Positions 1 through 55,329 of a stretch of DNA of 55,329 bases are shown here, piece by piece; the stretch's first letter is position 1, and each line of letters starts with the position of its first letter. The stretch is from a virus. Its lineage: Duplodnaviria; Caudoviricetes. The notes under the pieces are model-generated. The model searched no databases. It saw only the letters and a program-made list of their open reading frames with translations, and was not told where the DNA came from. The DNA is taken from positions 1 through 55,329 of the IMG/VR virus record IMGVR_UViG_3300012582_000006, one strand, 5' to 3'. The position numbers and the translations under genes were made by a program.

Positions 1-495
1 ATGTTTCAGTTGGTAAACGATTACGTTTGGGTGTGGCCTGATCCAAAGTTGCCACCGTTGAGGAGGAGTGATATCGAGAAATGGTTGGGAGCGCCATTTG
101 GTGCTTTGATGGAAATTCGGGCAATGGCGGGGGATCCGGGAGACAATCTTCACGGCTTGCCTGGGGTTGGACAGATAACAGCGGTGAAGTTGTGGAAGCA
201 AGGTCTTCGTCTTTCGGATTTATCGAACGGAGCTTTGTATTCGAAGTACAAGGAGCATTGGAAACGGGTTAAGAAAGAATACAAATGTGCACAGATTGTG
301 ACCGATCCGCTGAGTGATGTGTGGCCAAGAGAGACGAGTAAGAGGCTATGTGAGTTGTTGGACCTGGTGGAAGAGACCCCAGAGCGCGATGTTGATCGGG
401 GTGAACGACACAGAAGGAAGGTGTATGGATTTTTGAGCGAGTACGATCTAAATGAACTGCTTGCGGTGAGGCAAAAACTTTTTCGATTGCCTTGA
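1..495 (+). CDS. 5'-3' exonuclease / flap endonuclease (PolI N-terminal type), C-terminal part; probably truncated by window edge
   Basis: H3TH motif AMAGDPGDNLHGLPGVGQITAVKL typical of 5'-3' exonucleases. Confidence 0.85.
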   Translation: MFQLVNDYVWVWPDPKLPPLRRSDIEKWLGAPFGALMEIRAMAGDPGDNLHGLPGVGQITAVKLWKQGLRLSDLSNGALYSKYKEHWKRVKKEYKCAQIVTDPLSDVWPRETSKRLCELLDLVEETPERDVDRGERHRRKVYGFLSEYDLNELLAVRQKLFRLP

Positions 496-519
496 CTTAT
501 GTGAAAAGAAATATATAAT
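492..519 (+). promoter_or_regulatory. sigma70-type promoter upstream of sigma-like gene
   Basis: TTGACT (492-497), 16 bp spacer, TATAAT (514-519) in an AT-rich intergenic gap. Confidence 0.6.
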
Positions 520-548
520 GTCATTGCGGTTGGAGTTCAAAAAGCACG

Positions 549-1118
549 ATGGAGAGTCCGCAGATGAAAAAAGAGTCGTCCCGTCTTTTTTTATACGAGC
601 AGTACAAACGAATGGCGATGCAGTTGGCTTGGAAGTACTGGAAGCAGTTACCAGTGTCAACAAAGATGTGGGTGGACCCGGAAGATCTGATCTCCGAAGC
701 GGTGCTTCACGTTGTTACGCGTATCAGTGATATCTACAATCCCAAAAAATCCTCGATGAGTACGTTCGTTTATTGCAGCGTTGGTAGTGTGTTGTTCAAT
801 TTCGTACTCTCACAGAGAAACGCAAAAAGATTCGGTTGGAATATCTCATTGGATGACGAGGCTTGTCCTAGTATTCCCAGACGGGATGAAGCCTTCCAGC
901 TTATGGAAGCGAAGCAATCATTGGAGAGAATATTTATTGAGTCGTCTCCAAAGCTTCGTATGGAAATCTGTCGTTGGTTCAGCATTGAGAAGAGATCACC
1001 AAGATACTCCAAAGATGGTAGACGGTTGACGAGAGAGTTTTCGTTCCTAGCAAAAAGAAACAGACTATCGGAATCGGATTGTCGTTTGCTTTTGAGGAAC
1101 GGCGTATGGGTTCCATAG
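549..1118 (+). CDS. phage RNA polymerase sigma-factor-like protein
   Basis: region-2-like DPEDLISEAVL...YNPKKSSMSTFVY and ISLDD motif. Confidence 0.7.
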   Translation: MESPQMKKESSRLFLYEQYKRMAMQLAWKYWKQLPVSTKMWVDPEDLISEAVLHVVTRISDIYNPKKSSMSTFVYCSVGSVLFNFVLSQRNAKRFGWNISLDDEACPSIPRRDEAFQLMEAKQSLERIFIESSPKLRMEICRWFSIEKRSPRYSKDGRRLTREFSFLAKRNRLSESDCRLLLRNGVWVP

Positions 1119-1369
1119 AATCAAAAGAGCTGCTGTGGTGTTTGTTGTGTGATGGTAAATTCTCTCTTTCCGATATCGAGAAAGGGACATACTATTCGGT
1201 AACCGGAATTTGTAAGGCTTGCTACGAGAGGATGTGGAAGGATGAACAGACCTGTTTCGGAAAGGCATCAAAGTACAAAAAAGAGACACAAGAATGCGGA
1301 CACTTCTGTCCGGATCGCAAAGTATGCCCACTCTTCGCTGAAGACTCCGTTTCGAAAAGGCAGCGTTAG
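1106..1369 (+). CDS. Cys-rich putative zinc-binding protein
   Basis: CLLC, CKAC, CFG, CGHFCPDRKVC; GAGG RBS before ATG 1106. Confidence 0.55.
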   Translation: MGSIESKELLWCLLCDGKFSLSDIEKGTYYSVTGICKACYERMWKDEQTCFGKASKYKKETQECGHFCPDRKVCPLFAEDSVSKRQR

Positions 1370-1529
1370 GGATTTGGTTTACCTATTTTTGAAACAGCCG
1401 AGACGGTTGCCTGTCTTTGTAAAATATGTTGAGTCGCTTGGTGCCGATCCAATAGATGTTATTCGGGCTTTCAGATACAGGGATCTGCTGGATGAAGGGA
1501 AGGATGGATGGCTGACGTTGGCAAAGTAA
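1242..1529 (+). CDS. small hypothetical protein (true start uncertain, probably further downstream)
   Basis: ORF fills the gap to 1508; C-terminal half (PFRKGSVRDLVYLFL...) looks protein-like. Confidence 0.4.
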   Translation: MNRPVSERHQSTKKRHKNADTSVRIAKYAHSSLKTPFRKGSVRDLVYLFLKQPRRLPVFVKYVESLGADPIDVIRAFRYRDLLDEGKDGWLTLAK

Positions 1530-2533
1530 AGAAGAAAGAAGCGAAGCTACAGTTGGCGAACGGACCTGTTCCGAAGTTGGTGTTGCAATCATCCGAGAAA
1601 CCCATCGTGTATTTGTCCCATTCGATTGTTCATACGAAAGAGTTGGAGAACGAGTTTCTGGATTGCACGGGTGTACGGTATAGGTGTTGTTCGTTCGTAT
1701 ATCTACATCCGGATGCGATCTATTGGACTCCGAGGGCTTGGGCGGGGTACAAGGTAAACGTGGAGCGCGGAAATCATATCATGATGGATTCGGGTGCGTT
1801 CTCGTTTCAGATGTTCTTATTCAAGCATCAGGAAATCCCAAACGTCGATAAGTTGAGGAGTAAGACTATCGAGATGTACGTGGAGTTTTGTAAGAAGAGA
1901 TCAAAGGATTGGGATTTCTACGTAACGTTCGATTACGTCAGGGACGTGGAAGTGGTTTGGCGTGTGACGAAAGAGCTTGAGAAGCAAGGATTGAAACCGG
2001 TTCCGGTGTATCATGGTGATGCGTCGTTGGATTGGATTAAGAAATATCTGGACGCTGGTTACAAGAGAATTGGATGTTCGCCTCTCCTGGGTGTGCGGTC
2101 GAGTCATAAGAATCTGAGATTCTATCTTGACAATCTGTTTAGAACGGTTGAACCATACAAGGTGAAACTGCATGGGTTTGCGATGACTTCCTTGTCAACG
2201 ATGTTTGCCTATCCGTGGGATAGCGTGGATAGTTCTTCCTGGTCGAGGACTTCGTCGTACGGTTGCATCTACGTGGTGGATGTTGGAAAGAACACGATGG
2301 GAACGGTTCACGTATCTTTGGAGTCTGCTTCGAATCCGAATTCCTTTTCCACGTTGGCAAAAGAATCTCAAAAGGCGATCGTAGATCAGGTGGAGAAGCG
2401 CGGTTTCGATTTCAAACGTTTGAGAGAGTCGGTGACGTACCGGCACGTATACAATGGGTGGTTATTTTCACACTTGGATCAGTTCAAAAAACAGATTAGA
2501 GATACACACGTTCGGTATCAGCATCTGCTGTAG
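1508..2533 (+). CDS. dpdA: DpdA-like DNA-guanine transglycosylase (TGT fold; 7-deazaguanine insertion)
   Basis: MMDSGAFS, PVYHG, KLHGFAMT and WDSVDSSSW motifs of TGT/DpdA family; folE two genes downstream. Confidence 0.75.
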   Translation: MADVGKVKKKEAKLQLANGPVPKLVLQSSEKPIVYLSHSIVHTKELENEFLDCTGVRYRCCSFVYLHPDAIYWTPRAWAGYKVNVERGNHIMMDSGAFSFQMFLFKHQEIPNVDKLRSKTIEMYVEFCKKRSKDWDFYVTFDYVRDVEVVWRVTKELEKQGLKPVPVYHGDASLDWIKKYLDAGYKRIGCSPLLGVRSSHKNLRFYLDNLFRTVEPYKVKLHGFAMTSLSTMFAYPWDSVDSSSWSRTSSYGCIYVVDVGKNTMGTVHVSLESASNPNSFSTLAKESQKAIVDQVEKRGFDFKRLRESVTYRHVYNGWLFSHLDQFKKQIRDTHVRYQHLL

Positions 2534-2836
2534 GTGATCGTTATGACATGGCGCGTGAAAAGAAAGTGCGACGATTGTCCTTTCTCGGTTAGTGGGGCTG
2601 GTTTGAGATTAAGGAAGTCACTTGGGAGAGGACGTTGGAATGAGATCTTAGCTAGTCTTAGAATCGATTCTGGTTTTCCTTGTCATAAGACTACGGTATT
2701 TGACGAAGAGGGTGATGCGGTACAAGGGACTGGTTTGCAATGTGCTGGGGCACTTGCTTGGCAAAGAAAACACAACGGGTGTGTAGGTCAGTTGGCTAGG
2801 ATCATGGAACGTTTGGATTACGCGAGGAAATTGTGA
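2534..2836 (+). CDS. Cys-rich hypothetical phage protein
   Basis: CDDCPF...FPCHKT...QCAGA pattern. Confidence 0.6.
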   Translation: MIVMTWRVKRKCDDCPFSVSGAGLRLRKSLGRGRWNEILASLRIDSGFPCHKTTVFDEEGDAVQGTGLQCAGALAWQRKHNGCVGQLARIMERLDYARKL

Positions 2837-3495
2837 AAGACAGGATGATAGAGATGGCGAAAAGAAAAGAACAGATAAAGAAGAACGCCATTTTTGAGTT
2901 TCAGCTGGATGTGCAAAAGGCCGTGGCTTTGATATTGAATTCATTGGAACGGTGGACTGGCCAAAAAATCCATCGTCACGGTCCAAACTTCGAAGAGACA
3001 CCAGCTAGGGTTGCAAGGGCTTATACGGAAATCTTCGAAGGTCTCTTCGACAATGGGGATCAAGTAAAAGAAATTCTTTCCAAGACGTTTCCAGCGAAAG
3101 CCACGGAGATGGTAGTTGTTGGTCCGGTTGCGGTTTGGTCTATTTGTGCTCATCATTTGTTGCCAGTTGAGATGCGGGTGTGGTTAGGATATTTGCCGAA
3201 GAAAAGAGTGCTTGGGCTTTCGAAATTGGCTAGGCTGGCGGAGTTGGTAGCTAAGAAGCCTGGTTTGCAAGAGGATGCCACGATTGAGTTGGTAGACCTT
3301 TTGTATAAAGGTCTGAAACCGTCTGGTTGTGGCTGTTACATCAGAGGTAGGCACATGTGTATGGCTATGCGTGGTGTGAAGAGTAATGCAATTACGACTT
3401 CCAGTCAGCTTGTCGGTTCATTTTTGAAGGCTGAGATTCGCTCGGAATTCTTGGCTATGATTCGTGCGGATATTACCAAAGGAGATTGTTTGTGA
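2833..3495 (+). CDS. folE: GTP cyclohydrolase I
   Basis: ETPARVARAY, SICAHHLLP, GLSKLARL, QE, HMCMAMRGV motifs. Confidence 0.95.
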   Translation: MKDRMIEMAKRKEQIKKNAIFEFQLDVQKAVALILNSLERWTGQKIHRHGPNFEETPARVARAYTEIFEGLFDNGDQVKEILSKTFPAKATEMVVVGPVAVWSICAHHLLPVEMRVWLGYLPKKRVLGLSKLARLAELVAKKPGLQEDATIELVDLLYKGLKPSGCGCYIRGRHMCMAMRGVKSNAITTSSQLVGSFLKAEIRSEFLAMIRADITKGDCL

Positions 3496-3872
3496 GGTGG
3501 AAGGAAATTTACGGAGGCTTGTATCTTCTTTCTGAAAAGGGTGATGTTAGGAACAATTTTCCTCTATCGAGAAGATGTAGACATGACTATAGAGGTAGAC
3601 TTTTAATTCCTTATGTAACGAAGAAGGGATACCTTAGGTTGGAAGTTAGTCCGGATAGGAAGGGTGTTGCTGTTCTTGTTCATAATTTGGTGGCGAAGGT
3701 TTTTGTCGGTCCAAGGCCAAAGGGTAAAGAGGTTAATCACAAGGATACGAACAAGTTGAATAACTGGTATTGGAATTTGGAGTACCTTACGCATGCGGAA
3801 AACATTCGACATGCAGTTGCGCATGGCTTGTACGGTAAAAAGAAAAGAGAAAGAAATGGACAAAATACTTGA
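3486..3872 (+). CDS. HNH homing endonuclease
   Basis: VHNLVAKVFVG...EVNHKDTNKLNNWYWNLEYLTHAENIRH. Confidence 0.9.
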   Translation: MFVRWKEIYGGLYLLSEKGDVRNNFPLSRRCRHDYRGRLLIPYVTKKGYLRLEVSPDRKGVAVLVHNLVAKVFVGPRPKGKEVNHKDTNKLNNWYWNLEYLTHAENIRHAVAHGLYGKKKRERNGQNT

Positions 3873-4122
3873 TGAGCAGTTGGAAGAATTGAAAGGCTTG
3901 GAAGAAGACTATCCAGGTCAGTTGAAAGAGTCTAGAAGGTATAAAATTCTGGAGCGGGCGGTAGACTTGGCGGATGGTATCCTGGTTGATTATTCGGATG
4001 GAGAGGTAGAAGAATTAGATTGGCTTACGGCTCGAGTTGCCGAGTCCTTTTTGAGTAGAGTAGTCGTTCGTTTGCAGTCTTCGATGCTTAGAAAAGATAT
4101 GGAAGAGTGGATGAAGAAATGA
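3856..4122 (+). CDS. hypothetical protein
   Basis: ORF overlapping both neighbours (ATGA coupling at the 3' end). Confidence 0.55.
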   Translation: MDKILDEQLEELKGLEEDYPGQLKESRRYKILERAVDLADGILVDYSDGEVEELDWLTARVAESFLSRVVVRLQSSMLRKDMEEWMKK

Positions 4123-5219
4123 ACTGGGCAGAGATCGAGAAGAAGGATTTGATAAATGCTGTGGATGTGCTGGCACTGGTTCCGCAACGGGCTGGGGTGC
4201 CTTCATCCGATTTTGTGAAGGTTAGTCCAAAGAATAAGATCATTGAGATGTCTCTTTCATCTACTGTTACAGCGGTAGTACGGGTTAGTTACTCCGGTTC
4301 GCTGGGTCTGAAGGAGGCAATCTTTATTGACAAGGGTTTATTTCAGGCCTACGTGCAATCGGGGAAGACGTGGAAGGGTAATTTTAGGACCGCTGTGACG
4401 GAAGGACGATGGCATATTCGTCAGGGTAGTAGACATGCCGAGTTGGCGATTAGAACAGAGCCATTGGGTGGTTATGGGTCTTGGCGGGATAGAAACGGGC
4501 TGAAAGAAATCAAGTTGTCGGAACAGCTTAGAAAACTTCTGTTGGCCTCGAATAGCTGTTCGACTGCTGATCCATCATTACCTCAGTTGAACTGCGTGTA
4601 CATTGGAGGGAAGTTGGTTCTTTCAACGAACAAGATATCCTTGTTCGTTGGGATACGGGACAAGGAGGATAGTCTAAGGATTCCGTTTCCGGTTGGCATT
4701 ATTCCTTTGTTGGGTGATGACATGGTTCGTGGTGTGGGTGTAGAAGGGGACAGGGTGATCCTGGATTGCGGTTGCGGATACATCGAAGGTACAATTTCGG
4801 CGATCGCACAGAAATCGTTTCCAAAGAAAAACATAGTTGAGCAAGTGTCTCGTGGTCGAACGTGGCCTGTGTTGGTAAGACTTCCGGCGGAGAGGCTATC
4901 AAAGGTTCTGACCAGACTGTCTGGTTATCTGTCGAATGTAAAAAGAGAAGATTGGATAGTTGAGTTGGCGATAGGGGATGGTGTTGTCAAGGCTTCCGTG
5001 AAAGTGCAGCAGGGAAAATTCGAAGAGAAGATGGAATTCGAGAATGAAAAGGCGGAGGGTTTGGTTCGTTGGCCTTTGGAATTGGCACAGGCGGTGGTGG
5101 ACTATATGGCGGTAAACGGTGAGCTGGTGAAGATTCGAGTGAACGAAGGAAAGAATACTCCTTATCTTCTGTCCGGTGGTGGCGTTGAAATGATGATAGC
5201 TCGCCAGATTGGAAAATGA
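4119..5219 (+). CDS. DNA sliding clamp (DnaN/beta-clamp-like)
   Basis: about 366 aa; IEKKDLINAV start and STADPSLPQLNCVYI...VLSTN segment resemble beta-clamp domains; DnaX-like loader in the same module. Confidence 0.65.
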   Translation: MNWAEIEKKDLINAVDVLALVPQRAGVPSSDFVKVSPKNKIIEMSLSSTVTAVVRVSYSGSLGLKEAIFIDKGLFQAYVQSGKTWKGNFRTAVTEGRWHIRQGSRHAELAIRTEPLGGYGSWRDRNGLKEIKLSEQLRKLLLASNSCSTADPSLPQLNCVYIGGKLVLSTNKISLFVGIRDKEDSLRIPFPVGIIPLLGDDMVRGVGVEGDRVILDCGCGYIEGTISAIAQKSFPKKNIVEQVSRGRTWPVLVRLPAERLSKVLTRLSGYLSNVKREDWIVELAIGDGVVKASVKVQQGKFEEKMEFENEKAEGLVRWPLELAQAVVDYMAVNGELVKIRVNEGKNTPYLLSGGGVEMMIARQIGK

Positions 5220-5220
5220 G

Positions 5221-5365
5221 TTTGGCTAGGTAAGGCGTGGTTTGGTAAGGTGATGTTAGGTAAGGCGTGGTGTGGTTGTGTAGGGTTAGGTTCGGTAAGG
5301 TAATGCGAGGTGAGGTTGGTTAGGGTGAGGTTGGGTCGGCCGAGGTAATGTTGGGTGTGGTGAGG
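5221..5365 (+). repeat. GGY-NN pentamer array 1 (29 in-phase units); candidate guide-type ncRNA
   Basis: tttgg ctagg taagg cgtgg ... tgtgg tgagg; every unit starts with a pyrimidine, 23/29 end in GG, middle dinucleotide varies. Confidence 0.95.
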
Positions 5366-5369
5366 GAAA

Positions 5370-5561
5370 GTGAATACCGTTACGAGTCAATGTCCACAGT
5401 GTAAGAACTGGTTGACGTTGGGCTTGGATGTTGAGTTCCTGTGTCACGTATGGTGTCCTTTTTGTCAAGAGAATTTGGAATTTCACATTAGTTACTTTGT
5501 ATCATTGGGTTCAAAGGCCTATGGGTGGTTGCTTGGTCGAAAAGAGTTCAAGGTAGGATGA
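5370..5561 (+). CDS. small zinc-ribbon protein
   Basis: CPQC...CPFC; RBS is the last array unit (TGAGG). Confidence 0.6.
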   Translation: MNTVTSQCPQCKNWLTLGLDVEFLCHVWCPFCQENLEFHISYFVSLGSKAYGWLLGRKEFKVG

Positions 5562-5564
5562 TTT

Positions 5565-5768
5565 ATGAAAGTCAGTGAGTGGCTTAAGCAGTATCAGATG
5601 ACAGGAGAAGTTCCTGAACTTACTGATTCGGAACATGGAGTATTAATGGCTTTCTGGTGTGGATGGCTAATAGGTCCGTCACACTCGCAGATAGCAGTGA
5701 CTATGGATGATCGTAGATCGATGGCTATTAAAGCGGCTGAGTTTATCGAAGAGCGTGCGAGAGGATAA
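5565..5768 (+). CDS. hypothetical protein
   Basis: ORF with AGGA RBS in operon context. Confidence 0.55.
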   Translation: MKVSEWLKQYQMTGEVPELTDSEHGVLMAFWCGWLIGPSHSQIAVTMDDRRSMAIKAAEFIEERARG

Positions 5769-5917
5769 AAATGAAATGGATATATAGATGGATGCAGTGT
5801 AACTTGTTGGCTGATGGTTGGGATGTCCCTCCAAGTAAGGAGGATGGTTGGGAGTTGCTCTCTTTGAGTGTCTCAACGTATCCGGTGGCTATTTTGTTGT
5901 GGAGGAAGGCTCAATAA

Positions 5918-7819
5918 ATGGCTTACCAGAATTTGCTACATTTTGATGACGACACGAAAGCCTTCGAAGTGGTGCCTGAGAAGGGTCAGAAGAAGGAAAA
6001 GAAAAAGGCTGTGTCGAAGAAGGATCAGAATAGAGGTTGCGACTTTTGTCCGCTGAACAAAGTGAAGGGTTTGAAGAAGGTAAAAAATCTAGATAAGCTC
6101 AGAGGCAAAGAGATCATGGTCTGGGCACAGAATCCTGGGGAAGAGGAAAATAGACAAGGAAAGGAACTGGTTGGTCCAGCAGGTCAGTTTCTTTGGGAGC
6201 ATGCGGAATCGGTTGGGTTGAAGAGAGAAGATTGCGACATACAGAACGTGGTCCGATGTTGGACGATATCGGAAAATGAGTTTGGTCAGTGGGAGCCGAG
6301 GAGTCCTTCGAAAGAGGAATTACATTGTTGTTCGATCTATACCGAAGAGGCTTTAGAGAAGACTTATGGTAAAACAAAGGTGCATATCGTCTTCGGTCAG
6401 GTGGCAGCGAAGGTCTTGTTGAAGGGAGAGTATCGGAAGGACCAGAAGACATTTTTTTCTGAGAAGTTAAAGGCTTGGGTGATTTTGACCTATCATCCGA
6501 GTTACTTCCTGCGTGGGGCTCCGCGTTCCAAAATTCAGGAGTTCTTGGAGGCATTGGCAACGGCAGTGGCAAAAGTGAAAGGCGGAACTGGTAGGTTCAC
6601 GTATATCGAGAGGCAGGATTACAAATCGGTTCCAACAAGAGATTTGAAGGTGGAAATAGAAGATCCGATAAGAGAGGTAGCCTCGAAAGGAATTGTGACA
6701 TCGGTGGATATCGAGGATGGCACGAATGATAAAGGTGAGAATGTAATCGTGTACGTCGGGTTCTCTTGGAAGAAGGGGCATTCAAGAGGGGTGTTCTTCG
6801 ATCACCGGGATTTGAAAAATTCTCCGGAAGAGCAACAAGCAAAGTTTCATGTTGTGTCCGGAATTATTACCGATCCAAATATTCCTAAAGCATTGCAGAA
6901 CGGTGTGTATGATGTGTGGAAGTTCTTGAAGTTGTGGTCGTTGAAGGTGAAGGGCTTCGTACATGATACGATGTTCTCTGAGTATTTGAGATACTCCGGT
7001 CGAAAGGCCTATGGTCTGGAAGCGATCTCGGATATTCGATTCAGGGAGTTTGCTGGGTACAAAGGAATTCTTGATCCGTATCGTGATCCGAAGACTGGAT
7101 TGGTGAATTTTTGGACCGTTCCAATGAAGGTAATCCGGGTGTATAACGGTGCGGATTGTGATCTGACCAAAAGAATTCAACGCGACAACAAAGGAAAGGT
7201 GAACGAGTCGCTCCTGAAAGTTTTGATTCTTGTGGCGCCGGTGTTGGCGAAGATGGAAATAGAGAGTGGTCCACTTTTGGATTTCGAGCATGCGGATTTG
7301 TTGGATCGGTGGTTACCGGTACGATTGGAGTCTTTGCTGAAGGAGCTTCGTCATCTTGCCGATAACAAGAAGTTCAATCCGAATTCGACGCCGCAAGTGG
7401 TTGAGATCATCTACGACAAGTTGAAGCTTGGAAAATATCTGGACGTGGAATGGAAACGAGATTATCCCAGGTCGACGAACAAAGAGACGATGTTGCTGTT
7501 GGAATCTTTCCACGCCTTTCCAAAGAGGATGCAGGAGTACAGGAAGCTAGCAAAGAAGAAATCAACGTATTTGGATGCCTATCGGAAATCAGCGACTCTT
7601 CACGAAGGTCGTGTCAGGACAAAGTGGTGGTTGACTGGAACGATTACCTGTCGGTTGCGGTCTGGTGGTGAAAAGATAAAAAAGAAAGGGGAAGAGTCGG
7701 ACAAGGAAAAAGGGATCGTGAATCTGCAAAATATCCACGGGGCGGAGGAGATTGAGTGTTTGCTGGTGTCGGATATGAGATGGCGTGAGTTGTACAAAGA
7801 ATGGAGAGAACAACAATGA
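5918..7819 (+). CDS. polA: family A DNA polymerase, N-terminal part: UDG-family-4-like domain + 3'-5' exonuclease + thumb
   Basis: CDFCPL, AQNPGEEE..VGPAG, YHPSY (UDG-like); DIE, NGVYD, YNGAD (Exo I-III); FNPNSTPQV, TGTITCRLRS, NLQNI; ends before motif A. Confidence 0.9.
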   Translation: MAYQNLLHFDDDTKAFEVVPEKGQKKEKKKAVSKKDQNRGCDFCPLNKVKGLKKVKNLDKLRGKEIMVWAQNPGEEENRQGKELVGPAGQFLWEHAESVGLKREDCDIQNVVRCWTISENEFGQWEPRSPSKEELHCCSIYTEEALEKTYGKTKVHIVFGQVAAKVLLKGEYRKDQKTFFSEKLKAWVILTYHPSYFLRGAPRSKIQEFLEALATAVAKVKGGTGRFTYIERQDYKSVPTRDLKVEIEDPIREVASKGIVTSVDIEDGTNDKGENVIVYVGFSWKKGHSRGVFFDHRDLKNSPEEQQAKFHVVSGIITDPNIPKALQNGVYDVWKFLKLWSLKVKGFVHDTMFSEYLRYSGRKAYGLEAISDIRFREFAGYKGILDPYRDPKTGLVNFWTVPMKVIRVYNGADCDLTKRIQRDNKGKVNESLLKVLILVAPVLAKMEIESGPLLDFEHADLLDRWLPVRLESLLKELRHLADNKKFNPNSTPQVVEIIYDKLKLGKYLDVEWKRDYPRSTNKETMLLLESFHAFPKRMQEYRKLAKKKSTYLDAYRKSATLHEGRVRTKWWLTGTITCRLRSGGEKIKKKGEESDKEKGIVNLQNIHGAEEIECLLVSDMRWRELYKEWREQQ

Positions 7820-8055
7820 GTGAAAAGCATGTAACGTTCCTCAGGAACGAACCAAAGTCAAAAGTGGAGCTTCTAATTGTGAAAGATGGGTGGTTGCCAC
7901 TGACAGCTAATGGTGAAGATTTGGAGATGGTTCAAGATGCTTACGTTATAAGAGTATGGTCGTTAAGGGCACCATCTGGTGAGGCTCGTGTAAACGAGAT
8001 TAGGTTGAGGGCAAGTGAGATGAGCGTGTTGATGCATTCGGTGGAGGAGAAATGA
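7816..8055 (+). CDS. hypothetical protein lying between the polymerase halves
   Basis: ATGA overlaps with both flanking genes. Confidence 0.6.
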   Translation: MSEKHVTFLRNEPKSKVELLIVKDGWLPLTANGEDLEMVQDAYVIRVWSLRAPSGEARVNEIRLRASEMSVLMHSVEEK

Positions 8056-8573
8056 TCCTCAGTGGACGAGACTTGAAATTGTATATCGATATAGGAAAAT
8101 TGGTAATCGATCCGGTAACACCAGAACAGTTCCAGCAGAACGGTATAGATTTGGTTCTTGAAGAAATTTCGTATATGTCTGGGCCCTTTTGGCTTGGATG
8201 TACGAGAGAAGTATTAGAAATGCCAGATGATCTGATGGCCTTTGTGGAACTCAGGAGTTCGTGGGCTAGACAAGGATTCTTTTTGCCACCGACGATTGTG
8301 GATGCAGGATTCAAAGGAAATTTGACTTTGGAAATGCTGGCCTTTATGGAGCATCCAAAGGAAGCGCTTGGAAGACGGTTTGCTCATTTGATCTTTGCCA
8401 AGACGTCTAGTCCATGTGAAAAATATCAAGGTATGTATTCTGGTCAGCGCGGGATTACACCATCAAAACTGAAGTCAGAATCTAAAGGTCACGTCACGCC
8501 TGATGAAATACTAAGATCACACGGTTATGATCCAGATGAGATTAGAAGGTTGAGTAAAGGAGGAGAAGAATGA
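8052..8573 (+). CDS. dcd: dCTP deaminase (trimeric dUTPase superfamily)
   Basis: MILSGRDL, QQNGIDL, RSSWARQG, VDAGFKGNLTLE, YSGQRG. Confidence 0.9.
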   Translation: MILSGRDLKLYIDIGKLVIDPVTPEQFQQNGIDLVLEEISYMSGPFWLGCTREVLEMPDDLMAFVELRSSWARQGFFLPPTIVDAGFKGNLTLEMLAFMEHPKEALGRRFAHLIFAKTSSPCEKYQGMYSGQRGITPSKLKSESKGHVTPDEILRSHGYDPDEIRRLSKGGEE

Positions 8574-9067
8574 GTTTCGTGTTGCAAGATTGGTTGGGGG
8601 ACCTTTCATTTATGCAACAGAGTGTGTTGCTGACGGCGATTCGTGGTGCGGATACGTTGCCGAAGAGACACATCAGTAAGTATCTTCTTAGGTGGTATCG
8701 TCGTTGTATTTTGACTTGTGCTTTTGAGAAAGTAGTGCACAAGACTCCGGACGAGCCTTGTACTGGAAATTTTACCGGTTCGGTTCCTATGGGATTGGAA
8801 GATTTGTGGCGGACGTACTTGCAAGACATAGATATGATTCTACATCATTTTCATTTGCACGTGTTGCATGCATCTGAGATACTCGGTTACAAGCATCCTG
8901 ATAGACCGATCAGGGAATGGTGGGCAATGTTTTACCATCAGGCGGTTAAGGATATGCACGTTCGTCCGGAGACAGAAGAAGAAATGGATAAGAGGTTGGG
9001 AGATAGTCGGGATCAATGGATGGAAGCTGGTGGACAGCACGAGGTTTGGCATGAGTCTGGCAAGTAA
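8570..9067 (+). CDS. hypothetical phage protein (His-rich helical)
   Basis: translationally coupled ORF; MQQSVLLTAIRG, LLRWYRRC, HHFHLHVLHASEILGYKHPD. Confidence 0.7.
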   Translation: MSFVLQDWLGDLSFMQQSVLLTAIRGADTLPKRHISKYLLRWYRRCILTCAFEKVVHKTPDEPCTGNFTGSVPMGLEDLWRTYLQDIDMILHHFHLHVLHASEILGYKHPDRPIREWWAMFYHQAVKDMHVRPETEEEMDKRLGDSRDQWMEAGGQHEVWHESGK

Positions 9068-9947
9068 GTACGCGGATCTTGATATCTATTTAGGTGCGGA
9101 CCATTCGCAATTGGAAATCCGCGTTCTTGCTCAGATGTCGAAAGATGTATTGCTGACAGAGTTGCTTCAGACGGGTGAGGATATTCATTCTTCTGTTGGT
9201 TACGAGTTGACGGCAATCCCAATCGAGAAGATAAAGAAAGATAGGGATATAAGGACAGCGATCAAAGGGATTCATTTTGGAATTATCTATGGTCTGACGG
9301 AAGAGACTTTGTATCTCAAGTTGAAAGCGGATGCGGCGGAGCGTGGTGAGCAGTTCAACATGACTCGTGAAGAGTTGGGCAAGATCTATAAGGGCTACTT
9401 TAGAAAGTTCAAGGGCGTGGCGGAGTTCATCGAGAAGCAGCATCAATTTGCCCAAGACAACGCTTATGTAATGAGCTTGTTTGGTTTTAGTAGGGAGATT
9501 GCAATAGCAGGAGATGAGACGAGGTCAACGTTTTGGGCGAATCAGGCTGTGAATACACCAATACAAGCTTCGGCACATCAGTTGATGTTGGTGGCGATGG
9601 CAATTTTGGGTTTGAAACAGAAGACGTATAGCTTGTTGCAACGGCCTTCGATGGAAGTACACGATTCGCTTTACGTGTTTGTGAAGCTGATGAAGTTGGC
9701 GGAAGCCTATAAACAATTCATCCAGCTCATGGAAAAAGAGATTTTGGTATATGTGAAGAAGTGGTGGCCGGAAGTGAACTGGGTGATTCCGTTGAAGGCC
9801 GAGGCGAAAGCTGGGTTGAGATTGGGTGTAATGGTTGAGTATAAAGGCGAGTCTCCGGAAGAGTTCATCGAAATGTGGTGTCAGAAGAATAAGAAGTTCG
9901 AGAAGAAACTGCGAGAGGAAATGAAGAAAGGATTGGCCAATGCGTAG
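9051..9947 (+). CDS. polA: family A DNA polymerase, C-terminal catalytic (palm/fingers) part
   Basis: motif A GADHSQLEIR, DIH, motif B RTAIKGIHFGIIYG, NTPIQ, motif C EVHDSL; GAGGT RBS before ATG 9051. Confidence 0.9.
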   Translation: MSLASKYADLDIYLGADHSQLEIRVLAQMSKDVLLTELLQTGEDIHSSVGYELTAIPIEKIKKDRDIRTAIKGIHFGIIYGLTEETLYLKLKADAAERGEQFNMTREELGKIYKGYFRKFKGVAEFIEKQHQFAQDNAYVMSLFGFSREIAIAGDETRSTFWANQAVNTPIQASAHQLMLVAMAILGLKQKTYSLLQRPSMEVHDSLYVFVKLMKLAEAYKQFIQLMEKEILVYVKKWWPEVNWVIPLKAEAKAGLRLGVMVEYKGESPEEFIEMWCQKNKKFEKKLREEMKKGLANA

Positions 9948-10164
9948 TGAGAAGACGGCTCTTGTGTTGGCTGTAGTGATAACGGTTTTGAGGGGGATGG
10001 TTTGGTTTGTTTTTGCTTTGCTGGTTACTTGGCTTTGTCTTCGAGTGGCAAAGCTGTTGGGACATTGGGAGTATGGGGTGTTGTTGTTTATGGTTGTGGG
10101 GTACTTGGCGAACATTTCGATCAGTCTTTCACAAATACTGCAACGTGTTTCCAGGAAGTACTGA
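9940..10164 (+). CDS. small membrane protein
   Basis: two to three hydrophobic segments. Confidence 0.55.
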   Translation: MRSEKTALVLAVVITVLRGMVWFVFALLVTWLCLRVAKLLGHWEYGVLLFMVVGYLANISISLSQILQRVSRKY

Positions 10165-10187
10165 AAGGGCTTGTATAATAATAGGTC

Positions 10188-10685
10188 ATGACGAGAAAAC
10201 CATTGATCGGCGAAGTAGATCCACAGACGCTTGTAGATCGTCTGGCCTTTTCGCAAGAGGAGACACAGGATGCGGCATTGGAACAAGCGAAGTTGTATAT
10301 GGCTGCGGCGACCTATCGTATCAAGAAGATGCGGCTGAGACAGGAAGCGGAAATGTATGCGGATAATCTTCGGGTTGATTATAGCTTGAAGATGCGGTTT
10401 AAGCACAAAGGTCAAAAGGGAATGACCGAACGGGCAATTCAGGAGCTGGTTGATCGGGTACCTGAGATTCGTCAGGCAACGGCTGACTTGGCAAAGGCGA
10501 AGAGGTTGGAGGAGTGGTCGAAGCTTCTGCTTGATGCTTACGAGCACAGAAGAAGCTCTCTTAAGATTTTGACACAGTTTGCTTTCATGCAAGATGCATT
10601 CAGTGGGCAGTACGAAGTAGACAAGATGAAAAGGCAGAGGGAAAGGTTGAAGAAGGATTTGGGGAAAGAGGAAGAGTATGATTGA
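10188..10685 (+). CDS. helical protein, possible UvsY-like recombination mediator
   Basis: all-helical, MTERAIQELV segment; lies upstream of the SSB and RecA genes. Confidence 0.45.
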   Translation: MTRKPLIGEVDPQTLVDRLAFSQEETQDAALEQAKLYMAAATYRIKKMRLRQEAEMYADNLRVDYSLKMRFKHKGQKGMTERAIQELVDRVPEIRQATADLAKAKRLEEWSKLLLDAYEHRRSSLKILTQFAFMQDAFSGQYEVDKMKRQRERLKKDLGKEEEYD

Positions 10686-10869
10686 CGTTCTAAGGATTTT
10701 TGCGGAGGCTTGTGGTCTTGCAATCATTTTGATTTTTTCGATTGTATTCATGGGTAGGAATTTGGTTTGGTCTCTAAAGGAGGTGGTGGATTATTATTTG
10801 TCGAAGAAACGGGAAATGTTGTTAGAGCTGGAAGAAGGGCTTGGGAGTGCCTCAAAGAAGTTGAATTAA
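10678..10869 (+). CDS. small membrane protein
   Basis: N-terminal hydrophobic helix. Confidence 0.5.
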   Translation: MIDVLRIFAEACGLAIILIFSIVFMGRNLVWSLKEVVDYYLSKKREMLLELEEGLGSASKKLN

Positions 10870-10886
10870 AAACGAAAGGATAAAGC

Positions 10887-11939
10887 ATGGATAAGAAAGA
10901 ACTTGCTGCACAGAAGTTCAAGGAACGGACCGCTTCGAAACGTTTCAAGTTACCGGAAGGGAATACAACGTTTCGTGTGCTTCCGAACGCGAGGGGCCTT
11001 GACAAAGCGGAGTACATTGAGTACAGGATGCACTCCGGTGTAGGAGCTAGAAAATCCTATCTTCGGTGTGGAAAGAATATCCGCGGTGAGGGCGACTGTT
11101 GGTTGTGCGATACGTTGATTCCAAAGTTGGAGAAGTCGGGGAAGTCTTCACACAAGAGAGCGGCTGAGGAACTGAAAGCGAAAGAGAATTTCGCTGTTCA
11201 GATCATCTACAAGTCGGAAGGGAAGTGGATGGGTCCAACGCTGTGGGAAATGTCACCATCGGTTGCTAACAAGCTTTTGAATGTGATGAGCAGAAGGGAT
11301 GTCAGTCATCCGGAAAAGGGATACAATCTGACGATCTCTCGTCAGGGTACGACGATGACCTCGACGAAGTACGGGGACATTGATCGGGATGACGAAAAAT
11401 CTGAAGTGCCGGAGAAGCTTCTTTCGAAGTTGAAGCCCTTTGGTGAGATCCTTCGGAAGTATGACGAGAAGGTCATGAAGGCTGAGTACTACGGGCACGA
11501 GCAGGACGATGACGAACCGGAGGAGGAAGAAGAGGAGAAGAAGAAACCAAAAGACGAGGAAGAAGAAGAGAAGCCGAAACCAAAGAAACTAAAAAAGCCG
11601 GCTGAAGAAGAGGAGGAGGAAGAAAAAGAAGCCGAAGAGGAGGAGGAAGAAAAGCCAAAGCCGAAGAAGCCGAAGAAGGCGGATGCGGAAGAGGAGGAAG
11701 AGGAGTCTGAGTCTGAAGAGGATATTCCAGATCTGGAAGAAGAGGAAGAAGAGAAACCAAAGAAACCGAAAAAACCAAAGGAAGAAGAGGAGGAAGAAAG
11801 TGAGTCCGAAGAAGAGGAAGAAGAAAAACCCAAAAAACCAAAAAAGCCAGCTGCAGACGAAGAAGAAGAATCTGAAGAGGAAGAAGAGCCCAAGCCCAAA
11901 AAACCAAAGAAACCAAGACACGACGAAGACGACGAATGA
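10887..11939 (+). CDS. single-stranded DNA-binding protein (gp32-like) with long acidic/Lys-Pro tail
   Basis: FKLPEGNTTFRVLP, H...C...CWLC metal motif, HPEKGYNLTISRQG..TKY; adjacent to RecA. Confidence 0.75.
   Translation: MDKKELAAQKFKERTASKRFKLPEGNTTFRVLPNARGLDKAEYIEYRMHSGVGARKSYLRCGKNIRGEGDCWLCDTLIPKLEKSGKSSHKRAAEELKAKENFAVQIIYKSEGKWMGPTLWEMSPSVANKLLNVMSRRDVSHPEKGYNLTISRQGTTMTSTKYGDIDRDDEKSEVPEKLLSKLKPFGEILRKYDEKVMKAEYYGHEQDDDEPEEEEEEKKKPKDEEEEEKPKPKKLKKPAEEEEEEEKEAEEEEEEKPKPKKPKKADAEEEEEESESEEDIPDLEEEEEEKPKKPKKPKEEEEEESESEEEEEEKPKKPKKPAADEEEESEEEEEPKPKKPKKPRHDEDDE
11500..11936 (+). repeat. coding low-complexity repeats (poly-Glu blocks alternating with KPKKPK blocks)
   Basis: GAR runs alternating with AARCCR runs, about 6 cycles. 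Confidence 0.9.
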
Positions 11940-12015
11940 TTTAGAAGGTGATAAGGTGATTGTGAACGAGTCTGATTCGGATGACTTGGACGTGGGTCAA
12001 GTTGAAGAGTAAGAG

Positions 12016-12939
12016 ATGAAAACACAGACGACAAAGGTTCGGCCTCTTTCACCGGAGGCCGAACTGACTCTTATCAAAAAGAAATTGAAACATTTTACGA
12101 CGGAGAAGACGGTCAAGTACTGGCTGGATACTGGTAGTCCATTGTTAAATTCCATGTTCGGTTCTGAAGACAAAGGGATTCCGTATGGGAAGATGTTTGA
12201 ACTTTCTGGTTTCGAGTCTCAGGGAAAAACAGCGCTGATGATGAAGTTAGCTGGCATGGCTCAACGCGATGGGGCAAAAATTGGTTGGGTGGATTTGGAA
12301 ATGAGTTGGGATCCTGAATGGGCGAGAGCACTCGGTTTGATTCCAGAAGAGGTTTACCTATTCAAGCCGGAAATAGGAACGTTCGGAAAGGAAACGGAAG
12401 AGCGCCAGCATACAGCGGAGGAGTTGTTGGAAGAAGTTGAGATGTGGATAAAAAGACGTGGTCATGAAAATCCTGATGGTAGGATTTTTTGTTGTATGGA
12501 TTCTATTGCGGCGATGTTGACGGAGGAAGAGGCGGCCGGAGGGATTCAGAATCAAAATATGAGAACGAAAGTATCAACAGCAACATTTCTTTCCCAGCTG
12601 CTGAGGCGTTGGGTGGCAATGGTTGCAAACTACAATGTGATGATGAATTTCATCAATCAGCTTAGGATTGCACCTGGTGCTTGGGGTAATCCTGAATACA
12701 CGCCGGGTGGAAATGCTGTGAGGCTTTATGCATCGGTTCGCGTGCGGATGCGGAGGAAGTCTAAGAAGCTTTTGAAGGGTGGCAAGCCTATCGGTATGAA
12801 GGGTGTGATGTCGAATTGGAAGAACAAGGCGGGAGCTGGTTCTCGTGAAGGGTTGAGTATCGGTTATAAGATTTATTATTCCGGGAAGATAAAGTACGTT
12901 GATGCTGAGGAGGTAAAGCTAGAAGGGACAGAAACATGA
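12016..12939 (+). CDS. recA: RecA/UvsX-like recombinase
   Basis: GIPYGKMFELSGFESQGKT (Walker A), VDLE, MDSIAA, FINQLR, TPGGNAVRLYASVR. Confidence 0.92.
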   Translation: MKTQTTKVRPLSPEAELTLIKKKLKHFTTEKTVKYWLDTGSPLLNSMFGSEDKGIPYGKMFELSGFESQGKTALMMKLAGMAQRDGAKIGWVDLEMSWDPEWARALGLIPEEVYLFKPEIGTFGKETEERQHTAEELLEEVEMWIKRRGHENPDGRIFCCMDSIAAMLTEEEAAGGIQNQNMRTKVSTATFLSQLLRRWVAMVANYNVMMNFINQLRIAPGAWGNPEYTPGGNAVRLYASVRVRMRRKSKKLLKGGKPIGMKGVMSNWKNKAGAGSREGLSIGYKIYYSGKIKYVDAEEVKLEGTET

Positions 12940-13220
12940 GTACTATATACGGCTCGAAGTCTTTGACAGAAGTTTCTCTCAGAAGAAAATTGGATGTGGC
13001 ATTGTCGGATGCACTTTTTGGTTATAACAGTTCAAAGCCGTTTGTTCCTAGAAATGTAATTCGAGGTGTCGCTGGTTGGATTTTTTCACTTCATTTGACG
13101 GCTGCGGAAAAAGAGGTGGCTTCACAAATGACGAAGGGCATTTTGTCGGATTACGAGAGAAGGTTGCGGTTGGTTGGACAAGAGCTTGAACAAGAAGTAT
13201 ACAGAAGGAACGGAGGATAA
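12936..13220 (+). CDS. hypothetical protein
   Basis: coupled ORF. Confidence 0.55.
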   Translation: MSTIYGSKSLTEVSLRRKLDVALSDALFGYNSSKPFVPRNVIRGVAGWIFSLHLTAAEKEVASQMTKGILSDYERRLRLVGQELEQEVYRRNGG

Positions 13221-13222
13221 AA

Positions 13223-13483
13223 ATGGCAAAGGAACAGAAAGATAAGATACCGGTAGTGGCAGTGACCTCGACAGAGGAGGTAATGCTCGGTCTTTGGCTT
13301 TCGGTTGCGAAGAGAGAGATAGGAATGTCGGAGGCTGCTTTAAAACTTAGGCTTCATGTTGACTCTTTGTCTGAAGAGAAGCAAGACGAGTTTAGGCTCA
13401 AGGCGAGGCCGTGGGGAATGTGGTTGATGTCAATTTCGGAAGCGTTCTTGCAGGAGCTGACTGTAATAGGAGCTAGCAAATGA
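13223..13483 (+). CDS. hypothetical protein
   Basis: GGAGG RBS, coupled ORF. Confidence 0.6.
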   Translation: MAKEQKDKIPVVAVTSTEEVMLGLWLSVAKREIGMSEAALKLRLHVDSLSEEKQDEFRLKARPWGMWLMSISEAFLQELTVIGASK

Positions 13484-13740
13484 CATGGAAAGCGTGGTTG
13501 AAAGCTTTTGGGCTTTTTCTTTTCGTAATTGTGCTGGTATGGGGAGTAGATTTTGCGTTAAGCTTGATGAACAAATCTACCGGTTTGTTGTTGGTAGGTT
13601 TGTTCATTCTGTTTGTTTTGATGTCGTCATGTTTGTTGGTAGGTCAGTTTCTTTATAAGGAATGGCAATCGTTCGACCAGACGGTAAAAGAATTTCTTTG
13701 GCCAGAGCGGTTTAAGAAAGAAAAGAAAAAGGAGGAATGA
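13480..13740 (+). CDS. two-TM membrane protein
   Basis: two hydrophobic helices; upstream of SPFH gene. Confidence 0.6.
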   Translation: MTWKAWLKAFGLFLFVIVLVWGVDFALSLMNKSTGLLLVGLFILFVLMSSCLLVGQFLYKEWQSFDQTVKEFLWPERFKKEKKKEE

Positions 13741-13744
13741 GACG

Positions 13745-14647
13745 ATGTCGATAGAAGCAAGAGTGACGATGTTGATTGCGTTTGTGGTGTTGTTGCTTGT
13801 GGTGGTATTTGGTGTATTTGGTTGTACAAGAATTGGGGCTGGGCATGTTGGTATAGAGGTGAACCAGGCCGGTTCGCAGCGTGGTGTGCAGGACTTTACG
13901 ATAAGGACCGGATATGTCTTCTACAATCCATTGGCAACGACGATCGTAGAATATCCCACATTTGTACAGACGGCAATCTGGACGGCGAATCCACATGAAG
14001 GACATCCACAGAATGAAGAGATCACGTTTACGACAAAAGATTCAATGGTCGTGTCTGTAGACGTGAATCTCAGCTATTCGTTATTGGCGGAAAAAGTACC
14101 AGCATTCTATGTGAAGTTCAGGTCGGATGATCTGGATATGTTTACGCACGGGTTTTTGAGGAACGTGGCGAGGGATTGTTTCAACGAGGTTGCTGGTAAG
14201 TATGCAGTGGAACAGATTATGGGTGACAACGCTCCGTTTTTGCGTGATGCCAGAAGTTGCTTGCAGAATCAAGTAGCAGACATCGGTGTGCATATAGAAC
14301 AGTTTGGGATCATCGGTGCGCCGAGACCGCCGCAAGGAGTGATTGATTCGATTAACGCGAAAGTACAGGCTGGTCAGATTGCTTTGCAGAAGAGGAACGA
14401 AGTGTTGCAGGCTGAGGCCGAAGCTGCGAAGACCGTTGCTTATGCCGAGGGTGAAGCAAAAGCTATGGTAACGAGGGCAGAAGGTCAGGCGAAATCAAAC
14501 AGACTTATTAGCGAAAGTTTGACGGATAAGGTTCTAGAGAGAACCAGATTGGATTTGCAATGGCATTGGATCGATAAGTGGAACGGACAGAGGCCGAGTG
14601 TTGAGTCAACCGCGGGTGGAGGGATGTTGATTCAGGTTCCAAAGTAA
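13745..14647 (+). CDS. SPFH/band 7 (prohibitin-like) membrane protein
   Basis: N-terminal TM, IGAGHVGI, YPTFVQT, AEAEA coiled coil, WIDKWNG. Confidence 0.9.
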   Translation: MSIEARVTMLIAFVVLLLVVVFGVFGCTRIGAGHVGIEVNQAGSQRGVQDFTIRTGYVFYNPLATTIVEYPTFVQTAIWTANPHEGHPQNEEITFTTKDSMVVSVDVNLSYSLLAEKVPAFYVKFRSDDLDMFTHGFLRNVARDCFNEVAGKYAVEQIMGDNAPFLRDARSCLQNQVADIGVHIEQFGIIGAPRPPQGVIDSINAKVQAGQIALQKRNEVLQAEAEAAKTVAYAEGEAKAMVTRAEGQAKSNRLISESLTDKVLERTRLDLQWHWIDKWNGQRPSVESTAGGGMLIQVPK

Positions 14648-14650
14648 AGT

Positions 14651-14775
14651 TAAGGTGTGGTTAGGTCGGGTGCGGTTAGGTCCGGTACGGCGAGGTGCGG
14701 TACGGTTTGGTGTGGTACGGTCAGGTCCGGTCAGCTCGGGAGAGGCCAGGTATGGTGAGGTAAGGTTTGGTGTGG
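14651..14775 (+). repeat. GGY-NN pentamer array 2A (25 units)
   Basis: taagg tgtgg ttagg tcggg ... tttgg tgtgg; 24/25 units end in GG. Confidence 0.95.
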
Positions 14776-14822
14776 TGTGAGGGAAAAATGAAGTGAAGAG
14801 CTTAGCTGAGGAGATGGCATTG

Positions 14823-14952
14823 TGAGGTTTGGTCCGGTGTGGTAATGTTCGGTCAGGTGTTGTAAGGTGCGGCTTGGTAAGGTTTGGTGTGGCGAGGTCG
14901 AGTGTGGTACGGTCAGGTGTTGTCGGGTGTGGTGAGGTTTGGTAGGGTGAGG
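14823..14952 (+). repeat. GGY-NN pentamer array 2B (26 units)
   Basis: tgagg tttgg tccgg tgtgg ... taggg tgagg; 22/26 units end in GG. Confidence 0.95.
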
Positions 14953-14957
14953 ATTAA

Positions 14958-15617
14958 ATGAACGAACGGGAACTGATTGATTCGTTCCATCGCTTGTGGT
15001 ATTCAAAGGGACAATTTCAGATGAAAATAGGCGGTGACGATGATTCAGTTCTAGTTCAGTTGGATGCACGCTACTGCGGATTTCTGGTGCAGAAGAATCC
15101 TTTGGACTTGTGGGTCTATCAAGAAATTTTGTGGGATACAAAGCCGGATTTGATAATCGAGATGGGAACGGCTTCAGGTGGTACGACTCTTTTCTTGGCG
15201 AACCAGTTGGATCTGATCGGTAGTGGTGAGATAATCTCGGTCGATATAGACAATCGGTTGGGAATAGTTCCGAGGCATCCGAGAATAACGTATATCGTTG
15301 GCGATACGGAAAATGCCTATTTGCACAACGAGATTTTCAAAGAGTGTCAGAAGCACAGCAGTGGCATGGTGATTCTTGACGACGACCATTCTACCGAGCA
15401 CGTTTTGCTTGAGTTAAAAATGTATAATGAGTTTGTAACACCGGGTCAGTATCTGATCGTGGAAGATACGAATGTGGATTGGCCGCTAGGATATGGCGAT
15501 GGTCCTGGGAAAGCCGTTCACGAGTTTTTGAAAACGCATTCGGAATTCGAAGTTGATAGGAAACGGGAAAAGTTCTTGATGACGTGGAATCCGGGCGGTT
15601 ACTTGAAAAGGAAGTAG
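14958..15617 (+). CDS. CmcI / rhamnosyl O-methyltransferase family protein
   Basis: KNPLDLWVYQEILWDTKPDLIIEMGTASGG, ILDDDH, YLIVEDT, NPGGYLKR. Confidence 0.85.
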   Translation: MNERELIDSFHRLWYSKGQFQMKIGGDDDSVLVQLDARYCGFLVQKNPLDLWVYQEILWDTKPDLIIEMGTASGGTTLFLANQLDLIGSGEIISVDIDNRLGIVPRHPRITYIVGDTENAYLHNEIFKECQKHSSGMVILDDDHSTEHVLLELKMYNEFVTPGQYLIVEDTNVDWPLGYGDGPGKAVHEFLKTHSEFEVDRKREKFLMTWNPGGYLKRK

Positions 15618-15619
15618 GT

Positions 15620-15862
15620 ATGAGCTACTTGATTCCACTTTTGCTGATTGTTGTTGTTGCTAGACTTGGAAGATTTTTTGCTGCGAGGGGTAACGATCAT
15701 TTTTGGAAGTGCTATAACATTGGTTGGATTAGTAGTAGCTGTGGAGTTTTATGTAGTCGGTTGAAGGGACATTGGGGTCCTCATAAAACTTCACCGATGG
15801 GTGCTTTGCAGTGGTATCACGAATGGAAAGGAGATGGGAAGACGGAAGTTCGTTGGGAATAG
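15620..15862 (+). CDS. hypothetical membrane-anchored protein
   Basis: N-terminal hydrophobic stretch; CGVLCSRLKGHWGPH motif. Confidence 0.45.
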   Translation: MSYLIPLLLIVVVARLGRFFAARGNDHFWKCYNIGWISSSCGVLCSRLKGHWGPHKTSPMGALQWYHEWKGDGKTEVRWE

Positions 15863-15880
15863 TATGAAAGGGATAGCGCG

Positions 15881-16906
15881 ATGCAACGAACGTTGGCTGT
15901 TTCGTTAAGACCTTATCTGCTTAGCCAGCTCATCGGACAGGATCAGCTGGTAGAGACAATTAAGACTCAGTACAAGAACAAACGAGAACCAGCTGCTTGG
16001 TTGTTTGTCGGTTCGACCGGAACTGGTAAGACGACCGTGGCGAGGATAGTGGCACTGAGTTTGCAGTGTAAGCATGGTGAGTTTGGAGAGCCGTGTGATG
16101 CTTGTCGGGTAAAGAGAGACGATTTCGCAATCCACGAAATAAATGCCTCAGAAGTTTCAGGTGTTGCGGACATTCAAAAGATTGCTGCTGGTTCTGTATA
16201 CTTACCAATGCCTCCGTCTCGTAGAAACGTACTTGTGTTGGACGAGGCACAACGACTTTCCAAAGATGCACAGAATCTGTTGCTGAAATATTTGGAAGAT
16301 GCTCCTAAATCAACGGTGTGGATTATTTGTACGACGGAAGAGAACAAGTTGTTGACGACGATCATAAGACGATGCGAACGAGTGTCGTTGAAATTGCTGC
16401 AAGCGGAGGATATAGGACGATTGGTAAAGCGCGCTTTGAAGTTCGTTAGAGAAACAAAGAAAAATGCGGAACCATTGGTGGAGCAGTTGTGGGAAGCTAG
16501 GATTCAATCGTCCGGTATGATTTTGAATGCGGTTGAGAAGTATCTGGCTGGTGAGTCTGCTAAGGAAGCTGTATCGTCAATCGGATTTGGTGCCGACGCA
16601 CTTGCGATCTGTCGTTCGTTGGAGAAGGGGGACTGGGATGTCATACGAGAAGAGACAAAAAAAGCTACAGCTGATGACCTTCGAGGAATTCGTGCTCAGG
16701 TGGCTGGATACTTGCGACGATGTTTGGAACGAGCGATTCCAGGACCCAGGGCGGGAGAGTTCGCGAAAGCGATTGGAAGAATGGCGCAAGTTGATAGCTT
16801 CACGGATGCAACACAAGGACCGGCAACAATTGCCGCTCTCTATGAACTCTGTCAGATTTTTGCAGGGCCGGTAGACGATCTTGACGAGGTTAGACGAGAT
16901 GATTAG
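15881..16906 (+). CDS. dnaX: clamp loader, DNA polymerase III gamma/tau-like AAA+ ATPase
   Basis: LRP..LIGQ, GSTGTGKTTVARI, C...PCDAC, EINAS, LDEAQRLS..AQNLLLKYLE, TIIRRC. Confidence 0.85.
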   Translation: MQRTLAVSLRPYLLSQLIGQDQLVETIKTQYKNKREPAAWLFVGSTGTGKTTVARIVALSLQCKHGEFGEPCDACRVKRDDFAIHEINASEVSGVADIQKIAAGSVYLPMPPSRRNVLVLDEAQRLSKDAQNLLLKYLEDAPKSTVWIICTTEENKLLTTIIRRCERVSLKLLQAEDIGRLVKRALKFVRETKKNAEPLVEQLWEARIQSSGMILNAVEKYLAGESAKEAVSSIGFGADALAICRSLEKGDWDVIREETKKATADDLRGIRAQVAGYLRRCLERAIPGPRAGEFAKAIGRMAQVDSFTDATQGPATIAALYELCQIFAGPVDDLDEVRRDD

Positions 16907-17321
16907 GATTAGAATGACGGATGCGGAAGGGCACGGTTACTGGTTGTACGATGATGGGCAATTCGTTTTGGCACTGAAAGAAAAGCCGTCGGTAGGTATT
17001 CAGTTCAGAACGATAGCGTGGTTGAAGAAAGGGGTCTTTTCGTTTAGACATTTGTACTGGCACAAAGAACATAAGTGTTGGTATCCGTCCAGGTTTCCGA
17101 TGATGAAGACAAAGTCGTTTGGGATCAAGATCGGCTATGTGCAAGAGATGGTGGATGGAGAAGAGTTCAAAGGTTTTGTGCATCCGAGGGTCTTGACGAA
17201 GCGGAATGTAATTAGACACTCGACGGGATATGAAGTCCAGTTGAAGTTGATGCCGAAGGATTTGAAGAAAACAGAAGAGGCGGCAATTGAGTATTGGCAA
17301 GAGTTTGGTACGGCGAGGTGA
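16899..17321 (+). CDS. hypothetical basic protein; last codons run into array 3
   Basis: ORF coupled to dnaX; no recognisable motif. Confidence 0.6.
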   Translation: MIRIRMTDAEGHGYWLYDDGQFVLALKEKPSVGIQFRTIAWLKKGVFSFRHLYWHKEHKCWYPSRFPMMKTKSFGIKIGYVQEMVDGEEFKGFVHPRVLTKRNVIRHSTGYEVQLKLMPKDLKKTEEAAIEYWQEFGTAR

Positions 17322-17553
17322 GGTTAGGTGTGGTGAGGTGCGGTCGGCCGAGGTGTGGTCAGGTGAGCCTAGGTGCGGTTTGGTGTGGTAATGTCAGGCG
17401 TGGTCTGGTGCTGTAAGGTAAGCTCTGGTGAGGTACGGTGATGTAAGGTGCGGTTTGGCGGGGTAAGGTGATGTTAGGTTGGGCCCGGTACGGTGCTGTG
17501 AGGTTAGGTGTGGTATGGTCGGCTATGGCGAGGTAATGTGAGGTGTGGTGAGG
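17304..17553 (+). repeat. GGY-NN pentamer array 3 (50 in-phase units)
   Basis: tttgg tacgg cgagg tgagg ... tgtgg tgagg; 250 bp without phase slip, 40/50 units end in GG. Confidence 0.95.
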
Positions 17554-20361
17554 ATTCTGATTACAAGTGACTGGCAGACAGATTATGAAAACCTTGAACT
17601 TTGTTCAAAGGCTGCGGAAGAAATTTTGCAGCTGAAGGAAGAGCATAGGTTCGAGGTTCTCATACATGCAGGAGACTTGAAGCGTCAGTACAATCCGATA
17701 GATGTTCGTATCGTAAACTTTTGGTTGAAGATGATTGGAAAGTGTCGGAAGGCTGGATTGGAAGTTTTCGTTAACCTTGGAAATCACGATCGGGTTGGGA
17801 TGCATGTTGATACACAAAATTGGTTGCCGGTGGTCAGAAAAGCCGGTGCGTTCGCTTATGATGAGCCGCAGCTTGTTGTGGGGTCGTTTACCGATCGTGG
17901 TGTCTCGATTCCACCGTTGGCATTTCTTCCCTTTAGAAACAATCCTGTTTTGTTGAAGCGTGAAGCTCATGATCTTGCTAAGAAAGCAAACGAGAACAGC
18001 ATTCTGATTTTCCATTGCGATTTGAAGAATGCTAGGTACAATGTGCTTTCTCGTTCTGCGGTTGATCTATCGGTTGAGGATCTGTATCCGGATAAGTACA
18101 TGTTCTGTGTTGGTGGTCATTTACACTTTCAGCATAAGGTAGCGGATAATATTTGGTATGTTGGTAGTCCATTCGCAATGGATTGGGGAGAAGCAAACCA
18201 GCGGAAGGGTTATTTGTTGATTGATACACTAAAGAAAACGATCAAGAGAATTCGCTCAAAGATTCCAGGATGGTACGATCCAAATTGGCCTGGATTTGAG
18301 GAGTCGAAGCCGGAGAGTTGGAAAGGGGCCAAGGTAAGGATCAAGGTTCCGTGCGATGGAGTTCAGCATGTTAGAGAGCTACTTGAAAAAGCACGGGTGG
18401 AAGCGGCTAAGAAATATGATGGAGCAGAGATTGTTACAGTTCCTGAATTTCGTGAGGCGGAGAGGGCTGAAGGGAAGATTAGATTGGGTCTTCCTGATGA
18501 AAAGAAAATCAGAATCTACGTACAAGAGACACTGCCGGATGAATTGAGAGGTTATGAATCGGCAATCAAGAAATATCTCGTGGAGCAGCTTTCACTTGTC
18601 GGTGGTTTGGAAAGGGAGCATGGGGAGCTAAAGTTTCTAAAGACACGGGCTAGAAACTTTCTTAGCTATGAGAAATTAGACTTTATATTTGAGCCAGGGC
18701 TTTGTGTGATAGCAGGAGAGAATAAAGATTGGAAGGGAAGGAGCAATGGAAGTGGGAAGACATCGGCATTGCAACCGATTGCAGTAACTTTATTTGGACA
18801 GACATTCAAAGGACAGAAGCATGATGGCTGGATGAGACGTGGTACGGATAAGAAGGAAGAGGTCTTTGCAAAAGTTTGGTTTCAGGATTCCCAAGGAAGA
18901 GCCTGTTGGGTCAATAGACCTAGGCAACCAAAAGAATCAAAGCTGAAGCTGGTAGTGGATGGTGATGTGGTAGAAAGCGGAAACAGACCGGAGAGTACGC
19001 AGAAGTTGATCGAGCAGGTAACCGGTTACACTTGGGAGACGCTTGCGAATGCAATCTACATCGATCAGTCGAAATCCCATTTGATGTTGACGGGAACGGA
19101 GTCGGAGCGAAAAGGATTTCTTGCCAAGTTACAAAACTTGGAAAGGTTCGAGCGGGCTGAGAAATCCGTCCGGGACCAAAAGAGCGACTTTGAGCGCCGC
19201 TACGAGTTGAATTCTGACCGTCTACAATCCGTTTTAACGGAGGAAAAGAACCTACTCGACACAATATCCCGTGCGAAGCGGATTTTAGCTCTAAACGCGT
19301 CTGTGTCGGTTTCTTACCGTCGCGTGAAACGACTGTTTTTGTCGAAAAAGGCTGAATTAGAGACTTGGGAAGCAAAAGCCGAGATGAACTTGACGTTACT
19401 TGACAAGGAGCTTGTTGAAATAGAAAAAGTAGACAAAGAAATGACTAAACAGTTGGCTTCAGTGGAAGAGAGATTGGATGTACTTAGGACCAGATTGTCG
19501 AAGTTCAAAAGAATGGAAGGTGTCTGTCCGACCTGCGAGCGTGTGATAGATGAGAAGGCAATTCAGTTGGCGATTCCGGAAATGGAAAAGAAAATACGTG
19601 GACTGGAAAAACAGGTCGAAGGTTTTGGGGGACTGGAATGGCAACGTAAGTCGCAGAGGAGAGGGCTCGAGAACAAAAAGATAAAGTGGCTCAGGAACAA
19701 AAGCTTGGCTGGTGAGGTTTCAGACCTGCAAGTGAGAATGGAAAAACTGAAGTTCGAGTGGCTTCAGTACAAGAGGCAGCAAGAGTTGATTGATGGCTTG
19801 CAGAAGCAGGTGAATCAGTGTAAGGAGCTTGGTAGTGGTTTGACTAGAAAGAAAATCAAGATCGGAAAATGGCTCAAGGTGCTGAAGTACTCTCAATCGG
19901 TATTCCAAAGAAACGGATTGCCTGCATCGTTGAATCAACAGATCTGTCCAGAATTGAATCAGGCGGCGGCGGAGTATGCTGAACTATTTGCTCAGAGAGA
20001 AATTCAGGTTCGGTTTGCTGTGGACGAAGAAGGAAGACTGGATGTGCGGGTGATTAATGCACACGGTGGTGAAGGGGTAGCGGATCAATCGGAAGGTGAA
20101 ATGAAAATGGCTTCGTTGATCACTTCCTTTGCGGTGAGATCGGTGGCACCGAAGACGAACATCCTGATTTTGGATGAGCCGGGTGACGGCTTGGATGCGA
20201 TTTCGGCAAGGAGTTTTGCTAGAGGGTTGAAGCAGGTGACGGATCGGTTCGGAAGTATTTTGTTGACGACTCATAATCCAGCAATCTTATCTGAGCTGGC
20301 GGATGCAAAGTTGGTGGTGGTCAGAAAAGAAAACGGGATAAGCGAGGTGGTCGATGGCTAG
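17545..20361 (+). CDS. fused SbcD(Mre11)-SbcC(Rad50) nuclease-ATPase
   Basis: TSDWQ, HAGDL, LGNHD, GGHLH, YVGSP (metallophosphoesterase), then NGSGKTS, CPTC zinc hook, SEGE signature, LILDEP, LTTH in one ORF. Confidence 0.9.
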   Translation: MVRILITSDWQTDYENLELCSKAAEEILQLKEEHRFEVLIHAGDLKRQYNPIDVRIVNFWLKMIGKCRKAGLEVFVNLGNHDRVGMHVDTQNWLPVVRKAGAFAYDEPQLVVGSFTDRGVSIPPLAFLPFRNNPVLLKREAHDLAKKANENSILIFHCDLKNARYNVLSRSAVDLSVEDLYPDKYMFCVGGHLHFQHKVADNIWYVGSPFAMDWGEANQRKGYLLIDTLKKTIKRIRSKIPGWYDPNWPGFEESKPESWKGAKVRIKVPCDGVQHVRELLEKARVEAAKKYDGAEIVTVPEFREAERAEGKIRLGLPDEKKIRIYVQETLPDELRGYESAIKKYLVEQLSLVGGLEREHGELKFLKTRARNFLSYEKLDFIFEPGLCVIAGENKDWKGRSNGSGKTSALQPIAVTLFGQTFKGQKHDGWMRRGTDKKEEVFAKVWFQDSQGRACWVNRPRQPKESKLKLVVDGDVVESGNRPESTQKLIEQVTGYTWETLANAIYIDQSKSHLMLTGTESERKGFLAKLQNLERFERAEKSVRDQKSDFERRYELNSDRLQSVLTEEKNLLDTISRAKRILALNASVSVSYRRVKRLFLSKKAELETWEAKAEMNLTLLDKELVEIEKVDKEMTKQLASVEERLDVLRTRLSKFKRMEGVCPTCERVIDEKAIQLAIPEMEKKIRGLEKQVEGFGGLEWQRKSQRRGLENKKIKWLRNKSLAGEVSDLQVRMEKLKFEWLQYKRQQELIDGLQKQVNQCKELGSGLTRKKIKIGKWLKVLKYSQSVFQRNGLPASLNQQICPELNQAAAEYAELFAQREIQVRFAVDEEGRLDVRVINAHGGEGVADQSEGEMKMASLITSFAVRSVAPKTNILILDEPGDGLDAISARSFARGLKQVTDRFGSILLTTHNPAILSELADAKLVVVRKENGISEVVDG

Positions 20362-20734
20362 ACCGAAAGATGAAATGGGATGTCAGTCGACGGTACTTCC
20401 ATATTGGGATAGGCTTCTTGAGATTACGAGCGAGACTTGTAATCGTCCGTTACCATGTCCAGTTCATAATACTTTTAGTGCGACAACGGTTTACGCTGAA
20501 GGAGAGCGACGAGAAGAGATTTCGCATCCGAGACATTACGGTGGCGATACGATCTACGAAGCGATCAAGGTGATAGAGGCTTGGAGCTTGGGTTTCTGTT
20601 TGGGGAATGCTGTAAAATACATTTGTCGTGCCGAGACGAAGGGTATGAAGCTGGCGGATTTGAAAAAAGCTCGCTGGTACTTGGATCGAGAAATACAACG
20701 ATTGGACAGAACAGACAAAGGGGTGGAACGGTGA
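20354..20734 (+). CDS. DUF3310 / SaV-like protein
   Basis: ISHPRHY...EAIKVIE...FCLGNAVKYICRA..KG..DLKKARWYL. Confidence 0.85.
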   Translation: MARPKDEMGCQSTVLPYWDRLLEITSETCNRPLPCPVHNTFSATTVYAEGERREEISHPRHYGGDTIYEAIKVIEAWSLGFCLGNAVKYICRAETKGMKLADLKKARWYLDREIQRLDRTDKGVER

Positions 20735-20885
20735 GAGTGAAGAAGGCTGTACTCAAAGAAATTTTTCTAATTATTGTTTTTGTTGGTGTGGCTTTTTTGT
20801 TTGGATATTTCATGCGGAATGTTCCTAGACCACCTGATTGCATAGCCGGTTCAACAGATGAGGCATGTGTAATAGGAGAAAAGAA

Positions 20886-21185
20886 ATGAAACTAAAAGAG
20901 GCCAAAAAAGACAGATGCGATGAAGTAGCTCTGGATCTGAAGATGAAGGAGATAGTTCAGTATGTCATCAAGGTTTCTCCATATCTTCTTGTTTGTCATA
21001 ACGTGTTTGATAAGCAAGTCGGTTACTTCATTCAGAAAGCTAGGTATGGAATAGAAAATCTTCCGATTCCTTCAGATTTTCCAGGTTTTAGGATTGCCTA
21101 TCTAGACGTATTCTCGAACGATCATGGATACATTCATCTATCTGTAAATGAAGCTCGTAAAGATGTAGAGGAGACGAACAGATGA
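20886..21185 (+). CDS. hypothetical protein
   Basis: coupled ORF with GGAG RBS. Confidence 0.55.
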   Translation: MKLKEAKKDRCDEVALDLKMKEIVQYVIKVSPYLLVCHNVFDKQVGYFIQKARYGIENLPIPSDFPGFRIAYLDVFSNDHGYIHLSVNEARKDVEETNR

Positions 21186-21865
21186 AAATTATCCAGCCAA
21201 CCGTTGAGTTGATCAGACCAGAAAATACAAGTTCAGGTATTGACTGTCTTCGTTTCATAGAACGGATGGCGAGGATCAGCCATCGCTCGGAAGAAAAACA
21301 GACGTTGGATTCCTGGGAGCGGTTCATAAAATCGATCGTGATGGAGCACGGCGATTGGTCCGTGGTGGAACATTCCTATGCAACTGCCATCTTTCGGGTG
21401 AACAGGGGAGTAACCCACGAGTTGGTTCGGCATAGGTTGTTTAGCTTTACACAAGAGAGTACGAGATTCGTGAACGGAAGAAAAAGCTATCCAGAAGGGT
21501 TGGAATTTATTTTGTCACAGACTTTAAGAGGTGTGGATGGAGTGAACGAGCTCGGTGTCGGTTGTACAGTCTCGGATGCTGTGAAGACTGCTGAGTACAT
21601 CTATTTGAACATGTTAGATAAGGGAGTTAGGCCTCAAGAGGCTAGGGCGGTACTTCCGAACGCCTTGGCGGCGACGATAGCGGTGACCGGAAATCTGAGA
21701 AACTGGAGGCACTTGCTTTTAATGCGAACATCGAAAGAGACACATCCGGATTTCAAACAAGTGACGTTGCCGTTGTTAAAGACGTTCAAGGAACGGGTGC
21801 CGTTGTTGTTTGACGATATCGAGCCAGAACAGAAGCAATCGTTGAACATGAGATTACCGAGATGA
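21182..21865 (+). CDS. thyX: FAD-dependent thymidylate synthase
   Basis: SVVEH, RGVTHELVRHRLFSFTQESTRF, ARAVLP, NLRNWRH. Confidence 0.95.
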   Translation: MKIIQPTVELIRPENTSSGIDCLRFIERMARISHRSEEKQTLDSWERFIKSIVMEHGDWSVVEHSYATAIFRVNRGVTHELVRHRLFSFTQESTRFVNGRKSYPEGLEFILSQTLRGVDGVNELGVGCTVSDAVKTAEYIYLNMLDKGVRPQEARAVLPNALAATIAVTGNLRNWRHLLLMRTSKETHPDFKQVTLPLLKTFKERVPLLFDDIEPEQKQSLNMRLPR

Positions 21866-22086
21866 AAATAAAAAAAGAAAAAGAGACGAAGTTTGATTGT
21901 CCGGTAGCTGGTTGTTCTTTTGTTGGAACGGCCTTTGAAATAAACATGCATTTTCAAGATATGCCGGATGATGAACACCTAAAAAAGGAACATCAGTTGG
22001 AAACGGCGATGAACGACGCTTACGATGCGGCGGAGTGGAACTGGGTTGTTGAAAATTGTAAAGAGGCTGAAGAAGAGGAGAAATGA
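21862..22086 (+). CDS. small C2H2-like zinc finger protein
   Basis: CPVAGC...MH...EH. Confidence 0.5.
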   Translation: MKIKKEKETKFDCPVAGCSFVGTAFEINMHFQDMPDDEHLKKEHQLETAMNDAYDAAEWNWVVENCKEAEEEEK

Positions 22087-22271
22087 ATGTGGATAGGGAA
22101 AAAGCAATCGAAGTACTGGATAGTTACAGAAAAACTTATCCAGGACCAGTTTTGGCTACAGACCATTTGATGGTTGTAACGCTGCTGGAGATTTTAGTTA
22201 AGCTCTGCGACATAGAGAAAGCTATAGAAGATACTGAATTGGGCCAGCACGCTTTTAGATGAGGAGGAAAA

Positions 22272-22694
22272 GTGAACGTGGTGATCGTAGGCGCAAGGGA
22301 ACGGACTAATCCGGCTGATGAATCTCCGTTGGCGAAAGATATTGAGCAGGTAGAAGCTTTGATCAGAAAACTTGCCGGTCAGTACGGTCGTAGTTTGAAC
22401 GTAATTTCTGTTGGATGCGACAAAGGCATCGGGAAGATCGTGAGAGAATTTTGCATGGCAAACGGGGTCATCTTCGTAGAGGTAAGAATGAAGTTGGAAG
22501 GGAAAGATATCTCAAGGAGTTTTTTCGTGCACGTGTTCCAGGCGAGAAATCCGGCATTGGTATCGCTGGGTGATGAGTTCTACGTTTTCAAGGGACCAAG
22601 TGAGAACGGAATCGTCGAAGGAATTATTGACATGGCCGTTGAGAAAGTTGGTGCGGTACGGGTGCATGTGGTGGAACATGAGGGGAAACTATGA
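22272..22694 (+). CDS. SLOG/DprA-YspA-like Rossmann-fold protein
   Basis: VVIVGAR, VISVGCDKGIG, ARNPALV. Confidence 0.55.
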   Translation: MNVVIVGARERTNPADESPLAKDIEQVEALIRKLAGQYGRSLNVISVGCDKGIGKIVREFCMANGVIFVEVRMKLEGKDISRSFFVHVFQARNPALVSLGDEFYVFKGPSENGIVEGIIDMAVEKVGAVRVHVVEHEGKL

Positions 22695-22912
22695 AAGTAC
22701 GAGAGCTGACGCCGGATGAGCGAGATGAATTTGGTGGTTTGCAGCTTGCTTATGTTACTGCTAGGAAAAAACGCGAGCAAGCATACAAGGAAGAAAAGGA
22801 TTGTGAGACTGATGTGGATGTGACAAGAAATGCTTTGAGAAAAGCATTGCGCAAAAAGTTCGATGGTTCGGTTGAGCTGTCGGACTGCGGACGATTTGTC
22901 ATCGAATTATAA
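22691..22912 (+). CDS. hypothetical protein
   Basis: coupled ORF; last gene before a long intergenic gap. Confidence 0.55.
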   Translation: MKVRELTPDERDEFGGLQLAYVTARKKREQAYKEEKDCETDVDVTRNALRKALRKKFDGSVELSDCGRFVIEL

Positions 22913-22924
22913 TGAAAAAAAGAC

Positions 22925-22954
22925 TTGACAAGGAATTGTCGTGTGAGTTATCAT
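22925..22954 (+). promoter_or_regulatory. sigma70-type promoter
   Basis: TTGACA (22925-22930), 18 bp spacer, TATCAT (22949-22954), A-tract upstream. Confidence 0.6.
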
Positions 22955-22989
22955 TGTCGTAGCAAACAGTCAATCCTTCGGTCACCAAC

Positions 22990-23030
22990 CTGGGAGCCGG
23001 TTAGCGCGATACGGCTCCCAGTTCTTCTGT
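22990..23030 (+). terminator. intrinsic-terminator-like hairpin
   Basis: perfect 10 bp stem CTGGGAGCCG/CGGCTCCCAG followed by TTCTTCTGT. Confidence 0.6.
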
Positions 23031-23213
23031 ACGGAAAAATTTGTACTCCTAGCACGGCGAGAGATGGACAACAGGACGAGGAAACGTAGTCCATAGTTTA
23101 GGAAACCTGCTAGGGAATGGCTATCGAGAAGCCACGGAATGTTTTATCTCGCGGAAGAAACACGAAACTCTTCCAGTTGATCCTTCATCGCAGAACAAAA
23201 CTAAAAACAGAAA

Positions 23214-23429
23214 ATGAATTTCCCGGAAAAAAGGGAGCTTGGACGGGTTATGTCTGAACTAAAACGGAAAATCGAGCAGAACAGAAAGAACGCCAGTAAG
23301 GGTGGAGAACAGACGGCCAAGAATCTTTCCCAGGAACAAGTGGAAGATCGGGCAAGAGCTGGCGGACAGACCTGCTTGATGAGATACGGGAGAGACTTCT
23401 ACCGATCGATCCGGGCGATGAAAGCATGA
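23214..23429 (+). CDS. KGG-repeat-like small protein
   Basis: NASKGGEQT, ARAGGQT, GRDFYRSI resemble KGG stress-protein repeats. Confidence 0.55.
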   Translation: MNFPEKRELGRVMSELKRKIEQNRKNASKGGEQTAKNLSQEQVEDRARAGGQTCLMRYGRDFYRSIRAMKA

Positions 23430-23439
23430 GGAAAATAAA

Positions 23440-23697
23440 ATGGTCATACCTGCGGCAATGAACATTGAAGCGGCGGTGGATGCAATGGCGACGGTTCCTG
23501 CCGAGGTGAAGGCGGATCAGACCAAGGAATTGGTTGCGGCGATCGGAAAACCGTCCGCGAGGGCATTGGGTGTAAAGTTTCCAATATCGGGAGTTTTCGT
23601 TACCGGTTACCAGCTCGGTTTACAGGTAGCAAGAATGATGATTGCCGGGAATGCGGAAGTGGCGACAAAGGGTGTGAATCCGGAAGACGTGTTGTGA
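23440..23697 (+). CDS. hypothetical protein
   Basis: ORF with GAGG RBS. Confidence 0.55.
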   Translation: MVIPAAMNIEAAVDAMATVPAEVKADQTKELVAAIGKPSARALGVKFPISGVFVTGYQLGLQVARMMIAGNAEVATKGVNPEDVL

Positions 23698-24287
23698 ACA
23701 GAAGGGCAAAAAAGTCGAACGGGCGAAAGTCCGGAGGAAGAAAGAAGAACAAGGTTAGAAGATGTCCGAAATTCTATGTACCGCTCGCTGAACGAATAAG
23801 AATGTGTCAGGAGTATGTTCAGGGCGGACCTGATAACTCGATGCAGAAGATTTCGATTCGGTACAATCGAACTCCTGATACGGTTGCAAGAATCGTGAAG
23901 TCGCCAGAGATGGAAGAAATCGGAAAGGCGATGGCGGATAGATTGATCTCTGATTCGGCCGATAAGGTGGTGGATCGGATCGAGTACGAAGTAAAGAACA
24001 AGCAGAGTAAGCACGGGGCGATGATAGCAATGGAGCTGGCAGAACGGTGGGGTGGAATTCCTGCAAAGGTTTCCAGATTGCAGGGTCAATTCTTGAGTAA
24101 GGATGTCGGTACAAAGGAAGTCTCGGAAGATGAACAGGTGTCACAGTGGATTTCGAAGTTGACCAGAATAGCAATGGAGCGCGGGAGAATCTTCGATATG
24201 CCGATGCCGGAATTCGAAGAGTTCAAAGATGAATTGGATCTGCCCCTGCCGGTCCAAACGATTAGAAAGAAGGAGCAGGCGGAATGA
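23694..24287 (+). CDS. HTH protein, possible terminase small subunit
   Basis: basic N-terminus, SMQKISIRYNRTPDTVARIV HTH-like segment, helical C-terminus; position at start of late region (inference). Confidence 0.4.
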   Translation: MNRRAKKSNGRKSGGRKKNKVRRCPKFYVPLAERIRMCQEYVQGGPDNSMQKISIRYNRTPDTVARIVKSPEMEEIGKAMADRLISDSADKVVDRIEYEVKNKQSKHGAMIAMELAERWGGIPAKVSRLQGQFLSKDVGTKEVSEDEQVSQWISKLTRIAMERGRIFDMPMPEFEEFKDELDLPLPVQTIRKKEQAE

Positions 24288-24493
24288 TCGGCTTCTATGG
24301 AAAAGAAGACAGGAAGTTGTTGACACAGATAGAAGATCATCTGAATCTGATCAGAACTCAGATGATTCTGTTGTTGCGGATACAACGGAACCAGCAGTCC
24401 TTGCAGGAAAAGATTCTGGAAGCTTTGAAGGCTCAGGCGAGGCATCCAGCTGTAGCACTGAAGTTCGCTTTGGGATTACCAACACGTCAGTAA
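24284..24493 (+). CDS. hypothetical coiled-coil protein
   Basis: coupled ORF. Confidence 0.5.
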   Translation: MIGFYGKEDRKLLTQIEDHLNLIRTQMILLLRIQRNQQSLQEKILEALKAQARHPAVALKFALGLPTRQ

Positions 24494-24509
24494 AAAGGAG
24501 AAACGAGAG

Positions 24510-24845
24510 ATGGCAAATTTCCAATTGCAAGACGTTCAGAGGGTGCCGTATCAATTGACAGCGGTGGATGCGGACGGCAATCCGGCACAGTTGGCGCCGG
24601 GAAGTACAATTGTTGTCAGTTCCAGTGATCCGGAGAGCGCCTCGGTGATCGCGGATCCGACTCCTGCCAGCGGTACGGTGGCCAGCGGAGTGATCCTCGG
24701 TGCATCGAAGCTCGGTACGGTGCAGATCAATGCCGTGGTAACAAATGCAGATGGATCACCGGGACCAACCGGAGCGGTTTCGATCGATATCGTCAGTGGT
24801 CCGGCTGCCTCGATCAGCTTCGGGTTGGGGGCTCCGGTAGGATAG
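24510..24845 (+). CDS. Ig-like virion accessory protein
   Basis: LTAVDADGNP...SSSDP...GTVQINA beta-sandwich pattern; AGGAG RBS. Confidence 0.6.
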   Translation: MANFQLQDVQRVPYQLTAVDADGNPAQLAPGSTIVVSSSDPESASVIADPTPASGTVASGVILGASKLGTVQINAVVTNADGSPGPTGAVSIDIVSGPAASISFGLGAPVG

Positions 24846-24864
24846 TTGACTGCCAGGAGAGTGT

Positions 24865-24908
24865 GAGGGTCGGGCAAGAATTGCTGGACCCCGACCCTCC
24901 TCTATTCT
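24865..24908 (+). terminator. GC-rich hairpin, possible terminator or mRNA stabiliser
   Basis: GAGGGTCGGG/CCCGACCCTC 10 bp stem; only a weak U-tract. Confidence 0.45.
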
Positions 24909-24923
24909 GGAAAGGAAAAGATC

Positions 24924-25094
24924 ATGGCACAAGATCAGATGAAGCTAGGCGATCAGTTCGCCATCAGACTAGAATGCGGACACCCGAATAAGAATGCTGG
25001 AGAGCGGTGTGAGTTGTGTGGAAAAACGGTACCGGGAGTCCAATTATCGGCGGAGCAAGAGAAGCCCGCTCAGGAGTCTGAGAATGAGCAATGA
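24924..25094 (+). CDS. small zinc-ribbon protein (56 aa, not in ORF track)
   Basis: MAQDQMKLGDQFAIRLECGHPN...CELCG; AGGA RBS. Confidence 0.5.
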   Translation: MAQDQMKLGDQFAIRLECGHPNKNAGERCELCGKTVPGVQLSAEQEKPAQESENEQ

Positions 25095-25587
25095 TCTGTA
25101 CAGGCAGAAGAAGTTTTCGAAGCACATGGATGTAATCAAGTTCAGGGGCTGTATAGAATTGGCGTTACTAAACGCCGAGACAAACGAGGTAGTGGAAAAA
25201 AGGAAGATCGACAACGTCGTGGTGACGTCCGGTCGATCTTACGTGTTGTCTCGTTTGGTCTCAGCTTCGCCACAGACCGATACGATCAACGCGATTGCGG
25301 TCGGAACATCGACGACGGCACCGGCAACGGGAGATACGGGATTGGTTTCGGAGTCGCTGAGAATCTCAATCTCGTCCTTTGCGACGAGCGGACTGACGGC
25401 GAATCCTCCGAGCTGGCAGGCGCAGTGCACATTCGCAACCAACCAGGCGAACACGACGTTGGGTGAAGCTGGGTTGTTCAATTCAACATCGGCGGCGGTG
25501 CAAACGATGTTGTCGCACGTGACGTACGCAACGATAAATAAAACTACAAGCAACACGCTCGCGATATCGTACACGATATCAAATTGA
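25084..25587 (+). CDS. tail/baseplate structural protein
   Basis: NVVVTSGR...AIAVGTSTTAPATGDTGL...EAGLFN...INKT pattern of phage tail-fibre N-terminal-like proteins. Confidence 0.7.
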   Translation: MSNDLYRQKKFSKHMDVIKFRGCIELALLNAETNEVVEKRKIDNVVVTSGRSYVLSRLVSASPQTDTINAIAVGTSTTAPATGDTGLVSESLRISISSFATSGLTANPPSWQAQCTFATNQANTTLGEAGLFNSTSAAVQTMLSHVTYATINKTTSNTLAISYTISN

Positions 25588-25645
25588 GCAATTAGTTATA
25601 CCATTTCCAGTTGGTTTCTTGTATAATATAACTGGAGGTGGTACA

Positions 25646-26509
25646 ATGAGTAAAGCTCAAAGTGATGCGGCAAGAAAGTCGTGGTCGAACAAGAAAGTTA
25701 GAATTAGACGTATTAAGGCTTTGAGGGAATCGAATTCTAAACCAAGAACAAAAGAACATAGGCGGAAACTTGGTTTGGCTCATAAAGGTCTTAAGCATAA
25801 GCGGTCTACAAAAAGGAGAATGTCAGATTCACATAAGGAACGGTTATCGAATCTCCCGAAAGGTGCTTGCTCGATGTGTGGTTCTTTGAACCATACTTTA
25901 AGACAACACAAAAGACGCGTAGTAGAAGGACGGAGGAAAAGTAAATTATGGAGGAACGCAGTAGCTGAAGGGAATAGAAAGGCTCATTTGGGAAAGAAAG
26001 CTTCTGCAAGTACAAGAAGGAAGATGTCACGAACACAAAAAGTAGCTCAAAATAAGCTAGAGTTGAAACAGTGGCATTCTGAGCATTCGAAAAGAATGTG
26101 GGCAAACAGAACAAAGGCGGAGAAGAAATCAATAGCTGAAAAAAGTTCAAAGACACAGCGCGGCCGAATTCCAAACTTCGATCGGTTTGGTCAGTACTAT
26201 GAAGGGAAGAGTGGAAAGATTTGGATGCGTTCTAGTTACGAAGTGAAATTCGCTGAGTGGTTGGATAAATATGGAATCGGGTGGAAGTTTGAACCACATT
26301 CCTTTTACGTTGGTTTAGGAAATTGGAACGGCTCGGAATATACACCAGATTTCTATTTACCTCGTCACGATTTGTACGTTGAGACGAAAGGTTATCTGCG
26401 CGATGAGAATGTAAGGAAGCTAAAAACGTTTTTCAGACTGTGGCCGGCTATATCAAAGAAATGGTATATGTTGAAGCGAGAAGGTTTGTTGGCACTGGGA
26501 GTTTTGTAA
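25646..26509 (+). CDS. homing-type endonuclease: NUMOD3-like repeats + PD-(D/E)xK domain
   Basis: HKGLKHKRSTKRRMS and HLGKKASASTRRKMS repeats; MRSSYE..WKFEP..YTPDFYL..VETKG; GGAGGT RBS. Confidence 0.8.
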   Translation: MSKAQSDAARKSWSNKKVRIRRIKALRESNSKPRTKEHRRKLGLAHKGLKHKRSTKRRMSDSHKERLSNLPKGACSMCGSLNHTLRQHKRRVVEGRRKSKLWRNAVAEGNRKAHLGKKASASTRRKMSRTQKVAQNKLELKQWHSEHSKRMWANRTKAEKKSIAEKSSKTQRGRIPNFDRFGQYYEGKSGKIWMRSSYEVKFAEWLDKYGIGWKFEPHSFYVGLGNWNGSEYTPDFYLPRHDLYVETKGYLRDENVRKLKTFFRLWPAISKKWYMLKREGLLALGVL

Positions 26510-26511
26510 CA

Positions 26512-26721
26512 ATGGTGATCGGTGCAAAATGTGAGCGGTGTGGAAGATTGGCAACCAAGGATTTGAAATGGGTGTCACAGTTGTACAATTTGCAATCACG
26601 TGCTCAGGGAGAAGAGCTGGTATGCGTTTGTGGAAGCAAGTTTTGGAAGTTCGTTGAAGTGGAACAGAACGGTATTACTCCAGATATTCTGGTAATGGAC
26701 GAAGTGGCTTTGAGAGGCTAA
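26512..26721 (+). CDS. zinc-ribbon protein (paralog of 30030-30227)
   Basis: KCERCGRLATKDLKWV...CVCGSKFWKF. Confidence 0.65.
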   Translation: MVIGAKCERCGRLATKDLKWVSQLYNLQSRAQGEELVCVCGSKFWKFVEVEQNGITPDILVMDEVALRG

Positions 26722-26723
26722 GA

Positions 26724-27308
26724 ATGATATTCAACGGACTAGAACGGAAGATAACGAAGAGCGGAAGCTTGTTGGAGAAGTTTGTACTTGACACGGATGA
26801 GCCAATATTGGCATTCGGTGCCGGAAGGGAAAGTTGTACGATCGTTGGTTTGCTGGTTCGATTGAAGCTTCAGGTAATGACCAGCGTGGTGATTGCGGAT
26901 GTAGCTTCACAGGGAATGGCAATTGCACAGGCGAGTCTGATGAAGACGATCGGATTCAAAAGAGTGGAAGTCGGGCCGGGGACTGGTGTCGGTGTGAGGA
27001 AGCAGGATTTTCCGTTGGGAACGTTTCCGGTGATTCCTCCGTATTCGGAAGAGGCAAAGACGATGCTTGTGCGAACGAATTGGGCCGATGCATTGGAACG
27101 GTACGGGCATATCATCGTCGGGATGCGAAAAGAGGATAGACCACCACGGGATCAGATCGTGAAGTACATCGGTGACGAATCAATTGGTTGGTTTGAAAAG
27201 ACCGGTCGGTCCAAGCACATCCTATTTCCACTTGCAGATTGGTCGTCAGCGGATCTGGACGAGTATCTTTTACAAGGAGTGGAGATCAGGGTGAAGGCGG
27301 TAGTATGA
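26724..27308 (+). CDS. PAPS-reductase-like / PP-loop protein (degenerate)
   Basis: LAFGAGRES (SGGKDS-like), IIVGMRKED, FPLADWSSADLDEYL. Confidence 0.6.
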   Translation: MIFNGLERKITKSGSLLEKFVLDTDEPILAFGAGRESCTIVGLLVRLKLQVMTSVVIADVASQGMAIAQASLMKTIGFKRVEVGPGTGVGVRKQDFPLGTFPVIPPYSEEAKTMLVRTNWADALERYGHIIVGMRKEDRPPRDQIVKYIGDESIGWFEKTGRSKHILFPLADWSSADLDEYLLQGVEIRVKAVV

Positions 27309-27583
27309 GTGATGCGGAACAAGATTTCAATCTGTTGGTGAAGGCGGTCTTCGAGATCCAGAAGAACCAAGGCGAGCAGATGCATGCGATCGAGACGCTG
27401 AGCAAGAACGCGGATCAGCAACATACCGACTTCGAAGAGATGCGAAGGCTGGTTAGTCAGCTATCACACACTCTCTACGCCAGCGGATTTCTGTTGTCGG
27501 TACTCGGTATAGTGGCGGCGTGGTTGATCAATAAGATTTGGGCGGTGCTGTTGCCATACTTACAGGCACACGGCCATTCGTAG
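27305..27583 (+). CDS. coiled-coil protein with C-terminal TM helix
   Basis: heptad segment then hydrophobic helix. Confidence 0.55.
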   Translation: MSDAEQDFNLLVKAVFEIQKNQGEQMHAIETLSKNADQQHTDFEEMRRLVSQLSHTLYASGFLLSVLGIVAAWLINKIWAVLLPYLQAHGHS

Positions 27584-27915
27584 GGAGAAGAGAAAATGAC
27601 ATGGGCGGAATTCAAAAAAGCGGTGGAAGAGGAAAAGGTTACTAACGACATGGAGATCGAGTACATCGATGTGAGCGATGCTCCTGATGTGCTGATCGTG
27701 GACATAGATAAGGAGGGAAAGAGTTTTACTGTGAATGGTTGATAGAAAGGAAAAAGAACGATGAGAAAAAAGAAAAAGCAAGTGTATCCGTGGACTTGTT
27801 TGGGTTGCGGTAGGGCGATGGCAAAGTCGACGGGATCGAAAGAAAGACTTTGCCATTGTAAAGATCCTGTGGTTCCGACCAAGGATCAGATCAATGCCGG
27901 ACCGTGGGTTGGAAG

Positions 27916-28827
27916 ATGAGCGAGTACCTTTGTACATTCAGCGGGAAGTACGGTGATATTCTCTGGAGTATGCCAACGGCAAAGTATATCTCGGAGAGGA
28001 TCGTTGGGGAGCAAGTGGACTTTGCGGTAATGCCTTACTACCAGAATCTATTGCCGTTGTTGGTGGAACAGAATTACATCGACCGGGCTTTCATTGTGGA
28101 AGATTGGTTAAGGACACATTCGAATCACGGCGATCAGCCCTGGCAGCCACCGAAGTGGATAGAAGAAGGGGGTCCACACGGTTACGATAAAGAAGAGCGT
28201 GGGATAAAGCCGAGGGCGCCGTATAAGAAGTTCTGGCATCTTGGTTACAGAGGCCATCCGGGAATCAGTGCACCATCGATGCCGTTGATAGACTTTGTAT
28301 CGTATCAGCAGGGAATCAGTTTCAACGGTTGGTCGGTGGTTCCGTTTCTCGATGTCTCGGACAGTGTGGAAGAGGAAGCAAAGATGATTCATTTCTCCAG
28401 CGGTCCGATGAAGGAAGTGATCAGAGAGAAACGTCTGGTGACGTTTTCGTTCAACGAGCAATACGCCGAGCTGAAGAAAGAATTCTTGGAATCGTTGTGG
28501 TCCAAGTGCCAGGGAAGCGGATTGGAATTTTTCAACGTTGCGGAGGTCGGATGGAAAGAAGCGACGTGGCTGATCAAGAAGAGTCTGGTGTATGTCGGCT
28601 GTAGGTCGGCATGTTGGGTGCTGGCGAACGGTGTGGGGAAGACGATCATTTCGTTCGAACCGCATCCCAGCAGGCACAAGTCGGGACATCTTGGCGTGGT
28701 ATTCGGAAATCCGTACGGGCAGGAGATCGCGCTACCGTTTGGAATGCCACCGGCAGTGGCAGCGGATACGGCGGCGGCATTGTTGAAGCAGATCAGAAAC
28801 GAACATACGATGGCGGCGGGTGTGTGA
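27916..28827 (+). CDS. glycosyltransferase, GT9/heptosyltransferase-like
   Basis: GKYGDILWSMP N-terminal motif and YVGCRSACWVLANGVG C-terminal motif. Confidence 0.65.
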   Translation: MSEYLCTFSGKYGDILWSMPTAKYISERIVGEQVDFAVMPYYQNLLPLLVEQNYIDRAFIVEDWLRTHSNHGDQPWQPPKWIEEGGPHGYDKEERGIKPRAPYKKFWHLGYRGHPGISAPSMPLIDFVSYQQGISFNGWSVVPFLDVSDSVEEEAKMIHFSSGPMKEVIREKRLVTFSFNEQYAELKKEFLESLWSKCQGSGLEFFNVAEVGWKEATWLIKKSLVYVGCRSACWVLANGVGKTIISFEPHPSRHKSGHLGVVFGNPYGQEIALPFGMPPAVAADTAAALLKQIRNEHTMAAGV

Positions 28828-29021
28828 TGTGTTGTGAAGAGCCAACAAGAGGATTGGATGAAGCGTGGTGGGTAAACGTTCGCGCCGGTAGTCGGGTAAC
28901 AACGTTCCAGTCCGAGCAAGCAGCGTTGGATTTTCTCGCCAAGGGAATTGACAATGTGCCGGAGGATTTGCAACAAACGTTCGCGATGTTGTCATTCAGA
29001 ATGGAAATGGCGGAGAGATAA
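28827..29021 (+). CDS. hypothetical protein
   Basis: coupled small ORF. Confidence 0.45.
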   Translation: MCCEEPTRGLDEAWWVNVRAGSRVTTFQSEQAALDFLAKGIDNVPEDLQQTFAMLSFRMEMAER

Positions 29022-29034
29022 AGGAGCGTGAAGA

Positions 29035-29250
29035 ATGGCGAAGACCTACACCGATGAAGATCTGGCGGATCTTGCGGACTGGGCGGAGAAGAACGAACGG
29101 GCACCAATAAATGCCGATGCAAAGAAAGCTTACGGAGCGATTCGTCAGGGAGTGGATTGGCTGCTCCGTTTGAAGACAAGAGAACGGGCTTTGAAGACCG
29201 GTGGTATTGACCAAACTGCCGACAGCCCTGAAACGACAAAGCCACAGTGA
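29035..29250 (+). CDS. hypothetical protein
   Basis: AAGGAG RBS. Confidence 0.55.
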   Translation: MAKTYTDEDLADLADWAEKNERAPINADAKKAYGAIRQGVDWLLRLKTRERALKTGGIDQTADSPETTKPQ

Positions 29251-29441
29251 CAAAAAAGGAACTGCTCGCGGCACTTGCGGATGTTCCTGATGATGCAATG
29301 GTGGAAGTTGTAATCAAGGCCAGCTTGAGAACGTTGGATCTGAGGGCGGTTGGATTGTTGAGGAAAATTACGTACCACGGCAAAGGTCCCGGTCGGCCTT
29401 TGCCCGTAGTGTTGATCCACGGAGAGTTTGTTGAGTCGTAG
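29247..29441 (+). CDS. hypothetical protein
   Basis: MTKKELLAALADVPDDAMV phage-typical start. Confidence 0.55.
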   Translation: MTKKELLAALADVPDDAMVEVVIKASLRTLDLRAVGLLRKITYHGKGPGRPLPVVLIHGEFVES

Positions 29442-29464
29442 AATAAAAAAATCATGGGGGGAGA

Positions 29465-29854
29465 ATGGTCGACAAACTTCGTGAGGCTCGTACTTCGGGG
29501 GAACGGTTATCGGAGATGCTAGCAAAGGTAGTTAACAAGAACGAGGCGCGGAACTCGTTGGCTAGAGAACAAGGAAAGCCGGAAAGATATGTCTTGAGGA
29601 GCACAGATTTTTTGACGATCGTACAGCCATTTCTCGATCTCTCTGAAACACAAGCAGAACTTGCTCATGATCGTGCCGGAAAGGTGATCAGTGCGGCACT
29701 ACGCGAAAAAGCGATGATGGATGCAACAACGCGACAGAGTGCGGCGCTATTCGCAATCGCGGAGATCCTTCGCAGGTTAGAAACACCCGGAATAAATGAG
29801 TTTGGTGAACTTGTTTTACATCATGATGATAAGACGGAAGCGAGTGGGGCTTGA
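29465..29854 (+). CDS. hypothetical protein
   Basis: ORF with RBS. Confidence 0.55.
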   Translation: MVDKLREARTSGERLSEMLAKVVNKNEARNSLAREQGKPERYVLRSTDFLTIVQPFLDLSETQAELAHDRAGKVISAALREKAMMDATTRQSAALFAIAEILRRLETPGINEFGELVLHHDDKTEASGA

Positions 29855-30075
29855 TGCGGATCGCGGAAATGTATTTGGTATGCTGTAACTGCAAAAGGAT
29901 TCCAGAATGGACAACGATGGTGGTGAAGCGGAATGAAAAAGGAGAGACCGTCAAGTATTACGAATTCGAAGGGGCTTGTCATTTTTGCAAAGGGATGCGG
30001 TTCGAAGTGGTGGAAGTAAGGAGTCAGGAATGGCAACGGTCGTCTGTGTCAAGTGCGATGAATGCGGTCGGCTAG
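29851..30075 (+). CDS. zinc-ribbon protein
   Basis: CCNC...CHFC. Confidence 0.5.
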   Translation: MMRIAEMYLVCCNCKRIPEWTTMVVKRNEKGETVKYYEFEGACHFCKGMRFEVVEVRSQEWQRSSVSSAMNAVG

Positions 30076-30227
30076 CGACGAAGGATTTGCAATGGGTGCG
30101 GGTCGAGGAAACAAGGGAAGAAGTGTTGCTGTGTATTTGCGGAAACAGAAAGTGGAAATTCATGGAGATGTCTTCGAGGTTTATCGGGGATGATACTTTG
30201 GTCGTAAGCGCGGCGGTCGCGGAATGA
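30030..30227 (+). CDS. zinc-ribbon protein (paralog of 26512-26721)
   Basis: KCDECGRLATKDLQWV...CICGNRKWKF; AAGGAG RBS. Confidence 0.65.
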   Translation: MATVVCVKCDECGRLATKDLQWVRVEETREEVLLCICGNRKWKFMEMSSRFIGDDTLVVSAAVAE

Positions 30228-30436
30228 ATCTTACTGCCGGAGAACGGGAGAAGTTTGCGATCTATCTGACGCAGGTTGCGGCTGACGACGAGAAGTTAGT
30301 TGCGCAGTTATGGCAAATGCCTGCCGGTTCGGTCATGGCAAAGAGATACGAAAGGGAAGCGGAGGCTTGCCGGATCGTGGCGGAGTTGTTGGGGAAGATA
30401 GAGACTGTGGAAATAAAAGGAGAGAAAAAAGAATGA
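30224..30436 (+). CDS. hypothetical protein
   Basis: coupled ORF. Confidence 0.55.
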   Translation: MNLTAGEREKFAIYLTQVAADDEKLVAQLWQMPAGSVMAKRYEREAEACRIVAELLGKIETVEIKGEKKE

Positions 30437-31845
30437 CAATGTATCCGAACAGGACGGGGTTGATGATCGGGATTCCATTGAGCGGAAATCTGTTGGTACC
30501 GGAGTGGTCGTTTTCATTCCATTCGTTGCATCCACCAATGGACTACAATGTCGAGTATGCGATGGTAAAGGGTCGAAAGGTGGACGAGGCCAGAAACCAA
30601 ATAGCACAGACGGCGGTGGACAAGAACATCAAGTATCTGTTCTTCCTGGACGAAGACGTGACGGTACCGGCACACGCCATCAGGCAGTTGATCTATCACA
30701 TGGAGCATTTTCCAAAGGTCGCGGTGGCCGGTGGGATCTATTGTCACAAGTCACCGCCGGCAATGCCGATGATCTTCAGAGGCAATGGTGCCGGACCATA
30801 TTGGGATTGGAAAATCGGGGAAGTTTTCGATGTGTCGGGAATCGGTATGGGTTGTGCGCTGATTAGAATAGATGCTTTGAAAACGATCGAGAAGCCTTGG
30901 TTCAAGACCATCGACTCTGTTGAAGCCTACATGAACGGCGTGCCGATGGGTGAGCTGTGGACCGAGGATCTGTATTTCTGCGACAAGGTTACGAAAGCTG
31001 GTTTCAATGTAATTGCTGACGGCGGATTACTTTGCGACCATTGGGATCCAGCGACGAGAACGCCGGTGAATTTGCCTCCACATGCAAAGCCTTTCAGGAG
31101 ACCGGAAGTGGAGAGGGGCGGAAAGAAAATAGTTGACCTTGGTTCAGGTCCGGAGAAGGATAGTTATCATACCGAAGAAGGAACGGTACTGCGGGTTGAC
31201 ATCCGGGAAGACGTACAGCCGGACTATCGCTGCGATTTGAGAGTATTGCCCTTCGGCAACAAGGAATTCGATATCGTGTTCTCCAGTCATACGTTGGAAC
31301 ATTTCGAGCGGAAGGAAATTCCAGCGGTGCTGGATGAGTGGATCAGAATCCTGAAAGACGAAGGGGAATTCAGATTGGTATTGCCGAATTTGAAATGGGC
31401 GGCTCAGCACGTGATGAACGACGAGATCGACAACGATGTGATGAACGTGTTGTACGGACAGCAGTCGTACGAGTACAATTTTCACAAGACCGGATTCACG
31501 CAGCAGATCGTGGAGCAGTTGCTGGCCGAACGGGGATTCAAGAAGTTCATTTGGGACACACACAACTATCATATGTTCGTGCGGGCGTGGAAAGTTGTTC
31601 CCCAGGAACTGGTCGATGCCGGACTACTGGAAGTCGGTAAGGTGGCTCCGATCGTGCGGATTGCAGATGCCGGAGTTGTGGAAGGAGAAAATGGACCGGA
31701 ATTGTTACCGATCTCCAGTGAGAAGCAAGAGCAGGGTGCTTGGACCGTGCGACAGCCGGTTTTTGAATCAACTGGTTCGACGAAGTTGGCGGAAGTCGGA
31801 ATCTTCGTAGAGGATGGGGAAGTGTTAAAGCGGCTGGAAGAATAA
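30433..31845 (+). CDS. GT-A glycosyltransferase fused to class I SAM methyltransferase
   Basis: ARNQI..YLFFLDEDV, GMGCALI, TEDLYFC; then VDLGSG, VDIR, SSHTLEH, WIRILK. Confidence 0.85.
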   Translation: MTMYPNRTGLMIGIPLSGNLLVPEWSFSFHSLHPPMDYNVEYAMVKGRKVDEARNQIAQTAVDKNIKYLFFLDEDVTVPAHAIRQLIYHMEHFPKVAVAGGIYCHKSPPAMPMIFRGNGAGPYWDWKIGEVFDVSGIGMGCALIRIDALKTIEKPWFKTIDSVEAYMNGVPMGELWTEDLYFCDKVTKAGFNVIADGGLLCDHWDPATRTPVNLPPHAKPFRRPEVERGGKKIVDLGSGPEKDSYHTEEGTVLRVDIREDVQPDYRCDLRVLPFGNKEFDIVFSSHTLEHFERKEIPAVLDEWIRILKDEGEFRLVLPNLKWAAQHVMNDEIDNDVMNVLYGQQSYEYNFHKTGFTQQIVEQLLAERGFKKFIWDTHNYHMFVRAWKVVPQELVDAGLLEVGKVAPIVRIADAGVVEGENGPELLPISSEKQEQGAWTVRQPVFESTGSTKLAEVGIFVEDGEVLKRLEE

Positions 31846-32418
31846 ATGGCGACTCAGCTTTATGTGATGCCCGTAACGGGCATAGGCACGGAAGAGGATT
31901 CCAGAAGACCAAAGTATGCGGATACGGACTTGGCGGGATTTAATTGGGCGGCAATGGATTTTGGAAACGAGCCGATGATGTTGGTGGCTACGGAAACAAA
32001 TGCGGCATTAGGAGCGGAACCAGATGTGTTGACCGTACCATTGAATCTGGATCAGAACTTGGGAGCCGGCGCGGTAACTGTGGTACAGAACTATCTGGAA
32101 GCTAGATTCATTCCGGCGGATTGGGTGACAACGTCATTGACGTACAGACAAGTATTGAGATCGGTCGTTGCGATCTTTACAGTGATGCAAAGGGCGCAAG
32201 GACTGGGATTGGCTAGACTGCTGGACGGAAGTTCGGTATCGTTGTCGACAACGTTCGGTTCGCTCCCGCAGCCGGTAAGGGCAAAACTAGTGGCGGCGGC
32301 ACAAAGTTTACATTTCGATACAAGTAGTTTGAGTGGGGCTTCGACACTTAGACAAATTTTCAAAGCGCTGATGGTACAATTCTCGGGATCGATCGTGCTG
32401 ATGGATTTGACGATATGA
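31846..32418 (+). CDS. hypothetical, probable virion-associated protein
   Basis: first of a run of structural-looking genes. Confidence 0.5.
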   Translation: MATQLYVMPVTGIGTEEDSRRPKYADTDLAGFNWAAMDFGNEPMMLVATETNAALGAEPDVLTVPLNLDQNLGAGAVTVVQNYLEARFIPADWVTTSLTYRQVLRSVVAIFTVMQRAQGLGLARLLDGSSVSLSTTFGSLPQPVRAKLVAAAQSLHFDTSSLSGASTLRQIFKALMVQFSGSIVLMDLTI

Positions 32419-33029
32419 GTTTTCCATTATTTGGAATCGTCGACGATTTTACCAGGGCGAACGAGACGCCGCTGGCTGGGAATTGGTCTACGCCCATTGA
32501 TGTAGCGGATGTTTCTCACAATTTGGTCAGTAATCAGGTAAGAACAGGGACTTCATCTCGTGCTTCGAATTGGTGGAATGTCGATATATTCGGTCCCGAT
32601 GCAGAAGCCTACATGGATTTTGTTACTGCCGGAAATGGGGCGAGACGATTCGTTTTGTGGATCAAGACTGCTAATGAAAATACAGGTAGTCTGAACGGCT
32701 ATACGTTGGTGGTAAATAGTACGGGTGCATGGCTTTTGAATAAGGTTGTGGCGGGTGCATCGACCAATCTTGCCACTCTATCCGGCCATGGTGCCCAAGC
32801 AAAAATGGGAATAAACTGGATCAGTGGTGTTGTTTCCACGTTTGAGTTCGTCGGAAGTTGGAATCAAACTCCGGTTCAGCAGGTAACTGACAACGCTGTT
32901 CCTGGTGCCGGCCATATCGGATTTGGTCAGACGTCCGGGGCTACGACATCTTCGATCTTCGATAATTTCGGAGGGGGCGGTACGGGACTAGATACATTTT
33001 CGACGGTCAACCAGCTGAGTTTGTCGTGA
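32415..33029 (+). CDS. beta-sandwich (lectin/LamG-like) tail protein
   Basis: DDFTRAN..LAGNW...GHIG...FDNFGGG; related to 35089-35889. Confidence 0.55.
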   Translation: MSFPLFGIVDDFTRANETPLAGNWSTPIDVADVSHNLVSNQVRTGTSSRASNWWNVDIFGPDAEAYMDFVTAGNGARRFVLWIKTANENTGSLNGYTLVVNSTGAWLLNKVVAGASTNLATLSGHGAQAKMGINWISGVVSTFEFVGSWNQTPVQQVTDNAVPGAGHIGFGQTSGATTSSIFDNFGGGGTGLDTFSTVNQLSLS

Positions 33030-33056
33030 GACTGGTTTTGTAAAGATGGCTAAAGA

Positions 33057-35087
33057 ATGACACAACGGATCAATCAAGAGTGGATGGAGGCGATAACCCA
33101 CCAGGATTCGGTGGTGGTGGGGATTGGTTTGCAGCTTAAGGATAATCTGTCATTGCCTTGGCAGGATGGGGTTTCCTTCTTTAAGACTGTAAGTGCGGGT
33201 GCTGGTCAGGTCAGTCAGGCGCGATTCTCCGAAGATTTGTTGATGGGTCCGCAAGGCGATCTGGTTACGATGTCATTGCAGATCAGATTATCATTAACAG
33301 ATAATTTGAATGACAGGGCATCGGGAGCCGGTTGGCTGGATCAGTACAGTTGGATGGCACCGGGCTTCCATTTAACCGGACCAACTAGAGATCCAAATTC
33401 TTTTGGAAACTTGTCTGAAAGAATTTGGATGAACGATGCTCAGTCTTCTTTCCTTGTCGGAAATAAATTTCTGACACTTTCGGATAATTTGAATTATTGG
33501 TTGGATCCAATTTTGTCGTTGGTAGACGAGTGGGATCTTGCACTAGGGTGTGCACACCTTGGTCAGAACTGGTTGGATGCGGCAAAGTCCGTCCTTGGTT
33601 TGTTGGAGACGCTATCCGACGCAATGACGTTGACGGATGCGAGTGGTATTGAATACGGGTTGCAGATTACAGACGGACTGTCGTTGTCAGATCAGTTGTC
33701 GATTGGCTACGGAAATCTGGTATCCGACCAGATCATATTGACGGATTCATTTGCATCGGTTCTTGGAGGTGGTGAATTAGACGAAGTGATGCCGGATCAG
33801 TTGGTACTATCGGATGAACCGGCAATTGGTTATGGAGATTTGATAACCGATACGATGACGTTGTCGGATTCGGTTGTACTTCTCTTCACGTTGTCAAGTA
33901 CGTTCTCGGAAACGCTGACGATCACTGACGCGGTTGGTCTTGGCTACGGATTCCAGATAGCGGATACAGGGACGTTGTCGGATAATTTCGTTCTGGTATT
34001 TGGGATCGTCGAGCTGTTCTCGGATCAGCTATCATTCTCGGATTCAATCGCAATTGGTTACGGCAACGCGGTAACGGATCAGTTGTCATTCTCGGATTCA
34101 GTTGTAATTGGATATGGGGATCAGGTAACGGATACGATGTCGTTGTCGGATTCCTTGAAGATCGGTTACGGATTACTCTTTACCGATCAGATGTCGTTAG
34201 CCGATTCAATGAGCTTCCAGTTGCTGGGGGCTTTGATCTCGTTGTTCCTATCCGACACGCTGACAATGTCGGATGCGTTGGGAATTGGTTACGGAGAAGG
34301 AAATGTAGATCAATTGACATTCTCCGATTCATCTGGAGTTGGTTACGGAGATCTGATTTCGGATGTTTTGTCCTTGACGGATTCGGCGAAGGTGGTTCTC
34401 GGACAGAACGAATTGTTGGTAGACACAATTACGTTCTCCGATTCTTTGAAGATCGGTTATGGGTTGCTCTTCACCGATCAGTTGACAATGTCGGATGCGA
34501 TGGTATTCTTCCCGGGATGGGCGCCGGGAGATCAGATGGTATTCGTCGAGCAGGTTGGAATCGGATACGGGATGTTCATTTCCGATTCACTGAACAACTG
34601 GCTCGAGATATTCCAGTCTGGTCAGCCAGCAATTACTTTGATTCTGACGGATCAGATGTCTTTTTCGGAATCGTTGGGTGCCGGTTACGGTTGCTTGGTA
34701 AAAGATCAGGGGTCGATGGCGGATCAGGCGTCGTTCCTGGAATCGATGCTGCTACTGATTGCGGATGCGACACCAACGCAGTTGGATGCTCTGCAAGCGC
34801 TATTGACATTCGGCTTGCAAGTAAACGACGTAGTTGTTTTTCAGGAACAGTTGACAACGATGTGGGGGATGTTGGTCGGTACGGAATCACTAGTACTGTC
34901 AGACCAGTTGAACATATCGTTGCAGTATGCTTTGGCCTTGGCACTGTCGGATCAGGAAACGGCTGCCTGGCTAGATGCGGTAATTACGTTAATGGTCTTT
35001 TCGCCGGGCAAGATAGTTCTTAGTTCGTTGAGTGTACTGGGTGAGATACAGGCACAGGATCTAAAAGTAGGACAAGGATCGACGTGA
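33057..35087 (+). CDS. repetitive tail fibre/shaft protein with about 18-aa Ser/Thr/Asp-rich repeats
   Basis: repeats such as GYGNAVTDQLSFSDSVVI, GYGDQVTDTMSLSDSLKI. Confidence 0.65.
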   Translation: MTQRINQEWMEAITHQDSVVVGIGLQLKDNLSLPWQDGVSFFKTVSAGAGQVSQARFSEDLLMGPQGDLVTMSLQIRLSLTDNLNDRASGAGWLDQYSWMAPGFHLTGPTRDPNSFGNLSERIWMNDAQSSFLVGNKFLTLSDNLNYWLDPILSLVDEWDLALGCAHLGQNWLDAAKSVLGLLETLSDAMTLTDASGIEYGLQITDGLSLSDQLSIGYGNLVSDQIILTDSFASVLGGGELDEVMPDQLVLSDEPAIGYGDLITDTMTLSDSVVLLFTLSSTFSETLTITDAVGLGYGFQIADTGTLSDNFVLVFGIVELFSDQLSFSDSIAIGYGNAVTDQLSFSDSVVIGYGDQVTDTMSLSDSLKIGYGLLFTDQMSLADSMSFQLLGALISLFLSDTLTMSDALGIGYGEGNVDQLTFSDSSGVGYGDLISDVLSLTDSAKVVLGQNELLVDTITFSDSLKIGYGLLFTDQLTMSDAMVFFPGWAPGDQMVFVEQVGIGYGMFISDSLNNWLEIFQSGQPAITLILTDQMSFSESLGAGYGCLVKDQGSMADQASFLESMLLLIADATPTQLDALQALLTFGLQVNDVVVFQEQLTTMWGMLVGTESLVLSDQLNISLQYALALALSDQETAAWLDAVITLMVFSPGKIVLSSLSVLGEIQAQDLKVGQGST

Positions 35088-35088
35088 G

Positions 35089-35889
35089 ATGCCTTTAGTC
35101 TTTACACAATTAGCGTCTGATAATTTTCAAAGACCAGATGAAAGTCCTCTTAGCAACGGAGGATTGTGGTCGTCCACAGATGACGTTGCTGGAGATGGTC
35201 CTCCATTTAAGAAAAATGGATTGGCTCAGTTACGGTCTGGGGCGGTGACGAATTTGGAAGATGGTCGATTTTCGCAGAGTTTGTGGTTAGGTCCAGAGAA
35301 TTTCACAAATGACCAATATTCCGAATTTACTTATCTGGCGGCTGACCAGGTAACGTATCATGGTCCGATCGTTCGGGCGCAAACAGTAGACTATCAAAGT
35401 GGATATAAAGCGATTGTAGAGCCATTCGCACAGACGGGGACGGCTCTAGTGTTTATTGACCGGCAGGACAATTCTGGCCCTGCAAATCCTTCGGCACGCC
35501 TAGCCACGGGCGAGTTTCCTTGTCAGCTGGGAGATGTACTTCGGATAGCGGCAGTTGGAAATGTGATTTCCTTTTACATCAATGGTGTGCAAAAACTAAC
35601 AGTTGTAGATAATACATACGCCAGTGGAAAAATCGGGTTTGGGACTTTCCATTATTTTCTAGGAACACGCAACAACAATGCCATTTCTTCATGGGCCGGC
35701 GGTATGGTTTCTCCAGCCTTATCAGAAGTAGATTTCCGTGAAATAGAATCGTCCGGAGAAGTTCAGTTACAATCTGTAGAATCGTCCGGAGAAGTTCAGT
35801 TACAATCTGTAAGTCTTTGTCCAAAAGCGACGTTCGGTGAGTTGACGTCCTCGGGTGAAGTACAGATAACAAGTTTGGATTCTGTGTAG
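35089..35889 (+). CDS. beta-sandwich (lectin/LamG-like) tail protein
   Basis: SDNFQRPD...NDQYSE...ISFYING...DNTYASGKIG...SWAGG. Confidence 0.6.
   Translation: MPLVFTQLASDNFQRPDESPLSNGGLWSSTDDVAGDGPPFKKNGLAQLRSGAVTNLEDGRFSQSLWLGPENFTNDQYSEFTYLAADQVTYHGPIVRAQTVDYQSGYKAIVEPFAQTGTALVFIDRQDNSGPANPSARLATGEFPCQLGDVLRIAAVGNVISFYINGVQKLTVVDNTYASGKIGFGTFHYFLGTRNNNAISSWAGGMVSPALSEVDFREIESSGEVQLQSVESSGEVQLQSVSLCPKATFGELTSSGEVQITSLDSV
35744..35809 (+). repeat. perfect 33 bp tandem duplication (in frame)
   Basis: TAGAATCGTCCGGAGAAGTTCAGTTACAATCTG x2. Confidence 0.9.
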
Positions 35890-35900
35890 GAAGTGTCTAA

Positions 35901-36227
35901 ATGCTACCAACGGTAATTAATCTGTATCCGAACAACACGCAAGTGATACAGATAACCGAATTGCAAGACAAAGTTTCGGGGACATTTCTGATCGCCGCTA
36001 CGGTGACGGCAACGTTGTACGATTCAAGAGGAGTTGCTGATCCGATTTTCAACGCGATTCCGATGACTTATGTGCCTGGAACGGATGCGACGTATCAGGG
36101 AATTATACCGGCATCGTTTACCGCGAAGCTGGGTGGTGGTTACACGCTAGTGCTGATCGCGACGCAGTCTGGAGTGCAGGGACAATTTACGATCCCTGTG
36201 GTTGTGAAAGCAAGGTCGCAGTCGTAG
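35901..36227 (+). CDS. Ig-like (BppU-N-like) structural protein
   Basis: ATVTATLYD...YQG...GGYTLVL beta pattern. Confidence 0.5.
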   Translation: MLPTVINLYPNNTQVIQITELQDKVSGTFLIAATVTATLYDSRGVADPIFNAIPMTYVPGTDATYQGIIPASFTAKLGGGYTLVLIATQSGVQGQFTIPVVVKARSQS

Positions 36228-36947
36228 ATGGCAACGCTGTTGGTACTAACGGAATTGTACGCTGGCGGTCCTGGATCGGGATGTCAGGGACCAAATTGCG
36301 GTCGTCCGCCCTCTGCACGGGAAGTCAGAAGAGAAGGGTTGAAGAAACAGATACAGCAGATAAGACTCCAGCTGAAGATCAAGCGCGGTCGGCCTGGTTA
36401 CATTTCGAAGAACAGACGCGAGAATTTGAAGATACTTAGAAAGGGTTTGCAGACTCTTCGTCGCTATGATCGAAGGGACAAGATGGCACCCGGACTTGTT
36501 CGTCGCGGCGGTAAGCTGGCGATTCCGGTAAAGCCCGCTTGGAAGGGAAGCGTGAAGAAGTCGTTCACGACACCGGAAGGTCACAAGATCACGATTCTCA
36601 AGCAACCAAAGGAATACGAGAAGTCCGGGATGACGTGGATCGGTAAGCCCAGTTCTTTCAAGGGTCAGTTCCATACCGATCAGGGAGACTTTATACAGCG
36701 GACGATGAACAATCCGAAGGAACGAAATTCGTTTTGGATCCATCAGGCTTCGCCGGACAAGGGTGTGTCGATCGAGTTGCACAGGAACATGGGTGAGCTG
36801 AAGGTGAAGGTAATCGAAAGGGAGTTGGGTCAGTACGATGCAATCGTGAAGCACAGGCAGGTGGAGTTCAACAATATGGGTGTCGCTTCAGGATTTTTGA
36901 TGCATAGATATGGGATTAGCTTTGGATTAAAACAGAGGCGGCTATGA
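36228..36947 (+). CDS. basic protein with N-terminal GGPGSG motif (putative internal head protein)
   Basis: ELYAGGPGSGCQGPNCGRP. Confidence 0.55.
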   Translation: MATLLVLTELYAGGPGSGCQGPNCGRPPSAREVRREGLKKQIQQIRLQLKIKRGRPGYISKNRRENLKILRKGLQTLRRYDRRDKMAPGLVRRGGKLAIPVKPAWKGSVKKSFTTPEGHKITILKQPKEYEKSGMTWIGKPSSFKGQFHTDQGDFIQRTMNNPKERNSFWIHQASPDKGVSIELHRNMGELKVKVIERELGQYDAIVKHRQVEFNNMGVASGFLMHRYGISFGLKQRRL

Positions 36948-37450
36948 AAGAAGAATGGCGGGAGATTCTTGATGGTTTTTACGAGGCGTCTTCGTTAGGT
37001 AGGATTCGTAGAAGATTGCCAGGAATGGGAGCACAAGTTGGTAAGATTTTAAGTCAGTGGCCATTGAAGAATGGTTACTTGCATATAGTCGTTTGTATTA
37101 ATGGTGTGAAAAGAGGATTTTTGGTTCACAGATTAGTGATGTTAGCATTTCGAGGTCCATGTCCTCCTGGAAAAGAAGTGAATCATAAAGATACTGTGAA
37201 ATCGAATTGTAGGATAGACAATCTTGAGTATAAGACACATGTTAAGAATATTCGTCATGCTATTAAGCTTGGTTTAGGCACGTCCGGAGAAAGAAATGGT
37301 TGTTCAAAATTGACTTGGAAGAAAGTGAATGAGATAAAAAAGTTTCGTATAGAGGCTAATCTTACTCAAAGAGCTTTGGGCGTTCGCTTTGGTGTTACTA
37401 GCGGAACAATTGGAAGAGTGCTTCGTTGTGAATCTTGGAGACAAGCATGA
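36944..37450 (+). CDS. NUMOD4-HNH homing endonuclease
   Basis: EEWREI..FYEASSLGRIR, VHRLV, VNHKD..KSNCRIDNLEY, C-terminal HTH. Confidence 0.9.
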   Translation: MKEEWREILDGFYEASSLGRIRRRLPGMGAQVGKILSQWPLKNGYLHIVVCINGVKRGFLVHRLVMLAFRGPCPPGKEVNHKDTVKSNCRIDNLEYKTHVKNIRHAIKLGLGTSGERNGCSKLTWKKVNEIKKFRIEANLTQRALGVRFGVTSGTIGRVLRCESWRQA

Positions 37451-37626
37451 CGATACAGGAAGCTCGTAGGCAGTTGACACACGAAGAGATGTTGAAGGTA
37501 ACGGAGCTTGCTTTGTCGTCCGGTCCTTTCTCGATCGAGAAAGTAAAAAGAAAGAATGGTCGGTTGGCAGTCTTGGTAAAGTTTCAGAAGACCGGAGAAA
37601 CAAAGATCATAGACATGGGAGACTAG
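37447..37626 (+). CDS. hypothetical protein
   Basis: coupled ORF. Confidence 0.5.
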   Translation: MTIQEARRQLTHEEMLKVTELALSSGPFSIEKVKRKNGRLAVLVKFQKTGETKIIDMGD

Positions 37627-37750
37627 CATGGAGTCGCTGAAGCAGTGGATGGACAAGCAGTATCGGTTTCTGATGTTGGGGGCAATGGCAGTGGAACTGT
37701 TTTTGTTGGGTTGGTTGGTGGTCGTAGAGACGTGGGGACGAAGATAAAAA

Positions 37751-38281
37751 ATGTTCGGACCGATTAGCAAACAAAGATTGGCACTGGTGGAACCAACGTT
37801 GGCGGAATTGATGTATACGTTGGAAAGTCAAATGTCGGAACCGATCGGGATCACCCAGGGTGTCAGATCGGATATGGAGCAGGAAGCTTTGTTTATGCAG
37901 GGCCGCTATCCTGTGGATCAGGTAAATGCGCTTAGATTGAAAGTCGGCTGGGCGCTGATACTGGCATCACAGAATATCAGAACGGTAACAAATGCCAAGC
38001 CCGGTTACTCCTGGCATCCGTTTGGGATGGCGGTGGACGCGGTACCTTTTGATTCGGCGATGCATCCAGATTGGAACGAAGAACATCCGGTATGGAAAGA
38101 GATGATCGAGAAGGGGAAGGCACTCGGCTTGACGTCCGGGATCAGTTGGAAGGATGAACCACACTTCCAACTAACAGGAAGGTTTCCGGTAACGCCAACA
38201 GAGGAAGTAAGGTTGTTGGCACAGGCGGGTGGAATGCAAACGGTTTGGAGTGCGGCAGGAATTCAAGTGAGAGGTGGATAA
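37751..38281 (+). CDS. endolysin, M15 family (L-Ala-D-Glu peptidase-like)
   Basis: GVRS..EQ..L, VTNAKPGYSWH..GMAVD, DEPHFQL. Confidence 0.9.
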   Translation: MFGPISKQRLALVEPTLAELMYTLESQMSEPIGITQGVRSDMEQEALFMQGRYPVDQVNALRLKVGWALILASQNIRTVTNAKPGYSWHPFGMAVDAVPFDSAMHPDWNEEHPVWKEMIEKGKALGLTSGISWKDEPHFQLTGRFPVTPTEEVRLLAQAGGMQTVWSAAGIQVRGG

Positions 38282-39083
38282 CATGAAGCTAGCGGAAGCA
38301 AATACTTTTGCCAGGTTGCGGGAAGATGGATATACGAAACGGATTCCGAAAGAGATCAAGAATGCACTAGAGCTGGCTGTGGATATTTTTGCTGAAGCAG
38401 AAGAAAGAGAACAGCCGTTCTTGTATCATACTCCTGAGACCTGGGCGAGAAAATGGCTTCCGTCAAAGAAGTTCCGGCTGATGCGTCTGCCTTTGAACGC
38501 GGCGGCAATGCCTTGCGAACCGAAGGGAGATAATCTTGTCTTGAAAAAGATCCATGCGATGGAAGCGAAACCAATCGTGGTCGACTACAATCGGAACCAA
38601 GTCGGAAAATCCTTCCACGGTTTCGTTCCTCAGGTCATCGTGATCGACGGGAAGCACAGATTCAAGGCTGCGGCTCTGAGAGGCGAGACACATATCATGG
38701 CGTGGGTTGGGGAGCTGGCGGCGGAATCGATGCAGGCATTGGGTGGTGGCGGTCCGGCTCCGGAACATACGGCACCGGCATCGGGTGCAAAGCTGGTTGC
38801 TCAGGGTTCGTCGAGACAGGAAACACGGTTGGCAAACAGAATGGGAACCTATGCGGAAGGAAAGAAGCTGAAGACGTTGAACGTAAAGAAAATCATTTCG
38901 GAATATCAAAAAGACAGGACGATGGGACGGGTTACGGCGGCAACATTAATCAAGGCATCAGTTCCACCAGAATGGGAGGATACAGTCAAAGAGCTTAAGA
39001 AGCATCCGGAGGTTGATAATCCGTATGCGTTAGCGAATTGGATGGATAACAAGGGTTATACTCCAGGTGGAGATAAGAAGTGA
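38274..39083 (+). CDS. ParB/Srx-N-like domain protein with extra C-terminal modules
   Basis: PIVVD...VIDGKHRFKAA. Confidence 0.65.
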   Translation: MDNMKLAEANTFARLREDGYTKRIPKEIKNALELAVDIFAEAEEREQPFLYHTPETWARKWLPSKKFRLMRLPLNAAAMPCEPKGDNLVLKKIHAMEAKPIVVDYNRNQVGKSFHGFVPQVIVIDGKHRFKAAALRGETHIMAWVGELAAESMQALGGGGPAPEHTAPASGAKLVAQGSSRQETRLANRMGTYAEGKKLKTLNVKKIISEYQKDRTMGRVTAATLIKASVPPEWEDTVKELKKHPEVDNPYALANWMDNKGYTPGGDKK

Positions 39084-39838
39084 GAAAAGGAAGTAAAAGG
39101 TCTAAAGCAGACAAGAAAAGAATCTCGATAGCTACTCGTAAAGCTATGAGACGGCCTGAGGTTTATAAGAAGCTTGGGTCTGGGGTGAGAGGTAAGCCTG
39201 CCTGGAATAAGGGTTTGACGGAAAAGACAAGCAAGTCTGTTGCTTTGAATGCTAGTAAAATGAGAAAGACATTGAGAGACGGTCCAACTAGAAAAGCGTG
39301 GAATAAAGGATTGAGCTGTCCACGAGATAAAGATTCGTCAAAACGTAGTGGGCAAACGTTTAGAAGAAGGTATGCTGAAGGATTGATCAAGACTAGTCCG
39401 GTTAAGTGGCCAGGTATTCGCTACACAAGAAAAGACGGTTCGAAGGTTTATCTGCGCTCGAGCTATGAGCGGACGTTTGCTGTAATGTTGGATTCGGTAG
39501 GGATGGAATGGTTTTATGAACCAAAAAGATTTTTGTTGTCAGACGGGCATGTGTATACGCCTGATTTTCTAATTTTCATTCCAGAAGAACTAAAGTGGTT
39601 GTTTGGAAGAGCGATGGAGTTTGTGGAAGTAAAAGGTTGGTTTCGTGACTCAGATAGGAAAAAGCTGGAGCTGTTTAGAAAAGACTATCCGCAAGTTCCA
39701 TTTCGTTTTGTAGATAATAATTCCATGCTGCTGTTGCAAATTCTGGAAAGGCACTTTGAAGGTAAAAAACTTGAACCAAGACATCGAACTAGATTGGAGG
39801 AATTTGAAATGGCTATGAAGAGAGGAAAGGGGAAATAA
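39080..39838 (+). CDS. homing-type endonuclease: NUMOD3-like repeats + PD-(D/E)xK domain
   Basis: AWNKGL repeats; LRSSYE..WFYEP..YTPDF..VEVKG. Confidence 0.8.
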   Translation: MRKGSKRSKADKKRISIATRKAMRRPEVYKKLGSGVRGKPAWNKGLTEKTSKSVALNASKMRKTLRDGPTRKAWNKGLSCPRDKDSSKRSGQTFRRRYAEGLIKTSPVKWPGIRYTRKDGSKVYLRSSYERTFAVMLDSVGMEWFYEPKRFLLSDGHVYTPDFLIFIPEELKWLFGRAMEFVEVKGWFRDSDRKKLELFRKDYPQVPFRFVDNNSMLLLQILERHFEGKKLEPRHRTRLEEFEMAMKRGKGK

Positions 39839-40594
39839 ATGTCACACACAGTAATCAGGGATCTATTCGGTGCGGCACAATTGGCAATGCAGAAACCGCC
39901 AATGAGAAACGATCAGTCCGATCTGGACAACAGTCCGGGTGGGGCGCAGAATCCAAATCAACAAGGACAGCAGATGCCTGCGGAAGTATCGTCTGCGCCG
40001 TACATCAAGTTGCTGACGAAGTTGGGCTACGAGTACCAGGGATCGGACGAAGACTTGGGTGGTGGAAAAATCGGTTCCAGTTTTCAGGGACCGGACGGCG
40101 ATATGATCATGGTAAAGCCCGACGGCTCGTGGACCAGGTTCGGACCTGGTGCACAGAGATCACAAGGGAAGTCGTCGCAGGATCTTGGGCATGCCTTGGT
40201 TCGCGATTCCTTGCAGCAGGGTGACGATCAGAATCATCATGCCGCGTTGCGCCAGGCCGGATACCAGAAAGTGCATAAGGATAAGGACGGGAATCAGTAC
40301 TACAAGCATCCACAGACGGGGAAGACAGTGCATGTGAAGAAGGACGGCAGTTGGGGAAGCTCGGCCGGAACGGGTCGTGGTGCAGGGAAGCTGAGAGACT
40401 TCCTTGGCAACGAATCACTGGAGAACCAGGATCCGGCAGTGATGCAGAATAAATTGAAGCAGCAGCAATTGAAGCAGCAGGGGGATCAGTTGAAGCAAGG
40501 CGGTGGTGGTGTGGGTGGCAGACAGACAAACGGAACTCGTACCGGAAACGGAACGAGAGCTGGGGCGAGGTTCGGCGGGAGGGGAGGTTTCTGA
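39839..40594 (+). CDS. Gly/Gln-rich protein with two copies of a small domain (putative internal head protein)
   Basis: duplicated L..xGY...V..DGSW...G...L unit. Confidence 0.55.
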   Translation: MSHTVIRDLFGAAQLAMQKPPMRNDQSDLDNSPGGAQNPNQQGQQMPAEVSSAPYIKLLTKLGYEYQGSDEDLGGGKIGSSFQGPDGDMIMVKPDGSWTRFGPGAQRSQGKSSQDLGHALVRDSLQQGDDQNHHAALRQAGYQKVHKDKDGNQYYKHPQTGKTVHVKKDGSWGSSAGTGRGAGKLRDFLGNESLENQDPAVMQNKLKQQQLKQQGDQLKQGGGGVGGRQTNGTRTGNGTRAGARFGGRGGF

Positions 40595-41205
40595 TGCCGC
40601 TGACAATTCTCGATCACGTTGCTTCCGAATCGGTTGCATTACAGGCCGGTTGGATCAAGACGTTGCTGGCCGGTACGGAAATTCATGCTGCCGTAAGAGA
40701 GAACTTCGAAGATCATCCCGACGGCGGTCACAGGTGCAAGCTCTGTGGAGAACGGGTTGGACATCCGAGGGCTGCGGCTGCCCACTTGGCGGTGAAGCAT
40801 TGGCATGCGCTGAGGAAGCCAGCGAAGGGAGATCGGATTGCAGCTGTTGGAACTTCCGAAGGTGCCTCAAAGGGTTGGGATGCAAGAGGGAGAAGGACAC
40901 ACGACGTTTTGGTTTCGAGTGGTTTCAAGCATAGGGGAACGGATAACGGTCTTCATAAGTATACGGGAAAGACAAGGGAGAAAGATACGGAGGAAGAACG
41001 CGGTCGGGTAATCAATCATTCCGTGTGGGTGGATAAACAGACAGGGGCTTGGGCACATGAGTCTGGGCCACACGGATTGGGAATGGCAAGAGGTCGAGGA
41101 GATGGTCCTGGTTCCAAGTCTTTAGACAGCTATATTGGTTCAGGAAGGTTTCACGGTACGCACGCTCTTTCGAGGAATGGTCCGGTTTGGGATAGGTTGA
41201 GATAG
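40594..41205 (+). CDS. protein with C2H2-like finger and GTSEGASKGW motif (putative internal head protein)
   Basis: CKLC...H...H; VGTSEGASKGWDARGR. Confidence 0.55.
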   Translation: MPLTILDHVASESVALQAGWIKTLLAGTEIHAAVRENFEDHPDGGHRCKLCGERVGHPRAAAAHLAVKHWHALRKPAKGDRIAAVGTSEGASKGWDARGRRTHDVLVSSGFKHRGTDNGLHKYTGKTREKDTEEERGRVINHSVWVDKQTGAWAHESGPHGLGMARGRGDGPGSKSLDSYIGSGRFHGTHALSRNGPVWDRLR

Positions 41206-41230
41206 GTAGTTAAAAAAAAGGAGAAACGCG

Positions 41231-41428
41231 ATGGGCAAAAAGGTAAAATCAATTCAAGCAGATCGTCAGTCACCGAAGGATGTACCGACTCCGTTGAAGA
41301 AACAGGAGCCGACCGCATCAATTTGGCAAGAGGGCGGAAAGAAGTCTCCTGCTGATGCTTTGGCGAAAGACAAGTCCGATGTGCGAAAGCCCGTTGGTCC
41401 GGGCAATACGACTGCTCCGGGTACGTGA
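41231..41428 (+). CDS. small disordered protein
   Basis: AAGGAG RBS; Pro/Lys-rich. Confidence 0.5.
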   Translation: MGKKVKSIQADRQSPKDVPTPLKKQEPTASIWQEGGKKSPADALAKDKSDVRKPVGPGNTTAPGT

Positions 41429-41471
41429 TAAAATAGCTCTGAGGGGCTGACAAACAGCAATCGTAACGTCT

Positions 41472-41921
41472 ATGATCCAAAGTACCATGACCGTTTTGGA
41501 ACAGCACAAATCGGGTCTAATTGCGATTGTTTGGAACGGTACTTTTGCATCGGTTCAATTCAATTGCAGTTGCCTGGATGCAATGCATTTGTGTCACGGC
41601 ATGTGTTGCAAGAGACGGGCAGGGTACGCAGTGGAATTGGAAGAATTGGAGAAGGGCAGATACTTCTCAGTTCCCCATCCGACCAGACCAGGCGTGGAGA
41701 TTCTCGATTCCTGGAAAGACGGATCGAGATGCGTCTATCAGAAAGAAAACGGATTGTGTTCGATCCATGAAGACAGACCAAAGATGTGTCGTCAATGGCA
41801 TTGTTCTCCTGAAGGGGAGGCGACAGACAAGCAGATAGAAAGAAGAGACGCCGGATGGCAACTACTCCCGGTCCGAAAAGAAGAAGCGGATTTTGTTGAA
41901 TCGAGGAGGGTCAGTGGATAG
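41472..41921 (+). CDS. YkgJ/UPF0153 Cys-cluster (Fe-S or Zn) protein
   Basis: CHGMCC, CVYQ, CSIHEDRPKMCRQWHC. Confidence 0.8.
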   Translation: MIQSTMTVLEQHKSGLIAIVWNGTFASVQFNCSCLDAMHLCHGMCCKRRAGYAVELEELEKGRYFSVPHPTRPGVEILDSWKDGSRCVYQKENGLCSIHEDRPKMCRQWHCSPEGEATDKQIERRDAGWQLLPVRKEEADFVESRRVSG

Positions 41922-42300
41922 CATACAAGGTTTCACGTCACAGATCGTGTTGGGTGCGGTATTTTCCTACTTGTTGCAGATGCTGAAAAAGGTTTCCTGG
42001 TTTCCGATCCTGACGGAAGAGAGTGCGAAGGCTATAAAAATATTCTTTGCTTCGCTCACGTCGTTGTGTGCGGTAACGGGATTGACCTATGTGTACAATC
42101 CGATTGCGCATACGGTGCTGATAAGTAACTTCTCGTTGGCACTGGTCGGACATGCAGTCTGGCAATGGGCGACACAGTTCGTGATGCAAGAGGGTTGGTA
42201 CCAGTTGGTATTCAACAAACCAAAAGCATTACTGATACCGGCAACAACTCTGCCTGTTGGATTTGTCGGTGGAGTTGGTGCCAGTTCAATAAAGAAGTAG
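41914..42300 (+). CDS. putative holin
   Basis: three hydrophobic segments, LLQMLKK; GAGGAG RBS. Confidence 0.55.
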   Translation: MDSIQGFTSQIVLGAVFSYLLQMLKKVSWFPILTEESAKAIKIFFASLTSLCAVTGLTYVYNPIAHTVLISNFSLALVGHAVWQWATQFVMQEGWYQLVFNKPKALLIPATTLPVGFVGGVGASSIKK

Positions 42301-42313
42301 AGGGAGAAAAAGC

Positions 42314-43084
42314 ATGAAGGGAATTGTACTGGCCGGAGGTTTGGGCACGAGGCTCAGACCATTGACGTTGGTGACAAACAAACATCTACTTCCGGTATAT
42401 GACCGGCCGATGATATTTTATCCGCTGGATATGTTGTCGGAGGCTGGGATAGAAGATGTGATGATCGTGGTGGGTGGTCAGTCAACGGAAGAGATCGTGA
42501 AGCTCTGCAAGAACGGAAGCCAATGGGGATTCAAGTCGCTCTATTATGCATATCAGGAAGGGGAAGGAGGGATTGCGGCGGCACTGGCACTGACGGAGAA
42601 TTTCGTAAATAGAGATGATTGTTGCGTGGTGTTGGGCGATAACATCATGTTGGATGATTCGCTGCAACCCTATGTGAAGATGTATCGGCAGAAGTATAGT
42701 GGTGGGGCAATGGTGTTGGCGGCGGAAGTTTTAGATCCACAGAACTACGGGGTGCCGACGATCGAGGCTTCGACGCAGAGAATTCTTTGCATAACAGAAA
42801 AACCCAAATTGCCGATGAGTAAGTTTGGGATCATCGGCGTGTACTTCTACGACGCATCGGTATTCGGAAAGATCAGAAGTTGTTTGCCTTCTGCTCGAGG
42901 TGAACTGGAAATTACCGATGTGAACAATCTGTATGCGAACGAGCATGTGTTGGGATGGACAAAGGTGAAAGGAAAGTGGATTGATGCTGGGTCCAGTATC
43001 GAGGCTTGGTTGGCGGCAGGGAAGTTGGTGGAAGAGTATCAAAAGAAACCTGTACAAAAAGTCAAGATGTCTGCAGCGATATAA
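42314..43084 (+). CDS. rmlA: glucose-1-phosphate thymidylyltransferase
   Basis: MKGIVLAGGLGTRLRPLT...NKHLLPVYDRPMI, LGDN, EKP, SARGELEITD, WIDAG. Confidence 0.92.
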   Translation: MKGIVLAGGLGTRLRPLTLVTNKHLLPVYDRPMIFYPLDMLSEAGIEDVMIVVGGQSTEEIVKLCKNGSQWGFKSLYYAYQEGEGGIAAALALTENFVNRDDCCVVLGDNIMLDDSLQPYVKMYRQKYSGGAMVLAAEVLDPQNYGVPTIEASTQRILCITEKPKLPMSKFGIIGVYFYDASVFGKIRSCLPSARGELEITDVNNLYANEHVLGWTKVKGKWIDAGSSIEAWLAAGKLVEEYQKKPVQKVKMSAAI

Positions 43085-43098
43085 AAAAGGATGACGAT

Positions 43099-44100
43099 AT
43101 GAAAATACTCGTAACGGGAGCAAGTGGTTTCATCGGAAGTCATTTTGTAAAGGAGGTACTGGCGGAGACCGATCATTCCGTGGTGGCCTTTGTCAGGAAT
43201 TCGGATCAGCGAAACATAAACAGATTGGTTATTCACAGGGCTCGTGGCGCGATGTCGGACACGTTGAACAGGTTTCGGATCGTACACGGTGATCTGTTGA
43301 ATGATATCTCCGGGTTGTCGGAGGGTTGCGATGCGGTGGTGAACTTCGCGGCAAAGACATTTGTCGATCATTCGATTCGGGATCCGTGGCCGTTCATCGA
43401 GTCGAACGTGGTCGGCACGTACAAAATTCTGGAAGATGCCAGAAGAAATGGAGTCAAACGGTTCATTCAGATCTCGACCGACGAGGTGTACGGGGCAATC
43501 CTGGAAGGAGCGTACAAGGAGGACGCGAGAATAAATCCGACGAATCCTTATGCAGCTGCAAAGGCCGGAGCGGATGCCTTGGTAATCTCATACACCCACA
43601 CGTTCGGAATGTGGACGGCGATCACGAGAACGGAAAATAACTACGGACCGTATCAGCATTCTCAGAAAGTGTTTCCGACGTTTGTCAAGGCATTGCTGAA
43701 GGGTGAGAAGCTACCGATCTATGGCGATGGGAAACACAGGAGGCAGTGGTTGTGGGTGACGGATCATTGTACGGCGGTAATGAAACTTCTTGAAGCGGAT
43801 GTGGAACCGGGGCAGGTCTTCCATGTTGCCGGTTCACAAGAGTTGGAAAATCTGGAACTGGCAAAGCGAATCATTCAGGCATTTGATATCAAGATGAACG
43901 GAAAGGTTTCTGATAACGGTTCTTGGGAGAGTCGTATAAGACTTATCAACGACCGAAACGTTAGACCGGGACATGACAGGCGCTACGCTTTGGTTTGCGA
44001 TAAGATGAACAAACTTGGTTGGATACCGCACGTTGGTTTGCTAAAAGGGGTGACGGAAGCGGTGAAGTGGTACGTGGATAACAAGTGGTGGTTGGAATGA
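43099..44100 (+). CDS. rmlB: dTDP-glucose 4,6-dehydratase
   Basis: VTGASGFIGSHF, FVDHSI, STDEVYG, PYAAAK, NNYGPYQ, RPGHDRRY. Confidence 0.92.
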   Translation: MKILVTGASGFIGSHFVKEVLAETDHSVVAFVRNSDQRNINRLVIHRARGAMSDTLNRFRIVHGDLLNDISGLSEGCDAVVNFAAKTFVDHSIRDPWPFIESNVVGTYKILEDARRNGVKRFIQISTDEVYGAILEGAYKEDARINPTNPYAAAKAGADALVISYTHTFGMWTAITRTENNYGPYQHSQKVFPTFVKALLKGEKLPIYGDGKHRRQWLWVTDHCTAVMKLLEADVEPGQVFHVAGSQELENLELAKRIIQAFDIKMNGKVSDNGSWESRIRLINDRNVRPGHDRRYALVCDKMNKLGWIPHVGLLKGVTEAVKWYVDNKWWLE

Positions 44101-44450
44101 AGGTCCTTTGCATGTGTCAGGGCGGCAATTCAAGAAGCGTTGCGCTGGGCTTTCTGATGAAGTACCGGTATGGCGAAGATGCCCTGGCCTGTTCGTGGGA
44201 GAAGAATTCGCCCGAGACTTTGAAGATGCTGTTCGAGTGGGCTGACAGAATTTTCGTGATGCAGGAAATCTTCCGTCAATACGTTCCGGTGGAGTACCAC
44301 GAGAAGTTGTATGTCACGGATGTGGGTCCGGATATCTGGTGCAACGGCCTGCATCCGGATCTGCATAATTTGTTGATCAGTATGTTGGAGCCGAAGAAAG
44401 AAGAGGAAAAGAAAGATGAGATTCAGGCTGAAAGCGGATGCGGTATTTGA
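44097..44450 (+). CDS. low-molecular-weight phosphatase-like protein
   Basis: VLCMCQGGNSRS P-loop-like motif, EWADRIFVM. Confidence 0.7.
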   Translation: MKVLCMCQGGNSRSVALGFLMKYRYGEDALACSWEKNSPETLKMLFEWADRIFVMQEIFRQYVPVEYHEKLYVTDVGPDIWCNGLHPDLHNLLISMLEPKKEEEKKDEIQAESGCGI

Positions 44451-44566
44451 CGCAGACGATATTGACGACGCGTTGAGCGTGTTGTCAAAACATTTTGCAG
44501 ATGTGATCGACAGTTCATTTCAGTTTGAAGGGAAGTTGGAGATAAAGCCAGAAGGAGAAAAAGAAA

Positions 44567-44998
44567 GTGCGACTACTCAATCCCAGTCCAGGTGAGATTC
44601 TGGATCGGTTGTCGATTCTGGAATTGAAGATCAATGCTGCAAAGAAAAAGAATGTTGATTCGACACACTTCGAAGCGGAGAAAGCTTCTTTGGATGAAGT
44701 ACTTCGTACGTGGCAGGCTGGTTTGCTGGAGGATTGTTGTGGGGACGAAGCTCGACACGATAAAAAACAGATACAAATTGCGGAACACAGAAATGCCTTG
44801 GCTGCGGTAAACGCTTTGTTGTGGAGAGCGGAAGATGAAGTTCGCGAAACGCCGGATACACAGGCGTTCAAGTTGGCGCGGCTTTGTAAGCATATCGTTA
44901 GCTTGAACGATTCCAGAGCGAAGCACGTGCTTGAGTTGAGTCGGTTGTATGGATTGGAGGATGAACCGGAGAAGCTATACTCAACAGTGGGGGCATAA
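44567..44998 (+). CDS. DUF6165-like protein
   Basis: SPGEILDRLSILELK...VNALLWRAEDEVR...LNDSR..EKLY. Confidence 0.65.
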   Translation: MRLLNPSPGEILDRLSILELKINAAKKKNVDSTHFEAEKASLDEVLRTWQAGLLEDCCGDEARHDKKQIQIAEHRNALAAVNALLWRAEDEVRETPDTQAFKLARLCKHIVSLNDSRAKHVLELSRLYGLEDEPEKLYSTVGA

Positions 44999-44999
44999 A

Positions 45000-45683
45000 A
45001 TGAAACTGGGCATCGTGTTGCCGAGCTATTTATATTCGACAGAGAGAAAGAAACTGGCATGGAACGCTTTTCAGTCGTTGGCGAGAACGGAATCGTTGCA
45101 ACAGGAAACTCGTTTATTGTTGCTGGCAAAAGACGGGCATGAAATTGACTACGCCGAGATGCTCGATGGACTGCGGACAAAGTTTAACGTCATCCTGAAG
45201 TCTGACGCTGGATTGGACGGTACCGAACAGACACTGGCATTCGGTACGACGTGGTTGTTCAACGACTTCGGTGTTGATTATGTAACGTGGATGGGGGATG
45301 ACTCGTTGTTCAATCCGTTGTGGTTGTGGAAGCTGGACGGCTTGATTAAAAGGCATCCAGAAGCAAAGAGTTGGTCCGTCTACAGATCCGCCTACGAATG
45401 GGTGCACAAGACGTTGGATGATTCTGGTGAAGATGTATTGGTGAGATCAATTTGTGGCCACGGCATGACGTTGTCAAGGCAGGAGTGGAGAGAATGGGGA
45501 GTAAAGTGGCAGCAGGGGGCTTGGTGTGCGCCGGATGGGGATACGTTGGATCTTTGTCACTTTTGTGAACGTCCTGGTGATCGTTGGGTAACAAAGCAGA
45601 GTTATGTGCAGCATACTGGGAAGGTCGGCGTACATTGCACGGAATTGACACCGGAATACGCAAGAGACTTTCAGATGGCATAG
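45000..45683 (+). CDS. GT-A (GT2-like) glycosyltransferase
   Basis: GIVLPSY..R, WMGDDSLFNP, SYVQHTG. Confidence 0.7.
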   Translation: MKLGIVLPSYLYSTERKKLAWNAFQSLARTESLQQETRLLLLAKDGHEIDYAEMLDGLRTKFNVILKSDAGLDGTEQTLAFGTTWLFNDFGVDYVTWMGDDSLFNPLWLWKLDGLIKRHPEAKSWSVYRSAYEWVHKTLDDSGEDVLVRSICGHGMTLSRQEWREWGVKWQQGAWCAPDGDTLDLCHFCERPGDRWVTKQSYVQHTGKVGVHCTELTPEYARDFQMA

Positions 45684-45690
45684 GAGAAGA

Positions 45691-47028
45691 ATGATGGCAA
45701 AGGTTACGGAGAGATTATCTTGTAGGGCTTGTGGTAAAGAGTTCTCCGGAAAGATCTTGCTGAACTTCGGTCCTCAGGCGATCGTTGACTTTCTTGATGA
45801 AGGAGAAGTTGGAAGGGGTAAGGCACCGTTGCAATTGGTTTATTGCGAAGGATGCGGATTGGTACAGCTAAAACACACCGTGGATGCGGATACGTTGTAT
45901 AGAAAATTCTGGTATCGTTCCAGTGTGAACGAACAGATGCGAGATGCGCTGGCGAATGTGGTTGACTCGGCAATCAATCGGGCACATCTGGTGGCAGGAG
46001 ACGCGGTCTGCGATATCGGTTCAAACGATGGAGAGTTGCTTATGAATTATCCATCGAAGGGTATATTCAAGGTCGGTTTTGAACCTGCGGTTGATTTGGC
46101 AGAGGAGTCTGCGGGTAGATTTCGTGTTAGACAAGATGAGAACTTCGAGATCTTGCCAAAGTATTTCAATGCTGTAGAGGCTCTCTCGACTTCCAAGAGG
46201 GTTCGCTACAAGATCATTACGGCGATCGCGATGTTCTACGATCTGGATCATCCACTGGATTTTTTGCGTGACGTAAAAGCTTGTCTGTCGCCAGGTGGTG
46301 TCTTCATTTTGCAGATGAACTATCTCGGGCTGATGGTGAAGAACCTGGCTTTCGATAACATCAGTCACGAGCATTTGTGTTACTACTCGTTGTCAACGTT
46401 GAAACCGATGCTTGAAAAAGTCGGATTGGGAATATTCGATGTGAGTCTGAACGACGTAAACAGCGGTAGTATAAGAATCTATGCGGCGCATAAGAACGAG
46501 GCTTTAGCGGTGGAAGAGCCTTCGATGCAAGAGTTGTTGGCAACAGAATCGTCCCAGCTTTCAGAGCAGTCGATAGTGAACTTCGCGGAGCGGGTTGATG
46601 GGATGACCAAAGTCTTGCTTAGTTTTCTAAAGGAATTGAAGCGGGCCGGTAAAAAGGTATACGCCTATGGCGCTTCGACAAGAGGAATGACGTTGCTTCA
46701 GTCTCTGTTCAAAGAGGAACGGGCATCGGATTATCTGATCGCCGCCGCGGAAAGAGATCCGAGAAAGTACGGGAAGAGAATGGCTGGTTTGGATATACCA
46801 ATCATTCCAGAGGAACAAGCGCGGATGTATGCGGAGTATTTTCTTTTGTGTCCGTATCATTTTTGGAAATCGATAAGGGAGCGGGAAAAGTTTTGGATGA
46901 CATGCGGAGGGAAGTTTATCATTCCGTTGCCCTATCCGAAGGTGATTAGTTGTATGGGTGAAGATTCAATGGGTTTGATTCCGACTGCCAGGGATTTGGC
47001 CGAAGAATTGGATGCGATACGGGCATGA
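45691..47028 (+). CDS. NDP-sugar C-methyltransferase (TcaB9/NovU-like)
   Basis: CRACG...CEGCGLVQL zinc site, YRSS, DIGSNDG, FDNISHEHLCYYS, YGASTRG. Confidence 0.88.
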   Translation: MMAKVTERLSCRACGKEFSGKILLNFGPQAIVDFLDEGEVGRGKAPLQLVYCEGCGLVQLKHTVDADTLYRKFWYRSSVNEQMRDALANVVDSAINRAHLVAGDAVCDIGSNDGELLMNYPSKGIFKVGFEPAVDLAEESAGRFRVRQDENFEILPKYFNAVEALSTSKRVRYKIITAIAMFYDLDHPLDFLRDVKACLSPGGVFILQMNYLGLMVKNLAFDNISHEHLCYYSLSTLKPMLEKVGLGIFDVSLNDVNSGSIRIYAAHKNEALAVEEPSMQELLATESSQLSEQSIVNFAERVDGMTKVLLSFLKELKRAGKKVYAYGASTRGMTLLQSLFKEERASDYLIAAAERDPRKYGKRMAGLDIPIIPEEQARMYAEYFLLCPYHFWKSIREREKFWMTCGGKFIIPLPYPKVISCMGEDSMGLIPTARDLAEELDAIRA

Positions 47029-47202
47029 GTAGAAAAGTCATCATGCGGTTTGTCGGGAACAGACAAGAGCCTGAGCCTGAGTTGATGGAAGAGAACAAAT
47101 TTGTTCAGCTGCCCTCGTTAGGAAAGGAGTTAGAGGAGGATTGGAAGGAGTGGATGAAGAGAGTTGTGTCAAAGACTTTTGCTATTTCGAGGAGAGATTA
47201 GT

Positions 47203-48141
47203 ATGAAGAAAGCAATTGTCTTCGGGGCAAGCGGACAGATGGGTCAGTACCTGGTCGAGTTTTTGAAATCGAAACAGTACGAAGTGGCTCGGCCGACCGG
47301 TCGTGATTTCGACTTCGAAGAGCTTAGTCCTCTTTTGTTGATGAATCTTTTCCGTGAAGAGCAGCCGGATGAGATTTACAATATGGTCGGATTAAACTAT
47401 GCACCGGATTCATGGCATCTGCCGGGGAAATATTTGACGGTGAATGGTTTGGCAGTACAGAAGCTTCTTGGTCAGTTGAGGCTTTCAGCTCCACAAGCAA
47501 AGTTCTTTCAGGCTGGTTCTGCTGAAGTGTTTGAAAAGGCTTCGGTGATGCAGTCTGAAGATACAAATAAATTGCCAGAGAATCCATACGGGCTGTCAAA
47601 AATGATGGCAATGGATTTGGTTCGAATCTACAGAGAGCGGTATGGGTTGTTTGCCTGTACTGGAATATTTTTTAATGCCGAGTCTCCGAGGCGGGACAAG
47701 TTCTTTTTCTCGATGAAGGTTGCGAGCGAAGCGGCGCGGATAAGGAAGGAACAGTTGGAGTCCGGAAAGTGGGAGCCGATGAAGCTTGGTAATCTTGATG
47801 CCAGAAGGGATTGGGGATGGGCTCCGGAATATGTTGAAGTGGCTTGGATGATGCTTCAACAAGAGGAACCAATGGATTTTGTAATCGGGACTGGAGAGTC
47901 ACATACTTGTTTGGAATTTGTGATGGAGGCTTTATCGGTTGCCGGTTGTCCGGATGTGAAGAAAGATTTCGACAAGTACGTGACTTATGAGAAGGCGGAG
48001 AGAAAAACACAAGAGAGAAATTGTATGCAGGCGGTGCCGTTGAAAGCTGAGAAGACCCTTGGTTGGAAAGCTCGGTACAAGTTTGTAAACGTGGTTCACA
48101 TGTTGGTGGAAGCGGAAATGAAAGTTGGGGTTGTTGTGTGA
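47203..48141 (+). CDS. GDP-mannose 4,6-dehydratase-like SDR (divergent copy)
   Basis: GASGQMG, QAGSAEVF, PYGLSK, FNAESPRR, LGNLDARRDWG. Confidence 0.8.
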   Translation: MKKAIVFGASGQMGQYLVEFLKSKQYEVARPTGRDFDFEELSPLLLMNLFREEQPDEIYNMVGLNYAPDSWHLPGKYLTVNGLAVQKLLGQLRLSAPQAKFFQAGSAEVFEKASVMQSEDTNKLPENPYGLSKMMAMDLVRIYRERYGLFACTGIFFNAESPRRDKFFFSMKVASEAARIRKEQLESGKWEPMKLGNLDARRDWGWAPEYVEVAWMMLQQEEPMDFVIGTGESHTCLEFVMEALSVAGCPDVKKDFDKYVTYEKAERKTQERNCMQAVPLKAEKTLGWKARYKFVNVVHMLVEAEMKVGVVV

Positions 48142-48195
48142 AAGGTGGCCTTGGTTACAAATTGGGGAGACAGGCAATGAGAATGGAGACAAAAG

Positions 48196-49632
48196 TTGAC
48201 AAAAGTTTTGCTGTTGGATAGTCCGAGCTGGCGACTTTTCAATCCTCGATTGCATTGTCATCTTGGGATTCTATATCTGGCTGGTTCATTGAGGGCGGCA
48301 GGTCACGATGTGAAGGTTTTAGATTGTCATCGGGTGACGACGTGGGATGGGAAAAATCTTGGAATCAGAAAAGAACTTCTCGAGCCGTGTGATGTACTGG
48401 GCCTTTCTGCAACTACTGCCAACGTCAAGTGGGGACAGGAATTGGCTGCGGCGTGGCCTGCAAAAATTAAAGTGTTGGGCGGTACGCATGTTACTCATAT
48501 CATGGAAGGTCCCCACGAACGTTTCAAGCAACGGAAGTATTTCGAACCCTTCGACTTTGTCATGTATGGAGAATGTGAAGAATCGTTTGTGGAGTTCGTG
48601 TCCGTTTGTGGACGAGGTGATAGTCCAAAGACAAGCTTCATACCTGGTCTCGTTTGGTGGGACGATTTCGGAACGCATAAAATACCTACGGGACCTTTAC
48701 CTGATGTCACCAGAATCGCTGGACCGGCTTTCGACTTATGGGAAGCTGGATTTGAAAAAGGAGCCTTGAGTTCGACGTCTGCAAAAGGGAAGGAACTGGA
48801 TGCGAGTAATCTGATGACCGCCTCGTTGTATACGGCGAGGGGTTGTCCGTATGGTTGTACATTCTGTGCGGATGCGAGGACTAAACTACGTGAAGAGACC
48901 ATTGGCCAGATCGAGAAGGAAGTTGCCACTTTGTCAGCGCTGGGCGTACAGGCCATCAGAATTCAGGACGATACCTTTACCATCCGAGAAGAAAGATGTA
49001 GGCAGATATCCGATGTTTTGCATTCCTATGGAATGCGTTGGCGGGCTTGTACGAGAGTCAACCTTAGAAATCCAGACCTCTTCCGGTACATGGCGGACCG
49101 TGGTTGTACGGAACTTGGTTTCGGAATCGAGCACGGAAGTAGGAGAATGCTGAAGGCGATGAACAAGGGTACGACACCGGAGGCAAATGAAATCGGTGTA
49201 AAGATGTGTCAGGATGCGGGGATGTTTGCAAGAGCTTTCCTCATGATCGGTTTTCCCGGCGAGACCGAAGAATCGATTCAGGAGTTAGAGGAATGGATAT
49301 TAAGGGTAAGACCAAGCGCGGTAACATTGAGCTTGTTTCAACCATTTCCGGGATCAGACGTGTGGAACCATCCGGAACGCTACTCTGTCGGGATTCAAGA
49401 GGACGATTTCGAAAAATTTTGGCAATTGGGTGGCGACGACGACGAGAAGATGATGGTCCTGGAGCTACCTACTATCTCGCGGAGTCGGTTGTTCTTTCAC
49501 CGCCAGCGACTGATCAGACTTTTCGAAGAGGAGATCGGAAAGTTGGATCGGACTCAGGTACACGGAAACATCGGAACATTCGGACCGGCGGTTCTAGATT
49601 TAGGATTGCAGGGTGAAGGGTGTGCGGTTTGA
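48196..49632 (+). CDS. cobalamin-binding radical SAM protein (class B methylase-like)
   Basis: HLGILYLAG, VLGGTH, YGECE (B12 domain); RGCPYGCTFC; GIEHGS; FLMIGFPGET; PFPGS. Confidence 0.9.
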   Translation: MTKVLLLDSPSWRLFNPRLHCHLGILYLAGSLRAAGHDVKVLDCHRVTTWDGKNLGIRKELLEPCDVLGLSATTANVKWGQELAAAWPAKIKVLGGTHVTHIMEGPHERFKQRKYFEPFDFVMYGECEESFVEFVSVCGRGDSPKTSFIPGLVWWDDFGTHKIPTGPLPDVTRIAGPAFDLWEAGFEKGALSSTSAKGKELDASNLMTASLYTARGCPYGCTFCADARTKLREETIGQIEKEVATLSALGVQAIRIQDDTFTIREERCRQISDVLHSYGMRWRACTRVNLRNPDLFRYMADRGCTELGFGIEHGSRRMLKAMNKGTTPEANEIGVKMCQDAGMFARAFLMIGFPGETEESIQELEEWILRVRPSAVTLSLFQPFPGSDVWNHPERYSVGIQEDDFEKFWQLGGDDDEKMMVLELPTISRSRLFFHRQRLIRLFEEEIGKLDRTQVHGNIGTFGPAVLDLGLQGEGCAV

Positions 49633-50600
49633 AAGTCGGGCTGATATCAAATTGGGATCTTCGCTGCGGAAATGCTCAGTATGCTAGAGACCTGGTTACG
49701 GAGCTGGAAAAAGAATTTGTTGTCATGGGACTAGCTCCTTTATTGAGTCAGGTCCGGCAGACGAATATAGATGATGTGGATGTGGTTATCGTGAACTGGC
49801 ATCCGTCTCGGGTTACGGTGACAGAACAAGATATGAGGTGGTTGAAGGAGTGCGGAAAGAAGACAATTCTGATTTTACAGAACTCCTTTCGGGAGCCTCC
49901 GGTGATCGAAGAAGGTAATATGCTGTTGGTGGTGGATATGGTGGTGGCTCACGAAGAGATGACGTTTGTTGGCCAGCAACCAAACTTTCGATGTATTCAG
50001 CATGGGATACCGGAGATAGAAGATCTTCCGGCTCCTTATGAAGACAGGTGGATCGGAACGGCTGGGTTTGCATTTCCTTGGAAGAGATTTGACGTGGTTG
50101 CGGAGGTGGCAAAGAAGTTCAATGCTCGTTGTCGAATCATCTCTTCACAGTCGGATCAGATGGGTACGGACGATTTCTTGAAAGGGATAGCTGGTCACCT
50201 TGGATCACTTGTTGACATGCATAAGGATTGGTATACGGTGCAGGAAGTGGTGCGGATGCTAGCGGAATGTACATTGAATATCTTTTGGTTCAATTCATAC
50301 AGTCCTGAAGATCAGTTGGGACAATCGGGATCGGTTCGGTTAGGCTTAGCGGCAAGGAGACCGACGATCATTTCCACACACAAGAAATTTCGTACGTTGT
50401 TGCCTTATGGAGATGAGTTGTATGTCTGTTTGAGGGAAGAAGATGTATACTTAGCGGTAGAAGAGATATTGTCTTCGCCTGAGAAAGCGAAGAAGCCAAA
50501 GAGGCTGTTGGAAGGGTTGGGTTGGTCGAAGACTGGCGCACAGTATAGGGAATTGGTCAGAGAAGTTTGTAAAGTAGAGACAAAAGGAGAAGTAGTATGA
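49620..50600 (+). CDS. GT-B (GT4-like) glycosyltransferase
   Basis: RCGNAQYARDL, IQHGIP, GFAFPWK, QSGSVRLGLAARRP. Confidence 0.75.
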   Translation: MCGLKVGLISNWDLRCGNAQYARDLVTELEKEFVVMGLAPLLSQVRQTNIDDVDVVIVNWHPSRVTVTEQDMRWLKECGKKTILILQNSFREPPVIEEGNMLLVVDMVVAHEEMTFVGQQPNFRCIQHGIPEIEDLPAPYEDRWIGTAGFAFPWKRFDVVAEVAKKFNARCRIISSQSDQMGTDDFLKGIAGHLGSLVDMHKDWYTVQEVVRMLAECTLNIFWFNSYSPEDQLGQSGSVRLGLAARRPTIISTHKKFRTLLPYGDELYVCLREEDVYLAVEEILSSPEKAKKPKRLLEGLGWSKTGAQYRELVREVCKVETKGEVV

Positions 50601-51100
50601 AAAAGTCGTACGTGGTTTTGCTTGGATTGCTGTTGATGTTCGCCGGATTGGTGTGGTCACAGACCTCGGCTCCTCCGACGTTAGCAACATCAGAAGTTAG
50701 CATGGATACTGGAAATGGTTTCGGTTCAACGGGTCTCTATGCCAGAAGATTTTCGAATGTGGATGTAAACGTTGGTAGCGATATTACTCTAACGCAAAGT
50801 GCTACAAACGGCGATTCATTTACAATCAACACGAACGGAATCTACGCGATTAGCTATACGAATTATTCGGCGAATGGTGATACGTCTATCATTTCTCTGA
50901 ACTCAAGTGGGGCAACAACAACGAATAGTCTAACGGTGGCGAATCGTCTTTGCGCATTTTCTATGAGTGCTGGTCAGCTGCACAGTTGTTCAATCACTTT
51001 GGGACTTTCTTCTGGAGACGTAATTCGGGCTCACAGTTCGACGGCGGGACAGACGGATGGAAATGATTATGTGCGCTTTGTGATTACAAGAGTGCGCTGA
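50597..51100 (+). CDS. signal-peptide protein with C1q/TNF-like beta domain
   Basis: N-terminal signal; FTINTNGIYAIS...LSSGDVIR...FVITR. Confidence 0.5.
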   Translation: MKKSYVVLLGLLLMFAGLVWSQTSAPPTLATSEVSMDTGNGFGSTGLYARRFSNVDVNVGSDITLTQSATNGDSFTINTNGIYAISYTNYSANGDTSIISLNSSGATTTNSLTVANRLCAFSMSAGQLHSCSITLGLSSGDVIRAHSSTAGQTDGNDYVRFVITRVR

Positions 51101-51102
51101 AG

Positions 51103-51816
51103 ATGAACATTCTAGAAGGCAGTGGCAGTCACGGAAAGTATCATTTTTGGGATGGGGATTGGTTAGGTGCGAAGACGGCGTCCGGAGAGATTCTGGATTC
51201 GTATTTGCTTCCTTGGATGGACACTTTGACTTCAGGTCAGATAATGGTTGATGTGGGGGCGCATATCGGTACGTTTACCATTCGTCTGGCATTAAGAGGT
51301 GTTAAGGTAAAGGCTTTTGAAGCAAGTCCGGAAGTGTTTGAGCTTTTGAGAATGAATGTGAAAGAAAACGGAGTGACCAATTTAGTAACGACGTATAACG
51401 TGGCGCTCTATGACAAAGAGATTGATTTGAAAGTTAGTCCAGATTGTGCCTATGAGAAGTTGGCGAATGGGAAACTGGATTATGCATCGAGAGATTGTTC
51501 GGGTTGGCTTTGGTTAGAGCCTGGAAAAGATGTTTACGAGTTTAGAGCAAAGGCCTTGGATTCTTTTGCTTTTGAAGATGTGGCTCTTATTAAAGTGGAT
51601 GCAGAAGGCTGTGATCTAAGAGTTCTTGAAGGAGCTAGGAAAACGATAGAATCGTATCGTCCGGTACTTTGCTATGAGTTCAATATGAGACCGGCGCGCT
51701 CGAATGGTTATGGAGTAGAGGATCTGAATGACTTTGTACGAGGTCTTGGCTACAAGGTAATTACGGTCGCTGATCACAGTATAGAAAATAAAGATTTCGT
51801 TGGAGTACCGAAGTGA
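51103..51816 (+). CDS. FkbM-family methyltransferase
   Basis: VDVGAHIG, AFEAS, LIKVDAEG.DLRVLEGA. Confidence 0.88.
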   Translation: MNILEGSGSHGKYHFWDGDWLGAKTASGEILDSYLLPWMDTLTSGQIMVDVGAHIGTFTIRLALRGVKVKAFEASPEVFELLRMNVKENGVTNLVTTYNVALYDKEIDLKVSPDCAYEKLANGKLDYASRDCSGWLWLEPGKDVYEFRAKALDSFAFEDVALIKVDAEGCDLRVLEGARKTIESYRPVLCYEFNMRPARSNGYGVEDLNDFVRGLGYKVITVADHSIENKDFVGVPK

Positions 51817-52547
51817 TTTTGTCGCGAACGATGCATGAAGCTGATTACACAGAGTTGAAAGACGAAGGCGAAATCTTGTTAGAAGTGCAACGTCAGATTC
51901 AAATGTGGTATCCTCCTCAACATAAGCACAGAGTTTGGGAGTATACATTGGCGCAAAAGGTTTTGAAAGCTGTGTACGGTGATGTCGTAGGACTACACGT
52001 AACTGACGTTGGCTGCGCTGGCAGTTTTCTGTCTCCGATTCTCTCTTGGCTTGGCCATACAGTTTTGATGTATGAGATCTGGCAGTTTGGAGATTTATAC
52101 GAGTACACGGTAGAGCAGATGCGTCGGGTTCGAATGAAGAAGAATGGGAAGGCTGGCGTTTATGAGTTTCGGAATAAAGGAATGGGTAGTTTTACTGACG
52201 CGGATCGGGGGATGGACGCGGCCTTTTGTATATCGACGTTGGAGCACATTGGAGAGTATCAAAAGGCTTTTCGGGATTTACTGAGTACGGTTCGGCCGGG
52301 TGGCTTGGTTTTCATGACGACCGACTTTGCTGAAGACGAAACGGACCACTATCAGTATTCGTATTTGAGGGCCGGGAAGATGTTCAACAAGTCAACGTAC
52401 TTGGAGTTGTCGAATATAGCTCACGGTGATGGGTTTGAATTTTTGGGTGGGGTTGGTGAGTACGATTGGGACTGGGACGATAGTTGCAGATTGGTAAACG
52501 ACTACGGTTTCGCTTCACTCGCAATGGTAAAAAGGAGAGAAGGATGA
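51813..52547 (+). CDS. class I SAM methyltransferase
   Basis: RVWEY, DVGCAGS, CISTLEHI, VRPGG. Confidence 0.8.
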   Translation: MILSRTMHEADYTELKDEGEILLEVQRQIQMWYPPQHKHRVWEYTLAQKVLKAVYGDVVGLHVTDVGCAGSFLSPILSWLGHTVLMYEIWQFGDLYEYTVEQMRRVRMKKNGKAGVYEFRNKGMGSFTDADRGMDAAFCISTLEHIGEYQKAFRDLLSTVRPGGLVFMTTDFAEDETDHYQYSYLRAGKMFNKSTYLELSNIAHGDGFEFLGGVGEYDWDWDDSCRLVNDYGFASLAMVKRREG

Positions 52548-53548
52548 AGACAGCACTTGTAACCGGTAGCCTCGGACAGGACGGAACTTATCTGACGGAG
52601 CATCTGTTGGAGTTGGGATACAAGGTGTTCTGTGGAATCAGGAGGGATCCTAGATCGGCGCAGACGATCGAGAAGGCAACTTGGGCACAGAAAATTATGG
52701 AAACGGGAAACGTGGAGTTTGTCTATCTCGATATGCGTGACGAACTTAGTATCAGAACGGCGATAAGAAAGTCGTGGCCTGATGAGATCTACAATCTGGC
52801 GGGGCAGGTGTATGTACCGCTGTCGTGGGAGATGCCGGAAGAGACCTTCGATGTGAATACGGGTGGCTTGGCGAGAATTCTAAAAGTGGTGGAGTATTTG
52901 AAGAAGGATACGAAAGTCTATCAAGCCTCCAGTTCGGAGATGTTTGGAAATCAAGAAGGCGCTTGTACGGTGGAGACACAGATGAGGCCGACCTCTCCGT
53001 ACGGAGTTTCAAAGTTTGCGGCTCACAAGTTGGTTTCGCTGTACCGGGACAAAGGAATTTTCGCGGTGGGTGGGATTCTTTTCAATCATGAAAGTCCTCG
53101 CAGAGGACATGAAATGGTTACCAGAAAGATCGCAAAGCATGTGGCTGCTTGGGCGACGGGTTCGTCACATAATTTGTACATGGGCCATTTGAACTCCAGA
53201 CGGGATTGGGGATTTGCTGGGGAATATGTGAAGGCGATGCATTTGATGCTGCAGCGTGAGGTGCCGATGGATTACGTTGTCGGTACGGGGGAATCGCATT
53301 CCGTTGCTGACTTTCTGGAGGCTGCCAGGATTGAAATGGGTCTATCAAAAGACTTTGTTGACGCGCATACTTGTCTTGACGAAAGGTTCGTTAGGACACA
53401 GGAAATTTTTGACATGAGGGCCGACAATACCGAGTTGTTACAGGAACTCTTTTGGGTTCCTCAAGTGAAATTTACGGGGTTGGTTAGTTTGATGGTGCGG
53501 GCAGAGTACGAGAAGTTGAAAGGGAAAGAAGAGGTGGCACGGGCATGA
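52544..53548 (+). CDS. gmd: GDP-mannose 4,6-dehydratase
   Basis: VTGSLGQDGTYL, YQASSSEMFG, PYGVSK, GILFNHESPRRG, RDWG. Confidence 0.92.
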   Translation: MKTALVTGSLGQDGTYLTEHLLELGYKVFCGIRRDPRSAQTIEKATWAQKIMETGNVEFVYLDMRDELSIRTAIRKSWPDEIYNLAGQVYVPLSWEMPEETFDVNTGGLARILKVVEYLKKDTKVYQASSSEMFGNQEGACTVETQMRPTSPYGVSKFAAHKLVSLYRDKGIFAVGGILFNHESPRRGHEMVTRKIAKHVAAWATGSSHNLYMGHLNSRRDWGFAGEYVKAMHLMLQREVPMDYVVGTGESHSVADFLEAARIEMGLSKDFVDAHTCLDERFVRTQEIFDMRADNTELLQELFWVPQVKFTGLVSLMVRAEYEKLKGKEEVARA

Positions 53549-53715
53549 GCAAAGATATTCTACAGCCGGTAAACACGACGCAGTCAACGTCGCCTTCGAT
53601 CAGAAGGGCGGCAGAGGAACCAAAGAACTGGAGGGCGTTGGGAGAAACGGATGTGAAGAAAGTGATACAAGACGCACCGACGAAGAATCCGGTTTCCCCG
53701 GAAACAAACAAATGA
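53545..53715 (+). CDS. small disordered protein (56 aa, not in ORF track)
   Basis: ATGA overlaps on both sides; MSKDILQPVN...NPVSPETNK. Confidence 0.5.
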   Translation: MSKDILQPVNTTQSTSPSIRRAAEEPKNWRALGETDVKKVIQDAPTKNPVSPETNK

Positions 53716-54302
53716 ATCTGTCGAACACAATCAAGTTGCAAACACTTGGTGCGAGTGCTGCGGGGGCTCAAGCGACGGTTCCAGATTCTCGTTCCAGTGA
53801 CGAATGGATTAAGAACTGGCTCGACAAAAAGAACAAAAGACTGAACGATCTAAGGAAGGAGTTACATAGTTTGCTAGACTTTCCCCAGCCAGTAGAAATT
53901 GATGGGGCCTATCGTGAAGACAAAAAATCCATTTTCGAACAAATGCCGGGAAGGGTTGCCGGGCACGGTCGTTGGGCTGTGGTATCACCGGAAGGGGAGA
54001 TTATTTCTCGTTGGGCGACAAAAGCTGAAGCAGATGCTGCGGCGTGGCCCGCCTACAAAGGGATCAAGCCATCGGCGACGGGAGCCTCGGGAGGAGCAAG
54101 AGTAAAGAAGTTAGCTGCTGCTGATATTTTTCAGGATGAAGAGCTTGGTAATAGAACGAGAGCGAGATTTTTGAAACATCCAAAGCCAAGGGTTGTCAAG
54201 GATGCGGATATACTGAGGATGGGAGATCGGAGACCTAGTAGTCACGGTCAGGGGGCTGCTGGTGCCGGAGGTACCGGTGGTCCAGGTGGAGCTGGAATTT
54301 AA
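53712..54302 (+). CDS. hypothetical protein with Gly/Ala linkers (putative internal head protein)
   Basis: MNLSNTIKLQTLGAS start resembles MNLQTTISVYSGG of 55028. Confidence 0.55.
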   Translation: MNLSNTIKLQTLGASAAGAQATVPDSRSSDEWIKNWLDKKNKRLNDLRKELHSLLDFPQPVEIDGAYREDKKSIFEQMPGRVAGHGRWAVVSPEGEIISRWATKAEADAAAWPAYKGIKPSATGASGGARVKKLAAADIFQDEELGNRTRARFLKHPKPRVVKDADILRMGDRRPSSHGQGAAGAGGTGGPGGAGI

Positions 54303-54317
54303 CAAAGGAGAATCAAG

Positions 54318-54521
54318 ATGAGCTTTCATGTTGCGCCGTTGATCAGGGAGCAAGAAATTGCCAGGGTCGGGTTGGGATTGTTGCAGAACCTTGACTCGGT
54401 TGGCTATACGGTAACGAAGGCGCAGGAAACCGCAGGGACCAGACCGACGCCTTCGGTGACTGCCGCTGGTGGAATCGGGGCCTTCTGGTTCGCGAACCAG
54501 AAAACAAATCCGTCGTTGTAA
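54318..54521 (+). CDS. hypothetical protein
   Basis: AAGGAG RBS. Confidence 0.55.
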   Translation: MSFHVAPLIREQEIARVGLGLLQNLDSVGYTVTKAQETAGTRPTPSVTAAGGIGAFWFANQKTNPSL

Positions 54522-54532
54522 AGGAGAGGATC

Positions 54533-54730
54533 ATGGGAGAGCCAAAAAAGTTGGTTGATCTGAAAAAGCCCGGTCCTACGACTGCCAAAGGAATACAAGA
54601 TATAGCTCTCGGTTGCTGGTCCATGTTCGGGGATCACGAGAGAACGAGCGTACCGAAGAAGATAGCGGAGCAGCCCCGCTTGAATCCTGTTGATCCAAAG
54701 ACGATGAAGTCCGGAGGGGAGCTGAGCTGA
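54533..54730 (+). CDS. hypothetical protein
   Basis: AGGAG RBS. Confidence 0.55.
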   Translation: MGEPKKLVDLKKPGPTTAKGIQDIALGCWSMFGDHERTSVPKKIAEQPRLNPVDPKTMKSGGELS

Positions 54731-54733
54731 CAA

Positions 54734-55024
54734 TTGCGTGAAGACACGAGACCATTTACAAAAGAGCAGCCGAGGAATGGGGAAATGATTTTGCATTGTG
54801 GGCATCCGAAAAAGCGACCACAACATTTTTATAGCTTTGGTCCAGGGATGCCAGAAGGGACTTGGGAACGGCCGGATGGAAGAATGGTGAAATCTCGCTG
54901 GATGATTTTGTGCGATGATTGTAACAACAGGCACGGCTTGCATGCTTATGAAGCGATAAAGGATTGTGCGATATGGCGGGAGAGTGGTCCGGTGATTCGA
55001 GACGTGGGTCGGTCTGGGAGATAA
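54734..55024 (+). CDS. hypothetical Cys/His protein
   Basis: HCGH...CDDC. Confidence 0.5.
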   Translation: MREDTRPFTKEQPRNGEMILHCGHPKKRPQHFYSFGPGMPEGTWERPDGRMVKSRWMILCDDCNNRHGLHAYEAIKDCAIWRESGPVIRDVGRSGR

Positions 55025-55027
55025 GAA

Positions 55028-55329
55028 ATGAATTTGCAGACGACAATTTCTGTTTACTCCGGTGGTCCAGGATCTGGCCGACACAAAGAAGCCGGAACGT
55101 TTCAGTATATGAAGGAAGGAGCGAGGGAATCGGAAACACATCATCATAATTTCTATCAGGGCAAGAATGGAACTGTTGTTCATACACAGGTTCCAAAGGA
55201 ACAGGGAGAGTTTAAGATTCACGAGGAGAATACTTCCGGTCGTAAGTTGGCTGGTAGTTGGGGAACGAAAGACGGTAAGGAATTCCAGCAAAGGATGTCT
55301 GAGCATTACGGAATAGGGGTGAAGCCTTG
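55028..55329 (+). CDS. GGPGSG-motif protein, truncated by window end
   Basis: MNLQTTISVYSGGPGSGRHK... open to the end of the window. Confidence 0.65.
   Translation, partial: MNLQTTISVYSGGPGSGRHKEAGTFQYMKEGARESETHHHNFYQGKNGTVVHTQVPKEQGEFKIHEENTSGRKLAGSWGTKDGKEFQQRMSEHYGIGVKP

Follow-up and report, generated by a model that had tools for sequence, protein, structure and literature searches.

Background

What are arrays of tandem pentamers doing at gene junctions in the early/replication region of a phage genome, at a distance from any visible guide-RNA system? The question is raised by the window analysed here, a stretch of 55,329 nucleotides from an uncultured soil phage of the Caudoviricetes (IMG/VR record IMGVR_UViG_3300012582_000006). 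VIPR systems were published in 2026 (bioRxiv 10.64898/2026.04.26.720920 and companions). According to the available texts of these preprints, a vrRNA is a tandem series of YNNGG units; protomers of Vipr grip the GGY bases and present the NN bases to a DNA target that is read with gaps (NNx) (10.64898/2026.04.26.720920; 10.64898/2026.04.26.720927), each protomer occupying one constant RNA period (10.64898/2026.04.26.720927). The type II exemplar is Escherichia phage SUSP1, the vrRNAs described have 9-16 units and, in type II, a conserved structured 3' tail, and known loci are compact, consisting of vipr and a few short tailed vrRNAs adjoining it; non-type-II VIPR may lack tails, and the Methods also refer to vipr genes that stand alone (10.64898/2026.04.26.720920). 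A 1-nt-skip rule was published for type II and used in searches for types III and V (10.64898/2026.04.26.720920). Solo vrRNAs have been reported from F5 satellites and VIPR-null SUSP1-family phages (10.64898/2026.10.15.759431).

The initial annotation of the window had proposed a match to the GGY/NN RNAs of VIPR, and comparison with the YNNGG vrRNAs in the available preprint texts supports this match, the units fitting the published YNNGG definition over all four arrays. We consider it probable, at roughly three chances in four, that the arrays are VIPR-type vrRNA arrays carried on + strand transcripts and acting as guides of Vipr filaments, with the vipr gene located in the missing part of the genome.

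Layout and composition of the arrays

The arrays and their flanking genes are listed below by window coordinates.

4107-5219: gene upstream of array 1, 370 aa, unnamed; the array begins 1 nt past its stop
5221..5365, + strand: array 1, 29 YNNGG units in one register
5370-5561: gene downstream of array 1, 63-aa Cys-rich ORF; GTG start 4 nt past the array
13745-14647: gene upstream of array 2, SPFH/Band-7; the array begins 3 nt past its stop
14651..14775, + strand: array 2, 25 units, the first 16 fully canonical
14776..14822, + strand: spacer between arrays 2 and 3, 47 nt, shifting the register by 2
14823..14952, + strand: array 3, 26 units
14958-15617: gene downstream of array 3, CmcI-type methyltransferase; ATG 5 nt past the array
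16881-17321: gene upstream of array 4, 146-aa ORF; final residues and stop encoded by the first array units
17304..17553, + strand: array 4, 50 units
GTG start at 17545: gene downstream of array 4, fused SbcD-SbcC; ribosome-binding site and start within the last units

The 370-aa protein is sliding-clamp-like by reading only, and a family search returned no match for it. The 47-nt spacer contains two mini-ORFs (ATG AAG TGA and ATG GCA TTG TGA), each preceded by GAGG.

A recount reproduced the four arrays with 29, 25, 26 and 50 units, 130 in total, among which 129 start with a pyrimidine (113 T and 16 C) and 109 end in GG; all 16 NN dinucleotides are present, and identical neighbours were found in 0 of the 126 adjacent pairs, in full agreement with the initial annotation. 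NN usage is uneven, GA, GT, AA and TT together accounting for 72 of the 130 units, and the information content is lowered by this skew. The earlier statement that no array slips in phase held in so far as each array keeps one register, but units 20-21 of array 1 (TTGGT TAGGG) resemble a compensated one-base slip. The best 25-unit stretch contains 23 YNNGG units, against 5-7 when the window was simulated 10 times under a first-order Markov model. With at most one mismatch allowed, a six-unit pattern had 79 matches on the + strand and none on the - strand (7 and 0, respectively, for the backwards control), which bears out the claim that the G-rich units lie on one strand, the + strand. A search for additional arrays elsewhere in the window had also been suggested; outside the four arrays, runs of at least 3 units numbered 3, against 1-4 in 10 simulations, with 0 on the - strand, and since these other runs are at chance level, the window of 55,329 bases contains exactly four arrays.

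Faulty assembly does not account for the arrays. Contigs from two other soil-metagenome runs span 4814-5361 (array 1 minus its last 4 bases) and 14425-15107 (arrays 2 and 3 complete) with 0 differences; for array 1, contigs from two other runs span 4814-5361 and 4790-5270 (the first 50 bases of the array), again with 0 differences. The longest records in the soil runs that contain the phage are 56-75 kb. Because the contigs from four DNA runs are without variants inside the arrays, no microdiversity can be read from them.

No match at E <= 1 was obtained from Rfam for window positions 4000-18500. Folding of the arrays gave z scores from -1.15 to +1.17, that is, no significant fold, and such weak folding fits a single-stranded protein scaffold. 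The 3' flanks of the arrays differ from one another and continue to the start codon of the following gene, with no conserved tail or ribozyme. The ring protein TRAP (MtrB) binds sites of 9-11 (G/U)AG triplets separated by spacers of 2-3 nt. TRAP-type sites were rejected for the present arrays, which have GGY as their constant triplet and contain 25-50 units each; the TRAP (MtrB) Pfam family was not found among the 40 window proteins scanned, the remainder being compared with PHROGs only.

Genome context and a Vipr homolog in a relative

A RAMP/Cas7-like gene had been predicted to accompany the arrays. When 425 ORFs of the window were searched by phmmer for similarity to SUSP1 Vipr or Vap1, nothing fell below E 0.5, and a Vipr profile built from 118 relatives of SUSP1 Vipr reached a best E of 0.21 against six-frame ORFs of at least 70 aa. 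The window record is a contig estimated to be 57% complete and is collinear with bases 38156-96567 of the phage genome G001, which comprises 128,576 bp, carries direct terminal repeats and is rated by CheckV as 100% complete. A total of eight arrays, all on the same strand and amounting to 154 counted units, were found in G001, together with a Vipr homolog, a 179-aa ORF at 121145-121684. This gene, at 121 kb, lies between two arrays, so that only two of the eight flank vipr and the remaining six are 5-84 kb away from it. The predicted gene is thus absent from the window and present in the collinear relative, beside two arrays. As the contig is only 57% complete, a vipr gene in the window phage is predicted from synteny.

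The G001 ORF matched the Vipr profile with E 5.6e-20, being the sole one of 975 six-frame ORFs under E 0.2, and matched PDB chain 36pp_D ('SUSP1 Vipr protein') with E 3.1e-9. It retains the His, the thumb Arg and the G-loop Asp-aromatic-Arg-Pro, which are the published GGY-contact residues. Its structural model has a pLDDT of 89.3, and the best Foldseek matches were Csm3/Cas7 chains (E 6.6e-9). Compared with the aligned type II proteins, the clade to which it belongs shows 25-35% identity and gaps in the N-terminal third, which from the alignment we take to be the helical-bundle region.

IMG/VR relatives of the G001 protein share 49-59% identity with it, and in nine of nine uninterrupted arrays directly adjoin the gene, a finding that establishes the kinship of the window arrays with vipr-adjoining arrays and agrees with the expectation of a co-occurring RNA-binding protein family. 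Arrays at these nine loci comprise 7-33 units, the longest at each locus 12-33, and long arrays are therefore normal in this clade. When ten Vipr loci were examined for a vap-like neighbour, with antisense ORFs overlapping vipr or arrays set aside, no ORF family except vipr was common to more than two. In the large phages G005-G007 and G008, all arrays lie within 1.5 kb; in G008 and in L036, a relative by its Vipr, blocks of 10-33 units are joined by 1-2 bases. A DNA search of the phage collection with window positions 4107-7819 found no match; the RecA-like protein shares at most 33% identity with that of any isolate among the 15 records listed out of 903 matches, and no host was assigned.

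The first alternative is that the arrays are solo, or orphan, vrRNA arrays of a phage devoid of vipr, which would redirect or soak up the Vipr of a co-infecting rival or helper, a behaviour described for satellites and VIPR-null SUSP1-like phages. No vipr was found in the window, vrRNAs on vipr-less phages and satellites have been published (10.64898/2026.10.15.759431), and the unrelated, 93% complete genome G009 carries three similar arrays with no Vipr match at E <= 1e-3. The absence of vipr from the window means little, however, because the vipr-bearing part of G001 is outside the span collinear with it, and the only complete close relative, G001 itself, carries vipr plus remote arrays; moreover, 130 units far exceed the one or two solo vrRNAs described in the available text of 10.64898/2026.10.15.759431. 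We regard this alternative as unlikely.

Comparison with known systems

Like the SUSP1 VIPR, the system is carried by a phage, shares a strand with the genes around it and consists of YNNGG units in tandem, GGY being constant and NN variable, and in G001 it includes an array-flanked Vipr homolog with the GGY-contact residues. As far as the available texts describe them, SUSP1 vrRNAs are about 100 nt in length, with 7-16 units by our own caller and a conserved tail each, and are clustered within 1 kb of vipr-vap1. The window arrays, in contrast, have 25-50 uninterrupted units without tails and are placed at replication-gene junctions, adjoining the 370-aa, SPFH, methyltransferase, orf146 and SbcCD genes and not vipr. 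The staggered vrRNA arrays of fig. S18 in 10.64898/2026.04.26.720920, according to its legend, are also long, with one vrRNA abutting the next and no tail, and the like were seen in L036 and G008; unlike these, the window arrays stay in one register across 25-50 units, with no visible block boundaries. With the solo vrRNAs they share a location remote from any vipr, whereas solo vrRNAs, in the available description, are one or two in number and occur at the vipr-vap1 deletion site or on satellites (10.64898/2026.10.15.759431); the window lineage has many long arrays at unrelated junctions, and its complete member keeps vipr. The Cas7/Csm3 fold of the G001 protein recalls CRISPR systems with Cas7 (Csm3) backbone filaments, although the arrays have no repeat-spacer structure, their period is 5 instead of 6, and no other cas genes were found in the window. 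We judge the arrays to be a real VIPR set, and their long, tail-less and scattered architecture differs from that in the available VIPR preprint texts.

Gene junctions and turnover of arrays

The arrays typically extend from the stop codon of the upstream gene to the ribosome-binding site of the next. Among 17 arrays from four phages, 15 start at -18 to +3 nt relative to the stop codon of the preceding gene, and 10 end at -9 to +9 nt relative to the start codon that follows, from which the final T(G/A)AGG unit can be read as a ribosome-binding site. The Shine-Dalgarno-like traps suggested by the initial annotation therefore have a real counterpart in the last unit or units of an array, but not in the remainder.

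At orthologous junctions the scaffold is kept, the NN positions are scrambled and the number of units is altered. The array 1 site has 29 units in the window, 29 in G001 and 10 in G004, and the orf146/sbcCD junction has 50 units in the window, about 2 (no array) in G001 and 3 in G004; G003 has no array in its 29 kb. Between array 1 and its G001 ortholog, of 29 units each, the Y, G and G positions are identical in 23, 23 and 24 units and the two N positions in 12 and 11, or 40%, as compared with 12-40%, mostly about 30%, for NN identity in shifted registers; the coding DNA immediately upstream is 69% identical. Judged from these alignments, NN divergence at this distance cannot be told from the neutral drift that would be seen if only GGY mattered. 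NN blocks common to different phages numbered 23 for runs of 3 (20.6 after shuffling), 3 for runs of 4 (2.6) and 0 for runs of 5 (0.2), and guide blocks held in common were rejected, all run lengths being at shuffle level. As a separate observation, unit number shifts in register at fixed junctions.

The position of the arrays bears on a second alternative, that they are mainly cis-acting intercistronic elements, forming a platform on the mRNA that binds a protein (Vipr or another) or loads ribosomes; it would govern translation of the following gene or split the polycistronic transcript, while NN drifts. The closeness of 15 of the 17 arrays to the upstream stop and of 10 to the next start codon agrees with this view, as do the lack of promoter- or terminator-like sites above chance beside the arrays and the compatibility of NN divergence with drift. 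Against it, similarly built arrays adjoin vipr in all nine relatives of the protein. Furthermore, no gene needs an array, since the same junctions function with 0-3 units in relatives and G003 is without arrays. As the main explanation a cis role appears improbable, still more so than solo arrays, and a cis role and a guide function could both hold. Functionless slippage satellites or G-quadruplex DNA spreading at G-rich junctions would account for the fast change in unit number and for duplications of several units inside arrays (periods 15-40, 60-85% match), but are highly improbable in view of the complete lack of identical neighbours, the retention of the scaffold while NN varies, the strand bias of 79 to 0 and the vipr association across ten loci, and the two-tier G-quadruplexes considered initially were not favoured when folding included a G4 option.

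Searches for targets and transcripts

Gapped targets, expected by the initial annotation, did not emerge: in 234 kb of the phage and its relatives, searched on both strands with skips of 0, 1, 2 and 3, nothing exceeded shuffled controls, and the sole standouts were trivial self-matches at skip 3. The best local match paired units 31-40 of array 4 with the antisense of the 370-aa gene and its orthologs (wobble-aligned, 18/20 in relatives and 17/20 in the phage itself) and was equalled by 124 of 1122 shuffles. In the nine Vipr loci, G008 and G009 (0.53 Mb, both strands), 0 of 12 arrays exceeded the maximum of 40 shuffles. Larger collections were scanned with exact NNx seeds of 8-10 units, 4 of roughly 100 possible seeds. 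Units 1-10 of array 2 had 0 matches each in viral, genome and metagenome contigs, units 9-16 of array 2 had 0 in viral contigs, and units 2-11 of array 4 had 0 in metagenome contigs. Units 8-16 of array 2 gave four matches in genome contigs of unrelated bacteria; these were rejected as targets, since only 3-9 of 32 positions match beyond the seed, as by chance, and also as one conserved peptide, the likeness being forced by the pattern and three of the four frames containing stops. No RNA runs containing window sequence 14000-18000 were listed.

Proposed mechanism and implications

Under the VIPR reading, the arrays would be transcribed as parts of + strand polycistronic early/replication transcripts. 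Protomers of Vipr, a minimal Cas7-like RAMP, would polymerise on the RNA, one per five-base unit, clamping the GGY bases and leaving the NN pairs exposed, and RNA flanks without Vipr cover would be trimmed. The resulting filaments may act in trans against rival mobile elements, whose double-stranded DNA they would read by means of a gapped NNx code, presumably with the published skip, and silence. The vipr gene of the window phage would lie in the missing ~43% of the genome, as in G001, and arrays may grow, shrink and be rewritten in place at junctions whose stop/ribosome-binding sequence resembles the units.

Should the scattered arrays be in use, the guide units of a single phage could number well above one hundred (130 in 12 kb here, 154 in G001), and their expression would come from replication operons, with no promoters or processing signals devoted to them. 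This bears on the making of vrRNAs, the maximum length of Vipr filaments and the origin of new guides. Annotation limited to the neighbourhood of vipr would miss most arrays in such genomes.

A more far-reaching and doubtful extension is that the intercistronic spacers form a distributed guide library, in which arrays would be born and expand in place at stop/ribosome-binding junctions already reading TTTG-TGAGG and be excised from ordinary mRNAs, needing no promoter, tail or ribozyme for themselves; with the last unit doubling as the ribosome-binding site of the following gene, Vipr loading would also tune translation or split the operon transcript. If true, it would provide a route of guide birth and couple guide biogenesis to expression, neither of which appears in the available VIPR preprint texts.

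Arrays of YNNGG units in the window

Four arrays of YNNGG units, in which a GGY scaffold alternates with a variable NN pair, were considered in this analysis, and each of them keeps a single register:

5221-5365, + strand, array 1, 29 units
14651-14775, + strand, array 2
14823-14952, + strand, array 3
17304-17553, + strand, array 4, 50 units

The coordinates and unit statistics of the initial annotation were reproduced exactly upon recount. A total of 130 units were counted, among which 129 begin with a pyrimidine and 109 end in GG; all 16 dinucleotides occur as NN pairs and no adjacent units are identical. The best 25-unit stretch contained 23 YNNGG units as compared with 5-7 in ten Markov simulations, and a six-unit pattern gave 79 matches on the + strand and 0 on the - strand. 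Further arrays, which it had been suggested to look for in the rest of the window, were not found, the short runs outside the four arrays being at chance level. Contigs from two other soil-metagenome runs covered 4814-5361 (array 1 except for its last 4 bases) and 14425-15107 (arrays 2 and 3 entire) with 0 differences, so that the array sequence is considered real; no strain variation in the arrays was seen in these contigs. Since TAA, TAG and TGA are frequent within the arrays, they are not coding.

Identification of Vipr in a complete relative

The resemblance to the GGY/NN RNAs of VIPR systems with a RAMP-type protein, which had been pointed out in the initial annotation, agrees with the published VIPR preprints, and VIPR itself is an already known kind of system. 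According to the available text of these preprints, vrRNAs (the guide RNAs of Vipr, a minimal Cas7-like RAMP protein) consist of 9-16 YNNGG units and a conserved tail and are encoded beside the ~200-aa RAMP gene vipr, often with an accessory vap gene (bioRxiv 10.64898/2026.04.26.720920). The GGY is held by Vipr protomers and the NN is presented to a DNA target read as NNx (bioRxiv 10.64898/2026.04.26.720920, 10.64898/2026.04.26.720927), a skip rule demonstrated for type II and also used for types III and V (bioRxiv 10.64898/2026.04.26.720920). Seven types as well as staggered arrays, ribozyme arrays and solo vrRNAs are described (bioRxiv 10.64898/2026.04.26.720920, 10.64898/2026.10.15.759431), and 76 of 99 clusters of period-5 arrays adjoin a Vipr-like gene (bioRxiv 10.64898/2026.10.21.760802).

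The SUSP1 VIPR locus was found in KT454805, with arrays of 12, 16, 15 and 7 units and their tails, and its 195-aa gene contains the residues named in the available part of the structure preprint (10.64898/2026.04.26.720927). Relatives of SUSP1 Vipr numbered 529 at E <= 0.001 among 567 candidates; 118 of the 120 relatives listed, out of the 529, were used for a Vipr profile, and 975 six-frame ORFs from the window and a relative were searched with it. Relatives of the window phage were sought with the clamp-loader protein, which led to four loci. One of these, G001, is a genome of 128,576 bp that is complete and carries terminal repeats; the window, a linear record estimated by CheckV as 57% complete, corresponds collinearly to G001 38156-96567. 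In G001, eight arrays were identified, each of them on the gene strand (at 37.4, 42.8, 50.5, 108.0, 112.2, 121.0, 121.8 and 126.9 kb), and a ninth call at 15946 was rejected because it is glycine-rich coding sequence. The sixth and seventh arrays enclose a 179-aa ORF (121145-121684) that matched the Vipr profile with an E-value of 5.6e-20 and the PDB chain 36pp_D, 'SUSP1 Vipr protein', with an E-value of 3.1e-9. In an alignment with 9 IMG/VR and 15 SUSP1 Vipr relatives, the ORF retains the His as well as the thumb Arg-x-Arg-Pro and G-loop Asp-aromatic-Arg-Pro motifs; the His, thumb Arg and G-loop motif are GGY contacts of Vipr according to the available text of 10.64898/2026.04.26.720927. Alignment gaps of this Vipr clade fall in the N-terminal third, putatively the bundle region. 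For the predicted structure (pLDDT 89.3, pTM 0.83), the best Foldseek matches were Csm3 chains from type III-A complexes (E 6.6e-9). The RAMP/Cas7-like gene that had been proposed to accompany the arrays was thus found in the collinear G001, and in the window itself the best profile match reached only E 0.21, from which we conclude that no vipr is present there.

We consider it likely, with a probability of about 0.75, that the arrays of the window are vrRNA arrays of VIPR and belong to a Vipr clade with long, tail-less arrays. They would act in trans as guides, with Vipr, as we infer, encoded on the missing part of the genome of the window phage.

Arrays in the Vipr clade and in other phages

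All nine other IMG/VR relatives of G001 Vipr (49-59% identity) carry uninterrupted arrays directly adjoining vipr, with 7-33 units each and 12-33 units in the longest array of each locus. Some of these arrays abut with a 1-2-base shift, as do arrays of the phage G008, and they fit the 'staggered' arrays of the fig. S18 legend in the available part of 10.64898/2026.04.26.720920. In one Vipr relative (IMG/VR record L033, 4526-4783), a conserved spacer of 29 nt stands between the arrays, in the manner of a repeat that separates guides, and punctuation in the clade is of three kinds, namely this spacer, 1-2-base shifts and none. Because no ORF family besides vipr is common to more than two of the ten Vipr loci (antisense ORFs over vipr or arrays excepted), no vap was seen.

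When IMG/VR was scanned for 12 perfect units, at least 136 stretches were obtained, and among the matches listed, contigs with two 12-unit stretches have both within ~1.5 kb. Five large array-bearing phages (G005 to G009) were searched whole. In G005, G006, G007 and G008 all arrays of each genome are confined to a single locus of no more than 1.5 kb. G009 (L178), a 105-kb phage that is 93% complete, contains three T-type arrays of 14-16 units at 566-6929 (6.4 kb), with the upstream stop codon within the first unit, and no Vipr match at E <= 1e-3; possibly this phage carries solo arrays without having vipr. An equivalent explanation for the window, solo arrays in a phage without vipr, is unlikely. 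G009, a possible precedent, is unrelated to the window (the sole match is the C-terminal PolA part, 27%). The lack of vipr in the window is uninformative, since the vipr of G001 sits outside the stretch that the window covers. Six of the eight arrays of G001 lie 5-84 kb from vipr and the four arrays of the window are spread over 12 kb of replication genes; array scatter in these two is therefore unusual among the genomes examined.

Gene-junction geometry

On the + strand are 76 of the 87 picked ORFs of the window. The arrays are located within a replication module whose genes were named from family matches (split family-A polymerase, RecA/UvsX-like recombinase, SSB-like gene, clamp loader, fused SbcD-SbcC and ThyX), with 7-deazaguanine genes upstream. 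The 370-aa gene at 4107-5219, directly before array 1, had no family match and is read as a candidate sliding clamp (clamp gene). Array 1 starts 1 nt past its stop codon and ends 4 nt before the next start codon, array 2 starts 3 nt past the stop codon of an SPFH gene, array 3 ends 5 nt before the next start codon, and array 4 begins within the final codons of a 146-aa ORF (orf146, 16881-17321) and ends 9 nt past the next start codon. From this geometry, the last T(G/A)AGG unit doubles as a ribosome-binding site.

A mainly cis-acting role on mRNA accords with this placement. Beside the arrays, no promoter- or terminator-like sites were found above chance; an Rfam search of the array region gave no match, array folding was not significant (z -1.15 to +1.17), and the G-quadruplexes offered as an alternative in the initial annotation brought no gain when that option was used in folding. 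Such a role, which is compatible with that of a guide, is regarded as improbable for the main one. Three features of the guide arrays preferred here were not found in the available text of the VIPR preprints, whose figures and supplements may bear on the point: array placement from stop codon to ribosome-binding site, runs of 25-50 units without interruption, and genome-wide array scatter in a lineage retaining vipr.

Arrays 2 and 3 are separated by a spacer of 47 nt (14776-14822), in which two mini-ORFs (2 and 3 codons) each follow a GAGG; this spacer may be what is left of the start and end of a gene that was deleted. A single gene (17545-20361, 938 aa) encodes a fusion of SbcD (Mre11-like phosphoesterase) with SbcC (Rad50-like ATPase), and its GTG start is located within the final units of array 4.

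Evolution of the arrays

Array 1 and its G001 ortholog (29 units each) share 23, 23 and 24 of 29 bases at the three scaffold positions; the N positions agree in 12/29 and 11/29, which makes 40% for NN, as against 12-40% (mostly ~30%) in shifted registers; the coding DNA directly upstream is 69% identical. The same site in the relative G004 has 10 units only. At the junction of orf146 and the fused gene (sbcCD), stop and start overlap in G001 (TTTG-TGAAGG), three units are accompanied by an additional small gene in G004, and the window has 50 units. No arrays were found in the 29 kb of the relative G003 (47-84% protein identity). These comparisons indicate that, at fixed junctions, arrays have appeared, disappeared and changed length in register, and that their NN content was rewritten. 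With regard to the proposed code of constant scaffold and variable doublets, GGY is largely kept, NN identity is at a value that shifted registers reach, and the unit number changes. NN blocks common to different phages occurred only at shuffle level. Functionless repeats would agree with the changing unit number; set beside the kept GGY, they are very improbable.

A small transmembrane ORF with an SPFH/Band-7 gene occupies a different place in each genome (window 13480-14647, G001 127057-128161, G003 11410-12228) and adjoins arrays in two, the arrays following it in the window and an array preceding it in G001. Downstream of the array 1 site lies a small gene in the window (5370-5561, 63 aa), G001 (42983-43279, 98 aa) and G004 (1323-1562, 79 aa), and no tblastx match was obtained between those of the window and G001; the arrays mark sites of accessory-gene turnover.

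Target searches

The gapped NN search that had been proposed, run against shuffled controls, revealed no target. The window arrays, read with skips of 0-3, had no match above shuffles in the window, G001, G003 and G004, and twelve arrays gave no target in the nine Vipr loci, G008 and G009. The best match, array 4 units 31-40 wobble-aligned with the clamp gene antisense (18/20 in relatives, 17/20 in self), was rejected, as 124 of 1122 shuffles attain this score. Exact seeds gave 0 matches in five of six collection scans; four matches in the sixth do not extend beyond the seed and were excluded. These scans are weak evidence either way because they used few of ~100 possible seeds and allowed no mismatch.

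Other genes of the window

A DpdA/TGT-like tRNA-guanine transglycosylase homolog (1508-2533) and a GTP cyclohydrolase I (2833-3495) suggest 7-deazaguanine modification of phage DNA. The family-A DNA polymerase is divided between two genes: the one at 5918-7819 includes an N-terminal UDG-like domain, and the other is at 8868-9947. The interval contains a dCTP-deaminase-like gene (8052-8573) as well as two ORFs (84 and 165 aa) without family match. The SSB-like gene has a long acidic/lysine-rich low-complexity repeat tail (11520-11940), and a perfect 33-bp tandem duplication (35744-35811) was found in the ORF 35089-35889, where SSGEVQLQSVE occurs twice. The region 43006-54302 comprises a sugar-nucleotide epimerase/dehydratase cluster (three phrog_540 matches), a methyltransferase and further unnamed genes, and may serve surface-glycan or DNA-sugar modification.

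Follow-up and report, generated by a model that had tools for sequence, protein, structure and literature searches.

What is the long GGY-punctuated tract that lies between two replication genes of this phage, and could it, as the original prediction suggested, store a coding target with every third (wobble) base skipped, and so resist synonymous escape? The stretch analysed (the window, 55,329 nt) is the whole of a linear virus record (G000), estimated to be 57% complete and carrying phage replication, queuosine and sugar-modification genes. Tract 3, at 17305-17551, has 50 variable doublets set alternately with triplets of a GGY-type scaffold. The doublet string listed in the original prediction agrees with the window sequence at 50 of 50 positions, the counts including GA 12, GT 6, AA 6, GC 5 and TA 4, with 14 doublet types in all. 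Between 17307 and 17549 the 49 scaffold triplets keep a single unbroken 5-nt register: 39 are exact GGY (34 GGT, 5 GGC), and the remaining ten are TGT (6), GCC (2) or GCT (2). Against a GGY background of 4% in the window, the binomial expectation for this scaffold is about 1e-40. The tract and the genes on either side of it can be laid out as follows:

16881..17321, + strand: upstream ORF, function not assigned; 146 aa from TTG, with an alternative ATG at 16899
17302..17306, + strand: 5' leader AGTTT (RNWUU form), containing doublet 1 (TT)
17307..17529, + strand: variable part, doublets 2-45 on the GGY-type scaffold, putative guide(s)
17530..17553, + strand: purine-rich units 46-50, which include a Shine-Dalgarno-like GAGGT and the GTG at which the next gene starts
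17545..20361, + strand: SbcD-SbcC (Mre11-Rad50-like) fusion gene; Metallophos and SMC_N/AAA_23 domains, phrog_77 and phrog_100

Because unit 1 is part of the leader common to the clade's tracts and the purine-rich 3' end takes up units 46-50, the guide content of tract 3 is confined at most to units 2-45. The helical peptide that had been read from the whole string as a target is accordingly not tenable as a single real one, its first and last five residues stemming from the constant ends. Within 17307..17529 there is no register shift, no stable fold above shuffles (z=+1.5) and no Rfam match, ribozymes included. There is no excess of promoters or terminators at the tracts. A separate or structured 3' tail is absent: tract 3 passes directly into the next ORF, and the 45 nt downstream differ from one clade tract to another. 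A single contig of run X1, a possible source of the window, covers it in full without change, and run X2 covers parts of it, also unchanged; tract 3 is therefore not an assembly artefact. Run X1 holds another contig, of 752 nt, with a GGY/NN tract outside the window; its depth is 6.3, against 6.8 for the tract-3 contig, and it possibly belongs to the portion of this genome that the window lacks.

Tract 3 also has some internal patterns. An identical 13 bases occurs at 17371-17383 and 17446-17458, 75 nt apart, and TT units stand at positions 1, 16 and 31; the tract could thus consist of three 15-unit guides plus the 3' end, a pattern noticed post hoc in the sequence. Between 17320 and 17510 all four TA doublets come after GA (p=0.002 for this particular combination; p=0.35 for four occurrences of any pair at all). 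Identical units at lag six are over-represented (8, against 3.2 +/- 1.7 expected), and 30-nt duplications within 17320-17510 are possible. At lags 1-5 identity between neighbouring units is not above expectation, which argues against simple slippage.

The junctions with the flanking genes are as the original prediction described them, in that tract 3 supplies both the upstream gene's final codons and the ribosome-binding site (RBS) and start of the SbcD-SbcC gene. The last four codons and stop of the upstream ORF, ending at 17321, read through the first units of the tract; this ORF has neither a Pfam nor a PHROG hit, and its ortholog in the complete relative G004 is 70% identical. The SbcD-SbcC gene starts within the last units, at a GTG at 17545 or 17548, of which the latter aligns with the start in G004. 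Elsewhere in the window (5918-9947) the family A DNA polymerase is divided between two ORFs. A uracil-DNA-glycosylase-like domain is fused to the first of them, and a dCTP deaminase and one further ORF separate the halves; G002-G004 are arranged alike.

What kind of element has this form? Tract 3 is made up of five-base units with a constant GGY and a variable NN, the repeat by which VIPR vrRNAs are defined. VIPR, described in 2026, employs guides of 9-16 YNNGG units that, in the preprint's account, pair with DNA while leaving out one base for every unit (10.64898/2026.04.26.720920). No vipr gene was found in the 55 kb of the window by tblastn or profile search, and an HMM of 120 homologs, run with filters off as a search for a diverged copy, recovers only the gene in G004. 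Four relatives (G001-G004) were identified via the clamp loader. One of these, G004, is complete (128,576 nt, with terminal repeats), and the window is collinear with its positions 38,156-96,067, at a mean amino acid identity of 75.7% over nine core proteins. Its vipr is a 179-aa gene at 121,145-121,684 with one tract on either side, outside the collinear segment and 25 kb past the point where the window's contig ends. The protein matches the Vipr of Escherichia phage SUSP1 (PDB 36pp_D) at E=3e-9; its structural model (pLDDT 86.5) matches Csm3/Cas7 RAMPs at E ~1e-7.

The G004 Vipr has 442 homologs. Among 35 further viral loci with such homologs, two of them duplicates of others, 34 carry adjoining GGY/NN tracts of 7-78 units, and long tracts are therefore normal for the G004-type Vipr group. 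All 66 non-duplicate tracts at these other loci lie at most 1.4 kb from the gene (flanks of up to 10 kb), and scans of the whole record for two of the loci agree in finding tracts only near it. Unbroken tracts adjoining vipr include those of L038 (10638-11025, 78 units), L055 (7657, 72 units), L052 (4424-4746, 65 units) and L046 (2448-2750, 61 units); when one portion of the L038 tract is translated as codons, it may resemble an excisionase-type helix-turn-helix. L044 has a Vipr homolog (47% identity) but no GGY/NN tract in 20 kb, and its Vipr may use a non-canonical unit. No homologs of the G004 vipr neighbours were found beside vipr at the other loci. A host search for clade genes in a genome contig collection found none; its two Vipr matches are distant homologs from archaeal bins.

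We consider it likely, on this basis, that tract 3 is a vrRNA guide tract serving the phage's own Vipr, whose gene would lie in the portion of the genome beyond this contig. This reading is favoured because a collinear, complete relative has both vipr and nine tracts, and because G005 (131.5 kb, 82% complete, 60% amino acid identity, syntenic), which is without vipr, is also without tracts. Could the phage instead have lost vipr, with the tracts redirecting or soaking up the Vipr of a co-infecting relative? Such solo vrRNAs are on record in F5 satellites and vipr-null SUSP1-like phages, in the portion of the report available (10.64898/2026.10.15.759431), and the 55 kb of the window indeed lack the gene; but the contig, barely more than half complete, stops short of the place where G004 keeps its vipr, the sole complete genome with such tracts has the gene while the vipr-less G005 has none of them, and the tracts match no vipr genes above shuffles (36 loci, 120 proteins). 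Loss of vipr is thus unlikely. Tract 3 read as codons is likewise no better than shuffles when compared with the 120 Vipr homologs.

If tract 3 is a guide tract of the phage's own Vipr, its doublets should bear on the skip rule. In the preprint text the skipped base is mostly the wobble base, and resistance to synonymous escape is given as the rationale (10.64898/2026.04.26.720920). A codon-position-1+2-like composition had been predicted for the doublets, together with a comparison of codon frames. They were scored against the frames of the window's coding sequences under eight models, including bulk + strand DNA, with a uniform distribution as baseline. For tract 3 the sense 1+2 model gains +7.5 in log-likelihood over uniform and alone escapes rejection (p=0.09), p being <=0.005 for frames 2+3 and 3+1, for each antisense frame and for bulk + strand DNA. 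The gain over uniform comes from two doublets, GA and AA, which create the Shine-Dalgarno-like GGTGAGG and GGTAAGG. Once they are removed, sense 1+2 scores +0.8 / -0.2 in tract 3, equal to uniform, and is no better than uniform at the other vipr loci (-2.5 and -6.8), though it nonetheless scores above 2+3 and 3+1. Pooling the clade (289 doublets from 15 tracts) gives 17.2 for 1+2 and 16.4 for bulk + strand DNA, both rejected, with an excess of TA and GT relative to 1+2; here the predicted frame does no better than bulk. For 1,085 interior doublets from other vipr loci a six-frame mixture places a weight of 0.95 on sense 1+2, a model that by itself does not fully fit them (G=118). The order of doublets in tract 3 is no more protein-like than that of shuffles (z=0.45). 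The predicted 1+2-like bias thus holds in a weak form; the doublet composition is consistent with a wobble-skip code, and is not proof of one.

No target was found for any tract above chance. The 15 clade tracts were compared with G000-G004 at skips of 0-3, and nothing scored above 8 shuffles except a trivial skip-3 self match; nor did 81 tracts against 772,449 bases of related loci, or the 15 clade tracts against G005-G007 together with four additional loci (285,083 bases), yield anything above shuffles. Within the 55-kb window the best 10-unit self-target match, 17/20, is attained by 26 of 100 shuffles. Units 31-40 come close to the antisense strand of the 370-aa gene upstream of the first tract in the window, in wobble register (18/20 in G002 and G004, 17/20 in the window); this near match was dropped because 26 of 100 shuffles reach 17. 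A match of 17/18 between a G004 tract and G005 was also set aside: 8 of 1000 shuffles equal it, it is the outcome of trying 15 tracts, and its skipped base is at codon position 2.

A gapped pattern search of sequence collections, which had been proposed as a check on the wobble-skip idea, gave no support: one 9-unit motif of tract 3, exact matches only, had 0 viral, 6 genome and 7 metagenome hits, and none of the 13 extends, their flanks being at chance level. These scans covered one stretch of tract 3, units 32-40. One 8-unit motif of tract 1 gave 23 viral hits, 0 of which extend. The intended positive control, a 9-unit motif of the 78-unit L038 tract, gave 4 hits, again with 0 extending; sensitivity is low, and since the control motif failed too, the blank collection scans say little. 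What stands of the proposed wobble-skip target is thus its agreement with the published one-base skip and a genomic context that points to VIPR; a gapped target and a coding signal in unit order did not emerge. The inference is probably right for tract 3, by this indirect route.

The window holds four tracts, all on the + strand, tract 3 having three sisters:

5224..5363, + strand: tract 1, 28 units, starting 4 nt past the stop of a 370-aa gene
14654..14778, + strand: tract 2a, 25 units, after an SPFH gene
14816..14950, + strand: tract 2b, 27 units, ending at the RBS of a CmcI-like methyltransferase gene

Tracts 2a and 2b both recur unchanged in a contig of the independent run X3. The 37-nt spacer that separates them (within 14779-14825) has a two-codon ORF and an overlapping 10-codon ORF ending in the first units of 2b, and is perhaps a gene remnant. 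The SPFH gene lies at three places in otherwise collinear relatives (13745-14647 in the window, 127,253 in G004, 12,228 in G001), each at or close to a tract site, and genes may be shuffled with particular frequency at such junctions.

G004 has nine tracts of matching style (10-29 units), seven of them 1.9 kb to tens of kb away from vipr. The site of tract 1 is also filled in G002, G003 and G004, with tracts of different content. In three relatives the tracts at this site have 9, 28 and 29 units and no doublet runs in common beyond shuffles, as expected of programmable content. At the tract 3 site G004 has a plain four-base stop/start overlap and G002 a small unrelated stretch, and G001 (a 29-kb fragment, 68% amino acid identity) has no tracts, including at the corresponding junctions. 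Comparison of filled with empty sites shows, at the level of sequence, that gene junctions acquire tracts, lose them and have them rewritten, the tract ends supplying stop, RBS and start.

The clade set comprises 15 non-redundant tracts (G003, identical to G004, was left out). An upstream ORF of at least 50 aa ends -8 to +15 nt from the first GGY in 13 of the 15. RNWTT occurs within 3 nt of the tract start, also in 13 of 15, as compared with 9 of 66 tracts at the other vipr loci and 23 of 194 background stop codons, for which a wider stretch of 14 nt was allowed. In 57-72% of tracts the final four units read AA, AG or GA, as against about 30% for units further in, and this purine-rich end does not depend on the guide. 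RN/WUU is the RNase E consensus in Salmonella, according to the portion of that study available (PMC5222698), and in the present phage the leader may likewise be cut by an RNase E-type enzyme.

Might the tracts act in cis, with Vipr coating them on the mRNA and hiding the RBS of the next gene, so that the dispersed tracts form a regulon whose doublets drift? All 15 are on the coding strand, and in 12 a long ORF starts -4 to +29 nt from the last GGY (a short ORF in the other three); the missing tail and target, and the lack of a coding signal in unit order, would also be in keeping with an operator. Against an operator, the sites are not conserved, tract 3 being replaced by a simple overlap in G004 and length and content at the tract 1 site being wholly replaced; the downstream genes have no function in common, and drift alone would not predict that frames other than 1+2 are disfavoured. 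We regard a cis-acting operator as quite unlikely. That tract 3 is a neutral microsatellite of degenerate pentamers, expanded from Shine-Dalgarno-like units, is highly improbable, since, although the codon signal is borne by GA and AA and the surplus of identical units six apart hints at local duplication, there are 14 doublet types with no neighbour identity at lags 1-5, a fixed leader, and, already weakening this reading, the fact that in unrelated viruses such tracts strictly accompany a RAMP gene (and are absent from the vipr-less G005).

The guide-tract reading has its own weaknesses: it loses ground because the contig has no vipr and no target exceeds chance, because the codon signal depends on GA and AA and the pooled clade doublets fit 1+2 poorly, because ten of the 49 scaffold triplets depart from GGY, and because the G001 fragment is without tracts at the corresponding junctions and there is no tail. 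In SUSP1, changes to GGY abolished silencing, the changes tested there differing from TGT, GCC and GCT (10.64898/2026.04.26.720920, from the preprint text).

Assuming tract 3 is nonetheless a guide tract for the phage's own Vipr, how might it work? It would be transcribed within the replication-gene mRNA, as its strand and its lack of a promoter or terminator of its own suggest, and released by a cut at the RNWUU leader; the leader is there in the sequence, and the cut would be of RNase E type. Vipr would then protect the freed tract, with one protomer per five-base unit, as in the filament of the published structures (10.64898/2026.04.26.720927, as far as its available text goes). Each GGY would be buried by Vipr, leaving the NN pairs to engage double-stranded DNA; in every unit one base, as a rule the wobble base, would be passed over, and transcription of a rival phage or satellite would be silenced, as published for SUSP1; for tract 3, it is composition that bears on the skip code. 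Fifty units would probably make up several guides or targets rather than one, to judge from the 9-16 units of tested guides.

A more specific, doubtful but possible version is that the clade has a tail-less, vap-less VIPR variant, with guides written into gene junctions genome-wide, cut from mRNA at an RNase E-type leader and ending on the next RBS. If so, Vipr loading would both mature multi-target guides (up to 50 units) and tune phage replication genes, and a record of how new guides are gained would be preserved in the sites that are filled in some relatives and empty in others. The inferred code coincides with the published VIPR rule; the remaining value of the locus lies in guide maturation and guide acquisition, for neither of which does the preprint text, in the part available, give a mechanism. 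The clade offers matched filled and empty junctions, a full turnover of content at one site and a common leader. A natural 50-unit tract tests the possible length of Vipr filament and target, and tail-less guides freed from mRNA would simplify multiplexed use.

How does all this compare with VIPR systems already described? The wobble-skip code is already published and is not new. The nearest system is type II VIPR of phage SUSP1 (Vipr, Vap1, vrRNA1-4), with which the present tracts have in common phage-borne five-base GGY/NN units with variable NN, a sequence homolog of Vipr in G004, and a sense 1+2 bias that fits the published skip. SUSP1 guides have 9-16 units and a 40-nt pseudoknot tail, whereas tract 3 has 50 units in one register and is tail-less; the SUSP1 vipr-vap operon is flanked by its guides, while the window tracts lie among replication genes and the G004 vipr has no conserved vap neighbour. 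Unlike SUSP1 vrRNAs, tract 3 overlaps a stop codon, an RBS and a start codon and has frequent TGT, GCT and GCC units, and the RNWUU leader and genome-wide dispersal of the clade tracts differ from described vrRNAs. Solo vrRNAs, in the portion of their report available (10.64898/2026.10.15.759431), are similar in that a GGY/NN tract is unaccompanied by vipr, whether on its contig or in the surrounding 20 kb, but they carry the SUSP1 tail and sit in vipr-lacking elements, and here the complete relative has vipr. The staggered or ribozyme-separated vrRNA arrays of other VIPR types (figs. S18-S19, as far as available) also combine several guides, a long tract and no type II tails; tract 3 differs in having neither a 1-nt register shift nor an Rfam ribozyme. 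Junction-embedded, leader-bearing, dispersed guides do not appear in the available text of the VIPR preprints (10.64898/2026.10.21.760802 included), whose type diagrams (Fig. 5A, S17), tables and data files may contain such loci. Although without the length, tail and vap of type II, tract 3 is, by its repeat and its link to Vipr, probably a vrRNA.
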